Origin: Pecten maximus
Taxonomy: Eukaryota
DNA: 64,000 nt
Assembly: GCF_902652985.1 (NCBI RefSeq)
Contig: NC_047026.1
Coordinates: 13,082,001 to 13,146,000, forward strand
Direction of reading: 5' to 3'
This document shows positions 1-64,000 of the stretch, one piece after another (the first letter of the stretch is position 1; every line of letters begins with the position of its first letter). The notes under the pieces were generated by a model, which saw only the letters and a list, made by a program, of their open reading frames with translations, made no database searches and was not told where the DNA came from. A program made the translations under genes and the position numbers.

Positions 1-63
1 TAACCAGAATTTCTGTCAGAGTTATTATGTTATTAAAACAATATTTCAGTTAATATAGTTTAC

Positions 64-3000
64 CTGCTGCTGATGGGCTATTGTCTGCTTCACCAGGACG
101 CTTTTTATACTCTGTTCCATCGCATACTTCTTTGCTCGTTGTATCAGTTCATTCTGGGAGGATGATAGCTTGGGTAATGTGAATGGTTTCTGGTCCCTCT
201 TTGCACCCGGCCCCTCCACGATGGGTCCGATCTGGTCTGCCTGGGGCAGCACATCCCCATAAGATTCTGAAATTGTCAATATAGTAAGTAAGCACCTGTG
301 TATTAAAATGGTGTCATAGGAAAGCCTTGAATAAGCGACCAGGAAAGTATTTTACTAAAACTTCCGAAAATATGAGGACTTGTACATGTTGCATATTTAG
401 AGTAACACTACATACATCTATTTCATTTTTATCTTTTTGGTATCAAAATAAAATGCTTTGAAGTAGTTTTCTATGAACAACCCTTGCTGTACGCATTAAA
501 ATCAACCAAATTTATTTCATTATTACATTTTGGGTAGTGTGTTATATAAAAAAAAAAAGAAGAAAAATAGTCCATGTTGTGATATTTTCAACATACCAAA
601 ACTCAATTTTCTAACAAGAACAATAACCAGTACAAAGCTTTGTGAATTTTTGAAAAACAATTACATAAAACATAGCATTTACTATTCCAACAACACCAGG
701 AGATTAAAGGGACTTTAACACACATACTCTTTCTGCTGTAAACATTTTGTTTCTTCAAAAAGCATGGGAAATATTTTCTTTAAGAAACATTTGTCCTAAC
801 ATGATTTTAAAACTCTACTGTTTTCAGCCAGTTTACTGTAGTGATTTACCATTTCTGATCCGCAAGCAATTACTGATCAAAATTTTTTGAGGATGCACTC
901 AAACTATCGGCTACCTGAATAAAGTTATAAAGTTTATTGTGCACCACAGTATCCACCAAAACTACCTTTACATCCTTGAAATGAGAGAAAATATGAAGAA
1001 ATTTCAATTGCATATTGGATATATTTCATACACTTTGTCTTAAAATCCCTTTCAAGATCAACATGTCCTACTACCAAATAATGAAATATCAGTAATAAAA
1101 CCAGTATCCAGTTTATGGCGACACAAGAGGCATATCAACACAGATGTCATCTATGATAAACAGTTTTGTAACGATGTTTACCGCTAGCATCCCCATGTTT
1201 GACTGAGAGCAGGAGCTCATGGCCACAAGCCCTCGACTTATATCAGACATTCGGTCGGCGCATGTACATAAGCTAGGGTACCACAATTTTTGGCTTCATA
1301 CTTTTTACATGAAAAACACAGAAAGAAACAGAAAGAAAACCATGGATGAGTGACAAGACTGTAACATCATGAAACAGTTGTAATTAATTTGTTATTTTTG
1401 ACGACTGGATCGGGTTTCTTCTCAGCAAATGATTGTAAACTTACCAAAGCAAGGATACTTATTTTCTCACAGTACAAATTTACTCAAAATACTATAGCAT
1501 TTAATCATTTAGATCATAATGCACGGGCTAAGTGTCTGATTCTTGAAATACTTGACAGCTGGCTTTATCAATAATTAACTTACATAAGAGGAGGAAAATA
1601 TTTTCCAAAATAGTAAATTCAGTATTAAAACTAAAAATGTTCCACCCATGATGTACCTTGAGAAAACAAGACAATCAGCATTAGTAAGTTTACTAGGAAA
1701 ATAACCTGGAAAGTAAATGTTTAATTTAACATCATCTCTCACACCACATCCTATTCCTCCAACCATCTCTTCTACATGGTGCTTCAAGTTTATATCCAAG
1801 ACCAACTAACAGATTTTTCAAAATTCAAATCAATCAATGAAGAAAATTTACACAAATTTTGGTTTGTTTCTGACTATTTGAGATGTTTTGATTTTTAAAG
1901 ATTGTATTTCAGGAAGACCTTTTCAATACGTATCAATAGCTTTATAAGGAATGTGTTTGCTTTTCTTCTTTCACTGATTCATAAACATTTTTTTATCATA
2001 AATCTAAAGATGATGATTTCAAAGAATTCAGGCTACAATACAGCATACCAATGCCAAACACACCGAGGTCAAACAATGGTTTTACACACAAACTCAGATT
2101 TCATGGAATATCAAAGGTGACCTATTTTTCGGAAAAAAAATCCCCAGACATTTATCACTAATATGCCTTCTGGTAGCTCTCCTGTCAGCTCTATGATAAA
2201 TGTAACCAAGCAAAGCACAAACTTGTCTCTAAAAACTCTAGGTTCAAACAAATGACTTTCAGGAGGAGGAAAGAAATAAGTTGACAATAAATCCATCATC
2301 ATTAATACTTCCTCTAACATATTACGATCCTATCCATAAGTGTGATTTCTAAAACAATGGTTGCAAAATTTATGCATTAAAGTATAGTTCCAATATTATT
2401 AGGAAGTGGCTTAAGTTTCGTTTCTGATGGTTATATGACTTGTCCAATTTAATAATGTATCTTGTGCCACCATGTTTCAGAAATCACATTCGATAAAATT
2501 TCTAACCATGTTCACAAAAATTAGCATGCATCTTAGTTTAAAAATTTATGCTGATTTAGTCATTTGATCAGTCACATGGGATTTGATCAACCAATCATAA
2601 GTGTCTTCCGAACTTCTGTCTGCCAGTCTTCCTGGAATGGAAATCAGACCATTTTTTGTAATACCAATATACCGTAGCAGTATGAAGGAGGACAGGAAAA
2701 AGTGGCAAGATAGGGTTTAATAATCACTATTGGTTATTGGTAAAGATTGTAAACAAAATATTTAGAGAATGAATGTTTCGTTTTCACAATGAAGAATATT
2801 CTTCACAATTCAGTTCTGTTGACTAGATTTTGAAAAGGTTTTAAAAAAAATCACAATGATAGACAGGATTTGGTAAAAAAAAAAAAGGCATGCACAGAAA
2901 GTAACAAGTAATGCATATGTTGTTTATCAAAACTTTCTTTTCAAGCAAACTTTCATTTTGAAATTTGTAGGAAAACTTAAATTTTCAGTTTTTGAATGTT

Positions 3001-6000
3001 TGAATGTCCAAATAACTTATTTAAAAGAAAAAAAATGCAAATGATATGAAGATGAATTTGATTTGGAAGATTTCGATCTCGGAGCATGAAAAGTGTGGAG
3101 GATGACTCTGCACCAGCTCTGTATTATGGGCCTTTAGTAGACAGTCGCTTGCTTTGTGGTTTGTTGATGACTGAAAATACATAGAGAGGAAAAACACCTT
3201 CTGTCATTCTCGGGTTTTGTAGTTTGTACATAAACAACACCACAAAAATCTTACGATAGTACACTTCTGAACCGTATGCTCTAATATGAAGGCAAAATTT
3301 ACAATCGGGGTTTAAAACTTTTCATTTATAAATTTATATCAAATACACAGAGAGATCCTACATGGTGGACAAATGTATTTTCAATTCCTTTCATTGACCG
3401 TAACAGAAAAGAACTCAATTACACTCTACACAATTTTCTGATTGATTACAAATAACCTTGATAATGTTTTTTTTTTAAATCTAAACACTGAAAGTGAACA
3501 GGGAAAACTAATTATGCCTTATCATCCAATATCTATGACATTATATCAAACGCGATTCTGATATACGATGCATGTGAATATATCATGATCTAATTTTAAA
3601 ATCCCAATAATGAGATTTTTTCTGGTAAACTTCCATGCAACATCAACAGGAGCTGCTGGGTTGAAAACCCTGTCAATGAGGTGTGGTCTTGAGTACTGAT
3701 AAACTAATGATTTATTTCCAACACTGCTGAAAAGATACAAAAGAGGCAGAGAAAATAATAAGTATGTGCTGCATCATATTTTATTTTCATAGCTTTCCAA
3801 TATTTATAAAATGTACAAAATTGAACATAACACAAGATTATCACATATTCTCCTCAAGTGTAAAGAACAATAATCTGACATGCCTTCAGAAAAATTACCA
3901 GGAAATGACAATAATAATGCAATTCTGGTCCAGGACAACTCACATACAACTTTCATTCGCAAGGATAAAGGTACAGTTCTTGTCAAAAAAATAACAATTT
4001 TTTAAACTTTGTTACAGTGTTTATACAATTATTCTAAATATAAATCTACAGACTACTAATTTGATATTCACCATCAAACAATTCATGTCTTTCCCACTAT
4101 TTTATCAATATTTGTCGGATGTACCATTTAAACAAAAACTATTCCATAATCCTGATTTCACTCTGTAATTATAACAAATCCATTCATTCCAATTCTAGTG
4201 TTAGTGCCAATGCCGTAGGTCCATAACCATACCAAATATCACAAAAAAAGAGAGCAAACCTTAACAAAAATGTAAAGGATATATCACCAAAAATAAAATC
4301 TGACATACCGTTATATATATACATTTAAAATCAATAATTTAATTTAATAACTGGCTTGTGTTTTAAACACTACATACCTCACTTTCTTGAATGTCATGAT
4401 GTGTCAAATGATAAACAAAAATAACAGTTGTAAACTTTAGAAATTAAATCCCATTCAATGAATGACAGGAAATCAATACCAAATTATGATAAACATAGTT
4501 TTCAAAAAAAAATATATCAAAATTTAATTAGATAGCAAAACATGCCATATCTTTTATTTACATTTTTTTTATTCTACTACTGATATCTTTAACCCAGGTC
4601 TTGAACTTCTGCAATTTTCTGGGTTTTTTTTTTTTTAAATCTGGGAAACCATCAGAAGTTCCATCTTCAAACAAATCACTACCTTAACAAATTTTTCAGA
4701 AATGATGGACCCACCATAATGTTCAATCTTCCAATCACCATCCAGAAACAATCAGCATCTGATGATTACCAAGCAATGTAAAAACATACATTTACGATTA
4801 GTTTACACAGCATACAGTAGTCTGGTGTACAAGAACTTTGTACAAAAGCCAGAAAATTCCTGATTTGAATTTGAAAAAAAAATTAAAAAAATAAATAAAA
4901 AAATAAAAAATTGAACATTGCAAGAGTGACAAATTTAGATACATCATACCTTAGATATTAACAATTTTGCCTTTAAAAATACTTCTTCAATTCAAGATAT
5001 TTTTTAATATGTCTAAAAAAGTTGAACAGATTAGCATATAAGATCAAGTATGAAAGGTATATAAAACTGCATGACGTCGTCAAGGCTACTAGATCATTCA
5101 ATGACGTCATACTACCAATGGTAGCTTGTCCTTTCAATTTGATATGCAGGAGCAAGATCTATTGAAATGTTATTTACAAAATAATATCAAAACAATACCA
5201 TGGTTCTGACCACCATTGCTGAACATGCAAATCCTGCATCAACATAAACTAGAAAATTGTCCTAAGAACTAATTTTCTTTTTTATGTAGCAGGGAAGAGT
5301 CAAATAGTGTAACCTACCTGAACCATCATCCATCTTCATCTTCTTTATTGCAAAATGATCTGACTAGAAAAAGAAAAAGAAAATTAAATACTGCTTACAA
5401 AAGACCAGGTTTTACAAATAAAATAGCCTTTCTATTGATAAAATAAACAGCCATGTCTCCCATCTTGTTTTACAACTGTCAAAAAGCAAGCTAGATTTTA
5501 TCAAAAATGTTTTTACGTTCAAAACTTAGTACTGTTTATAAAAGATATTTCAATTTTCAGGATGACAGCATTTGATATTTACCTCTTGCTTCAGCCCATT
5601 TTCTGTTGGCCACGCAGGTGCATCGGGCTAAAAAATATATAATAATTAAATGCAGAAAGACAATCTTAACTGTTGTATCATTTTCATTATGATTTTCAAT
5701 TATGCCGGACGAAATCTTTTACGAGAGGTAATGGGAGGATGTGGTATCGAAAAAATGCTCAAACGTTGATGAACTGTATATGATAATTAAATGAATAGAA
5801 TAATTAATCTGTATTTTCACATTACAATTTTCTATTTTGCCAAACAAAATCCTTAATGATCTAGTCATGAGAGGAAATAGCATTTCACTTCAAAAGATTG
5901 AAATATTTTGGTGGTGTCATATAGGGTGCAAACATGGACCTTATAATGAGACATCTATGATTCTCACTAACTTTAAAGTGTACTGCCTACTGGAAACTCA

Positions 6001-6623
6001 AAAATAATTGGGGCGAAATGTCTTGCTAAGACATCCGCTCTTTTTTATTCACATTCTTCATTGACCATTCTTTCACAGTGACACTTCATCATTGCTTTCA
6101 CGACAGACGGAATTTGTTTAATATATATTCTAAAACGTAGTCCATGTTGTGGCCAATTTATGTATCGAATCATAATAAGGCATCAACGTCCTTGCAACGT
6201 TTCTTTACGCGAATTCGAACGAGTCGACCCAAAAAGATACACATCAAAACTCATTAATTGGATGAATGTAACTATGGTTCCCTGTTTATCGGACTAAGCA
6301 ACACGGGGAATAAATGTGATATTGAAAATCTAGCGAGATAACACTGTTATGTAGCGTTAATATTGGTAAGGTATTATGCTACAGTACAGATAGGAATCAA
6401 AATCGATCGTTTGCACCGACCACGCCGGTCGTACGTTAGGCCTACACAATGAAATCCTGTATTTCAAAGTGGTCCATATACACATAAATGTTTTCAGTAT
6501 CTTTTTCAAATGTTCAGCTTATGAAAAAACGCCATGCATTGCAGTGAATGCGAAATCTATATTGCTTACCGATGAATAATTTGAGTTCTGATTTGCCATG
6601 GCGCCCACGTCCATCGACGCCAT
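64..6623 (-). CDS. PUF60: Poly(U)-binding splicing factor PUF60 (half pint), 5' part; gene continues off the left edge
   Basis: Exons 6570-6623 ([18 protein letters not shown]), 5583-5627, 5318-5363 and 64-266, all with GT-AG boundaries and compatible phases. Exon 4 encodes [38 protein letters not shown], which matches the PUF60 N-terminal motif [24 protein letters not shown]. Confidence 0.9.
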
Positions 6624-6772
6624 TTTCCTTCGTGTCACGTGCTCACAAATAATGTCCCTGAAGTATACAGTTGCAATCATTAGTAGAGACTAGTGTTAAG
6701 CTATTCCAAGTGCGCGAATTTAATTGCAGTTAAACGTTGATCTGGCCCAAAAGCACATGTTTGAGAATAATA
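6624..6772. promoter_or_regulatory. Compact bidirectional promoter shared by PUF60 and NHP2
   Basis: Only 149 bp separate the divergent ATGs. Contains a GTCACGTG E-box (~6634-6641), a YY1-type CGCCATTTT overlapping the PUF60 start, and an E2F-like GCGCGAAT. Confidence 0.75.
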
Positions 6773-9700
6773 ATGGGAAAAGACAAGAAGAGGAAGTCTG
6801 AAGGAGGAGATGAAGAGGGTGGCGATAGCAAAGAATCATGGAATTCTAAAATTGAACATTTAAATGCTATTTCAAAACCGCTGGCTCCACGCAAATTAAG
6901 CAAACGACTATATAAAGCAATTAAGAAAGGTATACACGGGGACTGCCCATGTGATATATTGTACCACGTTGTTATTTTATGGAAACTTACAGAAAGTGTA
7001 TGCAAATCTATAACTTTATATCAAATGTTAACGTCTGTATTTAGACGGATATTTGATGTTAAAAGCTTTATGCGACATGCAAATGCGTATAAGAAAGGTA
7101 TTTTAAGTGATATCAAAGCTGAATCTTGGATCTGGAGATAAACATAAATCAAATGTTTTACTCAATCACAATATTGTAATTTGTAAATATTATATAACCT
7201 AATAATTATATAACCCGTATTGACATATTATACTATATATAAAGTACAATGTATACATTCATCTATGTATCAATACGTTATAACAGGTCGGGTCTGTTTC
7301 TTCGGCTCAGTTGTTAGTGCCCTGGATAGATGCACAGGGGCATGTCCAGTCTTTACTCCAACAATGTTAGAGGATAACATAGCAAGAAACTTATGACAGG
7401 CGCCATGTAACTTTTGTGGTGTCTGAACCAAAAACTAGCCAGAGACCTTTAGCTAGTTAAAGAGACCTTAAGCTAGCTGAAGTACTAAACAAAGTGGCCA
7501 GAAATACCTCTATGTATGGCAATATTATTAAATATATAAGACTAGAAATGCCTCTGTGGGTCAAGGGCACTGGACAAGATACTTTTTTTCACAGATTTTG
7601 GATTTTAATTCATGTTTTTAACTTTTTACCAGATGCTGATTTCCTGCTCTACATAAAATTGAAAAATTAATAGCACTTTTGAAGTTTCTTAATATTGACA
7701 TTTATCTTTCAGCTGCAAAGCAAAAACAGCTGAGAAAGGGGGTAAGAGAAGTACAGAAGTTTGTGAGAAAAGGAGAAAAAGGGTAGGTTTTCATTCCTCT
7801 GAACATTGATCTGTCAATTTTCCACACTCAATTGGGATTCTGTATCATTATTTAACATCTGAATGGTAAAAAGTGTTTTGATTATATCACCTCTATTCAT
7901 GAATACTTGAGGAAAATATCATTTATTAAGCTTGGGACTATATTCTGCTACATCGTCGTCAGATACCCATATTGCACTACGCTATACTCCATGCTTATCA
8001 AATGTAACATAGCGTAGTGCAATCAATCATGGGCATCTCACGATGTAGCTTCATCTATATTTCAGAAATCTGCTACAGTCTGTTCAAAGTTTATGTTGGC
8101 AAATGTATGAAGTATCACAAATGTCTTCAATAGCAATAGACTATATAGTCAGTATCTTATTGATGAATAATATTAGAGATTACAAGTGATTAATATTACA
8201 TATATATATTATTTTCTTGTGTTAATAGTGTGATTGTTTTGGCTGGGGATGTAAGTCCTGTTGATGTCATCTGTCATATGCCATTGCTATGCGAGGAAGG
8301 TGGAATACCATACTGCTACACACCTTCCAAAGATGTAAGTGTGATACCTTGTCCTCTCCATCTCTTCTGACAGATTGACACACACTCAGTGTCGAGAGCT
8401 CCCCATCACACATAACTTCTGATAGATTGACACCCTCAGAGTCGAGACCCCATGACACATACCTTCTGACAGATTGACAAACCTCAGAGTCGAGACCTCC
8501 CCATTACACATACCTTCTGACAGGTTGACAAACCTCAGAGTTGAGACCTCCCCATTACACATATCTTCTGACAGATTGACACACCCTCAGAGTCGAGACC
8601 TCCCCATTACACATATCTTCCTGACAGATTGACACACCCTCAAAGTCGAGACCTCCCCATTACACATATCTTCTGACAGATTGACACACCCTCAGAGTCG
8701 AGACCTCCCCATCACACATAACTTCTGACAGATTGACACACCCTCAGAGTCGAGACCTCCCCATTACACTTATCTCCCGACAGATTGACACACCCTCAGA
8801 GTCGAGACCTCCCCATTACACTTATCTCCCGACAGATTGACACACCCTCAAAGTCGAGACCCTATTACACTTATCTCCTGACAGATTGACACACCCTCAG
8901 AGTCGAGACCCCATTACATATATCTTCTGACAGATTGACACACCCTCAGAGTCGAGACACTATTACACTTATCTCCTGACAGATTGACACACCCTCAGAG
9001 TCGGGACCCCATTACACATATCTTCTGACAGATTGACACACCCTCAGAGTTGAGACCTCCCAATTACACTTATCTCCTGACAGATTGACACACCCTCAGA
9101 GTCGGGACCTCCCCATTACACATATCTTCTGACAGATTGACACACCCTCAGAGTTGGGACCTCCCCATTACACATATCTTCTGACAGATTGACACACCCT
9201 CAGAGTGGAGACCTCCCCATTACACATACCTTCTGACAGATTGACACACCCTCATAGTCGAGACCCCATTACACATATCTTCTGACAGATTGACACACCC
9301 TCAGAGTCTGGACCTCCCCATTACACATACCTTCTGACAGATTGACACACCCTCATAGTCGAGACCCCATTACACATATCTTCTGACAGATTGACACACC
9401 CTCAGAGTCTGGACCTCCCCATTACACATATCTTCTGACAGATTGACATACCCTCATAGTCGAGACCCCATTACACATATCTTCTGACAGATTGACACAC
9501 CCTCAGAGTTGAGACCTCCCCATTACACATATCTTCTGACAGATTGACACACCCTCAGAGTCGGGACCTCCCCATTACACATATCTTCTGACAGATTGAC
9601 ACACCCTCATAGTCGAGACCTCCCCATTACATGTACCTTCTGACAGATTGACACACCCTCAGTCGGGACCTCCCCATTACATGTACCTTCTGACAGATTG

Positions 9701-10557
9701 ACACACCCTCAGAGTCGAGACCTCCCCATTACACATACCTTCTGACATATTGACACACCCTCAGAGTAGGGACCTCCCCATTACATGTACCTTCTGTCTG
9801 TCTGTCAATCCAAAAGGTTTGACTCCAGTGGTTTTTCTGTCATTGTATTTGGGTTCAAATTTAGCTCCCATTCAGTTGTTTATGAAGTACCCATTGGAGT
9901 CATCAGTTGAGTATTGTACATTAACTAGTATGTACAGTGTTTTGGAAGTGTTTGCTTAAGTGAATGATAGTAAACTGAATTGGTCATTGTATTGATGTAA
10001 AATGTATGGTTCATGTAATTAAATAATGTATATAAAAGATGATTAATCTATGCTCTCCATTTCTTTATAATTGTATGAGATACAGGTAATGTATTAAAGA
10101 TATCATTAACCTCGGACAGATGGAACTGGGGGACTAAAGGTTTCATTCTTGTTGATCTTATACATGCATATGTAACACCGAAGATTGTTAGCACTGTAGC
10201 AGCTCCGTTCCTTGACAGATTTTGATGCAACGTCACACAATAATAAAGAACCATAATATCTCCCAACAGTTAAAAGTTTCAGGTCACTTACGATTTTTAG
10301 CGGGGGCTGGTAGGGGATTTGTTTTGCTGTAGCAGTACCCAGTATCGCTTGTTTTATATTAATCTAAGAATCTTTTAAAGGCCTGAGATGTATACAGTTC
10401 GTAATGTTAACTTTCTTGATTTTCTTCACAGGACTTGGGCTCTGCATGTGGCTCCAAAAGGCCAACGTGTATGGTAATGATCAAGCCACACGATGACTAT
10501 CGGGAACTCTATGATGAATGTTTCGGTGAAGTCAAGGATCTTCCTCTTCCCATCTAA
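6773..10557 (+). CDS. NHP2: H/ACA ribonucleoprotein complex subunit 2 (L7Ae family), 152 aa
   Basis: Exons 6773-6929, 7713-7782, 8229-8334 and 10432-10557 splice in frame. Translation includes NAISKPLAPRKLSKRLYKAIKKA, LRKGVREVQKFVRKGEKG, VLAGDVSPVDVICHMPLLCEE, YCYTPSKDDLGSACGSKRPTC and ends LPLPI*. Confidence 0.95.
7948..8050. mobile_element. Short palindromic MITE-like element in NHP2 intron 2
   Basis: Inverted arms GCTACATCGT...ATTGCACTACGCTAT / ATAGCGTAGTGCAAT...ACGATGTAGC. Confidence 0.5.
8364..9792 (+). repeat. Minisatellite, 49-52-bp unit, about 28 copies, in NHP2 intron 3
   Basis: Unit TTCTGACAGATTGACACACCCTCAGAGTCGAGACCTCCCCATTACACATATC repeated head to tail. Confidence 0.97.
9820..9902. 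mobile_element. Small inverted-repeat element (MITE-like)
   Basis: TGACTCCAGTGG ... CCATTGGAGTCA termini. Confidence 0.35.
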
Positions 10558-11359
10558 TCTGACTGGAATCTCGCGATACAGAATTGTTTGAATAAGGTCT
10601 TTGTTATTGTACTTAAAGACCTTCCATTGACATTTAGATAATGTAAAATAAAGACCTAGATCTTCTATCCACTGTTACCATCTAAAAGTTAACAAGTGTT
10701 TATATTGCCAACTAAAATTATTCATTAAAATTCCTGACACTTAGGGTTTTCAATATTAAATTAAATATGTAGCTTAGAAAATACGTAGAAAATTTTGTTT
10801 CATGTTCTATTTAGCTTTCAGGGCTTTGAACAACCAGGTCCAAAATATGTTGTCATATATTATGCTGTTAACTGTCAGTAAGTCAATAATTTTCTGATAT
10901 GTTTTGTTTTGTTTAACTGGCATTTATTGTGTATTTTATTGGAAAGACCAATATGTGTTCAGACAGTGAACTTTTAATTGTTTGATGTATACAATGCAGC
11001 TTTCATCTTTGTGGAAAACAAGATTTTACAAAACTTCTTGACCTGAAAGTTATGGTGTTGTGCAAAATTTAAACCCAACATAGGATGAAAGTGTAGTGTT
11101 AACCAGAGAAAGTACAGTGCCGTACGTATGGGAGAGGAAAGAGTGAATGTGAGTATGAAAGATAACAGAAATGATGGAGAGAAAACTTAATTTCATGAAG
11201 AAAAATGTTAATATGAATTTAATACCATATTTTAGATAAAAAGTTGTCATGTAAAAAAAATGTTTTGAGTTTTTTATTTCATATGTGGGAAGTACCCAGG
11301 TATATTGACATCTGTACAAATGCCAGCATTATACTATTTGTTTCATTTAAACCTTAAAT

Positions 11360-11765
11360 ACCTTCCCCACTAACAGCCAGGTTCATAGTCGGGAGATCCA
11401 CTTTGACCTTGACCTTTGGACCCAAATGCCCTGGTCTTTTGACCATAACTATGACCTTTGGACACTTGGAAAATTTGACCTTGATATTTGACCCAGTGAC
11501 CATGACCTCTTAGTTGACTCCATGTATAATTCTGAACAACTTTGCTTCATAAAATCACAGCAATGATCACAAGTTAACACACACAAATTTGACCTCGACT
11601 TTGAGGCCTAATGAATATGACATTTGACTGATTTTTTACCTCAGTTTGTATTCTTCTGAACTGAACATTTAGACCAAATTTCATGCAAATCATTCAAGAA
11701 ATACTAAAGTTATCATCTAGGAACAACATTTGTGGACAGTGATTTCTATAAGGCACCAGCACAGG
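11360..11765. mobile_element. Degenerate bivalve-type repeat with TGACCTTGACCTT subrepeats
   Basis: Multiple TTTGACCTTGACCTTTGG motifs and ACCAAATTTCATGCAAATC, typical of non-autonomous satellite-bearing elements of molluscs. Confidence 0.5.
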
Positions 11766-11944
11766 GCCCTTGGAACTATGCTACTGTATACTCTACTAAA
11801 ATGTTAATATTAAGACAATGAATGGTTTAGCTAACTGCTGACAAACTTATCATAAACCTGGCCAGGCTGTATTAGAATGTAAGCTTAGCAATGTGTATGA
11901 TATGTACACTATTTGCTACAACATTCATTAAAATAGCATCTCGA

Positions 11945-13379
11945 AACAAGAGGTCCAGTGGACCTGCATCTCTCACTTGACATTCATTACTTACTCCCTA
12001 CATATTGGTACATTTAAAGACGTTGAGTTAGCTCACCTGGTTCGAAGGACCAAGTCGAGTGAGCTTATGCCATATCATAGCATCCGTTGTCTGTCCGTCA
12101 ACAATTTACTTCTTCATAACCGCTAATCAGAACTTGACCAAATTTGGTCAAAAGTTTTCTTACGGGCTGTGGACTCAAAATTGTACAAATGATGGGACTG
12201 ACCCCTATTGGCCTGAAGGATGGGGCCAAAAGGTGTCAATTTTGCTGTATTGATTCTTCTTTGAAACTGAGCAATGGATATTGCTCAAATTTACCTGTTA
12301 ACATAACTATGGGGTGGGGATTCAAAATTGAACAAATGGTGGGGCCGGGCCAAAATGGGTTTATTTGGCTATATTGATATCAATGACTTCTCTAAAACAA
12401 AGCAATGGATATTGCTCATATATTTTACTTGCCTGGTAGCATCACTATTGGGTAGGGATTCAAAACTGTACAAATGGTGGAGGCCTGACCAGACCTGGGG
12501 GGTAGGGCCAAAATGGGTTTGTTTGGCTACATAAACAACTTCCCTGAAACCAAGCAATGTATAACGCTCATACTTGCCTGATAGCATCACTATTGGGTGG
12601 GGATTCAAAATTGTACAAATGGTGGGGCTGACCCTCCAGGGACCTAGGGGGAGGGACCAAAATGGGTTTATTTAGCTATATTGATGCAAACGACTTCTTC
12701 TCTGAAACCGAGCAATGGATGTCACTCATATTTGCCTGGTAATATCACTATGGGTTGGGATTCAAAATTGTACAAATTAGATCCTTAACTGAGAAAGTGG
12801 TTATAATTTGTAGGGTGTTGTCCAAGTATACCACATGCCAAATATTGTGATTCAATTCCTTTGGTTAATTCGAAGATCTGCAAACATTTTCACTTCCTGA
12901 TACTTTGAATATGGGTAGAGTTTTACCTTGTCACAATTTTTTTAGGGTGTAATCCTGGGAACATACCAACAAAATGTCATCATTCAATATCTTTTGCATA
13001 CTGATCTATCAGAGTTACTTCCCCTTGCCAGCAATAGAATGGGTCTTTTCGCTAATAAGAAGTCATTTGAGTGTTTTAACTGTAACCCATAAACCTTGAA
13101 TATGGGTCAAGTTTATCTCTTCACTAACTTTGTAGGGTGTAATCTTGGGAACCTACTAGCCAAATATGATTCTAGGCTTTTTGGTTTTAACAAATTTGAC
13201 CCAATACCTTGTATAAAGTCAAGGTCGTTTCTTTTTGCAAACTTTGTTGTGCTCCATCCCAGAAACCTACTAGCCAAATATCATGATTCTAGACCTTTTT
13301 GAAAAGATATGAAGCTCTTTCTTTAAAGGAAAACGTTGCCAGACAGTTGGATAAGTTCTGAAGGACGAGTGAGCTAAAA
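11945..13379. mobile_element. Nested non-autonomous Helentron/HINE-like elements with internal tandem repeats
   Basis: Outer ends are AACAAGAGGTCCAGTGGACC (11945) and GAAGGACGAGTGAGCTAAAA (13379). An inner copy starts TTAGCTCACCTGGTTCGAAGGACCAAG...GTGAGCTTATG (~12028), followed by ~130-150-bp repeats containing GGGATTCAAAATTGTACAAATGGTGG up to ~12780. Confidence 0.65.
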
Positions 13380-14218
13380 CATTCCTTTTTGGACATGGAA
13401 TTGGAATGCTTTATGTTTAATAGTAAACAATTCATGAATTCCAGATTGATGGATGATCATTTTATTCATTTCATTCACCTTGTAACAAATAATAATTCAT
13501 TATAATACACAATCTTTTAATAAGTTTAATTTTGCATCAATAAATTATTACGTCAAATGCATTAAGAATACATGCATACTAAACATACCATACATCATCC
13601 TTTCCAACTCGTGTACAAATAATTCTCTCATTCACGGCACAAATGTATTACGAAATCAGTGATGGGCTTGAAAAGAAACTATGAATTTATGTACCGTATG
13701 TAAACTCCATGAATTAAATGAAATTAAGAAGTCTTTCAATAACATGTAATTTAAATTTGATGAGATTGTTAATTCAAAAGACCTTATTTCGACTGGCAGA
13801 ATAGCAATAAATTTGTATTTTGATATCGTAATTTTTTCTGTCTATGAACACAAACAAATAATTTTTAGGTAGTACACCAATGACATCGCATGGTGTTTAT
13901 GGTTTGATGAATGTTACAGTATTTGCCAAGTGTTGCTGTATCATTTTTACAAATAATGTAGTGCAAATGTACCAGGGAAAATACTCATTGCATCCTGATT
14001 TTACTGTCGGTTATCAAATGTTAATTTCTGCCATGATCATAAATTGTGCCACCAACTGAACCATGATTTATGTGTACATACTGACCAAACCGTATTTAAT
14101 TCTCACATAAACTCTATCTGATCCAGCAAAACCAAAGTGAGCGGAGGGTCAAATAATTGTATTTCCTTTATCAATCGTTTAAAGTTTACATTGTTGACAT
14201 GTGGAATATACAATTACC

Positions 14219-14343
14219 AATCTGATAAAAATCATATCTTGATCTGCAACCCCATTCCTCAAACTACACCCAGCTATGCCAAGTAACGATATGGCGGGTT
14301 TATGGAACGGGAATGCAAATCAAGATATGATTTTAATCAGATT
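14219..14343. mobile_element. Palindromic MITE
   Basis: AATCTGATAAAAATCATATCTTGAT ... ATCAAGATATGATTTTAATCAGATT. Confidence 0.65.
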
Positions 14344-14651
14344 AATATAATTACCTGCAGTATTTTTTCTTATGTGGTTTTAGTGCGACCTTTGACCCTT
14401 TAATCTCGACTGATAACCATCAAAATCTAACCATGTGTAGAACATGATAGTATGTTATGGTGTGAATATGAACTATATCTGTAGAGTGATTCACGAGAAA
14501 ACTTACACACAAGATTGGGTAATGGACAGAACTCACTACTATAACACACTCGCATACAGAGGCACAGACAAAGTGATTACTTTTTACCAATCTTTACAAA
14601 GTGCTGGTATAATAATACAGAAAAAACACAGGTAGAAGTTTATACCAGCAC

Positions 14652-15073
14652 CAATCTAATTGAAACCTAGATGGTCATTCTCACTATGTTACATGAACAT
14701 CAAACAATATTGCATAAGGGGTCACGTTCTGATGACCTTTGAGATATGTGTATTTCACTCTCTGGGCGAATTGTCAATTTGTCGATGTCATCAAAGCAAT
14801 ACACGCATCTGAAGCAAACCATTTCGGCACAGCATGTATATACATGTAGCTATATGCTTTCTGTGACGAAATGACTTGAAACAAATTGACAGATTATGCA
14901 AGCTATGCACTATAGTCATGCTAATTCGGACACATAAAATTCACTTCCAATATTCTGGAAGTAGTCATTTGATTGGCTAATCCAAAAGGTCACCCCGACG
15001 TGACCACTTATGGGATGTTGTTAGAGGTTCATAGAACGTAGTGAAAATGACCATCTAGATTTTAATTAGATTG
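14652..15073. mobile_element. MITE with ~75-bp imperfect TIRs
   Basis: CAATCTAATTGAAACCTAGATGGTCATTCTCACTATGTT... mirrored by ...AACGTAGTGAAAATGACCATCTAGATTTTAATTAGATTG. Confidence 0.75.
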
Positions 15074-15265
15074 TACCAGAACATATCTATATCTAGGTTG
15101 ATTTTGTGCAGTCCAACTCGACTCTGGCGCCAAAATGTTTCCAAGATGACCAATTGCAATATTTTTTTCTGTTAGAAAGTACAGATCTATGAATAGCCTA
15201 ATACTATGAATTATATTCATGTTCCATATTTAATAGTTCCCCATCCTTATCTTCATACTTTTATC

Positions 15266-15452
15266 CAGGGGCCTGTTCGTTTATGCAGACAAACAGGTTT
15301 GTCAGTTTTTAAATGTTATATTTCAAACATATATCTTGACAGACCTGCAAAAGTTAATACAGACCTTGGAAGTGACAAGTCTTTGTCAAGACTCGTGTGA
15401 AAACAATATAAAATCACCAGGTCCGTCTTAATTTCATAAACGAACTACACCT
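15266..15452. mobile_element. MITE
   Basis: GTTCGTTTATG / CATAAACGAAC inverted termini and an internal TCTTGACA...TGTCAAGA palindrome. Confidence 0.55.
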
Positions 15453-15816
15453 ATCTAACTGGTCCAACCGTTTGGACAGCAAAAACGAAAACGGCCCAGG
15501 TGTACAATCTGAATGTTTATCACTGATCTAGCTTGTTATGTATAAACATAAATGGCGTTGACAAGTAAACCCACTGTGAAGTACATAACGGCCAATTTAT
15601 AATGTTGCTTTTTTAAAAGAACTTTTTTCATGGTTAATAGCTTCTGGCTCTAATATCAAATTTGACAGCAACTAAGCATTACTCCAATCATGGTTTTAAA
15701 ATGCAAAGAAAAGTTGATAAGAAATTTAATTATAATCTTTACCAGAACCGTTTAGCAATATCATATCACAACAATCGTTTTACACAATTGAAAATCTGCA
15801 AAACCATTACAGAATA

Positions 15817-18800
15817 TCACGCTGACACTTCCGCGGCCTGAGAGCTGGATAGGGAGGTGGTGTCGGGGTTGAGATTGATCAGTCTGTTACTGGACTCAGC
15901 CAGTTCTACAATAGATACACGGCCATGCTGTTTGATGTGTTTAGCTATTGTCTGTAGTTCCTCTACTGTGATGTAAATAAATTTTCCTCTATCATCGATG
16001 ACCCCGGTAAGACGTCCCTCAGCCACAAGATCATGAACCCGGTCAATGGCATCCTTGATTAAAATAGTAAGATTGAATCAAATCATGCTGTACATAGAAA
16101 TCCTTATGGAGTTATCATTCTTATCAATAATGTTTGATTTTACCTAGTGGAAAATTGATTATGGATTTTCCTGTCTAGGAAATTAATGTGATATATGAGG
16201 TGTATATCGGGACAACAAGCCAAGTAATATGATTGGTTAATACTTACAATTACAAAGGATCAATTTACATGTTTCAAATACACCTTTCACTTGTCAAAAA
16301 AAAACTCACTTGTGTTCTGATTTTGAAGTGTGAAGCCAAATCCTCAAGCATAACCACTTTTGATGTCTGGAAAATTAAAAAGAATGATTAGTTTTATAAG
16401 CAATTTTGCTACTTCAAAGTAAATTTTAAAGAAATGAAAAAAAAAAAAAAAAAGTCCCTTTCCATCATATCGAAACTACAGGTAATTTTAAAATTTCATT
16501 ACATCACCGTAACATTCACCCAACAGATGAAATCAGGTTCTTTTCAAGTTTATAACTCTAATATGATTATATCAATTATAGATTAAAAAGTTTGCTTTTT
16601 TCATTTCTTTATCTCCTTCATCAAACAGAATATCTTACCTTGATGTGATCTATGAACTCCTGTAGCAGTGACTGGGACTAAAGTGTGAAGAAGAATGTCA
16701 TTAGTTGTGTGTAAAATTGTATCTGGAGAGGTTCAGAGGATTAGAGAAACAACAAGAGGCCCATGGGCCTTAACGGTAACCTGAGTTCTGGTATATTTTA
16801 GCATATTTGGCCCCTGTGACCTTGAATGAAGGTCAAGGTCATCCATTTGAACAAACTTTAAAGGTGCCCCAACATTTAAGTACAATAAATTTTTAACAAT
16901 ATTTATATACTGTTGTATATTTTTTATACATATTTGGCACTATTATGACCTCTAAAAGTCTAAGCTTATCTATTCATCATTTGACTTTAAAGTGAATTAA
17001 AACTTACTTTCCTTCAAAAGAAATTCAATCATGCTCTAAATGCATTTTGTACATAGATTTCAGTCTTATAAGCAATCATTAAAGGACACTGTTATTTTAT
17101 TTTTTCATTTGTTTCTGTTTATTACTAAAAGATATTTCTATATCATAGGTGCCATTTTATGCATTTTTATAAAAAGTCGGCAGTGTAGCATCTTTTAAAA
17201 TAATGATAGAAGTCCAAGCAAAGAAATGACTTGATTAAATATACAAGAACATTGAATACTACTTACATTGAGGTCAGCCTCAAGGTCAGCCTCTCCTTCA
17301 TCTTCAACAATAAAACTCTCCTTCAACTTAAGGTATTCCTCATTCTCTCGTTTTTCTTCTTCTTCCTTCCTTATCTTCTCCTCTTCTTCCTTTTTATATG
17401 TGAAAGGTAAGTAAATATATCACATGAGGTCATTACAAAGGTTACATTTTGGGGTTTGTGGAACATTGTTAATATCAAAGCAGTGGAGTACATAATACAT
17501 AACAGCAAAGGATACCGCATATGTGTGTACATATCAAGTTTATAATATAAGCAGTTTTATAAGAATCAGCTAAGTGATAGTGTATCCTACCACGATTTCT
17601 CCAATTAATCAATGACATATTTCACAATAAATGGACTTCATAATTTCAGTATCGCGTTAAAATATGATTACACTAATAACAACTTTTATTGTATACTATT
17701 TCTACAGCGGTCAGCATAGTAGTTCACCACTGTGATAATCTGTGAAGCTTTGGTAATACACTATGAGTATGACCATGTGATAAATTATTGATTAACTAAG
17801 ATTTTCTTAATTAATCAATTGCATTTGTTTTAATTTTCTTTTCCATACATTTTTATCTACTGAGGCAATACATGGTGTTGTATGTACATGTATATAATGT
17901 GCTACCTCTCCTACTATAGTAATTATGATGAGTATGCTGCTGTATCTGTTTATGTGATACAGAAAGTTAAATACTTTACGTCATTGCAACCCTCCATAAC
18001 TTTAAGTTTCTCTTTTTATCTTTGAAATTCTGAGTGTATAAATGATCAATTGCATCTTATAGGAATTCCGTTGTACCCTATATTTAGTAAATAACATTCA
18101 GTCTTATAAATGACTGATAATTAATGCTGTTGCTCGTTCACTGAAAGGCTGAAAAGACAAAATAGCGGATGCTAAACCCATTTATAATAAAAAAAATTCT
18201 GTTCTCACATTTTTTATTTGTGTTATATTTACATTTATTTTTATTATGAAGGTGCCGTTTTATGCAATTTTGTAACAAGCAGTTTATTCATTAATGATCA
18301 TTTGGTTGTGGCCTCATGAAAATTCTTAACATTTTTGGGATACCTTTATTTTGTTTTCTGCCTTTTCTCTTTCCTCTTCCTCCTTTCTCTGTTTTTCAAG
18401 AAGCTGTTCCCTTTTCTTCTTTTCTTCTCTCTCTTCTTCCATCATCTGCAAATAAAGAGAATGTTGTTCAAAACTGAAATAAATCTAGGGGTTGTCTTTT
18501 AACAAGCATTTCGGTGATCAAGCTTAAGTTGTTTACCACCAGTGGCATTCCATTGAAATAACAATACTGCAACATTATATCAGTGCTATGTTTATTGGTT
18601 TATTTTGTTTGACGTCCTATTAATGGCCAGGATCATTTAAGGATGCGCCAGGTTCTGGAGGTGGAGGAAAGAGTACCTGGAGAAAAACCACCCAACTAGG
18701 GTCAGTACCTGGCAACTGCCCCATGTGTAAAGTAAATTTCCTCACCAGTCTCTGTTCTTTCTTCTCTGCCTTGGCTTGTTGTTTTGCTTCCCACTTCTTG

Positions 18801-21484
18801 CCCTTTCCAGATGGTCTAACATCTTCAAATTTAAATGTGCCATCTTCTCCCTCTACATCCAAATCAGATGAATCACTCCCAGCATCTGTAATAAAATATG
18901 TTCACTTTTCAATACTTTGTGAAGATATAGCATTTGGTGGGCTTGTAACACAGTCAGGGCTCAAAGTGGCGCCTATTTTAGTGGCCATGGCGCCTTAAAT
19001 TCACCATTGGCATCCAGTTATTGACCTATAAGGTGCCTGCATGGCCACTAAAAAAGTTTTGTAAATTTGCAATTTGGTTAATCTTTCAAAGGTTTCAGTC
19101 TATGCTAAAATGACATTCACAATTGAAAAAGTTACAGAGAGATGTTATAATGATCTAAAGAATTAAAAGATCCTATTTAATGTAAGGCAACTTGGCCGGG
19201 CGACTAACTTTTCCAATTGGCGCCAAGATTTTATGACTTGGTAGCCAAATAGGCCATCTGGTTAAAATATCCACTTTGAGCCCTGCACAACATATGATAT
19301 AGAGGATATCTAACAGTGTCTTCAGTAATACCAAATATATTTCACGAGTGGGGCTGATATTTTGATATTTTTCACGAGTGCGCAGCACGAGTGAAAAGTA
19401 TCAAAATATTAGCCACACGAGTGAAATATATTTGGTATTTCTGAAGACGCTGTTAGATATTCTGTTTATTACATTTTTTATCAACGAAAAACAACCTCGT
19501 ATGCTAACTAGGCCTACAGTTCCCTAAAAAAAGTAGTTCCCCCTGTCCAGGTGCTGACATATATGTCGGGCTTTCTGATTGGTCAATTATTTTGGTATTT
19601 TCTAATCATTAATTTGATTGGTCAAATCAGCAAAAGTGATATTTTTCACTAGTGAAAAATATCACTTTTATAGAATGAATAATTTTTGATATTTCACTGG
19701 TAAAAATGTAATAAAAACATGTCTTAACCTATATTTAACACATTTCTAAGTGTTATAAATTACAGACATAAGACTCCAGACTTTCAGCAATCCAAAAATA
19801 AGCTTTGAATCCTGATTGAAGGAACATGTTAACTTGATAAGGGGTATATTGAGGAAAGTCATTTATACTTTTCCTAAGAAAAACTTCTAAAATTCTTAAA
19901 TGTCAAGGGTAAACTGGAATCTCTATTAGACTGAATTAAATCATGAAATAGGAAACTATTTGGGCAGGTAACGTGTGTTGGTTACCAGAGTCATTGTTTC
20001 GCTGCTGCATCCTCCCTCGTCTTGGAGCTCGTCGACGCACCCCTCCAGGTGGAACATTTTCACCTCCACGCCGACCAGCAACTGGCCGTTGATCTTGTTG
20101 TTCATTTTTTTTGTCTGTAAAATTTAGAATGTTGATCTGTTATCACAATCTACAGATATTATTCATGCTATTGTATTTATCCTCAAATAAACCCCTAAAT
20201 GCATAAGCTTAGTATGAAAGTTTGGGGAGGGCTTATTTGTGAATCACTTACTATTTTGAAAGTAATGATTTTTGTAAAAAATTAAAAGGGGCTTATTTGT
20301 GGAAAATTATGGTGATAAATATTCCTTGAACTATAAAGGTTGTTTCTGTTTGGGATTTAAAGAAATCTTTGAAGTTCTTGTATCAATAACAATTAATGAT
20401 TAATTATAAAGATACACAAGTTCTTGAGATAATTCTAAGTCAATTACTATAATGATTATCTACATGTCCAAATCATCGATGATTTTGCACCCATCAGGAG
20501 AATATCCTTGGTGCGCGATTCACATTTGTCAAAAGTGTCAAATTCTTTCCTGCAAGAACAATAGCTACTATAGAAAGGCCTTGAAGTAGCAGAAAAGTAC
20601 TATAATCAAAAGTGTCAAATTTTTTTTTGTCGCTCATAAGTTATAGCTATAGCAGAACTGGACTGGGCTAAATGGTGGAGGTGGCTCAGGCCTGTGGGTA
20701 GCTCGAATGATTAAAGGGTTCATCTGGAGTTTGAAGGTCCTTGGTGATGTCTAGATTTCTGGTGTCAGGGCCAGAGGAAACTTGTTTAAAACCAGAGGTA
20801 AAACAGGTAAAATTGTTCTAGCTACATACACGGTATGTAGGATGAGCTAAATATGCAAAGACAATGCCTGGGTTAAAACCAACAAATAAATCACCAAAAC
20901 ACTAAAGCATTTGATTAGTAAATATATCAAATAGCTAAAAGAATATAATGACTAGTTGGACCATAGGCACATGTATCTGGTAATTAATTTAGCTCTGGTG
21001 TTAATTACCAGATACAAGTGCCTATTGTTGGACTTGCATTTTGTTGTTTTCTTTCACAACTTAAACTTCTAATTTTTCGATTTAATTTTTGTATCTGCCA
21101 TTTATACTTTTAATTTCTATGAAACATTTGATGGAGGGCACCACACCGACTATGGTAAATAGGAATTAGGACTAGTGCGCAGCCACGTGTCTGTTTGTTG
21201 GATAACTTAAGTTCTGTTAATTGCGATAATGTATATATCATATTTATATATATGGACGATAGGTGATCTACTTCTGACGGACGGTCGAGCCGGAAAGTAG
21301 TGTAACAATACAGTATGAATATATTCGTTCTGCATATTCCGTCACACATATCAAAATAATGAGGCTCAAATAATGACAGTTTACCTTTTTTCCTTGTCTT
21401 CAAAAATACGGATATGATGACAAGTGCTACAGCTATAACAGCAACTACAGCAATGTAGGCAGTAAATGGATCCACTGGAGCCAT
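15817..21484 (-). CDS. DDRGK1: DDRGK domain-containing protein 1 (UFBP1, UFM1 E3 adaptor), 308 aa
   Basis: Exons 21385-21484 (N-terminal TM anchor [20 protein letters not shown]), 19986-20114, 18746-18885, 18344-18445, 17267-17389 ([16 protein letters not shown]), 16639-16677, 16310-16366 ([17 protein letters not shown]) and 15817-16053 ([15 protein letters not shown]). All phases are compatible. Confidence 0.95.
16750..16870. mobile_element. Helentron-like terminal fragment
   Basis: AACAAGAGGCCCATGGGCCTTAACGGTAACCTGAG followed by TGACCTTGAATGAAGGTCAAGGTCA. Confidence 0.5.
18590..18728 (-). mobile_element. 5'-truncated tRNA-derived SINE (same family as 50022-50232)
   Basis: Aligns with the 50.0-kb copy: GACGTCCTATTAA...GGAGGTGGAGGAAAG...GGTCAGTACCTGGCAACTGCCCCA. 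Confidence 0.75.
18955..19285. mobile_element. MITE with 15-bp perfect TIRs (hAT-like CAGGG ends)
   Basis: CAGGGCTCAAAGTGG ... CCACTTTGAGCCCTG. No exact TSD visible. Confidence 0.8.
19297..19714. mobile_element. Non-autonomous element with a large 5' palindrome (Crypton-like architecture)
   Basis: A ~160-bp hairpin centred on CACGAGTGCGCAGCACGAGTG; starts ATATAGAGGATAT and ends AAATGTAATAAA. A related fragment lies at ~21908-22002. Confidence 0.6.
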
Positions 21485-21640
21485 ACTTGTCTTTTTGTTG
21501 ACGTATAATGATTATTGCAACATATGGTTGTTTTTTACCGGAAATCAACAGTGACTCAGTAATTTTCGAATGTAAACGGAATCCGGAAAAATAACCAACC
21601 CATAGTTGTGTCCCTTCGTCCACATTGAAATGCAAATAGT
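21485..21640 (-). promoter_or_regulatory. DDRGK1 proximal promoter / 5' UTR
   Basis: ETS-like CCGGAA motifs (~21538, ~21583) immediately upstream of the ATG. Confidence 0.4.
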
Positions 21641-22012
21641 CAGCGCTGAGTCAGATAAACCATAAAATAATCTTTGTATGGTATTTTGTTAATTTTCAAT
21701 GATGATCCCGGTGTTAAAAATAATGTAGCTGTTTCTGAATTAAAAGAATTTAGCATAAGACACCCATTTTAAGATAAAAACTACTGGCGTGATGAGGTAG
21801 TTGAAATTTACAACTGAATATATCTTTCCTGGTCCTTTGACAATTTCAGTACGAAATAAAAAAAAAAGTGTAAGAACATGTTTAACGTGTTGATATAATT
21901 TAAAACAATATAAAGAGGATATTGAATGGTTTCCCATTGAATATAACATATTTCACGAGCATGCATGACAGAATATCCATATTTTCAGGAGTGCGAGTGC
22001 GACCTTGTCCAG

Positions 22013-22805
22013 TACGAAAGCCTATAAGTGCAAATAAGCAAAAATATAGTTAATTGATACACGTAATAACGCAAAAAAAAAATCACGAAATAACGCAAAT
22101 CGAAACACGTAATAACGCGGGAAAAAAACACGTAATAACGCGAAAAAATCACGAAATAAACGCAAATCGAAACACGTAATAACGCGAAAAAAACACGCAA
22201 AAAATCACGTAATAACGCGAAAAAAAACCCCACGTAATAACGCGAAAAAAAAACACGTAATAACGCGCAAAAAAATTACGAAATAACGCAAATCGACTTT
22301 GAAGCACTAAGAAAGAAAAAAGATTTCTTAATTAACCATATCTAACGCTTGTCATTTGTTTGATACATAGCCCATTGACACCCAGAATATTTCAAAATGA
22401 TTTATGATGATCAACAAGTCTTTTTTTTTCTTTTTTTTTCTTTTGAATTCAGAAAATAACTTAATAGTGCTTTAGTTGTTGAGGTTTTGATATATCAAAT
22501 ATTATCAACTTTTTCGATTATGAATAACATTAAAACAAACTTTCATGTGTGTTTGCTATTGCAAAATAGTCACATGCTGATGTATAGAAAATGATAAACA
22601 CATGCATAATTATTTGTTATAGACATCCATCGACAGAATGTCTAAATATGTATTATACATGGGTTTATATAGGCTTAGAATACGTTATAATGTTCGCGTT
22701 ATTACGCGTTTCGATTCGCGTTATTACGTATTGTTTTTCGCGTTATAAGCAGTTTCGATTTTCCTTATTTTGTGATTTTTTTATTAACACTAATAGACTC
22801 TCGAA
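22013..22805. mobile_element. MITE with subterminal CACGTAATAACGCG repeats
   Basis: Imperfect TIRs TACGAAAGCCTATAAGTG / CACTAATAGACTCTCGAA. Direct repeats at 22060-22300 are mirrored as CGCGTTATTACG at 22690-22780. Possible 6-bp TSD GTCCAG/GTCCTG. Confidence 0.65.
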
Positions 22806-22844
22806 GTCCTGGTCCTAATGTTGGTCTGACGTTCCTTGTAAATC

Positions 22845-25800
22845 ATATCACCATCCAACATGTGAGAACGTTTAGTAACATTGTGGGGACTCCCTATATA
22901 CCATATCACTGTCCAATCTGTGAGAACGTTTAGTAACATCGTGAGGACTCCCTATATAGCATATCACTGTCCAATCTGTGAGAACGTTTAGTAACATCGT
23001 GGGGACTCCCTGTATACCATATCACTGTCCAATCTGTGAGAACGTTTAGTAACATCGCGAGGACTCCCTATATAGCATATCACTGTCCAATCTGTGAGAA
23101 CGTTTAGTAACATTGTGGGGACTCCCTGTATACCATATCACTGTCCAATCTGTGAGAACGTTTAGTAACATTGTGGGGACTCCCTGTATACCATACCACT
23201 GTTCAATCTGTGAGAACGTTTAGTAACATCATGAGGACTCCCTGTATACCATATCACTGTCCAATCTGTGAGAACGTTTAGTAACATTGTGGGGACTCCC
23301 TGTATACCATATCACTGTCCAATCTGTGAGAACCTTTTGTAACATCGTGGGGACTCCCTGTATACCATATCACTGTCCAATCTGTGAGAACGTTTAGTAA
23401 CATTGTGGGGACTTCCTGTATACCATATCACTGTCCAATCTGTGAGAACGTTTAGTAACAATGTGGGGACTCCCTGTATACCATATCACTGTCCAATCTG
23501 TGAGAACGTTTAGTAACATTGTGGGGACGCCCTGTATACCATATCACTGTCCAATCTGTGAGAACGTTTAGTAACATTATGGGGACTCCCTATATACCAT
23601 ATCACCATCCAATCTGTGAGAACGTTTAGTAACATTGTGGGGAATCCCTGTATACCATATCACTGTCCAATCTGTGAGAACGTTTAGTAACATCCTGGGG
23701 ACTCCCTATATACCATATCACTGTCCAATCTGTGATAACGTTTAGTAACATTGTGGGGAATCCCTGTATACCATATCACTGTCCAATCTGTGAGAACGTT
23801 TAGTAACATCCTGGGGACTCCCTGTATACCATATCACTGTCCAATCTGTGAGAACGTTTAGTAACATTGTGGGGACTCCCTGTATACCATATCACTGTCC
23901 AATCTGTGAGAACGTTTAGTAACATCGTGGGGACTCCCTGTATACCATATCACTGTCCAATCTGTGAGAACGTTTAGTAACATCGTGAGGACTCCCTGTA
24001 TACCATATCACTGTCCAATCTGTGAGAACGTTTAGTAACATTATGGGGACTCCCTGTATACCATATCACTGTCCAATCTGTGAGAACGTTTAGTAACATC
24101 ATGGGGACTCCCTATATACCATATCACTGTCCAATCTGTGAGAACGTTTAGTAACATTGTGGGGACTCCCTATATACCATATCACTGTCTAATCTGTGAG
24201 AACGTTTAGTAACATCGTGGGGACTCCCTGTATACCATATCACTGTCCAATCTGTGAAAACGTTTAGTAACATCATGGGGACTCCCTGTATACCATATCA
24301 CTGTCGAATCTGTGAGAACGTTTAGTAACATTGTGGGGAATCCCTGTATACCATATCACTGTCCAATCTGTGAGAACGTTTAGTAACATTATGGGGACTC
24401 CCTATATACCATATCACTGTCCAATCTGTGAGAACGTTTAGTAACATTGTGGGGACTCCCTGTATACCATATCACTGTCCAATCTGTGAGAACGTTTAGT
24501 AACATTGTGGGGACTCCCTGTATACCATATCACTGTCCAATCTGTGAGAACATTTAGTAACATCGTGAGGACTCCCTGTATACCATATCACTGTCCAATC
24601 TGTGAGAACGTTTAGTAACATTATGGGGACTCCCTGTATACCATATCACTGTCCAATCTGTGAGAACGTTTAGTAACATTATTGGGACTCCCTGTATACC
24701 ATATCACTGTCCAATCTGTGAGAACATTTAGTAACATCGTGGGGACTCCCTGTATACCATATCACTGTCCAATCTGTGAGAACGTTTAGTAACATCGTGG
24801 GGACTCCCTGTATACCATATCACTGTCCAATCTGTGAGAACGTTTAGTAACATCGTGGGGACTCCCTGTATACCATATCACTGTCCAATCTGTGAGAACG
24901 TTTAGTAACATTGTGGGGAATCCCTGTATACCATATCACTGTCCAATCTGTGAGAACGTTTAGTAATATTGTGGGGACTTCCTGTATACCATATCACTGT
25001 CCAATCTGTGAGAACGTTTAGTAACATTGTGGGGACTCCCTGTATGCCATACCACTGTCCAATCTGTGAGAACGTTTAGTAACATTATTGGGACTCCCTG
25101 TATACCATATCACTGTCCAATCTGTGAGAACGTTTAGTAACATTGTGGGGACGCCCTGTATACCATATCACTGTCCAATCTGTGAGAACGTTTAGTAACA
25201 TCGTGGGGACTCCCTGTATACCATATCACTGTCCAATCTGTGAGAACGTTTAGTAACATTGTGGGGAATCCCTGTATACCATATCACTGTCCAATCTGTG
25301 AGAACGTTTAGTAATATTGTGGGGACTTCCTGTATACCATATCACTGTCCAATCTGTGAGAACGTTAAGTAACATTGTGGGGACTCCCTGTATACCATAC
25401 CACTGTCCAATCTGTGAGAACGTTTAGTAACATTGTGGGGACTCCCTGTATACCATATCACTGTCCAATCTGTGAGAACGTTTAGTAACATTGTGGGGAC
25501 TCCCTGTATACCATACCACTGTCCAATCTGTGAGAACGTTTAGTAACATTGTTGGGACTCCCTGTATACCATACCACTGTCCAATCTGTGAGAACGTTTA
25601 GTAACATTGTGGGGACTCCCTGTATACCATATCACTGTCCAATCTGTGAGAACGTTTAGTAACATTGTGGGGACTCCCTGTATACCATATCACTGTCCAA
25701 TCTGTGAGAATGTTTAGTAACATTGTGGGGACTCCCTGTATACCATATCACTGTCCAATCTGTGAGAACGTTTAGTAATATTGTGGGGACTCCCTGTATA

Positions 25801-26120
25801 CCATATCACTGTCCAATCTGTGAGAACGTTTAGTAACATTGTGGGGACTTCCTGTATACCATACCACTGTCCAATCTGTGAGAACGTTTAGTAACATTGT
25901 TGGGATTCCCTGTATACCATATCACTGTCCAATCTGTGAGAACGTTTAGTAACATTGTGGGGAATCCCTGTATACCATATCACTGTCCAATCTGTGAGAA
26001 CGTTTAGTAACATTGTGGGGAATCCCTGTATACCATATCACTGTCCAATCTGTGAGAACGTTTAGTAACATTGTGGGGACTCCCTGTATACCATATCACT
26101 GTCCAATCTGTGAGAAATGT
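22845..26120 (+). repeat. Satellite array, 58-bp unit, about 56 copies
   Basis: Unit GAGAACGTTTAGTAACATTGTGGGGACTCCCTGTATACCATATCACTGTCCAATCTGT, highly homogeneous, degenerating out to ~26270. Confidence 0.98.
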
Positions 26121-27189
26121 TGAGCAATATTATGGGGGTTCCCTGTTTACCATTTCACTAGCTAATCTTTGAGAACAGTTAAATTTGGGGATACCCTGTA
26201 TAAATTTAGCAATATCATGGAAATTCCATGTATACGTTAATCAATATTATGGGGATTCTCTGTATAATAAGTGAAATAATGTCATATGCCGTAAGAAACG
26301 AAGGCAACTTCATGATAGCAAATTTCAGACTTTCCCCTTATAAATTATGTACATCTATCTTTAAAACTGTCCGATATACATACACATAACAATTTTAGAC
26401 ACCAGACTTGTGGCAATCTTCCTGCCATATATATTATCGATTTCACTCTACAATTGTATATATTTACGTTATTTCAAGCATTGCCTATTAAATTATATTT
26501 ATCAAGAAAGTGTTAACATATTCTTATCAATCCATTTCATGTTATTTCAATAATTTATATGATAAGCAGTGACATCATTTTTACCTGATTATAAGTTCTT
26601 GATTATATCTCGAGTGTAAAGATCGTTATTGGGCGCAGCCTTTCTCTGGAATCTCGAGCATGGTGGTTAGAGGGACCAATATGGCTTTTCGCTATAAAGA
26701 TTTTTTTACGTTAGAATACTCGAAAAGTAAAAATGCAGGTAAAGTCGACTCCTAGACGTTTTCTGGGTGTCTCTAGATTTCTTAATACTGCTGACTTTTT
26801 ATCGAATAAATCAAAGGTATTCGACGTTCAGATAGGATTTTTTTAAATTTCTTTTTTATTTTCTTCACTGTATTTTGCTTAATAGCAAATTGTTAATAAG
26901 TTAATAGATATCGAGCTTACTTTTTAAAAGCGTCATCCCGATATGAATTATCATACCGTGGTCGGGTTGAAACAATTTATGGAAATAAAAAAAAAGTTTT
27001 TGCGTTGATTAGGAATAAACGTCTGGTATGCAACTTGGCATTAAAACAATTTTGAATTAAAGAATATCACAACCAACGAATCCGGTCCTTGTGAAATGTC
27101 AAACCCCGAAAAACGTCAATTTCCAGTCCTCGTGACTCCTGTGTTCAAGAACAATGTGCAACAAAGAAAACAAGCAAAATGATAAAATT

Positions 27190-27645
27190 CAATAATTTAT
27201 TATAACAATATAAGTTCGGATCGACAGGTTAGGAAGAAACAGTTCGGAAGTAATAAAATAAATAAATAATTTATATCTACATTTATGTGAAACATTCGGG
27301 CTGTTTCTGTAGGCTTCTTCACCTCGCGCTCTCATTCTTCCTTTTCTCTTTGTCACATCTTCTTTCACTCATACCCTTTATTGTGTATATATATCACTCA
27401 AGTCACAGTAATACACTGTTTTTATCCATTTTCCCTTTCCATCGTTCCCTATTATCTCCCTCATTCGATATTTCATTCTGGGCCTTTCTCTCCTTCGCTC
27501 CTATCATTCTCATTCTATCTGTATTTATCATCCACGTTTCTCTCACTATTTTCTCTCCTTCGCTTTTTCTCTTACTTCAATCAGACCTTGTGTTACGGAT
27601 ATTTACATCTTAATGTATCATCTAGTACATGCAAACACAATATAG

Positions 27646-27681
<36 letters not shown>

Positions 27682-28427
27682 ATGTATCATACATACAACT
27701 TATACATATAGTAGGCATATCTACATTATTCAAACATTAGACTCTGTACTCAAACCTCTACATTACAATATCGATAACAAATGCTTGATATTACGAATAT
27801 AGGACTATCTTAGGAAAAAACCAAATTATCCAAATAAATAGCATGCTGTGATTCCAGTAATTTCCCAAACGAAACAGACTTAAAAGCAAATTTTGATATA
27901 AATCAAGTTTTGTTATATATGTTTGCTCATTTATTGCATAAACCAACGACGGATATCATACTTTGTAAAGCAAATAAAAACAAAAGGTCGGAAACATTTT
28001 TGTAATTTTATATCAAAAAGGCAAGAAAATTAAAATATATGATTTGTATTTTGCGGTGTGCAATGAGTTAGAGTCTGATATATCCGCTAAAGGATGAATT
28101 AACAAATAAAAAAATATTTGCAATGAACATTAAAAAAGGTGTAGGATAGTCTGTTCACACGCATGTGTACATCACCTTCATATTTCCATAAATTAAGAAT
28201 AAATACAACGTCAGACAGTATTTACACGACACACAGACATAAATAGCACTTTTAAAAGTTCAAATGGAAATATCATGATCCATAACGTAAAGTGTTGATC
28301 CATCATGCGAACTTGTGTAACTTGTGTCCGGTAAAGTTTTACAAATCGCTGATCAATCAGAGAATGGAAATTGTATGAACTGATACTCCAACTCGGCATC
28401 AATTTTTCAAAACGGAAGTTCGTTTTT
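27190..28427 (-). other. Probable cdc25 3' UTR with poly(A) signal
   Basis: Minus-strand AATAAA at ~27196-27201 followed by a U/GU-rich tract. ATTTA clusters and TTTTTAT motifs lie upstream. Confidence 0.45.
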
Positions 28428-31400
28428 CTAAAACATCAAGCGACTGGACCTCTTCTTCTGCCCTGCGCACCACGACTTGGACTTGGAGCGGAAGTGACGT
28501 AGATCATCGGTGTGGTTTCTATCCAGCATAGGCTTGTAGGTCATGGGCTCACAGAGGTCCTACAAATCAAGAGGAAAAACATTAATAAATTTTGCATTAT
28601 CTTTTTATGTTTTTGTTCTAATAATATGTATGTGTTTTCCAATAGCACTCCCGGTTTATAGATTTTTTTTTTCATTTTTGTCTTTAGAAATTGCAATGTG
28701 ATATACCACTACTTTATTGAAGCTTTTCATTAGTATTATTTCTATTTTCAAAGGGTTTAGTTCTCCAATTAAAAGACACGTGTGCTGAATTTAACAAATT
28801 CTATATTATGAATCTTTATTTTTATCAGATATATAATCAGATATACAAAACAATATTATTATTCATGCGATATGATTTGCACATTATCAAAAGCTTGTCC
28901 GACATTTACCTCTTTAGTTTCGTAGAAAGCTTTGTACCCATCATGCAATAGGTAGACTTCCGGGTAGTTGAGAAGTGGGTAGTTGTCGGTGTTCATCTCT
29001 CTATCTTTGTTCCTGAGGAATCGGCACCTGTAAAAACAACGGGGCGTTAGAGTCCAGTGATTTTTTGTTTTTGTTGACAGTGCCATAAAAATGGCACATA
29101 TCGTGTACTCTATTGAAACCTTTTACAATTGAAGAACTACAGTATATTGTTAACCATTTTTGAAATTACAAAAAATGAGACAAGAATTTGCCAAAAAAGA
29201 TATATAGTACATGAGTTAAGATTGGAAATTCGAAACTAAAAATCAGCTTTGTTTAGACAATGTACTACATCCGGTTAAGAGAGAACACTTCAAATCTCAG
29301 ATTCGTTTTCATCGTGAAACTGAAATATTTTCTTTTGTTTCATTTTAACTCGGCACTAGACATGAATACTCCATAGGAAACCTGTATTTCCCAGAATTTT
29401 GTGTGACTTTTATTTACATGTCTCGAAAGCGAGGTTACTTACATTTTCGGACCTCTCTCGGACGAAAACTCGCAGTGGAAGATGAGAATATCATTGCGGT
29501 CACCTCGGGCAGGTTCCCTTCCCTTCAGGACCTCCATCATCTGGTCACGTGTGTATCTGTTCTCGGCATTCTAAAATTGTCAAAAAAAAAGATAGGGATA
29601 GACACGTGATCATGACGTCATGATGACGATGTTGTAGCAATTTGTCATTCAGAGTTATCGTTACCAACAAAGGCCATATGAATTAAATTTTCTTATTTTC
29701 ATCCCTCTTTCGGAACCAGCGGGCAGGCAAAGGTTGTCGCTTTACAAAAGTTTACTGTTTTTATTGCGATCGGATTTCAGGCCTTCGTCACAAACAGTAG
29801 ATATGTTATTTGCAGGCACAAGACTAAGAGAAGGTAAACACTTAATTGGAGAAATATTTGAGTGTCGAAGAAATTTATTTCTACCGACAGTAAAACGATT
29901 TTCGTTTTTTAATACATAGATACAATCTTCGATCCTCTTACCTTGATGTGGCCACCGTCATACTCGTAAGGGTAGCGACAGTCAATCACCCGGTAACTGT
30001 TGATGGAGTCGTCGTACTTTCCCGCCAAAACGTCGGCCATCTGAAAATATTTACAGATATTTGAATATAAAGTACAAGTACATGTGTGATATTTTTACAA
30101 TACCTACCAGAATTAATTTGGAGGGAGTGTATCACGATCGATGCAAGAATGTCTGACTCTCAAATTTATCTGTACAATGATTTAACGCCATCTATAAATT
30201 ACAGTTTAAGTTTAAGATACCATACTACTAAAACACACAAGTTTGGCGAAAATAAATATTCCAAATTTTAATAATATTTTTGAAGGACACAAGGCCCTTG
30301 GAGACATACAATGTATCTTAATCATGTCACTTGCTTTGGTGCATTGCTTTCCGGGGATAAATTACTATGGGAGGGTACTTGATTTATTCCATCATTCCCT
30401 TCTTTTTGACAATAAAGTAAGCTCTTTGTGTGATCATAAACGTACGGTTTAAGTGCATTTTTATTGCATATTGTGGAGAACTCTTACCGTTTCCGGTGTG
30501 ATGCTCTTAAGATCGGAATGCTTGCCAGGGATTGTGGGTAGACAGAAGTTCTGAGTTCCGTTTCCGATCAAGTCATCCTCCTCCACCAATCGCTCAACAG
30601 CGGATATGACGTCACATCGTGTAATAGGTTGGGCCTGGAAGAAAACAAAATAATGATGTACATTTTATAACAAATTCTAAAAATATTTTAAAACATATAT
30701 AAATATTTTAGCTTTTCATTTTGAGATTATTACCTAATAATTAATGGAGTCTCGAACAAAACGCTGATGTGACAGATATTCATAGTTAATATTTGATCAC
30801 GTGATGTAATTTAAAAAGTGAAGTTAGTATAAAGTTTAAAATTATCGCTGTTTTTCCACTGTCAGACAGGGATGTCATCGCTGTTTTTCCACTGTCAGAC
30901 AGGGATGTCAACTACCACTACCTTCTAATAATATCCATATATATAACGATACACAATATTAAGATATCCATTAACATCCAGATCTGATTTCGATTTATCT
31001 AAATCATTGAAATGACATACCCCAAACGATAATGACTTCATCAGAGATTTCTTTGGCTTGTTCTCGTCACGTGGTTCGTCTAATCTCGGTCGCTTGGAGA
31101 TGGAGCCGTCGTCAAGGAGACACCTTGACTTTTGGAACAGGGTTCGTCGGATACAGAAGGACTGCGACACCTGGCGGGGGAATCAGACAATAGTTATAGA
31201 TCATTGAATTATCATTTTAATATCGTCAATGCTCACGTTATGTTCACTCTCATTTGACAAAGAAACAGACGTTTTCGAAATTAGTTTTTATTCGCTGTTT
31301 GCACTAAACATTAATGTCTATCGAGACGTCACCGAAAATGTGAATGTATACTCGTATACAATGTTACACCAAATTGTCCCAAAATAACCGAAATATATTA

Positions 31401-32367
31401 TCAACCATGTTTTATGTTCATATGATTCCAAATGATTTAGACCCCCCAACTCAAAAAATGGAAAATGTCGCTATGTACTTACCTCCCTGGTCTTTGGTGT
31501 GTGGGTGATGTCTTTAACTGGCTTGTTGTCGGTCTCGGTGACTGCGTCCTATAAAAATCAACAGTAAATAGTTAAATCGTCATTATCATCGCTATCTTCA
31601 CAATCATCGAAGTCGCTGTCATCGTCAATCGTTATTTCATTTTCATTTTTTCCTGTTTAATTCCGTCTGTGTTCGTATAATTCATCAAATGAAATAAGTT
31701 CATGAAAGTTTTTATATGCAATGTTAACTATAAAATGAGTTTAAAATAACATCCTAATGTGTAATTAAGACTTTTTAGCAAGACAAACATAAATGTATTG
31801 ATTAAGAAACAAAAGTTGGTTTAGAATGATTAGGACCATGATTTGTAGATGTAACAAATTTGTTTCTCTCTTTTCTTTTTTGTTTGTTTGCTTTCATGAT
31901 TATTAACGTTGTTACTTACAAACTCCATGCCTAGTCCCGAGTCCTCATCTTGTACGGGAGGGGGGTGGATGGCCTTCGCTGGGGGTGTCATGACGTCACA
32001 CAGATCCATAGGCTCGTCATCGTCAAACTTCAACAGGCCTAGGGGGCTGAACTGATGAGGAAAACAACATTAATAATTAAATAAAGCACAGAAACAGCAA
32101 ATAGATAGCAGTAGGTGTATGTGATGTATATCATAGTACAGGTAATATAATGTAGTAATGATATCATATTGAACTATTAAACTTTCACTTGATATATTTG
32201 TCAAGTATTAATGAATTTTGATATTTTAATAAAAATGGCAGATATAAGTGCTGCTTCATATTAATTTTGAAATAAAAATTTCAATGAATCCGATCGATCT
32301 TATCAAACCAACTTACCTCAAAACTCGTCTCTCCATACTCCATCTTGCTCAGTGCAGAAAAATCCAT
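28428..32367 (-). CDS. CDC25: M-phase inducer phosphatase Cdc25 (string-like), about 340 aa
   Basis: Exons 32317-32367, 31920-32051, 31483-31548, 31021-31170, 30488-30634, 29942-30040 (IDCRYPYEYDGGHIK), 29443-29570 (catalytic FHCEFSSERGP), 28910-29027 (YPLLNYPEVYLLHDGYKAF) and 28428-28559 (RSKSKSW). The ATG sits 4 nt after a splice acceptor (exon starts at 32371), so exon 1 lies further upstream. Confidence 0.95.
30845..30911 (+). repeat. Two-copy tandem duplication (~33 bp)
   Basis: TCGCTGTTTTTCCACTGTCAGACAGGGATGTCA x2. Confidence 0.85.
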
Positions 32368-34682
32368 CTTTCTGTGGACAAAAATAAAATAGGTTCATAT
32401 TGCATTCGATGCAAAAGAGATTTAAGACACAAACAGTTTAACAATGCTTTATGTACAATTGATAATGTACGAATTTTGATATATTTATACCAAAACGCAC
32501 CTGTTATCAACAGGTGCAGTGGTCATCGGTTGGATGTGTCCGGACTTAATGCACCCAGCGGTCAGTTGAAGTCCTTTATACCCGGCTTTACCCAATATTG
32601 TGCCCGTTAGTGACCACATGGTTTTCAATACTGATCATAACCTGTTTCTATGACATGATGTGTAATAGGGTGGACAATGACTTGACCCCAGAGGGTCAAC
32701 GTGTCCGGAGTTGTCCAAGTAGTTGTATCTACCAGTGTTACACTGGTCAGCGGTGATACTAAAGATCCTAGATTAATGACTGACCAGACATGGACATGAC
32801 AGGTCAGAGACCAAATTAGGTCACAAAGATATATTTATGGACTTCGAGGAAATTGTTTTACAAGACATTTACAAAGATGACCATCCAATAGGAAACAGTC
32901 TGGGAACTGTCTGGCATAATCTTAAATCATGCATATTGATAAGAAATGATGACGAGAAATAAATATTCAATTAAACTAATGAATATTCAAATTATAAATA
33001 TTAATGATGAATATGTTAATTAGATAAATAAATGAATATTTTCATCAGGAATATTGATACATGCTTGCTCAATAAGTGTTAGAATTACCACCTTCAAACG
33101 ATATATCCGAACGCTGTAATATTTCTGCATATTATTACTCGCATCAATTTGAAATTTTTACTATTATGAACACTGTCATATACAAAAAAACATGTAGTTA
33201 TAATTTTTGGCAGATCTGATTGAAAACTAACTTACTTGACTTTCACGATTAAATTGTTACTGAACTAAATGTTCACAATTGCTTCGTATAAAGATAGATT
33301 TAAGAAACATTTGTAGATGTCACATTTAAAGACTTATTTTATCAATATTTTCACCAGACAAATTACTAGATTAGATGCCAAGAATCCATAGCTATTTAGA
33401 TTTGCGAACTACAGTATCTTTTTTAAGATTAATTTTATGTTTATATAAATGCATTATCCGACTTTTTTTTATATATATTTTAAATCTAAATATTTAAAAT
33501 TTCCAAAATTGTTACAAATTAAGATCATGATAATCTAGAAATTCAAAAAAAAAAAAAAATTAACAAAACAAAAAAATCAGCAGGTACTTAAAAGTAGCTA
33601 TTGTAACATGCAATCTTAGAACTTGGTGTTTCAGATAAGAAATTGTCATTATATATAGCGCTCACCTTGGTAAAACAATATCTTTGTTTTTCATATGCTG
33701 CAGTAGTATAAATTTCCAATGTGTTGACTCTGAGAAAGCTCAATGTAGAATGATAATGTTCTAGCATCCCCACCACCTTATATATACTTAATAAGACAGC
33801 CCCAAGAGTATCTCTCCTTAATTTCAATTAAATGTTAAAATCACATTTAATTATTAATTTGACATATCGAGGGTCTACTCCTCTAACCAAACATTTACCT
33901 GTGTAATTCTCACCTGGACGGGGTATGTATCACCTCTACCTATTGTTTCCCGAGGAAGATACAAGTGTAGATAGCGGAAAGGCTATTGTTTTAGGCGCTA
34001 ATTTCGCAGCTCCCTGATATAAGTCTCACGTTACGTGAGAACTGTCGCATGGCCGAACGGGGGGCCTCCCACGGGGTATTTACACTCGTTCTCTACCAAT
34101 CATTGATAATTTCCCCCAGAGCACCTCGGTGCTATATAATTGATTTAATTAATTGGGATTTATCATTGATTAAATTTAGTAATAACTGATCGCCTATTCG
34201 CGTCTATCACAATAGCCATTATACGTGTTTGTTTTACCTACGAGCACATTTATGTTTGAATCATATCACATTAATGTATGTAATAAGTGTAAAAATCACA
34301 TTATCAATATATAATTTGACACTAATGGTTGCTGGTGTTACCAACAACCGAATATAGATAGAAAAAATCAAATTAGTTTGGGGGACAAGTATAACAGGTA
34401 CCCAGCAAATATTAGTGTCAAACTAATTAAAGCAGACTTCAATTCGCTTTCCTATAATGATATCTACATGTAAATGAAAGGCCTTTCCTAACTTCTGAAA
34501 TACATGTACATTGTACATGTAGTATATCGTCATCAATCAAAAAAGGTAAGTCAAAAACTTCAAATAAAAAATAGATGAAAAATATCTAATAAGTCACGAA
34601 AAAAATTACCAATACATGGATATGCTTGAATATAAACATGGAATTATTGAATAATACAACGTTTAACGACATAACTTTCATT

Positions 34683-34766
34683 TTTCATTTCATTTCATTT
34701 AATTTCTTTGCATTGAATTGCATTGCATTGTATTGTATTGTATTGTATTGTATTGTATTGTATTGT
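34683..34766 (+). repeat. Pentanucleotide microsatellite (CATTT/CATTG/TATTG)n
   Basis: Visible directly in the sequence. Confidence 0.9.
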
Positions 34767-35300
34767 ACAGAGTACAGTGACTGGCTGTCTTATACATGTA
34801 CATGTACCTCATTTTATCTAAAATGCTAACGATCGGTTTTTATATCTTTCATCTTATATTCATAAGCTTGAAACATCTCTGTTGATAAAAAATGCTCTTA
34901 CAATGTAGTAATTAACACACAACACTAGTATCTATCTCTTAAGAGTCTTTGTAAGTTATAGCCAGTACAATCGTTTGGTATTTTTGTACGACTTGAAGAG
35001 TTACGTCCTGGATTTATTCAAAAACTCACTATTGTGTGCAAGAAGAGGTTACATACAGTATCCTAGAAATCGGGATAATGGAACATTTCTGAACGGTGAA
35101 TATCTCGAAATTTGTTCATATTATTTTCAAGATGCAATAATCAGAACAACATAGATAAACATAGAAACAAGAGATCGAACAGGGACAATGCAGATTATCT
35201 TTGTTAGATACCTTTAGTTATGTCTTAAAAACCAGACGTGGAATGTTGAGGGGACACATCATTAGCCTCATACGACCCTGAGGGAGGAGTATGGGCGTGG

Positions 35301-35356
35301 GAGGTGGGTGGGTGGGTGGGGGGGGGGGGGTGGGTGGGGGGGGGGGGGGGGGGGGG
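35301..35356 (+). repeat. (GGGT)n / poly-G tract; a second poly-G lies at 36766-36802
   Basis: Visible directly in the sequence. Confidence 0.9.
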
Positions 35357-35404
35357 TAATTTTATAACCATTCCAGAATAATTGATTTTAACTAATATTA
35401 ATCA

Positions 35405-35582
35405 TTAGTTGACCTTTGCGGGAAACACGCTAAGATTTGTTACTTTTGGAGGAAGCCCAGTATACCCGCAGATAAATCACGTGCTTGGGCAGGTGAAATC
35501 AATAACTTTTCACGTGCGATTGTGGAATCGAACCCCTGTCGCCTTCGCGAGAGGTGGGTTGTGCGCTACCAATGCGCCACAC
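35405..35582 (-). mobile_element. Degenerate tRNA-derived SINE
   Basis: Minus strand has A box TGGCGCATTGGT, B box GGTTCGATTCC and a core resembling CGGGTATACTGGGCTTCCTCC. Confidence 0.6.
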
Positions 35583-38256
35583 GGGGAAACCTAGCTATAG
35601 TGGCCTCTTACAATCATGCAGCATAATGTAGGGGGCATAACACGCGTGTATACTAACGACAATAAAGTTCTCAATAAATCTTTGTTTATGTTAGATACTT
35701 CATTCTATGTATGTTTTCCCTTTAGCTTCACAATAACCCGATAAGTGTATTAAGCTGTTAATTAGTAATTATGTTGAGTTAGTATTGTTCTACCTCTTTA
35801 AAGCCGCCTTAATATTTTGGGGTCAGTAATCGTATGTTGAATATATACTCAAGACTTAGACACCAATGCAGCTCCTTTTATGACCTTTTTAGGGTAAACC
35901 TGATATTCTTATCCAAACTCTTTAAATGTTGAATTAAATTTGGAAACGGAATTCCCCATCTCACCATGGACCTGACTTTAGTTATGTGCAAACTAACTAT
36001 CATCAAATCTAGTCACAGATTTTGTTTTTTTAAGTCATTATAGAAATATGTAGTCATTTAAATTAAATTTAATTCTTTGGATAATTTGTCAATTTCTCTG
36101 ATTAATTCGTTAACACAAAAATAAAACCTTGTACAAAAATATTGATTCTGGAATTTCTCTTAAATTTCCGATCGATAATGTAAATGAATATGAAACGGAG
36201 AAGTAAAAATAGAATGATATTTTTATTCAATTTGTGGTACGAAGCAAACAGGGTTGCTGAAGGCTGTGTGCTATCAAACTTATGAGGTAGATTGACATCT
36301 CTCAACCCATGTCAAAACTGAAAAAGGATTTGAGCAAAGATTCGAACAACTATCATTCTCTAGTCTGATATCGACATGGGTAATTCGATTCAAGCCTGCA
36401 TGTCAACCTGAGCAAGTGGTCCAACGGGTTGGAACCACAAGCCGGAGCCTGCAGTCACTTGTAGATATGTTTCAGATAAAACATGTAAGAGTCACATGTA
36501 ATGTTTTAATCGGGCCTATGGGGCACTGAACGTTTCGTTAGAGTCATGTGCAATGTTCTATGCACCCCTATGGGGCACAGGCGTCCCGTTTAGCAAGTTT
36601 TGAGCGTTTTATGCCCGGGGAACTTGTGCACTACATTGATATAGCAAGATGATTCAGATATTTGATCAGTTACACACCTAAGGATATGATAATCTCTCTT
36701 ATTTATTTATTTTAACTACATATTTGTATATTTTCAACTTATAAAAGAAAACATGAAACAATGAAGGGGGGGGGGGGGGGGGGGGGAGGGGGGGGGGGGG
36801 GGTTAGCTGTTCTTTAGTAAGTATGGGTCCCTAAGCCCCTAAGCGTAAAATGTTTATATATACATGTGCTTATTAATCGTTTCATAGCATTTTGCATCAA
36901 GTTGATGTGTTCTTAAAGGCTGTTAATCTTAATATCACAGCGACAATGTACGGATCCCTAACACCTCATCAGGCTGTACAATGGACCATGATCTGCCCGT
37001 TCAGGGTCCCCCTGCTTCAATATTCAAACAGTCGGCTTTATCTTATAGATATTTATCAACAAAACCCTACTTAAAACATAAGGACGGGTCATGTGTATGA
37101 ATGAAATTAAAAAGAAATCGAGATTTTGAAAAAATATTATTCACCAAGAATTTCGGGAAGTGCATGTCTCTCTAAAATGCCTAAAGAAACAAACTGGAAA
37201 TTCTGAAAATTATTTGATTTAAGCATATTTAATTGTCCAAAATGACAAATGGATGAGAGAGAATTTTTAGAACTTACGATCTCTGCTCCAAAAATATAAC
37301 ATACTTAAACAATTAAAATTACGTCACGTTGAATATATACATAATTAATTTCACTAAGAAAAATAACAGATGTATTCAATATTTGAATATGGTTTAATGA
37401 GAAAATAGGCGAGATAAGTGAGGTAGAGAGGGGAAGAGAGAGTGGAAACTCGATACCGATTGTAAACGGTTCACTCCGGTAATAATAGAATGCTTTGTTA
37501 CATGTCAAAAAAGTTTCGTATGTATAACTGTCACCATTTCACCACTGGAATCACTTGATGACATCGATATAAGTCTTATTTGACTTCTTTGATGTATCGT
37601 GGCGTTTTCCCATAGCTGGAATATATCTTTCGCGACTTACAAAATAACTTTTAAATTGAAGTATACATTTAAATACATGTAAGGCATTAAACTGAACTCT
37701 GATTTGATATAAAAATAAGATAGTGGTATGTATCAATAGGAGTCTGACAAATTCCTACTCTAAATAAATCTGACTGTAGACCACTACAACGGTGATAATG
37801 ATAATGGATGCGTGAGTCTATTACATGTGGGTAGCTTTACAGATCTTTCAGGAACGTACCGCAGTACCTAGGTTTGAAGGACTTCTCGCAAGTTCTTAAA
37901 AATCAACATTTCATAATGTTTTCAGAATAGATAAGATCTATATTTTTATTCTTATCTTAGTAGAATACCTTCTGATCTCTATTTTAAAATAGGTTTCTAT
38001 AACTGTTTTTCGAGAAACTGACATAAACGCAACGCTGATGACGGTGCTCAGACGTTGACAAAAAAACAACACCGCAGCATCCTTAGCATACGTCGCATGA
38101 AACCTACAGTTTAAGTTTTTGTACTCATGATATAGTTGAATCTCGGCTATAACACAGGAACCTGAGCAGTTGTTACAGTCGAGGTGGATTTGGATTTCAA
38201 TACTAATACTAATGTATATCGGTAGCACATTTAAGACATTTTCGGGTTGAGGACTA

Positions 38257-38348
38257 GATTAAAATTTGTTAAAAATGACACCCCTCGGTGCAATTTCATT
38301 CTGGTCAAATGAACACCGAGTGGTGTTATTTTTACCAAATTTTAATCT
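38257..38348. mobile_element. Palindromic MITE-like element
   Basis: GATTAAAATTTGTTAAAAATGACACCCCTCGGTG ... CACCGAGTGGTGTTATTTTTACCAAATTTTAATC. Confidence 0.55.
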
Positions 38349-38749
38349 TCACCACACAAAACGCCCCTTTGGTGAGTAATAAGTCTAACAAAGTCTTTAG
38401 AGTTATGTCCCTTCCATCATACTCTATCAAAGTTATCTCCCTTTTCCTCTAAAGAGACCCGTTTTCATAGGGGTGGTCAAACAAAAGTTCAAATTATATT
38501 GTAGGAAAGGAACTATAATTTTTTTATCGGTTTCATAATTGATGTATCTGACCATACATTAGAATACCTATATTGTCAAATATGTAATTGGATAAAAGAG
38601 CATTTTTACAATATATTTTTATAGTAACGGAATTGTTCCTGAATCAATGAATTAAATAAAGAAATCAACAATTATGCATCTTAAAACTTGTTGCACTTCA
38701 CCACAGATATAAAGAACGTAAACCCTTTAAGATGCTGTATTATGATTCA

Positions 38750-39035
38750 TAGTTTTATCGTCCCTTGAACAGCCAGGGTCATTTTGAGACGCGCCACATT
38801 GCAGTATTTGGTGACAACGTTACGACGCGAGGCCTGTCGCAACCCATCCAGAACAATAAAGATAAAGGACAAAACCGCGACAGCACAGAGGATGAGAGTT
38901 CGTGAAGGGACCTTGAGAGCACACCAGCGCCCCACGTGATCGGGCACGTGACGCCATACCTTTTCAGGTCCGATGGGGAATCGAACCACTACCGTCTAGT
39001 CAAAAGGCAAGTGTGTTACCATTGTGCAAACCGAC
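38750..39035 (-). mobile_element. tRNA-derived SINE
   Basis: Minus strand has GCACAATGGTAACACACTTGCC (A box), GGTTCGATTCCCC (B box) and a 3' end ACCCTGGCTGTT shared with the 50.0-kb SINE. Confidence 0.65.
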
Positions 39036-39799
39036 AACACAATGAAATTAATATGTTTAAATCAAATGTTTTATAGATATGTGCTTAATCTTTCATTCAA
39101 TTAACCTCTCGACAACAGAATCGTTTAGAAGGTATAATAAGGTTTTAAAACATCTTCCACATCTTTTATAAACTGCAGTTTTATTATACAAAAACAATGC
39201 GGATCGGCGAACAAGCTGAAAATTTATATTAAAATTACCTTAGTGGTTAAAGATAAAATATCTGTGAACATCTCATAATAGAACATCTAACGTTATCCTG
39301 TATATTGTATTTTAATGTTATATCAAATAAAAACTGCTGTCTGTTGCGAGTATTGCTAAAAAATATGAAAGTCAGCCTCTCTACAAAAGCCATACACAAG
39401 TAAAGCCAGGCGGATCAGTATTTTTTTTTATATACATATATATTTTATTTTATTATTTTATTTTTCGTTTTTTTTTTTTTAAATAAATGTTGAGTCAGTA
39501 AGCTGCATTTAACCGGAGTCTACAATGGAATATTTGACCTTCATGATAACTAGTATTAAAATATTGTGAAATGTGTCTGAATGAGTTTGTTTTTTAAGAA
39601 ACAAATTTAATCCAGTAATCCAGTTCTCTTCGTTTGCTTTTCTCATACTGAAATCCCATTGAATGTATCATAGCTTTTAAGTTTTTTTCCAGAATTTTAA
39701 AAGTCACATGAAAGAAATAAGAGGTCAAGATCTTGTACCAGAAATTTATCATTAAATATCATTAAACAGTATGTTAGGATAATTTTCAAATGGAAGCAA

Positions 39800-40296
39800 T
39801 TTCCACTATCTTTTGCGATGCCCACTATACGTTAATCTCCGCACGCCATACTTCAATCAGATCAATCGGTATCACTTAACTGAAAGGTTGTTACTATTTG
39901 GAGATGAAAACCTCTCATTCGAAGAAAATAAGGAATTGTTTACATGTATCCAAAAGTTTATAATTGATTTCTTACATAATATGTTCGTTACTTTCATCAC
40001 TTTGGAAATTACTACCTCAGTTAACGAATCATTTGATACCTTGTATTCTTTCTTCTCTAAATGGAGAAAATTATAATCATGAAAGATTTGATGTACATGT
40101 AGTTTTTTGTTTGTTTGTTTTTTTTTCTCCCTCTTTCTCAGATTTCGTTTATTGCTGTCCATCTCAATAATGTAAATTCCAATTGAAAGAAGTTGACTAG
40201 TATAAGCTTTCAAGCTTGTTTCAATATCCTGTTTCTGCTTGTTGTTACAAAAATGTTGACATATACTCTATCAAAAGAAATGAAATAAAGTTTACA
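39800..40296 (+). mobile_element. 5'-truncated LINE (CR1/L2-clade-like) 3' end with 14-bp TSD
   Basis: Encodes HYLLRCPLY...LLLFGDENLSFEENKELFTCIQKFI, homologous to the C-terminus of ORF 45427-46383. Flanked by TCAAATGGAAGCAA at 39786-39799 and 40297-40310. Confidence 0.8.
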
Positions 40297-40473
40297 TCAA
40301 ATGGAAGCAACTCTAAGTTCATACAGGGGTGATAAGCGAACAATGGATCGAAGTCCTGTGATTTTTCTTTTAATTTCATTAATCTATTTCTGTAAAAAAA
40401 ACAACTTCAATGACATCGCTACGATCTCAACATATCAGATTGGACACGTTTTTGTCATTTAATTAATCTCTGC

Positions 40474-41618
40474 TGATATTCAGATATATCAGAGTTAATT
40501 CCCTTCCCAGCTGGTATTCTGATCTAGCAGAGTTACGTCCCTTCCCTGATATTCTGATCTATCAGAGTTACTTCCCTTTCCTGATATTCTGATCTATCAG
40601 AGTTAATTCCCTTCCCTGATAATCTGATCTACCAGAGTTACGTCCCTTCCCTGATATTCTGATCTATCAGAGTTACTTCCCTTCCCTGTTGATATTCTGA
40701 TCTACCAGAGTTACGTCCCTTCCCTGTTGATATTCTGATCTATCAGAGTTACGTCCCTTCCCTGATCTTCTGATCTATCAGAGTTACTTCCCTTCCCTAT
40801 TGATATTCTGATCTATCAGAGTTACTTCCCTTCCCTGTTGATATTCTGATCTATCAGAGTTACTTCCCTTCCCTGATATTCTGATCTATCAGAGTTACTT
40901 CCCTTCCCTGATATTCTGATCTATCAGAGTTACTTCCCTTCCCTGATATTCTGATCTATCAGAATTACTTCCCTTCCCTGATATTCTGATCTATCAGAAT
41001 TACTTCCCTTCCCTGATATTCTGATCTCTCAGAGGTACTTCCCCTCCCTGTTGATATTCTGATCTATCAGAGTTACTTTCCCTTCCCTGTTGATATTCTG
41101 ATCTATCAGAGTTACGTCCCTTCCCTGATATTCTGATCTATCAGAGTTACGTCCCTCCCCTGATATTCTGATCTTCCAGAGTTACTTCCCTTCCCTGATA
41201 TTCTGATATACCAGAATTAATTCCCTTCCCTGATATTCTGATCTATCAGAGTTACGTCCCTTCCCTGATATTCTGATCTACAAGAGTTACTTCCCTTCCC
41301 TGATATTCTGATATACCAGAGTTAATTCCCTTCCCTGTTGATATTCTGATCTATCAGAGTTACTTCCCTTCCCTGATATTCTGATCTTTCAGAGTCACTT
41401 CCCTTCCCTGATATTCTGATATACCAGAGTTAATTCCCTTCCCTGATAGTCTGATCTACCAGAGTTACTTCCCTTCCCTGATATTCTGATCTATCAGAGT
41501 TACTTCCCTTCCCTGATATTCTGATCTACCAGAGTTACTTCCCTTCCCTGATATTCTGATCTATCAGAGTTACGTCCCTTCCCTGCTGATATTCTGAGCT
41601 ATCAGAGTTATTTCCCTT
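40474..41618 (+). repeat. Minisatellite, 35/38-bp unit, about 32 copies
   Basis: Unit CTGATATTCTGATCTATCAGAGTTACTTCCCTTCC, with +GTT variants. Confidence 0.97.
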
Positions 41619-41769
41619 CGCTTCACTCTATGGTGGAGCGACAGCCAATCCAAGTTTTCTCTGGCCCAGACACCATGTCAGACCACAGAGACATAAATAT
41701 AGAAATGAATCTCGGGCTAAGCGATAGCTTGACAATCGATTGTGGGCCGAGAATGGGATGGAAGTGCGC

Positions 41770-41905
41770 GATGGGACTTACTGTGCGAGGAAACTGGAAT
41801 ACACAGAGAAACCCCATGTTATCTGACAGGTTACCCCCATACCGTTTCACATCCGATCGAACCCCGACGGTCTAGGTGGAAGGCAAGTGTGTTACCACTG
41901 TGGCA
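41770..41905 (-). mobile_element. Degenerate tRNA-derived SINE
   Basis: Minus strand CAGTGGTAACACACTTGCC...GGGGTTCGATC and core GGTTTCTCTGTGTATTCCAGTTTCCTC. Confidence 0.6.
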
Positions 41906-42735
41906 TGCGATCACCTTGTACTTACAAGATGAAAGCTGGTATTTTATATTGAATATTAAAAAATGTGAAATAAAATCAAATTGAATACTGTTTACAGTTT
42001 TGGATGTAGTTAAATTGATCATGTCACTGAGATTTGCTGTGTTTCGTTTTTCTGTCAAGGTCGACGTCGCCAAAGTCATATTGACTTGCGTGTATAAGAA
42101 TGCACTACATTTATTTCATTTTAATGATTCCGAGGACGGAAATGTAGACTTACATGATTTAATATGAACATATACTACAAAAATATCTAAGTCACTAAAT
42201 ATGATTTTATCTAAATGTCTATTGATTCGATATTATTTTAATCTTTGTATATGGAGCGGACATTGATAAGTTGCAATAATTTGTATCCGATCCTTTTATT
42301 CCTTTTAATATTAACGCAATAAAATTGATTTAAATCTACATAAAATGTACCACGATTTACAATACAGCGGCTTACCACTACATGAGTATATGTTAGATAT
42401 TTCTGAGCACCCTTCAATATTTTCTCGCTAAAATTAAAAATTCCCTTATTTAATTTTTTTTCATATATCGCCTGACCAACAAAAGTTGTCCGCTCATAGA
42501 CGCACTTTACCAAGCTATAATCACATAACTACATGAGATTCAAGATACCCTACGCAAGATTTTAGGTACCCATCTATTTCAAAATGTTCTATAACTGCTT
42601 ACTAATGGATATTTTAAAAGCTAATACTTGTTATTCTGTGGAATAAATTTCGCGTCAATCAATTTACAAACTCACAACCCGTTGTCTATGAGTTAGGAGT
42701 TACATACGCTCTCATACTAGCAAATAAATTCTTGC

Positions 42736-43430
42736 ACTTACCGCATAAACCTCTGTCCTTCCAATGTAAAGCACTAACTACGAAATGCATGGGTCCTAAC
42801 CCTGTCAGAAAGGTACGTGTTTCCGACCTAACGCGAGCTTTGGGTATTCCGGTGTGTACACACCTTTGGTTTCGGATAAACAAGCTGTCGGAAATGTGAC
42901 GAAGTTTATCCAAACACCTCGTCTCCTCCTGTCCCCTCCCGTTTGTCGGTTAAAACTACAAAAGGGGAATAGCCCGGTAGTTACAACACGGACACCGGTG
43001 GGCAGCCATTGAAGCCAGTATGTGGCCCCGCCACCTCCAAGCGCTCCCCCTCCACCGGGAGATAATCTGTGAGCGCGTGGGGGATGATTAGTCTGTGATT
43101 ACAAACACCTCGGGTATAAACACCGTTGAACGGGTGAGAGGAGAGGCGGGGCTTACGAAATCGATCGTCGGTGCCAGGGACGGCAGGTTGTCGGCTTGGA
43201 CCAGATTGGACAAAAAAGACTGACACAGGGTATTACTGTCGTCACAGGAAATAATGCTTTAAAAATCTGACGTAAAGTACGATTATAATTATTACAGGAC
43301 ATACTGTTCATATTAATAACGTATTCATGGCCATTAAAATCTGCAAATGTCGCGCCAGTCAGACGGGGGATCAGATTCTTAATGTCAACGCGGAATATTA
43401 TGATGACAGCGATTTAAAGTGCTTTTAGAA
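42736..43430 (-). promoter_or_regulatory. Promoter/first-exon module A1
   Basis: Homologous to A2-A4 (GC boxes, GAGATAATCTGTGAGCGCGTGGGGGATGATTAG core). Donor CG|GTAAGT at 42741. Confidence 0.6.
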
Positions 43431-44854
43431 TAATATTTTGTCAGTACTTTGATTGGGTTCCTCTCGTTTATACAACCTTGCTTTAGATATAACGAAGGAT
43501 CAAGCGGTGATAGCTTTTACAAAGTTAACTTTTTTTTTTTTTTTTTTTTAAATTTTTAATGCATCTGTTAGAAATGTAAACCCCTTATATCTCTTCAAAA
43601 ATGGCTTTGAAAAAAATAAATAAAAGGAATCGCATATTTAAACCAGTCAATAATAAGTTATCTAGGAAGTCGGACCTTGGGGTTTATTTTTTATTCTGGG
43701 TCAAATGATATCTAAGGGACATAACTCCCATAGAATTATCCCGTTCTGATTTATCAGAGTTACTTCCCCTCGTCTCAATAAAACAAACAACGTTTCAGAA
43801 AAAAATATCAATGCAGTTATAAATATTTCTCTTACATGAGAAATCTACCATAAGCCTTATAATGTCATCCTCTTCATATACATGTGTATACCTAGTTGTT
43901 AGTAGAGAATTTACAAAATTGATATTAGATAATTAGATTTTTACCGACCCATAGCTGGGTTTCGTTTCACCGATCGACTATATAAAATTAAAACCAAATT
44001 CTCCCTACCAAACGTATGGTATCTTCATGGAACATAAGATGGCTTTAATAAAATATTCACAGGAATTCGGAAGAACATTACTATTGATGAGAAAAATTAC
44101 ATTATATAACATCTGCAATGAATATATCTTCAGTGCCGAGAAAAAATATTTTCACTCCCTTGAATATCTCCGGTTTAAATGAAATTAAAAACTCAGCGTA
44201 AATAACAAAATAAATTCATAGCATGTGTAACCACTGTTAGTGTTTGTTTTAATCATGCCTGGAAGAATAAGAAACCTGTTTTACCTCATACTAAGTTACA
44301 CCAAAAACAAATATACCTGTGTATTCAGACCTGATTTAATGAAATGGAAAACTCGCCCAGGGAACGTGTATTATAATTGTACTGTTTTTAAAAATGACTG
44401 TTAATAGTTAATAAGATTATTGGGTTCGGTTGGAAAAACAACACAGAAATTATAATCTAAACTCCCAGTCGATGTAGGATGATGGAGAGAAATGCAGCAT
44501 CAGGACCCAGTATGGCCACTATGTGATGATAGATGAGATCTATTATTTATTCGTGTGTTATAATGATAATAAAACTGCTGAGATTGAAAAATATTATTTA
44601 TTATTTTATCATTTATTTAAAAATGCGATGAAACAGTGAGGTTTAAAATTACAATTCACGTTGTGTATATCATCATTTACTACCGATATTTGTGAATAGC
44701 ATTGTCTGGCATACACTTTAAGTGCGTAACATGCATGACCTTTTGTCAAACATAGAGTTTCTAGGTGTTTTCGAAATCTACTTAACTCGATGTTTATCTT
44801 TAAGTTGCTATGATACAAATCGTCGTTTGATATAGTTAACAGAATTTCTAAGGA

Positions 44855-46830
44855 TTGATTTTGATTTAAACATATTTTATTTGTCATTTACAATTTGTTA
44901 CAAAGGGATTGGGCACAAGTTTTCCAACTTATATTAAGCCCTCTCCCGATACAATTTTACATTGAGAAAAAATTCACATGATGGTAGTTTTATTTACATA
45001 TTTACAATCTAATTTTATAAGAAATAAAGAGAAAGAGAGAGAGAGACAGAAGGGGAGGGAGACGGAGAGAAAGGGGAAGAGAGGGGGAGTTGGAGGGGGG
45101 AAGGAAGAGAGAGACAGAAAGAGATTTTATAAGATATTGATACAAATAATCTTATATATATGGGATATACATGTATATCTAAATACTTCAAAAAGACAAA
45201 TAGTTTTGTGGTAGACCTAAGCGGACTCGGGCAACAATCACTTTGGTACACAATTCGACTTTCCTTTCGTTCAAACTTGTCTAATGTCTATGATAATCCA
45301 TGCCAGTGGTGTCTTCCTCCTTTTCTTTTCTGGTCCTTCATTTATAACATTTCACACACACCCGAATGTCACCCGAGTCCGCAAAGACAAAAATACAATG
45401 TACATTAATTTCCAATTAAGATATTTTTAAAATCTATTTGTATTTTTAATAAATAGTTGGGTTGATTGGCATATAGTTACATTTTCTTGATGAGAAAGTT
45501 CATTTTTTCCGAATAGCAGAAGTTGCAGGTCTAGTGGGATGAAATAATTTAGATCACGAAACAGTTGCAAACGCTGAACAGAGTAATTATTACATTCAAA
45601 AAAGAAATGATATGCATCTTCAACAGGGTGTCCACATTGGCAGTGTTTAAAATTAATCAAATTTGCATGAAATAAATCGTTGTTAAGAGTACTAGATCTG
45701 TTTCTTAATCTTGCATGCATAATGTTATGTTTTCTGTCACCAATTTGATAGTAGAAGGGAACTTTTGTGTCTGTAAAATTTTGAAGAGAATGTTTAAAGG
45801 CCGAGTACGTAACACTTTGTCGGATTTCGTTATCTAAATGATTCCATAGTTGGATAGTAGAGGGAAAGAAAGATGAATTAGTAAGATGTAAACGGTAATT
45901 TGGTAACGAGTAATTATTGGCATTTCTAAGGTTATATTGAGAATTTTCTGATACTAATGGTGGAAGAAGTGATGTTAGGTAATTTGGAGATAATTTATGT
46001 TTAATTTTATAAAAAAGCTGCAATTTTCGCCTAGAGCGTCTAATAGCAAGAGGTTCTAAACCACTTTCAGAATATAATGACTGTATACTAGTGTAAGATG
46101 GTAATCCCGTAATCACACGTGCAGCTTCTAGTTGAAGTTTTTCTAGTTTATCTGAGTCACCGAGACTACACCCATCCCATACCTCACAACAATATTCTAA
46201 TAATGGTATAATATACGAAGTATATATTCTATATAAAGTGTGGCGATTTAATATATATTTAAGCTTACGCAAAACACTTATCTGTTTCGATACCTTTTTA
46301 CAAATACCATCAATATGACTGGTCCATTTACAATTTCCGTCCAATATAACTCCCAAGTGCCTATGATTTTCTACGAAGTTCACACTAACATTATCAAATT
46401 TAATATCAATTTCTAAGGACGCACTGGTTTCAACAAATTTTGTTGAGTTAAGGATGTATATCTTTTAGCTTTTAATTTTAGGTATCAGATGAAAATCCAC
46501 GTAATAGGTTTTAGAAATATCATTAATGTGACATATCAATTTGAAATAAGATAACAGGATCTTGACATGGATCCATTTAATAATATATTTTATATGTCAA
46601 GCCCCTTTGAATTAGATCCTAGTGTCTGTCATACACTTAAATATATTTCTATTAAATAATCTGTCTAATTATTGTGATATTCACAAATCACGCCGTAGCT
46701 GTTTCTATATCAGAGTAAGAAAAGTAAAGTCAGTTTAGAGGCCACGAAAACAAGATTACCAGTTATATTATAGAAAAATAGGAGTCAAAAGACTGAGCCT
46801 TGTGGTATACCAGCATCAGTAGAGTTAATT
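44855..46830 (-). mobile_element. LINE (CR1/L2-clade-like) 3' portion; open ORF2 C-terminal segment 45427-46383
   Basis: ORF has post-RT motifs (HRHLGVILD, LEYCCEVW, LEKLQLEAARVITG) and a C-terminal CQCG...EDAYHFFFEC zinc knuckle. A decayed GIPQGS RT motif lies at ~46790-46812, and an AATAAA plus (AATC)n tail at ~44855-44882. Confidence 0.85.
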
Positions 46831-47043
46831 TGAGTGAGTTTTTAGTGAAAGTAAATTTCCTATTTTGTCACTGGTGTAGATGAATGCACTGGTTGCATTT
46901 ATACATACAATGTATTCCACAATAAGACAAAATATGCTAAAAATATAAACTTCAATCTACAGGTGACACTGAAATATAAGAAATACCAGTCCCGGGGAAA
47001 TATTTAATTAAAATGTAATAAATTCTCAGGCCAACCATCATTT

Positions 47044-47618
47044 AGCGTGGGAATCGAAGATTCTCACAAAGCAGGTGTTTTTCCTACTAATTCCATGTGT
47101 AAATTTGAGGGAGTTTTTAGTGAAAGTAAACGTCCTATTTTGTTACTGGTGATAAGGTGTTACGGATATTGCACGAACATATATCTTTATTAGGGGTCAG
47201 TACCGGGTGTCGGATATCGGGGGCCAGGTGAGAGAAACACCTTTCAGGACCCATTAGGGGCTGAGTACTCATGACAACATTGTCAGGTAAACTCGGATAT
47301 GGGCAGGTATATCTCTCAGTATGACCACTAATTAACACGGATTTTTACCTGTAATCAACCTCTACACCTCTGATGGGGCACTCATGGTGGAAACATATAG
47401 GGCAAGTCAACGTTAGTGTTTATCATCGACACTCAATATCATAGCTGTATCAATGGTTGAAATATTTGGTGACAATAACGAACCGATAATTTACTAAAAT
47501 TTATTTATTTTCTTCTTTCAAACCTTTTAGACTTTCCATTGCGAAAACTCAGAAAAAATTTTTTTATAGACTTCAGTTTGACAAACTTAGTAACTAAGAG
47601 TTTTGCTTCCCTGGATTA
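47044..47618. promoter_or_regulatory. Conserved element B1 (CSL site + E-box + 81-bp invariant core)
   Basis: AGCGTGGGAA at 47044; core 47182-47338 nearly identical to B2-B4. Confidence 0.6.
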
Positions 47619-48114
47619 ATTTTCAGCAATGAAAAACATGTAACTTATGCATACATTTCGAGTACAAAAATCAGAGTCCCACTGCGAAAGAAGGATTAAG
47701 CTAATTGGCTGAGTTACAATAATGCTAATGAGTTACTCATAACGAGATTATCGAGCACTCTTTGACGTCTTAATCTCCCCACAATCAGTGTCTTCAATAT
47801 CTACAGAGTTGTCGTTCCTGTCAATTGGTAAAATTTGATTTTCGACCGTTTTTCTGCACTAAATTTGATATAATCTTTCAACATTATTTTCTGTATTTAT
47901 CTTGGATAAATCTTATATTAAAAGTCTTCAATTTTGAAGAACCTCGTGTGTTTTATAAGCCGCAATTAAATGTTAATTTCTCGTGAATTTATTTATTTTT
48001 AATGGGGAGCATTTGGCATGTAATAATGACAGACTTATCCTAAAAAAACAACAACAACAACAAATAAAATAAATTTAAAAAAAAATTAAAAGCACACACA
48101 AATAGATTTACCCA

Positions 48115-48690
48115 CAAATTAAAATCTAACTCACCAAGTCTCTAGTCTCTGTTAGTTTCGCACTGTTCGAAAGCAAATCCCAACTGGCCAGTTCTACCAA
48201 AAACACGGGACTACCAAACCCAGCCACGTGTTGTTACTGTGTATATACAACCTGTCGGAATATTGACGAAATGGTCCAAACCTTCACCTCTGTCGGATAA
48301 ACTACAAAGTTTAAACACAGGTGGGCATTCCTTGAAGTCAGTATGTGGCCCCGCCCCCTCCACGCACTCCTCCTCCGTGGAAAGATAATCTGTGAGCGCG
48401 TGGGGGGTGATTAGTTTGTGATTACAACACCCCAGGGAGATATACACTGTCGGACAGGTGAGAGATAGGGGCGGGGTTTACGGGATGGCGTCATAGACGG
48501 ATATTGCGCCAGATTTGATAGAAAGACTTACACAGGGTTGTAAGGACGACACAGGGGATGGTACGATTATATCAAGGGATTATATCCATTTTAATATCAT
48601 ATTTGCATAAGTCAACAGAATATATGGCCATTAGGATTGGCAAGTGTCGCACCAGTAAAACAGGGGATCAAATTCCCAATTTCAACGAAA
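48115..48690 (-). promoter_or_regulatory. Promoter/first-exon module A2
   Basis: CCCCGCCCC and GGGGCGGGG boxes; donor TG|GTGAGT at 48134. Confidence 0.6.
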
Positions 48691-49399
48691 ACTTTCAGAT
48701 ATTTCTTCCATACTATAATTAAGATTGACTCAAATTCAAGAGTTCCATCATTTACCTTCCCTTTGTGTTACCGTTATATATAACGTAGCTTTATCTACAT
48801 GTTAACCAAAGGAGTTGGGTGCTGTCAGTCACAAACTTTCAAAAATCAGATATTCTTTGATTTTCTATTGATATCTAATATTTAACCAGCCAGAAAACCC
48901 TATCTCAAACCAATGTTTAGAATTCAAAAAATGGTAAGGATCAGATAAATCGCTTTCCCGTAAGAACGAGATCAAATTGGAAAAATGAGCTTGATTTAAC
49001 ATAAATTCAATATTTCTAAAAAAAAAATAGAAAAAAAATCAATAAAAAAAATCTTAATTAAACTTAATTCAAAGGGACATAACTCCTATAGCAATGAAAG
49101 TGCAAGGAAATACATAAATGGACAGAGGACTGGAAACTCATGCCAAGTCCATGCGTACTAGACAAAATAATGTTTGTTTTATAATAACGGGCATTCAAAG
49201 TCAAAAGTTATCAAGCTAACTTTACGGATGACATGAATGAGAATGCCATCAATGGATACATGAGAAGGACACATTCGGTTGAGCTTGTAAAATTTACTCG
49301 CAAGGATTTGGCTTTAAAAGAAAGACAACTTCTGTCGAAATCTAATTGGCTTTTGATTAATTAACTATGCATTTCTTACTCATTTTTTCTATTTTTTTT

Positions 49400-49965
49400 T
49401 TTCATTGTTTCGTTTGAATTTATTCTTTATCATTAAGCTATCAGAAATTGACGTTTCCAAATTTGTAGAGGCGAATCGAATATCACACTCTCCAAACAGT
49501 TTCACAGTTAATTTTCTTGCATCTGATGGCATTCCGTTGACTTTATTAGAAAACTCATCTCATCATATCAAAAGTTCTGCGGTTAGTGCCGTTTGAGAAA
49601 TATATAATCAGTGTAAAGAATCAATAAGAAAAACGCGCCTAGAGTTAAACTCGAATCAATATTCGAAACTCAATAAATTTGTAATAATGTGTTGCATCCA
49701 ATTGCACGAGAAAACTACATGTAATTATAAGTACATCCGGAATAAGTCACGCTCCAGTTTCGTCCGATTTTCCTAATTTAAGGAAATTATTTGACTACTT
49801 CTGATTGTAATTCTACATCGGACTCAGACAATTAAGATAACTAAGTGTCGTAAAAAGGTGAGAGAAAAACATACGCTCAATACCAATGTGTTATCTTAGA
49901 AAAGTTAGGGTCAGAATACTGATCCTTGGGTTATACCACCATGAGTATGAATTAATTTTAGAGGG
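49400..49965 (-). mobile_element. Highly decayed LINE RT remnant
   Basis: Minus strand GGTATAACCCAAGGATCAGTATTC (GxxQGSV-like) at ~49913-49937 and a CHQM-like segment near 49520. Same relative position as the RT remnant before B1. Confidence 0.4.
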
Positions 49966-50021
49966 TTCACATTGAATATAACTTGCTGACTGCGATCCTT
50001 CAAATCCATTGAAAATGTACA

Positions 50022-50232
50022 GTTTGGTTTGTTTGGTTTGTTTTTGTTTAACGTCCTATTAACAGCCAGGGTCACTTAAGGACGTGTCAGGTTTTGGAGG
50101 TGGAGGAAAGCCGGAGTACCCGGAGAAAAACCACCGGCCTACGGTCAGTACCTGGCAACTGCCCCACGTAGGTTTCGAACTCGCAACCTAGTGGTGGAGG
50201 GCTAGTGTTAAAGTGTCGGGACACCTTAACCA
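50022..50232 (-). mobile_element. Near full-length tRNA-derived SINE
   Basis: B box GAGTTCGAAACC, central TTTCTCCGGGTACTCCGGCTTTCCTCCAC domain and (CAAAC)n tail. Confidence 0.85.
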
Positions 50233-50416
50233 AGGTACAGGTACAGAAAGAAACACTACTTTATTTATAATGTAAAAAAGAGTATTTCTATTTCCATAGA
50301 TACATATTCTGTTTAAAATCTACAGTCATCTATCTTCAGGCTCAACAGAAACCTGAGAATTACTTAAATGTAACTATATATATATAATACTGTATCTATG
50401 ACCCCTTCAGAAACCT

Positions 50417-50702
50417 AGCGTGGGAAACCAAGATTCTTACAAACCAGATGTTTTCCTACTAATTCCCTATGTAAAGGCAGATCAGGCGTTGGGACGGATA
50501 TTGCACGTACATATACATTGTATCTTTATTAGGGGTCAGTACCGGGTGTCGGATTTCAGGGGCCAGGTGAGAGAAACACCTTTCAGGACCCATTAGGGGC
50601 TGAGTACTCATGACAACATTGTCAGGTAAACTCGGATATAGACAGGTATATCTCTCAGTATGACCACTAATTAACACTGAATTATACCCATAATTAATCT
50701 CT
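50417..50702. promoter_or_regulatory. Conserved element B2
   Basis: AGCGTGGGAA at 50417; core 50521-50678. Confidence 0.6.
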
Positions 50703-50950
50703 GTACATAGGATTATATTCCAAGATCGGTTTGGTCAAGTTCAACTTTTTCATTTTCACTCAGCCACACTTTGTGTGGAACAAGAGGTCACATTTATATT
50801 TATAAAATGCAGTGATTCACATATTCTTAAACTTTATCTTTGTACATATATGGTAAATACAGGATCCAAGTTATCCTATTTAACATGTTCAGATTCTTTA
50901 TTTCCTTGTGTTTTTCAACACATCAGAGAGACATTACAAAACAATACAAT

Positions 50951-51111
50951 GTAATATATTATGACACAATTCACATTTACAAAAGTACATGTCCATTACA
51001 CTTAATATACACATACATGTATAACATACAATGTACATGTAATATATTATGACACAATTCACATTTACAAAAGTACATGTCCATTACGCTTAATATACAC
51101 ATACATGTATA
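50951..51111 (+). repeat. Two-copy tandem duplication (~88-bp period)
   Basis: GTAATATATTATGACACAATTCACATTTACAAAAGTACATGTCCATTAC... repeated. Confidence 0.85.
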
Positions 51112-52094
51112 TGTATACGTACACTTTAGTATTACCATATATTATAGAAATGAACATAACGTCATCATGGCAGTACACAATAGTTCATGAACGTTAAAAA
51201 AATAGACTGGCATATAGTAAATTAAACAATTAAGTGATGTTATTACGTGGTTTTGTCGCTAAATAAAGGAATTTTCCTAGCTTACTCAATACAGAAACAT
51301 ATTGAACACTTAATAATTGTATCAACTTATAAACACTTGGTCTTCTATAATATTATGGCTTAATGTATGTAATTCGAATATTGTTATAAAAATTACATTT
51401 GAGAATAAAATGGTATTCATCCTCAATATCATTACCTTGACATAATGTACATATTCTTTGCTCTCTGCTGATTTCTGTATCTTGCTTGTTCTATATTGAG
51501 ATTGTGAGAGCTTAATCTAGATCTAGCTATTTGTTTTTTTATACTGGTCATCTATAGGCTTACACAAGTAGAACTGTAAAGAGAATTTATCAATAACATG
51601 TTGATATATTTTACCTTTAGAAATATTACTAATATTTGATAGAAGCTCCTCTTGATAAACATCGTAAAATCTTTGTTTAATCACATTAAAAGCTATTTTC
51701 TCGCTACATTCAGAATTCCATCAATAATTTATGTTAACACGGATATATGGCCCGATCAGTAAATCACCTGAGTTATACTAATGATAATGAGTTTCTCAGA
51801 CAAGATTACAGAGTACACCTTGACGTTTTAATCTCCACATCAATTAATATTCATGATACATAACTATCTATCTGAGTTGTCGTTCCTGTCAATCGGCAAA
51901 ACTTACTTGTTAAACACCTATACTTATGTTTATCTTAAATACACCTAAACTTTAAAGTATTAAAGAACCCGTATTAATTTGAAAGATCAGGCCGAAATCG
52001 TAAATAAATCTTAATTAAAACGTTTTGCATGAATATAATTTTTTAGTTTTACCATTTCTCTATATAGATTTAAAAATATAAACAAAATTTAAGA

Positions 52095-52745
52095 AGTGTT
52101 AAAATCTAACTCACCACGTTTGTAAAGATGTCTCTTCAAAATCGAATATCAGAATGATCAGGTTCCACCGAGCACGCGCGACTTCAAAACAAAGTCACGT
52201 GTTATTCCGGTGTTTATAGAGATACACGTGAATATACAACCTGTCGAAATTTTGACGAAATTGTCCAAACCCTCCCGTTTGTCGGTCAAATCTACAAAGG
52301 GGCACTGGTCCGGTAGATACAACACGGGTACAGGTGGACACAGGTGGGCAGTCATTGAAGCCAGCAGGAGACCCCGCCCCCTCCACGCGCGGGAGATAAT
52401 CTGTGAGCGCGTGGGGGATGATTAGTTTGTGATTACAAACACCTCAGGTATATACACCGTTAAACAGGTGAGAGAGAGGGGCGGGGCTTACGAAATCGTC
52501 CATCGGTGCCAGCGACGACGTGTTGTCGGCGTGGACCGAATTGGACGAAAAGACGCACAGGAAATGATTCTTTTAAATTCTTGCGTAAATAAACTTTCTA
52601 ATGTAAATGATAAGGGTTTATTAACGAGAGACTTATCCTGGCCCTTAAATCTAGGATAGTCGCGCCTGTCAGATTTGGGATCAGATTCCCAATGTCAACA
52701 AGCAATTGTCTTTACTGTGATAATAGTGATTTCAGGCGCTTTAAG
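52095..52745 (-). promoter_or_regulatory. Promoter/first-exon module A3
   Basis: Minus-strand TATAAA at 52213-52218, CACGTG boxes, GC boxes at ~52372 and ~52478, donor TG|GTGAGT at 52114. Confidence 0.65.
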
Positions 52746-54689
52746 CATGAATGTCAATTCTAGGACGAAAATACTATTCTTTATCTAATAGCTTGGTTCC
52801 AATCTCTTAGCAGTGATTTATTCTATATGTTACAGCTTATTTGCCCCTCATATTTGTCAAAGTGACTCTCGATTGCTTTACTTTAAAAGGAAACTTTCAG
52901 GAAGAATAGTTTTTTTTCTTTTCTTTACCCAATGATATCATCACGGACTTATTATATATATATCGGTGACATCATTAACCAAAATTGCAAAATTTAATGA
53001 AGCAATAAATCTGATTGAAACATTTACTAACTTGTCAATCATATGCAAATAACTTAACGCACTATCAAAAAATGAAATAGGTTCAGTTTTCATTGGATAT
53101 ACATATATATATATAAACATCTTTAAAAAAGCTGAACAAGAAATCTCATCGTAATCAGATCGTGTCATACCGTATTGTATGACATTTGCTTCGACATTTT
53201 ATTTACTTTTCTCGTCTTTCTTTTTATTTCTGTCTTACAATCATGTGTCGTTTGACAAACAATTAACAGTACGTTTTAATAGTCAGAATATAACACATTT
53301 ACACAAAACAGAAACCTTCAAATGGGAAAAGCTCCATCGAGTCCTTTCTTCGAAATAGCTGTATCAATACTTCGATTGTCAAAACGCCAATAGTCATTGT
53401 AGTTTACGATCGATATCAAAATTATAAACAAACAGCTAAGGACAAAAAGAAGTCTACATACGGATTAAAAGGATGAAATTAAACACGAGGAGCTTTATGA
53501 GAAAAGTCAAATTCTAGATTACACCCTGTCGCTATTTGGCATAGGCACAAGACGAGCCTGCGCATTCATGGAGTTTGAGAAAGATCAATACAGTAATTTT
53601 GTGAGATGAAGGGTGATTTTAACACTCCACTCTTCGGCTTGTGGTAAGTTCATCAGTATTTTCTAACACAGGGATTTGGCATGGTTCCCAGCCCTGTCAT
53701 ACATATACTAATAACGAAAGGGACATAACTCAAGCGAACTCAGTACATCTACTCATAGTAATAAGTATTGTCAATTTAACTGCATCAGTGGAGTCCCGAA
53801 AATTTCGATTAAGAATTATAGAATTTTCAAGACATAGAAGAGGGGTTGATGATTTATACACAGTGATTTTTATATTGCGTCTTCCCTTTCCGATTCAGAT
53901 TTTGTAATAGTGACAGATTTTTATACAAATAACTGAATAAAAAGTATGCGCAGATATCACAGGTACTCCACACAACTTCCCAATCCATTGACTGCCCCTA
54001 TTTGTACAATGATTTATTTGATTCATACACTGTATAGATAAATACATGGATGGTGAGTGGGAAATTTGTTCCAAGTCCCTGTGGTGTAGATGCACAGTGC
54101 AGAGTTTGGTATATTTCACATAAGTCTGAAGAATTTTCAGATCGGTTTAATTCACAAATCTTTGGAACATTTTCGCACAGTTGGGTTGCAGAAACAAATT
54201 TATTAAAAAGAAAATTAACAAATGTGGTATAGGACGTGCATATTTACTTTCTAATTGTAATTATCTAGTATAAATATATTCATTTCAAATATTGGACATT
54301 AATGCATTTGGATCACGGTTACATCGACGCTTTTCTTCACACCTCGAATGACACAGCATTATGATAAGGAGCAAACATTTAGATGCATGATTCCATGAGG
54401 CTACCATAAACAGCACAGAACTCGCGTCTTACTCACATAAGATTATGAGCATCATTTCACACGAGGGGTCTATCGTTAAGATAAACTTTATAGCTTTCAT
54501 GTCCATATGCATAAAAAATCTGAGAACATTTTAAAATGTATCAATATCATTGTGTGTTGTGATTAGCCTATTGGTGTTTGTTACCGCCAATTTGTTGAGG
54601 GTCATAAGAGAAAATATATCAATATAATTCATTGTTGCTACGAGCAAGAAACCGTGATTTGTGAAAACTCTTGAGACCTTTAGTTCTAC

Positions 54690-54985
54690 AGCGTGGGAAT
54701 CTAAAGTTTTCACAAAGCAGATGTTTTTCTTACTAATTCCCACTGTAAAGTGACAGATATGGTGTTTGTACGGATATTGTAAGTTTATATCAATCTTTAT
54801 TAGGGTCCAGTGCCGGGTGTCGGATATCAGGGGCCAGGTGAGAGAAACACCTTTCAGGACCCATTAGGGGCTGAGTACTCATGACAACATTGTCAGGTAA
54901 ACTCGGATATAGACATATATACCTCTCTCTCATTATGACCGCTAATTAACATTGATTTACACCTGTAATTAACCTTTACACCTGT
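54690..54985. promoter_or_regulatory. Conserved element B3
   Basis: AGCGTGGGAA at 54690; core ~54793-54951. Confidence 0.6.
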
Positions 54986-57019
54986 AGTCTGAGTTTTCAC
55001 GATGAGTTGAGACGATGTCAATATTCTATATCTCTCTTCCCAAGTTGTGACAGTTTTGTTAATTGAGGAATCAGACCGTGGAAACACCTACTGCTGTATA
55101 TGAACATCTTAGTTTATTATATTTTTAGTTACCTAGCAAGTTACCGATTTTACCGCCTACATGGTTCCGGCCAGTGTATTGTTTCGTTTTTGACCGACTG
55201 TCTCCTTATAAAACATTATCATTTTTATATAGGGATGAACTGCGTTCACGTTAATATGAACACAGTACGTTGGATACAGACGGATTCTTTCCAAGATTTA
55301 GGGTTGATGACGATGATCAAATACGTTGATAAACAGCTCCTCTATTAGCATCAAGCGTGTAACCTTGTAACTTATTCATTGTTATTTAATCTACGTTAAT
55401 TTACATCTTTAAAAATATAATTAAAAAGTCATCGAACATCATGTTATATCTATGAACAAATTTGAAAAAAAAACCGAAACACACAAAAAACTTTTTAAAA
55501 CTTCTAATAATTGAAAATACACGAAAGAAATGCTGTTAAGACCCATATAGCTTGACGGTTATGTTATCTAAAATGAATTTTGTGGCATTTATAGAAGAAA
55601 AAATGATAACAAAAGACATCTAGAGAAAGCCTAACATTTTCTCTTTGATTGTAGTAATTATATAGACCAGGGAATTTAAAGTTGTACCGTAATCTGAATG
55701 ATTTACACCACTATACCTGTAGGTATTACTATACATAGAAGTAATGACTTATATAATATAGAAGATAACGTAACAATTCACTAATTGACTCAGCAATCCA
55801 TTATGGACTCAAACAGATTTTGACCCAACCCCCTCCTCTCTCCCGCTGTCTCAAAAATCACTTAATTATGCCATCTTGTTAATATATAAACATGTATGTT
55901 GTAAAATTATATAGGGCTTAGTATAAGTTGGCTGACTTGTACCCAGTTTTCTTGTATATACAAAGATGAAAAGTAAAATATGTTTAAATCAAACGGAAAA
56001 GTCAACTGTAAACAAAAGTTAAATCAAATGATGACGCATATATTTTTGGTGAAATCGTAAATCTAAATTGGAATTTATCATCAAATGTTTATTCTCACAT
56101 TAATGTTTAACAGTACACAGCCAGCCATAAGTCCCTAGTATCTTTACGGAAAATATTTTGAAATGCAGAAAATCTTATTTAATAGTTGAATATCGTAATT
56201 TATGTGTGATAAAAGAAATATTGTTTATGCCTTTTTGAATATCTTGGGAAAATATGTCCCTCCTATGTCTACCCTGGAAGCTCAAGAAGATTGGTAACTT
56301 CGTCTACTTCTACCATTTAGCGACCTCCTTCAACATCGCGAAGATTATGCCGTGTATGTGTGTGGCATGGAATGAAAGGAATGGTGTTTAATATTGGTGA
56401 GATGCATTAGCTGATTTAAATGAAGAAATAGAGTCTTAAGAATTTGCAATTATCACTGACGAAATAATAAACTTAAAGCAAATTCAAATTTGATTTGTTA
56501 TGCGCTTACAATATACCAACAAATTCATAAGTATGTTTATTTTTATAGCAGTACGAATGGTCTGGAATGGAGACATATGTAGATATGGATACATAGCCTT
56601 ACAACTTAATCACCTGAGTTATACTAATGATAATGAGTTACTCAGACAAGATTACAGAGTACACCTTAACGTCTTATGATATCACCGGACAATCAGTGTG
56701 TTATATCTGTACAGAGTTATCGGTCCTGTCAAACGACGGCATATAAGACTTTAACGAACTGTGACTGGACGTTTGGGGTTTCGCACAACTGTCGTTTTAA
56801 GGCATCAAACACAATACAAACTTCAGTTTAACAAACGTAGACCAACTTTTAAAGAACGCGTAGATCTAGTTGAATATTTACCGCGGCTTTTTTTTCCGTA
56901 ACAGGATATATAATTTGCATATCAAATTCTTATTTATGTTGAAAATGGCAATGTAGACAATTTAAAATATTTTCAGGGATGCAAGATGTCCATTTGAAAA
57001 TATTAACACAGAACTGAAA

Positions 57020-57570
57020 TTTAACTCAGACTCACCACGTCTAAATGATCCGCAGTTTCGTTCCTTCCTCTTCAAAATCAAATACCATCTGATCGCAAGC
57101 TAACAAACACACGTGACTATCAAATACAGTCACGTGTTATTCTGGTGTTTATAGAGGTACACGTGAATATACAACCTGTCGAGATGTTGACGAAATTGTC
57201 CAAACCCTCCCGTTTGTCGGTCAAAATCTACAAAGGGGCACTGGTCCGGTAGATACAACACGGGTACAGGTGGACACAGGTGGGCAGTCATTGAAGCCAG
57301 CAGGAGACCCCGCCCCCTCCACGCTCTCCTCTTCCGCGGGGAGATTAATCCGTGAGCGCGTGGGGGATGATTAGTCTGTGATTACAACCATAGGCACTGT
57401 GATTACAACACCACAGGTAGATACACACCGCTAAACAGGTGACGGAGAGGGGCGGGGCTAAGGGATTGGTCATCAAATGACGGACGGCAGGTTGACGGCT
57501 TGGACGAACAGACTGACAACTTTCTTTTCAACTTTCTTTATTCAGGGTGTTAATGTTAAATGTCGACACA
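57020..57570 (-). promoter_or_regulatory. Promoter/first-exon module A4
   Basis: Minus-strand TATAAA at 57148-57153, GC boxes, donor TG|GTGAGT at 57035. Confidence 0.65.
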
Positions 57571-58037
57571 GGATACTGATATATATGCCGACCTGAATAT
57601 CGGTTATTAATATTATCCTTTATAAAAACATAAATAGTTAAAATCCACAATATATCGTAACTTACGAACGACAAGAGTCGCGACAATATGAATAAGCGAG
57701 AATATGAATAAGAACAGAATTCCGGTTAGTTGTACAGCCATTAGAAATGGGTTCAGGCTAGTTTTAGTACTTTAACACATCAAATGCATTTGTAACGAGA
57801 TTTCAACAAAGTTGGAAGCAATTCCATTATTGCTTAGACCGGACAGTAATTAACAGCAAATTGGTTATGTTATATTTAGGTTGAATCTACGCCAAAATGC
57901 AAGAAGTGTCAGATTTTACCTTTCATGAATGTACAAAAAATGTATATAAATCACCAAACTGAGTGTGAAATTATTGATTATAATATGCAAGTAAGTAGGT
58001 TTCACTAGTGGCGTTGAATGATTAGTAAATCAAAAAC

Positions 58038-58790
58038 ACAAGAGATCCCAGAGGGCTGTTGGTATCCACGATGATAACTTCAACTGTTACAATCTCAGAG
58101 ACCAATCCCCCTCCAGTCTCAATGTTTAACGTTCACGACTAGGGACTTCAGCTATACCGAGGTGGCCACCAGTCGGCCTTTTTATTTTCCTGGCCAGTAT
58201 CAATGTTGAATGAGTACAATTAGGTACCAAGGGAACCTTTGAGAAATATCCTTTCAGCACTTCCTAAGATAGCGATAACAATCTTCAAGTATCAAAATCC
58301 AAGATGGCCGTCATTCGGCCATGTTGTTTTCCTGATCAGTCTAAAAATTGAAGAGGCAAAATCTAGGGACTAAGGGTAACCAACACATTTGGCTTCAGAA
58401 ATATGCTGTTAACATTTCTCAAGAAACTTCCAACACCTAAAACACAATAAAGCCGCCAACATGTCAGATGTTTTAATGAATTCAAGTTCAGACCGATAGG
58501 AAACTTCACATAATGTTGAGAAATATAATTTCAGTGTTTTTCAGAGAAACAGCCTTAACAAACACTAAGGGTCAATGTCCATGATGACCGCCTGTCAGCA
58601 TTTTGTTTTGTTTTTGTTTGTTTTTTGTTTGTTTTTTTCGATCAGTCGCAAAACTTAAAGGGCCACAATTAGGGATCAAATGGGAGAAGGAATTTAGAAT
58701 TTAAGATACATCCGTTCGGTACTTCTCAAGGCAAAGTAATATACACCAGGTACTGTTTAGGAGCGAGCTTCAGACCACGGACAATGGCTG
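58038..58790. mobile_element. Degenerate Helentron-like element with CAAGATGGCCG subrepeats
   Basis: Starts ACAAGAGATCCCAGAGGG. Diverged internal repeats contain CAAGATGGCCGTCATTCGGCCATGTTG. Confidence 0.45.
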
Positions 58791-58945
58791 TTGTGAAAGA
58801 TGTGATGAAGGGGAAATGTACTTACAAATATATATATACATTATGTATATGTCATGTTTTTAGTGGTAGGAAAAAAGATACGTCTGAAGAAATTTTATTT
58901 ATTGTCAATATGAAGCATCTTTCAGCCTAGTACATTCAGAATATA

Positions 58946-59596
58946 AGCGTGGGAATGCAACGTTCTTACAAAGCAGATGTTTTTCCTATTAATTCCTAGT
59001 GTAAACGGAAGATACTGGGTGTTTGTACGGATATTGTACATATATCTTTATTAGGGGTCTGTACCGGGTGTCGGATATCAGGGGCCAGGTGAGAGAAACA
59101 CCTTTCAGGACCCATTAGGGGCTGAGTACTCATGACAACATTGTCAGGTAAACTCGGATATATATATAGACAGGTATATCTCTCAGTATGACCACTAATT
59201 AACACTGATTCTCGCCTCTAATTAACACTGGTTTACACCTGTAATTAACCTTTACACCTCTGATTGGGGCACTCATTGTGGAAACATACAGGGTCAAGTC
59301 AATGTTTGCGTTTATCATCGACGCTCAATAATATCTTTATCGATAGTTGAGACTTTACCAAATTCAATTATGTCCTTCTAGCAAACTTTATAGACTTTCA
59401 ATTGCGCAAATTCATTTTTAAGCCTCAGAAAAGGTTTATTTATAGACATCAGTTTGACAAACTTACTTGAGTAACTACATAAGAAGAGGGTTTTTTCCCT
59501 GGATTACTCGGTAACCTCGGATATAGACAGGTTTATCTCCTACTCTCGGTATGATCACTAATTAACACTAGAAACTTACACCCATAATTAATCTCT
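58946..59596. promoter_or_regulatory. Conserved element B4 plus partial fifth copy (59512-59596)
   Basis: AGCGTGGGAA at 58946; core 59043-59205. Homology to the B1 flank runs to ~59505, then the 3' end of the core is repeated. Confidence 0.6.
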
Positions 59597-61889
59597 AATC
59601 TAGTAAGTGGTCATTCGCAAGGGATTGGTTAAGTGAAAATATTTTATTTCCTTTCCCACTTTTGACATTTTTTTGTTAACACATGATCCTCATGGGGAAA
59701 GACTTGCGACTAGTAGGCTACCGGAATCATATCTATAACATCAGTACTATTCATATTGAGATTCTACTGCGTTTACGATGGTATGAACGCTATGGGCTAT
59801 ATACGTTTTATGTAGTATATTAGCGTTCATGACGTTATCAAATATATTTGCAATGATTTACGGCCATTTTAAGGAATCTATAGCTACCAGGACCATTATT
59901 TTTGTCACATTCCCGTTCTGTCAAAAGGTTTGCACGCACACTGATGCACAGACGATAACAAAATCTAAAGGTTAAGCCCTATCCTATGCTTGAAATTAAA
60001 AAATACTGGAAAGTGTTAATTTACTGCAAATTCTTCTTTAAATAATGACCTCTCTCTTTATCTCTCTCTTTATGGAGGTAATGTTAACAAGGCGACGAAA
60101 ATGACGAGTGCCCGCAGATAAACACTGTTATTAGTAAATATACTTGGTGGAGTTGTATTAAGTTTTCATTGAATTATGATAAAATGAAATTTTCCCTAAA
60201 TATTTGCAAATGCACATCCCAATCAACAACTGGTATTACGTCATATGAGTCAGATTTTGTTTTCAAACGAACTTAATCGTAAGTGCTATACTTAAAATGT
60301 CAAATGTACGACGAAACTCCGCGACTCACCATATATATATTTTTTTTAAATGCGTTTCAGCACGGATAATAAAATTATATAAGTTTGAATAATTTTTGGT
60401 GATAATAAGACTGCATTTGAATCAGGAATATAATTTTATTGGTGTGTCATTTTAATAGATACGTTTTGTACATCCACTTATTCAGCTTGCATTCAATCTT
60501 AATTTAGTTTCGTCTTAAGACCAATCACATACTTCATCTTGACCAGTAACGCCACCTTCTGCGTCATATCCGGGGCAAAAAAAAAAATTATACGGCTATG
60601 CCGAAAAATGCATGTTTCAGGTGAACACATTCAGCTCATTTATGTCACAGATATTGCACAAAATAATCATGGCATGTCCGCCTTCATACAAGCACGATGG
60701 ACCAACAGGGAGACTCGTCTCTGAGGCCGATTTGAGTGTAGGGACATATCCTCGACGGAACTATGTACTGCGCCTGTACAGCAGCTGTCTATAGAGAATG
60801 GACATTGTGGCAGTTTGTATGTTATGATTAAAACACGCATCAAAAATTCATGAAGTTGTTGGAACAATATGAAATGATATTTATTAGTTTCATTTCAAAA
60901 GCCGCTATTGCGGTGCCGTTTTACTATTTATTCCCATTTAGTGATATCACTTAGTCGTTTAGTTATCGCTAAATGGGAATACAAAGGGAAACGTAGAAAG
61001 TTTCTCTCCTCGCAGTGATTTTATCAATTAGTGTTACATAGATATGATTGTGCATTTTCGTTAATTAATCTATTTTTCATTACTTGTACTGTACGGTACG
61101 AAATCCTGACAACTTTCTTTTAGGGGATTTTCACTAAAAATGTGCGTTAAACTAGGAAGTTAATATAGTTATATTTTAAGTCGCCAATTAAATAATATAA
61201 CTGTTAAAATTACTTAACTTTTTAGACAAAAAGAGATGATTGATTAAGCCATTAGGCCTATACACTATATATGTAGAGTTATATATGCTATAGCATCCTC
61301 AAAGGGAAATGAAATGTGAGAGTTATCCCCCCTAGGATGGTATTGAGCATTATGATATAAAAAGATAGGGAACGAGTTCGATCAACAGGAATTCATTTCA
61401 TGAGGTCCTGCATGTTTAAAAGGATCTCTTACGAGTTCCCAAAAAGTTACCCATAGGATCGTCTGGGCGGTAAAATGGTTAATTCGGGACATCTGGGGAC
61501 ATTGGAGCGATCTGATATTGGGCGAAGAGAAGGTTCTCCCCAAATATATTGGGACATTGAGACTATTGTCTTGTTGAAATAAAAATATGTAACGTTATAT
61601 GTAAAAATGGGACATTGTATGTTTGTAGTGTAATGTGGGACAATGTTGATATTGGGCCGAAACGTCTGTAATTAATTGTCAACTAACTCGCCACAAAACT
61701 GCAACCAATCAAAAACGTTCTCTTATGCGTGTTCGGAAAATTATTTGTTTACATCCGGTATGCCGGTGGACCCAGAACAAGAAAAGTTATGTCAGTTAGA
61801 TTTTTAACCATATTTACTTCTGTATTTATCTATTCGAATTTTTAAAGTTATACATACATATTTTCATATACAATATATAAAATTCAGGG

Positions 61890-63996
61890 ATGACCTCCTA
61901 AAAAACGAAAACTTCCTGAATCATTTCAGGTAGGGAGCAATAAATTCTTACTTGGATGTAAAATCTATATTTTGAAAGCAAGTATTGAAAAGATGAGGTT
62001 GCAGATATTTACCTCTCAGCTTCAAAAATATGGCGGCATTTGCCATGAGCAATTAGAATCTGATACAACTCATTTAATTGTCGACGATAAAATGGATGCC
62101 GAGAGAATGTGCAGAATACTGAAAATGGACAAACCTCCAGAAAATATTGAAATATTGAAAACAAGTTGGTTAAGTTCATGTTTCAAATCTAAGGATATGG
62201 TGCCAACTAAAGGATTTGAATTAGATTTGTCAATTGTTGAAAAGAGGGATGTATTGGAGGAGAGTGACACAAAAATACCCAAAGATAAAGATGCTGCTAA
62301 TGATCCACCTACTGTAGATGGCGAAGTTAAGCCCGCAAAGGTTGGTGTCATGTTTCGTGCCTATAAGAAGCCAAAGGTTGAATCCGAAGGTCAATTTGAT
62401 GACCCAGACAGTGACTATATGGCAAGTGATAATGAAGAGGAAGATCAGATAGCTGGAGTGGACAGTGATCATACTTCAGCAAGCACAACTCCACAGACAT
62501 CTCCATGTAAAACCATACAGGTGAGTACAATGTCTCCACGAAAGCTTACGACTAAAGTTGGTTTACCTTGACCTGGGCGGCCAGAAGATGAATATGTAAA
62601 AGGAGAATAAGGGTGATCGCTTGATTGCATTGGCAGGAATTAAAGCCAAACACAGTCCATGAGCTATAGCCCGAATTATTCTGACATTTTATCAACTTTA
62701 TTTATATCAGTCTGGCATCAGTCAATGCGAGATCAATATTAAATAGGTCAATAAAACATTGGTCTGGTATGAGGTACAGACACCTCACTTCAGTAAGGGG
62801 TTTAACTCCTACTAATGAGCAGATGTCTTATAGTTTGCTGTCCCCATACTTGTGGTTCCCCCTTGTGGCTTTCCTCTAGAGAGAATATTCATACTCTGCC
62901 TACACTGCTCTCAGGACGACCATCTGTCAGAAATAATCTGTCCTTCGTCCAGAGCTACGTTACCGCAGCTAGCTTTCCTCTAACTTGGACAGGTACAAAT
63001 GTATCAATGTATTCTTGAGTGGATTATGCATTAATACCCCTGTAAGTTGTGTTCCATTGCATGTGCATGCTTATATATAGGTATACTAGTTATAGCTGAC
63101 ATGATAATTGTTTAATGTGATAGACAACGGACCCAGTAATCCCCTTGAGGAGTGTATGTGGTATTGTGGTACTGTCGAAACTTCATATGTGTGGCGTGTA
63201 CATAACTATTAAATATACTGTCAATATCACTTGACTGATGGAGCATTCTTAGCTCATAGAGCCCTTGATTATCACGCTGGAGACCCAAGTTGTATTCTTG
63301 TTTAGGTCAGTAATGTTTGTGTCTTCTAAGCCAAGAACATCATTTGCAAAATTTTGATGAGTCCCATGAATGCTTAGAGATAAAGTTTGAGTGAGTCCAT
63401 AGGAAAATCATGAGACCATGACTTATATACCAGGATGTGATAGGGGCTGGGGTAGTTATTTACAACTACCTAGTAGGGAGACTACCAAGCATTACTAAAA
63501 AAGGACCAGTATCACAATGGTATCACAATGAAATATTCATCACCAAATATAAATAATTGATTTGTTTACTTTTTTAATGGATGCATTATACTTCAGCTCT
63601 AAATTCATTTTGTTATTATTTATGTTTCAGACTTCTAGTTGGGTTTGTGCGCAGTCTTCCAAAAACACTCGTCCGAATTTAAACGAACATATCACAGACA
63701 AACTGGAGGTATGACAAACATGTAATTAAAAAAAAAAACCAAAAAACCTGGAAATAAATGATATGAAGTCATCTTAAGCATATATATATATAATTTTTTT
63801 TTTGTATAACTGACTTTTTTTTTTAAGTACATCACTTTATTTACCAAGTTGAGGTTTAAATTAAAATTTTCGTTCTTTAATATTTCAGGAAATGGTGAAG
63901 ACCTATGAGAGCACCAGTGATAAGTGGAGAGCGTACGGCTACCAGAAAGCCATTCAAGCTCTACGCAGATTACCTAAACCGATATCCTCATGGCAG
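61890..63996 (+). CDS. POLL: DNA polymerase lambda (X family), 5' part; continues beyond the window; start codon uncertain
   Basis: BRCT exon ending at 62520 (FTSQLQKYGG...TTHLIVD...ILKTSWLSSC). Exon 63631-63708 gives WVCAQSS...NEHITDKLE. Exon 63889-63996 gives DKWRAYGYQKAIQALR (8-kDa lyase domain). Confidence 0.92.
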
Positions 63997-64000
63997 GTAA

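Follow-up and report, generated by a model that had tools for sequence, protein, structure and literature searches.

Tandem homologous units facing a single set of constant exons are known from UGT1A and the clustered protocadherins alpha and gamma, where each unit combines a promoter-like region and an exon with a 5' splice site; these variable exons are long and coding and are the source of protein diversity, and it has been demonstrated that they are spliced to the constant exons. The Drosophila cdc25 gene, string, has a long upstream region (>25 kb) with separate conserved modules in which homeodomain- and E-box-type sites abound, and there, as among redundant or 'shadow' enhancers, several of the modules resemble one another in motif content. 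Each string module is an enhancer in its own right, all of them act on a single promoter, and they are not known to be tandem duplicates. In the rDNA intergenic spacers of Xenopus and Drosophila, promoter copies and enhancers are tandemly duplicated upstream of the true promoter with the gene itself uncopied, and these Pol I repeats are short and highly homogenised. Finally, in genes with several untranslated alternative first exons, each such exon forms a short leader behind a TATA box, and its GT donor is joined to a shared ATG exon.

We report on an array upstream of a cdc25 (M-phase inducer phosphatase) gene of the king scallop Pecten maximus; in the literature we found nothing on this locus. 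Within the window, i.e. the whole stretch of 64,000 nucleotides at C12:13,082,001-13,146,000 that was analysed and from whose first letter all coordinates are counted, self-BLAST and repeat finding identified blocks A (four copies), B (four copies) and C (three copies), which repeat in constant order between 42.7 and 59.6 kb with a period of 3.4-5.4 kb, as proposed in a preliminary description of the sequence. The self-BLAST E-values (1e-17 to 1e-113) put the matches far outside what chance would give, and pairwise identities are 67-82% for A, 84-89% for B and 75-85% for C. On the minus strand one unit reads B, 1.4-3.6 kb of spacer, A and then C (C in units 2-4 only), and the array faces cdc25, in agreement with the earlier claim that the A blocks are aimed at this gene. 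It had been considered that A and B might be high-copy dispersed repeats; in whole-genome searches of the 918-Mb P. maximus genome A, B and C matched this locus alone, which rules out a transposon or dispersed-repeat identity for all three.

The spacers are mostly unalignable, as had been stated, largely because of independent mobile-element insertions. A truncated, high-copy and recently active element on the minus strand (44858-46411) is inserted in spacer 1, outside the cassette, and accounts for the greater length of unit 1; it has more than 8000 candidate genomic places, some copies are 100% identical, and RNA contigs have loose ends at both its borders. The other two insertions are a dispersed repeat of unassigned strand between B2 and C2 (50874-51732) and a second repeat, young and ~225 nt long, at 50008-50232.

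The A blocks, all on the minus strand, are promoter-like, GC-rich islands of ~450 nt (GC 0.49-0.52 vs 0.31-0.34 in the spacers) with GC box, E-box, GATA-like, homeodomain-like and TATA-like motifs; A2-A4 hold six of the eight GGGCGG sites of the whole window, and CACCTG is enriched 6-18 times in A2-A4 and B. A1, the distal, ancestral block, spans 42742-43390 (self-BLAST extent 42934-43390) and has a TATA-like motif at 42876-42890 and a GTAAGT donor from 42741, just below the block. The duplicates A2 (48135-48690, extent 48116-48690), A3 (52115-52700, extent 52132-52700) and A4 (57036-57560, extent 57017-57505) have TATA-like motifs at 48243-48257, 52232-52246 and 57167-57181, respectively, and GTGAGT donors at 48134, 52114 and 57035. 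All four donor positions had been given exactly, each being the G of a minus-strand GTRAGT, and they lie 108-134 nt from the TATA-like motif. At the sequence level the four A units thus have a variable-first-exon layout (TATA-like motif and GTRAGT on the strand of the gene), in which a putative leader of ~80-105 nt (up to 134 nt in A1) is closed by a consensus 5' splice site. Within A, conservation is highest in clusters of motifs that precede the TATA-like element, and the putative leader is poorly conserved. The leaders have no conserved ORF, ATG is wholly absent from those of A2 and A3, and they do not encode a variable part of the protein. By frame arithmetic, splicing of the A1 leader at 42741 would bring an in-frame upstream ATG and at most three extra residues; this ATG is absent from all three annotated cdc25 isoforms.

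The enhancer-like B blocks (~300 nt, minus strand) share a near-invariant core of 120 nt with many TAATTA and CACCTG sites, within which a run of 81 nt is identical in all four Pecten copies. B1 covers 47031-47618 (self-BLAST extent 47043-47618; core 47182-47302; perfect run 47220-47300), B2 50404-50719 (extent 50406-50702; core 50521-50641; run 50559-50639), B3 54677-55000 (extent 54690-54986; core 54792-54912; run 54830-54910) and B4 58933-59604 (extent 58935-59596; core 59043-59163; run 59081-59161), the last also having partial internal re-duplications at 59215-59269 and 59510-59604. Identity is 95-98% in the core vs 67-92% in the B flanks, and gene conversion could contribute to this near-identity besides selection. 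B was rejected as a coding exon (an open frame is present, but the substitutions, few as they are, look non-synonymous, and Pfam gave no match) and as a structured RNA (no Rfam match; fold z-scores of +0.2 to -1.55). The conserved C elements (~150 nt, minus strand) contain CRE-like and palindromic sites and are located ~300 nt downstream of the A2 donor (C1, 47698-47841, self-BLAST extent 47709-47836), ~210 nt downstream of the A3 donor (C2, 51726-51909, extent 51730-51904) and ~300 nt downstream of the A4 donor (C3, 56572-56743, extent 56576-56732); they have neither an acceptor nor a donor pattern and were rejected as exons. Further conserved non-coding islands are present downstream of the array, e.g. 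at 36386-36659.

What is new here is that a B-A module sharing motif core and donor is present by the orthologous cdc25 in Argopecten and Mizuhopecten. The comparison covered the 10-kb flanks of the cdc25 loci in these two genera, up to 29,782,011 on CM084274.1 of Argopecten irradians and up to 610,888 on NEDP02003088.1 of Mizuhopecten yessoensis, and revealed a single B-then-A module ~9-10 kb upstream of the gene, with A at 8.7-9.7 kb (~9-9.7 kb from the ATG), in the same orientation as in Pecten and 75-80% identical to it. A1 is the best match both for the Argopecten copy (L012, 235-550) and for that of Mizuhopecten (L013, 1223-1524), and in Mizuhopecten a B tail is situated 1.2 kb upstream of A (0/200 shuffles gave any match). 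In an alignment of Pecten A1-A4 with these two copies the motif core does not vary, CGACAGGTTGTATAT is retained as the TATA-like motif, and all six sequences have GTRAGT or GTAGGT in the same column or within ~25 nt; given a donor-motif background of 0.58 per kb, P is ~0.02 per 40-nt window per sequence. The A/B module is non-coding, with no RNA family match and no stable fold, and as non-coding sequence kept in position and orientation in other genera it represents a conserved, putative cis-regulatory module of cdc25. A Ylistrum locus (L011) was discarded for synteny, being the orthologue of another paralogue (P0151) and having no A, B or C. We conclude that the tandem duplication of this distal, putatively cis-regulatory cassette is real, under strong constraint and maintained by selection.

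Since the B-A unit is found in Argopecten and Mizuhopecten, A1/B1 is ancestral, and comparison of the copies indicates that A2-A4 descend from one old duplicate. The path between A1 and A3 is 0.42 substitutions per site vs 0.61 to Argopecten, with support of only 69/57 for the branch joining the four Pecten copies. Neither cdc25 exon nor proximal-promoter remnants were detected in the array (tblastn E≤10; blastn word size 7), and the lack of exon remnants implies that the cassette alone was duplicated. The idea that this animal copied a cassette without the coding region is supported in that there is no trace of cdc25 exons in the array; it needs amending in that the B-A unit as such goes back to an ancestor and its additional copies are old, too. 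In Mizuhopecten, where three cdc25 copies lie in tandem, the duplication took in the gene body and left out A and B.

The gene itself is encoded on the minus strand. Its common ATG exon (32317-32371) begins at a splice acceptor at 32371 that is as previously described (pyrimidine tract, cag, then aaagATGG), and the other coding exons extend down to 28431. Two first exons are annotated upstream of it, both with TATA boxes of their own and both conserved across genera. The first exon of isoform X1 (~32.5-32.6 kb, only ~130 nt upstream of the ATG exon) ends at 32501 and belongs to proximal promoter P1 (32501-32970, minus strand), which has a CCAAT near 32885 and TATAAAGG near 32577. That of isoform X2 (33.67-33.76 kb) belongs to the conserved promoter module P2 (33666-34440, minus strand; 82% column identity across three genera) and has, with a TATA box near 33790, ~85 nt and a GT donor at 33666, the same layout as A. 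Because these first exons are already annotated, the ATG exon has no need of the A blocks, contrary to the suggestion that it needs an exon 1 of the array type. Nor does the notion of a single mitotic trigger hold, since P. maximus has at least 10 cdc25 paralogues and the locus is therefore not one unique trigger.

With a probability of roughly one half, we read the locus as a four-fold distal cassette array in which each A is probably an alternative promoter giving a leader exon for one cdc25 paralogue; this promoter and leader-exon role of A is putative and its support is comparative. The ancestral unit 1 (B1-A1), common to the other scallop genera, would have given rise to an old duplicate and this in turn to units 2-4, probably through unequal crossing-over, without copying of the gene body or of either proximal promoter. 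Each A, under the control of its own B, would then serve as a distal alternative promoter used in particular conditions; its non-coding leader exon would be spliced either to the 33.7-kb exon or to the acceptor of the ATG exon (32371), with C as a presumed intronic element, and the A promoters would supplement the two annotated proximal ones with further regulatory inputs.

Compared with UGT1A and the protocadherins, the scallop array likewise consists of homologous units in tandem, in each of which a promoter-like region is coupled to a short exon with a 5' splice site, and which face one constant exon set; unlike there, the A leaders are putative, non-coding, ~100 nt long and poorly conserved, and the gene has two proximal promoters outside the array. 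The long upstream region (>25 kb), the discrete conserved modules with homeodomain/E-box-type sites and the similar motif content of several modules recall string, whereas the scallop enhancer-plus-promoter-like cassettes, as described here at the sequence level, are paralogous whole copies. As in the rDNA spacers, promoter-like copies and enhancers have been duplicated upstream and the gene has not, but the scallop layout is of the Pol II type (TATA, GC box, splice donor) and its copies are old and diverged. Similar in organisation to the A leaders are those of genes with several untranslated first exons, such as isoforms X1-X3 of this very cdc25, of which X3 is RefSeq XP_033756997.1, while four variants are on record for Mizuhopecten (XP_021355621-624); the annotated leaders are single-copy and near the gene, whereas the A leaders are four-fold, 10-25 kb away and putative.

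The proposal of an array of alternative promoters and first exons is favoured by a TATA-like/donor layout that is kept in three genera, and transcript data speak weakly against it: Logan contigs of four P. maximus RNA-type runs, for which cdc25 expression is unverified, include none on the A1 or A2 leader/promoter and no joints, as judged from contigs for the 6-kb A1-A2 stretch. The RNA runs contain 1-4% of the words in 48-57.6 kb, which the repeats there can explain. An exact look-up of the 340-aa cdc25 isoform found no protein on record, a search with exon 3 found no fragment proteins, and no processed retrocopies keeping a leader were found.

The absence of contigs on A1 and A2 would also be expected if A, B and C were duplicated distal enhancers (redundant or 'shadow') acting on P1 and P2, with no stable spliced A transcript and with GT sites that at most bind U1 on short enhancer RNAs. 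The presence of two conserved proximal promoters and the conservation peak upstream of the TATA-like element, with a poorly conserved leader, point the same way, and we regard this as possible but less likely than the promoter reading. It does not readily account for a consensus 5' splice site being kept at a set distance from the TATA-like motif, amid fast-evolving sequence, in six sequences from three genera.

The conserved donor and the layout resembling a promoter would equally suit promoters of independent non-coding RNAs, whose first exons would be spliced to unannotated exons and which perhaps act in cis on cdc25; the conserved islands downstream are consistent with this, as is the fact that the annotated cdc25 isoforms do not require A. 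We consider it improbable, given that the four RNA-type runs yielded zero contigs on A1/A2 and that the orientation of A and its distance to cdc25 are kept in three genera. Service to the divergent DNA polymerase lambda-like gene (plus strand, 5' end near 61.7-61.9 kb), through regulation or first exons, is suggested by the location of B4 only ~2 kb from the 5' region of that gene. It is highly improbable, as the TATA-to-donor polarity of A is directed away from the polymerase gene and the module is linked to cdc25 in all three genera; in Mizuhopecten the polymerase gene lies on another scaffold, by FANCI, where none of the three blocks occurs in 10 kb, and A and B remain with cdc25. The tandem cdc25 copies of Mizuhopecten might invite a view of the array as relics of whole-gene duplicates with decayed coding parts, which, like a mobile element or an assembly artefact, is largely refuted: no exon or proximal-promoter traces appear even at permissive thresholds, Mizuhopecten copied the gene body and not A or B, the blocks are single-locus, and copies that are 67-89% identical are far too diverged for collapsed haplotypes.

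Returning to the alternative-promoter reading, its fullest form, in which all four A are active, differently regulated and each paired with its own near-invariant B, i.e. a promoter-choice array of non-coding leaders grown from a single B-A unit, appears rather unlikely. Were all four active, such an array would be a protocadherin/UGT1A-like layout that serves to control the transcription of a cell-cycle phosphatase rather than to diversify a protein.

If the units are merely redundant enhancers, the locus is a well-delimited case, of an ordinary kind, in which cis-regulatory modules were duplicated. The 81-nt run, identical in four old paralogous copies, is a defined target for finding its binding factor. 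If the A units are active promoters, the locus would show cleanly, in nature, how regulation evolves when an enhancer-promoter cassette, but not its gene, is duplicated in tandem; the Mizuhopecten sister lineage having copied the gene body instead, a single locus would allow two ways of increasing cdc25 regulation or dosage to be compared.

Repeat finding and self-BLAST of the window recovered all the blocks that the preliminary description had listed as recurring in a fixed order upstream of cdc25. All lie on the minus strand: A1 (42934-43390), A2 (48116-48690), A3 (52132-52700) and A4 (57017-57505), with pairwise identities of 67-82%; B1 (47043-47618), B2 (50406-50702), B3 (54690-54986) and B4 (58935-59596), which are 84-89% identical; and C1 (47709-47836), C2 (51730-51904) and C3 (56576-56732), with self-BLAST E-values for the block matches between 1e-17 and 1e-113. 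The minus-strand order is B4-A4-C3-B3-A3-C2-B2-A2-C1-B1-A1 followed by cdc25, and hence one unit consists of B, then A 1.4-3.6 kb further on, then C 0.2-0.3 kb past the A donor; downstream of A1, profile searches detected no C. Whole-genome searches (918 Mb of P. maximus, in which the window is C12:13,082,001-13,146,000) matched A, B and C at this locus only, which rules out that A and B are high-copy dispersed repeats or a transposon, the contrary reading considered at the outset. A haplotype assembly artefact is likewise ruled out since the copies are far too divergent. The data show that a distal B-A(-C) cassette was duplicated four-fold in tandem, and only at this locus.

The spacers are indeed mostly unalignable, largely because each received different mobile elements. 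Specifically, 44858-46411 (minus strand) holds a truncated copy of an element that is very abundant (>8000 candidate places in the genome) and lacks a Pfam match. Several of its copies are 100% identical at the protein level, the longest intact open reading frames measure 1141 aa, and it was apparently active recently and still is. Other spacers hold dispersed repeats at 50008-50232 and 50874-51732. Just below B4, a segment of about 150 nt (58238-58388) matches a tandem array of ~155-nt units downstream of DDRGK at the Argopecten irradians cdc25 locus (L012 21945-22994), and Mizuhopecten yessoensis has a copy too (L014 23062-23133).

On the minus strand, cdc25 itself encodes an M-phase inducer phosphatase; its exons, from 32371 down to 28431, agree exactly with P. 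maximus RefSeq proteins, and the splice acceptor at 32371 is as noted previously. Apart from their 5' exons, its three annotated isoforms are alike: X1 (381 aa) has a coding exon ending at 32501 (minus strand), about 130 nt upstream of 32371 and preceded by a CCAAT box near 32885 and TATAAAGG near 32577; X2 (351 aa) has an exon at about 33667-33760 (minus strand) behind a TATA box near 33790; and X3 (340 aa) begins with the ATG of exon 2. The ATG exon does need an upstream exon, as proposed earlier, but the annotated X1 and X2 exons mean that the A blocks need not supply it. Argopecten and Mizuhopecten show strong conservation of both proximal regions; at 33.64-34.44 kb the three genera are 82% identical over ~800 nt, a stretch that takes in the TATA box and the GT donor. 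The ATG of X2 (33668-33694, minus strand; extension MKNKDIVLPRK) is not conserved in the other two genera, unlike the exon itself with its TATA box and donor, so that in effect X2 has a non-coding alternative first exon and its N-terminal extension probably arose as a by-product of annotating a non-coding leader.

Downstream of cdc25 lies a 58-nt minisatellite (22800-26100, minus strand; >50 units) whose reading frame is open for 45-65 codons at a stretch. Between A1 and cdc25 there is a conserved non-coding island, exon or enhancer (36386-36659, minus strand; 73-80% identity in Argopecten and Mizuhopecten; repeated CCCCATAGGGCC-type motifs), and a 35-nt satellite of ~35 units (40404-41655). 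A single unit-like match occurs at the corresponding place in Argopecten (L012 1803-1838), and the satellite may therefore have grown from a conserved seed. The gene is not the single mitotic trigger initially supposed: P. maximus has at least 10 cdc25 loci, most on the same chromosome (further clusters on C12 near 1.86, 16.6-16.9 and 33.7-33.9 Mb), and the family is markedly expanded in scallops and other bivalves. At a paralogous locus of Ylistrum balloti (L011 11643-11870; proteins P0002/P0151) two exons are 6 nt apart, compared with ~450 nt in the cdc25 of the window, which suggests that this lineage of paralogues lost an intron.

Orthologous loci were reached via orthologous proteins. In Argopecten, cdc25 is followed by DDRGK as in the window, and a single A homologue (L012 235-550) lies 9.7 kb upstream of the ATG; Mizuhopecten also has one (L013 1223-1524), at 8.7 kb. 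Both have the same orientation, are 75-80% identical and match A1 best. The Mizuhopecten locus starts inside a B-block tail (no match in any of 200 shuffles) 1.2 kb upstream of its A, which makes the B-then-A order ancestral. We show that a single cassette unit, linked to cdc25, non-coding and strongly constrained, is ancestral in scallops. In the tree of A copies, A2, A3 and A4 are separated from A1, Argopecten and Mizuhopecten with support 99/98, and the node placing the branching of A2-A4 before or after the split of the genera has only 69/57 support. The path from A1 to A3 (0.42) compared with that from A1 to Argopecten (0.61) indicates an old duplication. Mizuhopecten has three tandem cdc25 gene bodies with ~1 kb of proximal promoter (NEDP02003088.1 559731-610888), the middle one without first exons, and A and B precede only the most upstream copy. 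As proposed earlier, the Pecten cassette was copied without the coding region: the array holds no remnants of cdc25 exons or proximal promoters. Pecten copied the distal cassette only, the opposite route to the gene-body duplication in Mizuhopecten.

On its other side the array is flanked by a DNA polymerase lambda-like gene (plus strand, homology at 61705-64000, BRCT exon 61894-62568) in divergent orientation to cdc25. Its Mizuhopecten counterpart, modelled in separate pieces of 154 and 196 aa, is on a different scaffold in a head-to-head arrangement with FANCI, and its vicinity contains no A, B or C; either synteny is broken between the genera or their scaffolding differs. The cassette stays with cdc25.

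The A blocks are GC islands (0.49-0.52 compared with 0.31-0.34 in the spacers) that contain six of the eight GGGCGG sites of the window. Their invariant core in a six-way alignment comprises two TAATCA-type sites, CCCACGCGCTCAC, a GATA-like GATTATC, the GC box GGGGGCGGGG, CTGGCTTCAATGACTGCCCACCTGT, CCGACAAACGGGAGGG and TTCGTCA. CGACAGGTTGTATAT is conserved as well, and 108-134 nt beyond it all six sequences have a consensus 5' splice site (42741, 48134, 52114 and 57035 in A1-A4): G/GTAAGT in A1 and Argopecten, G/GTAGGT in Mizuhopecten and G/GTGAGT in A2-A4, in otherwise poorly conserved surroundings. GTRAGT occurs 0.58 times per kb on this strand, giving a chance of ~0.02 per sequence in a given 40-nt window, and the persistence of the donor across four or more independent lineages is good evidence that it would mark a functional exon-intron boundary. 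A is thus shown to combine promoter-like composition with a conserved 5' splice site facing cdc25.

The four B copies share a 120-nt core at 95-98% identity (67-92% in the flanks), within which an 81-nt run shows zero differences (47220-47300, 50559-50639, 54830-54910 and 59081-59161); in A, no perfect run exceeds 15 nt. B is enriched in TAATTA (2.7-8.9 per kb compared with 1.0) and CACCTG (3-9 per kb compared with 0.5) and carries the palindrome TGACAATGTTGTCA. A coding exon is unconvincing, since the rare substitutions in its open frame alter the residue; there was no match to an Rfam family, and no copy folded better than shuffles (best z -1.55). On its sequence, B reads as a putative enhancer under very strong constraint at the DNA level; gene conversion, inseparable here from constraint, may contribute to the near-identity. 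C carries sites of CRE-like and palindromic type and lacks splice signals.

RNA contigs of four runs were placed on 42600-48599 only (A1, transposon, B1, C1, A2); such assembled contigs show presence, not absence, and cdc25 expression in these runs is unconfirmed. Within this scope A1, the A2 leader and promoter and the B1 core were all free of contigs, and no joint was seen. Substantial coverage was confined to the transposon, where contigs had loose ends at both borders; the element was covered in all four runs, at a depth of up to 272 at its end. One run gave two depth-2 contigs (47477-47693 and 47891-48034) that could be pre-mRNA or genomic DNA traces. P. maximus RNA-type runs contained only 1-4% of the sampled words of 48050-57650, an amount that could come from the repeats at 50.0, 50.9-51.7 and 55.9 kb, and further routes to transcripts yielded nothing. 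By frame arithmetic, splicing of an A1 leader at 42741 would introduce an in-frame ATG located 5 nt ahead of the donor, which none of the annotated cdc25 isoforms reflects. Leaders from A2-A4 would yield the 340-aa isoform, and a short leader from the proximal promoter would equally do so.

We consider it about 50% probable that the duplicated cassettes act as distal alternative promoters, in which each A would be driven by its own B and produce a non-coding leader exon spliced to cdc25. That the array serves as enhancers only is possible, though doubtful; it would leave the retained A donor to be explained. Promoters of independent non-coding RNAs, which the promoter-like layout of A would also suit, are unlikely given that A keeps its orientation and distance relative to cdc25 in three genera, and all remaining readings taken together are improbable.

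In layout, the array recalls rDNA spacer promoters and resembles the variable-first-exon arrays of UGT1A and the clustered protocadherins, whose defining feature is, however, coding variable exons, whereas the scallop leaders would be non-coding and their splicing is putative. It is like Drosophila string in the gene (cdc25) and in its motif-rich upstream modules, but the scallop modules are paralogous cassettes. The array is best filed among tandemly duplicated modules of cis-regulatory or alternative-promoter type. Its structure and conservation are solid and provide clean experimental handles, while the striking function proposed for it is putative.

What the first reader, a model, noticed from the sequence alone, without database searches (positions are those of the whole stretch)
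47182..59205. 81-bp block identical in all four B copies while the flanks have diverged
GGGGCCAGGTGAGAGAAACACCTTTCAGGACCCATTAGGGGCTGAGTACTCATGACAACATTGTCAGGTAAACTCGGATAT is unchanged in the cores at ~47182-47338, 50521-50678, 54793-54951 and 59043-59205. B1 and B2 differ at only about 4 of 157 core positions, yet sequence a few hundred bp away cannot be aligned. This implies strong purifying selection or gene conversion on a non-coding element. The core is packed with CAGGTG/CAGGTA sites (Snail/Scratch/ZEB class), TTTATTA, TAATTA and a TGAGTACTCA palindrome, consistent with a dense enhancer (inference).
Basis: partly seen in the sequence, partly recalled or inferred. Interest (0 to 1): 0.7.

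Follow-up and report, generated by a model that had tools for sequence, protein, structure and literature searches.

The report
Fourfold duplicated cdc25 regulatory cassette
In a scallop, a non-coding cassette upstream of the single-copy-at-this-site mitosis gene cdc25 is repeated four times, and the identical 81-base block is the best-kept part of one module, likely an enhancer held the same by selection plus copying between the repeats.

Summary
In detail: the 81-bp block is exact at 47220, 50559, 54830 and 59081, occurs nowhere else in the searched genome, and contigs from two other animals break where the copies share words, so it is no assembly artefact. It is not a free-standing element. 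It is the centre of module B in a four-fold tandem cassette (B, promoter-like A with a splice donor facing cdc25, and C) 10-27 kb upstream of cdc25. Alignable spacer DNA is only 62-72% identical, the 157-bp core 93-99%. Gene conversion is shown at this locus: A2 and A3 share a 101-bp identical tract while differing 20% next to it. Selection is suggested by short invariant islands in B's diverged arm, one a Su(H)-type site beside an E-box. The core's diversity (4%) also fits fast neutral conversion, so the two causes cannot be separated for the 81 bp. Best reading (0.6): duplicated cdc25 enhancer-promoter cassette, like the tandem first exons of Drosophila hydra. No RNA family, coding or transposon signal. 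Function and cross-species conservation are untested. Interest 0.35.

The parts
47220..47300 (.). 81-bp block, copy B1
   Evidence: exact match
50559..50639 (.). 81-bp block, copy B2
   Evidence: exact match
54830..54910 (.). 81-bp block, copy B3
   Evidence: exact match
59081..59161 (.). 81-bp block, copy B4
   Evidence: exact match
47043..47363 (.). Module B1 (left arm with CGTGGGAA at 47046 and E-box at 47072, 157-bp core 47182-47338); likely enhancer
50416..50702 (.). Module B2 (CGTGGGAA at 50419)
54690..54986 (.). Module B3 (CGTGGGAA at 54692)
58946..59243 (.). Module B4 (CGTGGGAA at 58948; 6-bp AT expansion next to the block)
59510..59597 (+). Partial extra copy of the right end of B
   Evidence: nhmmer E 1e-13
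42741..43400 (-). Module A0: promoter-like, GC-rich; 3' part remodelled, own donor GCG|GTAAGT at 42741; predicted distal first exon of cdc25
48134..48690 (-). Module A1: promoter-like, ends in donor TG|GTGAGT at 48134
52114..52700 (-). Module A2: promoter-like with TATAAA, donor at 52114; conversion tract 52288-52388 identical to A3
57035..57505 (-). Module A3: promoter-like with TATAAA, donor at 57035; conversion tract 57224-57324 identical to A2
47709..47836 (.). Module C1 (about 300 bp downstream of the A1 donor on the minus strand)
51768..51904 (.). Module C2
56614..56732 (.). Module C3; no C found next to A0
46757..46857 (.). Decayed relic, likely of a LINE, left of B1; its counterpart 49881-49984 left of B2 is 72% identical and serves as a neutral yardstick
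   Evidence: LINE label is my reading of the sequence
28431..32390 (-). cdc25 coding exons common to three annotated isoforms
32503..32619 (-). cdc25 isoform X1 first coding exon (proximal start)
33665..33694 (-). cdc25 isoform X2 first coding exon (second proximal start)
61894..62520 (+). BRCT-domain exon of the head-to-head neighbour (DNA polymerase lambda-like; name recalled)

Best explanation
The 81-bp block is the centre of a non-coding module (B) that is repeated four times as part of a B-A-C cassette upstream of cdc25, and it is likely an enhancer whose copies stay identical through purifying selection plus gene conversion. Shown: four tandem units in one orientation, one locus only, deep divergence of the spacers, and a conversion-type tract between A2 and A3. 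Inferred: one ancestral unit (enhancer B about 1.5-2 kb upstream of promoter and non-coding first exon A, with C just inside the first intron) was multiplied by unequal crossing-over; unselected DNA decayed and filled with transposons; factor-binding islands were kept by selection; once the 157-bp core stayed above about 95% identity it remained a substrate for conversion, which keeps resetting it. Inferred function: B takes Notch (Su(H)-type site) and bHLH/zinc-finger (E-box) input and drives the adjacent A promoters, whose exons would splice to the common cdc25 exon at 32390, giving stage- or tissue-timed mitotic entry.
For: Order A0 B1 C1 A1 B2 C2 A2 B3 C3 A3 B4; B-to-A gaps 1441, 1990, 1726 and 3643 bp. 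B and A each match only this locus of G000 (a 20-mer with up to 2 mismatches gave 4 exact hits here and 2 elsewhere against 3 for the control). Core 93-99% identical against 70-79% in the left arm and 72% in the shared relic. A2/A3: 129 of 131 identical in the tract, 140 of 174 beside it, 31 consecutive polymorphic columns shared, p=0.0002. Two 10-bp invariant islands in B's left arm (40 of 98 columns variable), p=0.0045, too short to be conversion tracts (inference); one is AGCGTGGGAA, and CGTGGGAA occurs only 4 times in the window and 0 times in 20 other loci of 194 kb; an E-box (CAGGTG or CAGATG) follows about 25 bp on in all four. Each B has 3-5 CAGGT[AG]; 0 of 140 300-bp windows in 1-42000 have 3. 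All four A end in GT[AG]AGT on the cdc25 strand; A modules are 45-50% GC with CpG o/e 0.74-1.16 against 35% and 0.69 for the window. cdc25 already has two annotated proximal first exons and a third isoform that starts at the common exon; the Mizuhopecten orthologue lists at least 4 RefSeq accessions for one identical protein. Drosophila string/cdc25 has modular enhancers bound by Su(H) and bHLH proteins (PMC11100713, PMC4829154; passages).
Against: No binding, chromatin or reporter test could be run, and motif names are recalled, not from a motif library. Core diversity among copies (Watterson 4.2% per site) lies in the range of four times the allelic divergence (0.85-1.9%), which very fast neutral conversion alone would give; an 81-bp hole then has probability about 0.01-0.06 before correcting for picking the longest run. 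Invariant runs in A are not longer than shuffles give (p=0.19). B's invariant words are not enriched at the two proximal cdc25 starts (p 0.14-0.66) or at A0/A3, only nominally at A1, A2 and C2. A0, the unit nearest cdc25, lacks the TATA-like word and has no C. B4 is nearer the BRCT gene (2.7 kb) than cdc25, so the target is not certain. No A, B or C homologue lies within about 9 kb upstream of 14 of the 15 other cdc25-like loci.
Confidence: 0.6

Rival explanations
1. Neutral concerted evolution: the core has no special function in four copies and is simply a patch that never dropped below the identity needed for gene conversion.
For: Conversion is active here (A2/A3 101-bp tract; B2/B4 shared run p=0.004 uncorrected). 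Core diversity 4.2% fits four times allelic divergence. Pairwise identical runs extend beyond the block (85, 89, 99 bp).
Against: All four copies, 3-12 kb apart, stay matched while flanks reached about 28% divergence; 10-bp invariant islands in the diverged arm (p=0.0045) call for selection; the 81-bp hole is still unlikely (0.001-0.02 within the core).
Confidence: 0.18
2. B is itself transcribed: a short plus-strand first exon (three CAG|GT[AG] donor-like words) or a small structured RNA, divergent from promoter A.
For: CAG|GTGAGA, CAG|GTAAAC and CAG|GTATAT on the plus strand and AATAAA on the minus strand; folding z of -2.1 (81 nt, plus) and -2.5 (146 nt, both strands).
Against: No Rfam match over B at E<=1. 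Consensus folds have a positive covariation term; 0 of 44 (plus) and 1 of 47 (minus) pairs are compensated, and most variable pairs break. The longest simple hairpin is about 36 nt, short for a pre-miRNA. The third donor word is lost in B3.
Confidence: 0.12
3. The 157-bp core is an old miniature inverted-repeat transposon, now single-locus, duplicated with the cassette.
For: A 10-of-11 inverted match joins the two ends of the core (47189-47199 with 47322-47332); 0.7% of 837 control windows reach this.
Against: No dispersed copies; depth over B bins is at single-copy level in X1, X4, X5 while true repeats nearby reach thousands; homology continues past the supposed ends. An origin of this kind would not explain the identity.
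Confidence: 0.05
4. B is a protein-coding exon.
For: One minus-strand frame is open through the block in all four copies.
Against: All synonymous positions of 27 codons are also invariant; B3 has a 4-bp insertion; stops follow at different places; no Pfam match, no homologue of 37-121 aa; no annotated cdc25 isoform maps there.
Confidence: 0.03
5. Assembly or polishing artefact that homogenised similar repeats.
For: Near-identical repeats can be homogenised by short-read polishing (general knowledge).
Against: Contig ends predicted from shared 31-mers (47309, 54842, 54886, 59179) match contigs built from raw runs: X4 starts at 47309, 54886 and 59176, X5 at 54886, X1 ends at 54842; X4 and X5 are other samples and studies.
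Confidence: 0.02

Closest known systems
Drosophila hydra, nine tandem alternative first exons (PMC1904467; abstract and passages read)
   Same: Recurrent tandem duplication of the 5' end of one gene; copies carry promoter elements and a donor; homogenisation by conversion or unequal crossing-over was considered there.
   Different: hydra is a young testis gene with young copies, and use of four copies was shown by 5' RACE. Here the gene is an ancient cell-cycle regulator, the unit is 3-4 kb with a separate upstream module, spacers are about 30% diverged or unalignable, and use is not shown.
Drosophila string/cdc25 modular enhancer region (PMC11100713, PMC4829154; passages read)
   Same: Large upstream region of cdc25; Su(H) and bHLH input, matching the Su(H)-type site and E-boxes in B.
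   Different: string's enhancers are described as distinct modules; here the modules are four homologous copies. No sequence homology was tested or is claimed.
Concerted evolution of duplicated non-coding DNA (duplicated mitochondrial control regions, rDNA spacer promoters; recalled, apart from a search listing of PMC7720580)
   Same: Functional cores stay identical by conversion while flanks drift.
   Different: Here the homogenised patches are only 80-160 bp islands in a low-copy nuclear array beside a single protein-coding gene.

Membership tests
Tandemly duplicated promoters / alternative first exons (hydra type) | Homologous tandem copies in one orientation upstream of one coding region | tested here: met
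Tandemly duplicated promoters / alternative first exons (hydra type) | Each copy ends in a 5' splice donor facing the gene | tested here: met
   GT[AG]AGT at 42741, 48134, 52114, 57035 on the minus strand; 21 such words occur on that strand in 32000-60500, so this is modest evidence
Tandemly duplicated promoters / alternative first exons (hydra type) | Core-promoter elements in each copy | tested here: inconclusive
   TATAAA in A2 and A3, TATATA in A1, none in A0; GC boxes in A1-A3
Tandemly duplicated promoters / alternative first exons (hydra type) | Transcripts start in several copies and splice to the common exon | not testable with these tools
   only contig-level runs were offered; see Tried and rejected
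Developmental enhancer (string-type, Su(H) + bHLH) | Non-coding, single-locus, near the target gene | tested here: met
Developmental enhancer (string-type, Su(H) + bHLH) | Short conserved factor-site islands among variable bases | tested here: met
   two 10-bp islands, p=0.0045; site names recalled
Developmental enhancer (string-type, Su(H) + bHLH) | Open chromatin, factor binding, reporter activity | not testable with these tools
   no such data reachable
Conserved non-coding element | Orthologous conservation in other species | not testable with these tools
   no relative's genome is held; two exact-pattern scans of metagenome contigs were blank
Gene-conversion tract | A run of otherwise polymorphic sites shared by one pair of copies, with sharp ends | tested here: met
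   A2/A3, 31 columns, p=0.0002; the 81-bp block has no polymorphic site and cannot be tested this way
MITE / dispersed transposon | Many unlinked genomic copies | tested here: not met
MITE / dispersed transposon | Terminal inverted repeats with target-site duplication | tested here: inconclusive
   10-of-11 inverted match, 0.7% of controls; homology runs past it
Structured non-coding RNA (miRNA, snoRNA, other Rfam) | Rfam match or covarying structure | tested here: not met
   only four close sequences, so power is low
Protein-coding exon | Frame-preserving, synonymous-biased change; homologues | tested here: not met

The most novel reading that the evidence does not exclude
Scallop cdc25 is amplified at the level of regulation: four working copies of one Notch/bHLH-responsive enhancer-promoter cassette feed a single coding region, the enhancer core being held base-for-base by selection on dose, while a related scallop appears to have duplicated the whole gene and the genome keeps about 15 further cdc25-like loci. 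This would be a natural system in which enhancer copy number sets the timing of mitosis in a spiralian, and in which selection and conversion on paralogous enhancers can be separated.
Probability: 0.2. Interest if true: 0.62.

Novelty: new member of a known kind. Interest (0 to 1): 0.35.

Why it matters
The four copies act as a built-in phylogenetic footprint: they point at the few hundred bases that likely control a rate-limiting mitotic gene in a mollusc, a group with few mapped enhancers, and name testable inputs (Su(H)-type site, E-boxes). The locus also shows side by side a pairwise conversion tract and a four-way invariant block, a clean case for asking how selection and conversion keep duplicated non-coding DNA alike. 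The architecture itself (tandem promoters or first exons, concerted evolution) is known.

Tried and rejected
Expression: no RNA holder was listed for 47000-52750; this blank is not used as evidence. Contigs of four runs guessed to be RNA (X7, X8, X11, X19; 4 of the 18 RNA or RNA-guess rows) laid on 32250-52249 gave no cover in the bins 42255-43588 and 48258-48924, no listed joint between an A exon and cdc25 (13 joints not shown), and two depth-2 X7 pieces at 47477-47693 and 47891-48034 that may be DNA; the cdc25 exon itself had depth 0-5, so the test had no power. Cross-species search: two exact patterns in metagenome contigs found nothing; no eukaryote relatives are held. Paralogues: profiles of A, B, C found nothing below E 0.6 in 20 fetched loci, 14 of them upstream of cdc25-like genes. 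Remnant cdc25 coding exons inside the array: none by tblastn, so loss of coding parts from whole-gene duplicates has no support. Shared motif vocabulary between B and the proximal starts: not significant. Rfam: one chance hit outside the array. Earlier findings of this scan: none. Literature: nine searches listed no paper on this array or on a cdc25 expansion in scallops; only open-licence papers are searched and only listings were seen except for five papers. PMC12780502 and PMC13219418 do not mention cdc25 in the main text; their supplements were not read and scallop ATAC peak tables there could bear on the enhancer claim. The SoxH motif ATTGT of PMC13219418 occurs once in the block but is too short to count.
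Full report
Observation. The 81-bp string is exact at 47220, 50559, 54830 and 59081 and cannot be extended in all four copies. In the 157-bp core B1/B2 differ by 4 substitutions, B2/B4 by 2 and a 6-bp gap, B3 from the others by 8-10 and a 4-bp insertion. Column shuffles never reached an 81-column invariant run in the whole B alignment (0 of 100000) and did so in 100 of 100000 within the core; treating adjacent changes as 8-10 events gives about 0.007-0.024. The block is real DNA in other animals: contig ends predicted from 31-mers shared between copies coincide with contigs assembled from raw runs of other samples and studies (X4 at 47309 and 54886, and 59176 against a predicted 59179; X5 at 54886), and all 30 bins of 42400-60400 are covered in X1, X4 and X5. 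X1 may be the source sample and is not counted as independent.

Context. Exons at 28431-32390 on the minus strand encode a cdc25 phosphatase matching proteins that the database names Pecten maximus M-phase inducer phosphatase (rhodanese domain). Two isoforms have first coding exons at 32503-32619 and 33665-33694; a third starts in the common exon, so its first exon is non-coding and its place unknown. A BRCT-domain gene faces the other way from about 61750 (polymerase lambda by my recall).

Anatomy. Self-comparison shows three repeated modules in the order A0 B1 C1 A1 B2 C2 A2 B3 C3 A3 B4, plus a partial B at 59510-59597. Read in the direction of cdc25 the unit is B, then A 1.4-3.6 kb on, then C 200-300 bp after A; C is missing from the unit nearest the gene. 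B and A each match only this locus of the 918-Mb genome (the search warns that counts are lower bounds, but read depth over B bins is at single-copy level). Only 16-35% of a unit aligns with another. C-A stretches align at 62-68%, B1/B4 flanks at 72%, and a decayed relic left of both B1 and B2 at 72%. Within B the left arm is 70-79% identical, the core 93-99%. So the duplications are old relative to allelic divergence, which is 152 differences in 7930 bp for 8 listed X4 contigs and 45 in 5278 bp for 8 listed X5 contigs (only the longest contigs were listed).

Why identical. Conversion is shown for A: A2 and A3 are identical over 101 bp (52288-52388, 57224-57324), 129 of 131 in the tract against 140 of 174 beside it, while other pairs are 74-83% alike in the same tract; 31 consecutive polymorphic columns are shared (p=0.0002; 6 pairs tested). 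The B block has no polymorphic site, so this test cannot be applied to it; B2/B4 show a weaker shared run (p=0.004 uncorrected). The core's diversity among copies (4.2% per site) falls within four times the allelic divergence, the level expected if four copies are freely exchanged, and under that ceiling an 81-bp identical stretch has probability about 0.01-0.06 (simple coalescent arithmetic, not corrected for choosing the longest run). Selection is suggested separately by two 10-bp invariant islands in the diverged left arm (p=0.0045), which are likely too short to be conversion tracts. I conclude that both act, and that the data here cannot divide the 81 bp between them.

Likely function. 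A is promoter-like: 45-50% GC, CpG o/e 0.74-1.16 against 35% and 0.69, GC boxes in A1-A3, TATAAA in A2 and A3, and a GT[AG]AGT donor on the cdc25 strand at the end of each copy; its invariant runs alone are not longer than chance (p=0.19). B is non-coding by every test. It carries an invariant CGTGGGAA, found four times in the window and never in 194 kb of other loci, which matches the Su(H)/CSL site as I recall it, followed by an E-box in all four copies, and 3-5 CAGGT[AG] words per copy where 0 of 140 control windows have 3 (tandem repeats in other loci do reach high counts). Drosophila string/cdc25 has modular enhancers bound by Su(H) and bHLH factors (PMC11100713 and PMC4829154, passages read). 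The inferred mechanism is an enhancer B driving the adjacent promoter A, whose non-coding exon splices to the common exon. Against: B's words are not enriched at the proximal starts, A0 is remodelled, B4 is closer to the BRCT gene, and no activity was measured.

Rivals. Neutral concerted evolution (0.18) is the main one. A plus-strand exon or small RNA (0.12) has donor-like words and mild folding (z -2.1 to -2.5) but no Rfam match and no covariation. A transposon relic (0.05) has a 10-of-11 terminal inverted match but no dispersed copies. Coding (0.03) and artefact (0.02) are poorly supported.

Comparison and novelty. It resembles Drosophila hydra, with nine tandem first exons of which four were shown to be used (PMC1904467, abstract and passages), and in likely inputs the string enhancer region. 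Membership in the hydra type is met for architecture and donors and untested for use. Nine literature searches listed nothing on this locus (open-licence papers only). The genome holds 15 further cdc25-like loci; 14 were checked and none has A, B or C within about 9 kb upstream. In Mizuhopecten several near-identical cdc25 proteins sit on contigs of the same length, which suggests whole-gene duplication or haplotype duplication there. Verdict: a real and well-defined duplicated regulatory cassette of a known kind; interest 0.35, higher if all four copies prove active and the core is conserved across scallops.

Noticed in passing
G000 C12 (1.86-1.87, 16.63-16.94, 25.69, 33.70-33.88, 34.60 Mb), C4 40.53 Mb, C1304: About 15 further cdc25-like loci with intron-exon structure, mostly in clusters on the window's own contig: a large cdc25 expansion, for which my searches listed no paper. 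Intactness and expression not checked.
   Followed up: partly
proteins P0002, P0006-P0009: Mizuhopecten has several 98-99% identical cdc25 proteins on a contig of one length and at least 4 RefSeq accessions for one identical protein, hinting at tandem genes and several 5' UTR variants.
   Followed up: no
window 61885-61900: An ATG lies one base out of frame just before the PPKKRK start of the BRCT-gene frame (61894-62571); possibly a 1-bp assembly error or a later start.
   Followed up: no
window 33890-34040 (minus): Promoter-like stretch upstream of the X2 first exon with a Su(H)-type word at 34034 and CAGGTG/CAGGTA words at 33916 and 33901, which also read as splice donors; not significantly alike to B in word content.
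   Followed up: partly
window 45427-46464 (minus): 345-codon open frame that looks like the C-terminal part of a LINE ORF2, multi-copy by read depth; no Pfam match. It lengthens the B1-A0 spacer.
   Followed up: partly
window 50031-50232: Very high-copy 201-bp SINE-like repeat just left of B2; further repeats at about 50800-51700 and 58240-58390.
   Followed up: no
window 22833-26176, 8359-9796, 40473-41619: Minisatellites of 58, 52 and 35 bp period; the 58-bp unit carries a TGTGAGAA word in nearly every copy.
   Followed up: no
window 46824-46876 and 47099-47151: A 53-bp piece at 91% identity is duplicated into the left arm of B1 only, a recent local insertion between the Su(H)-type site and the core.
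   Followed up: no
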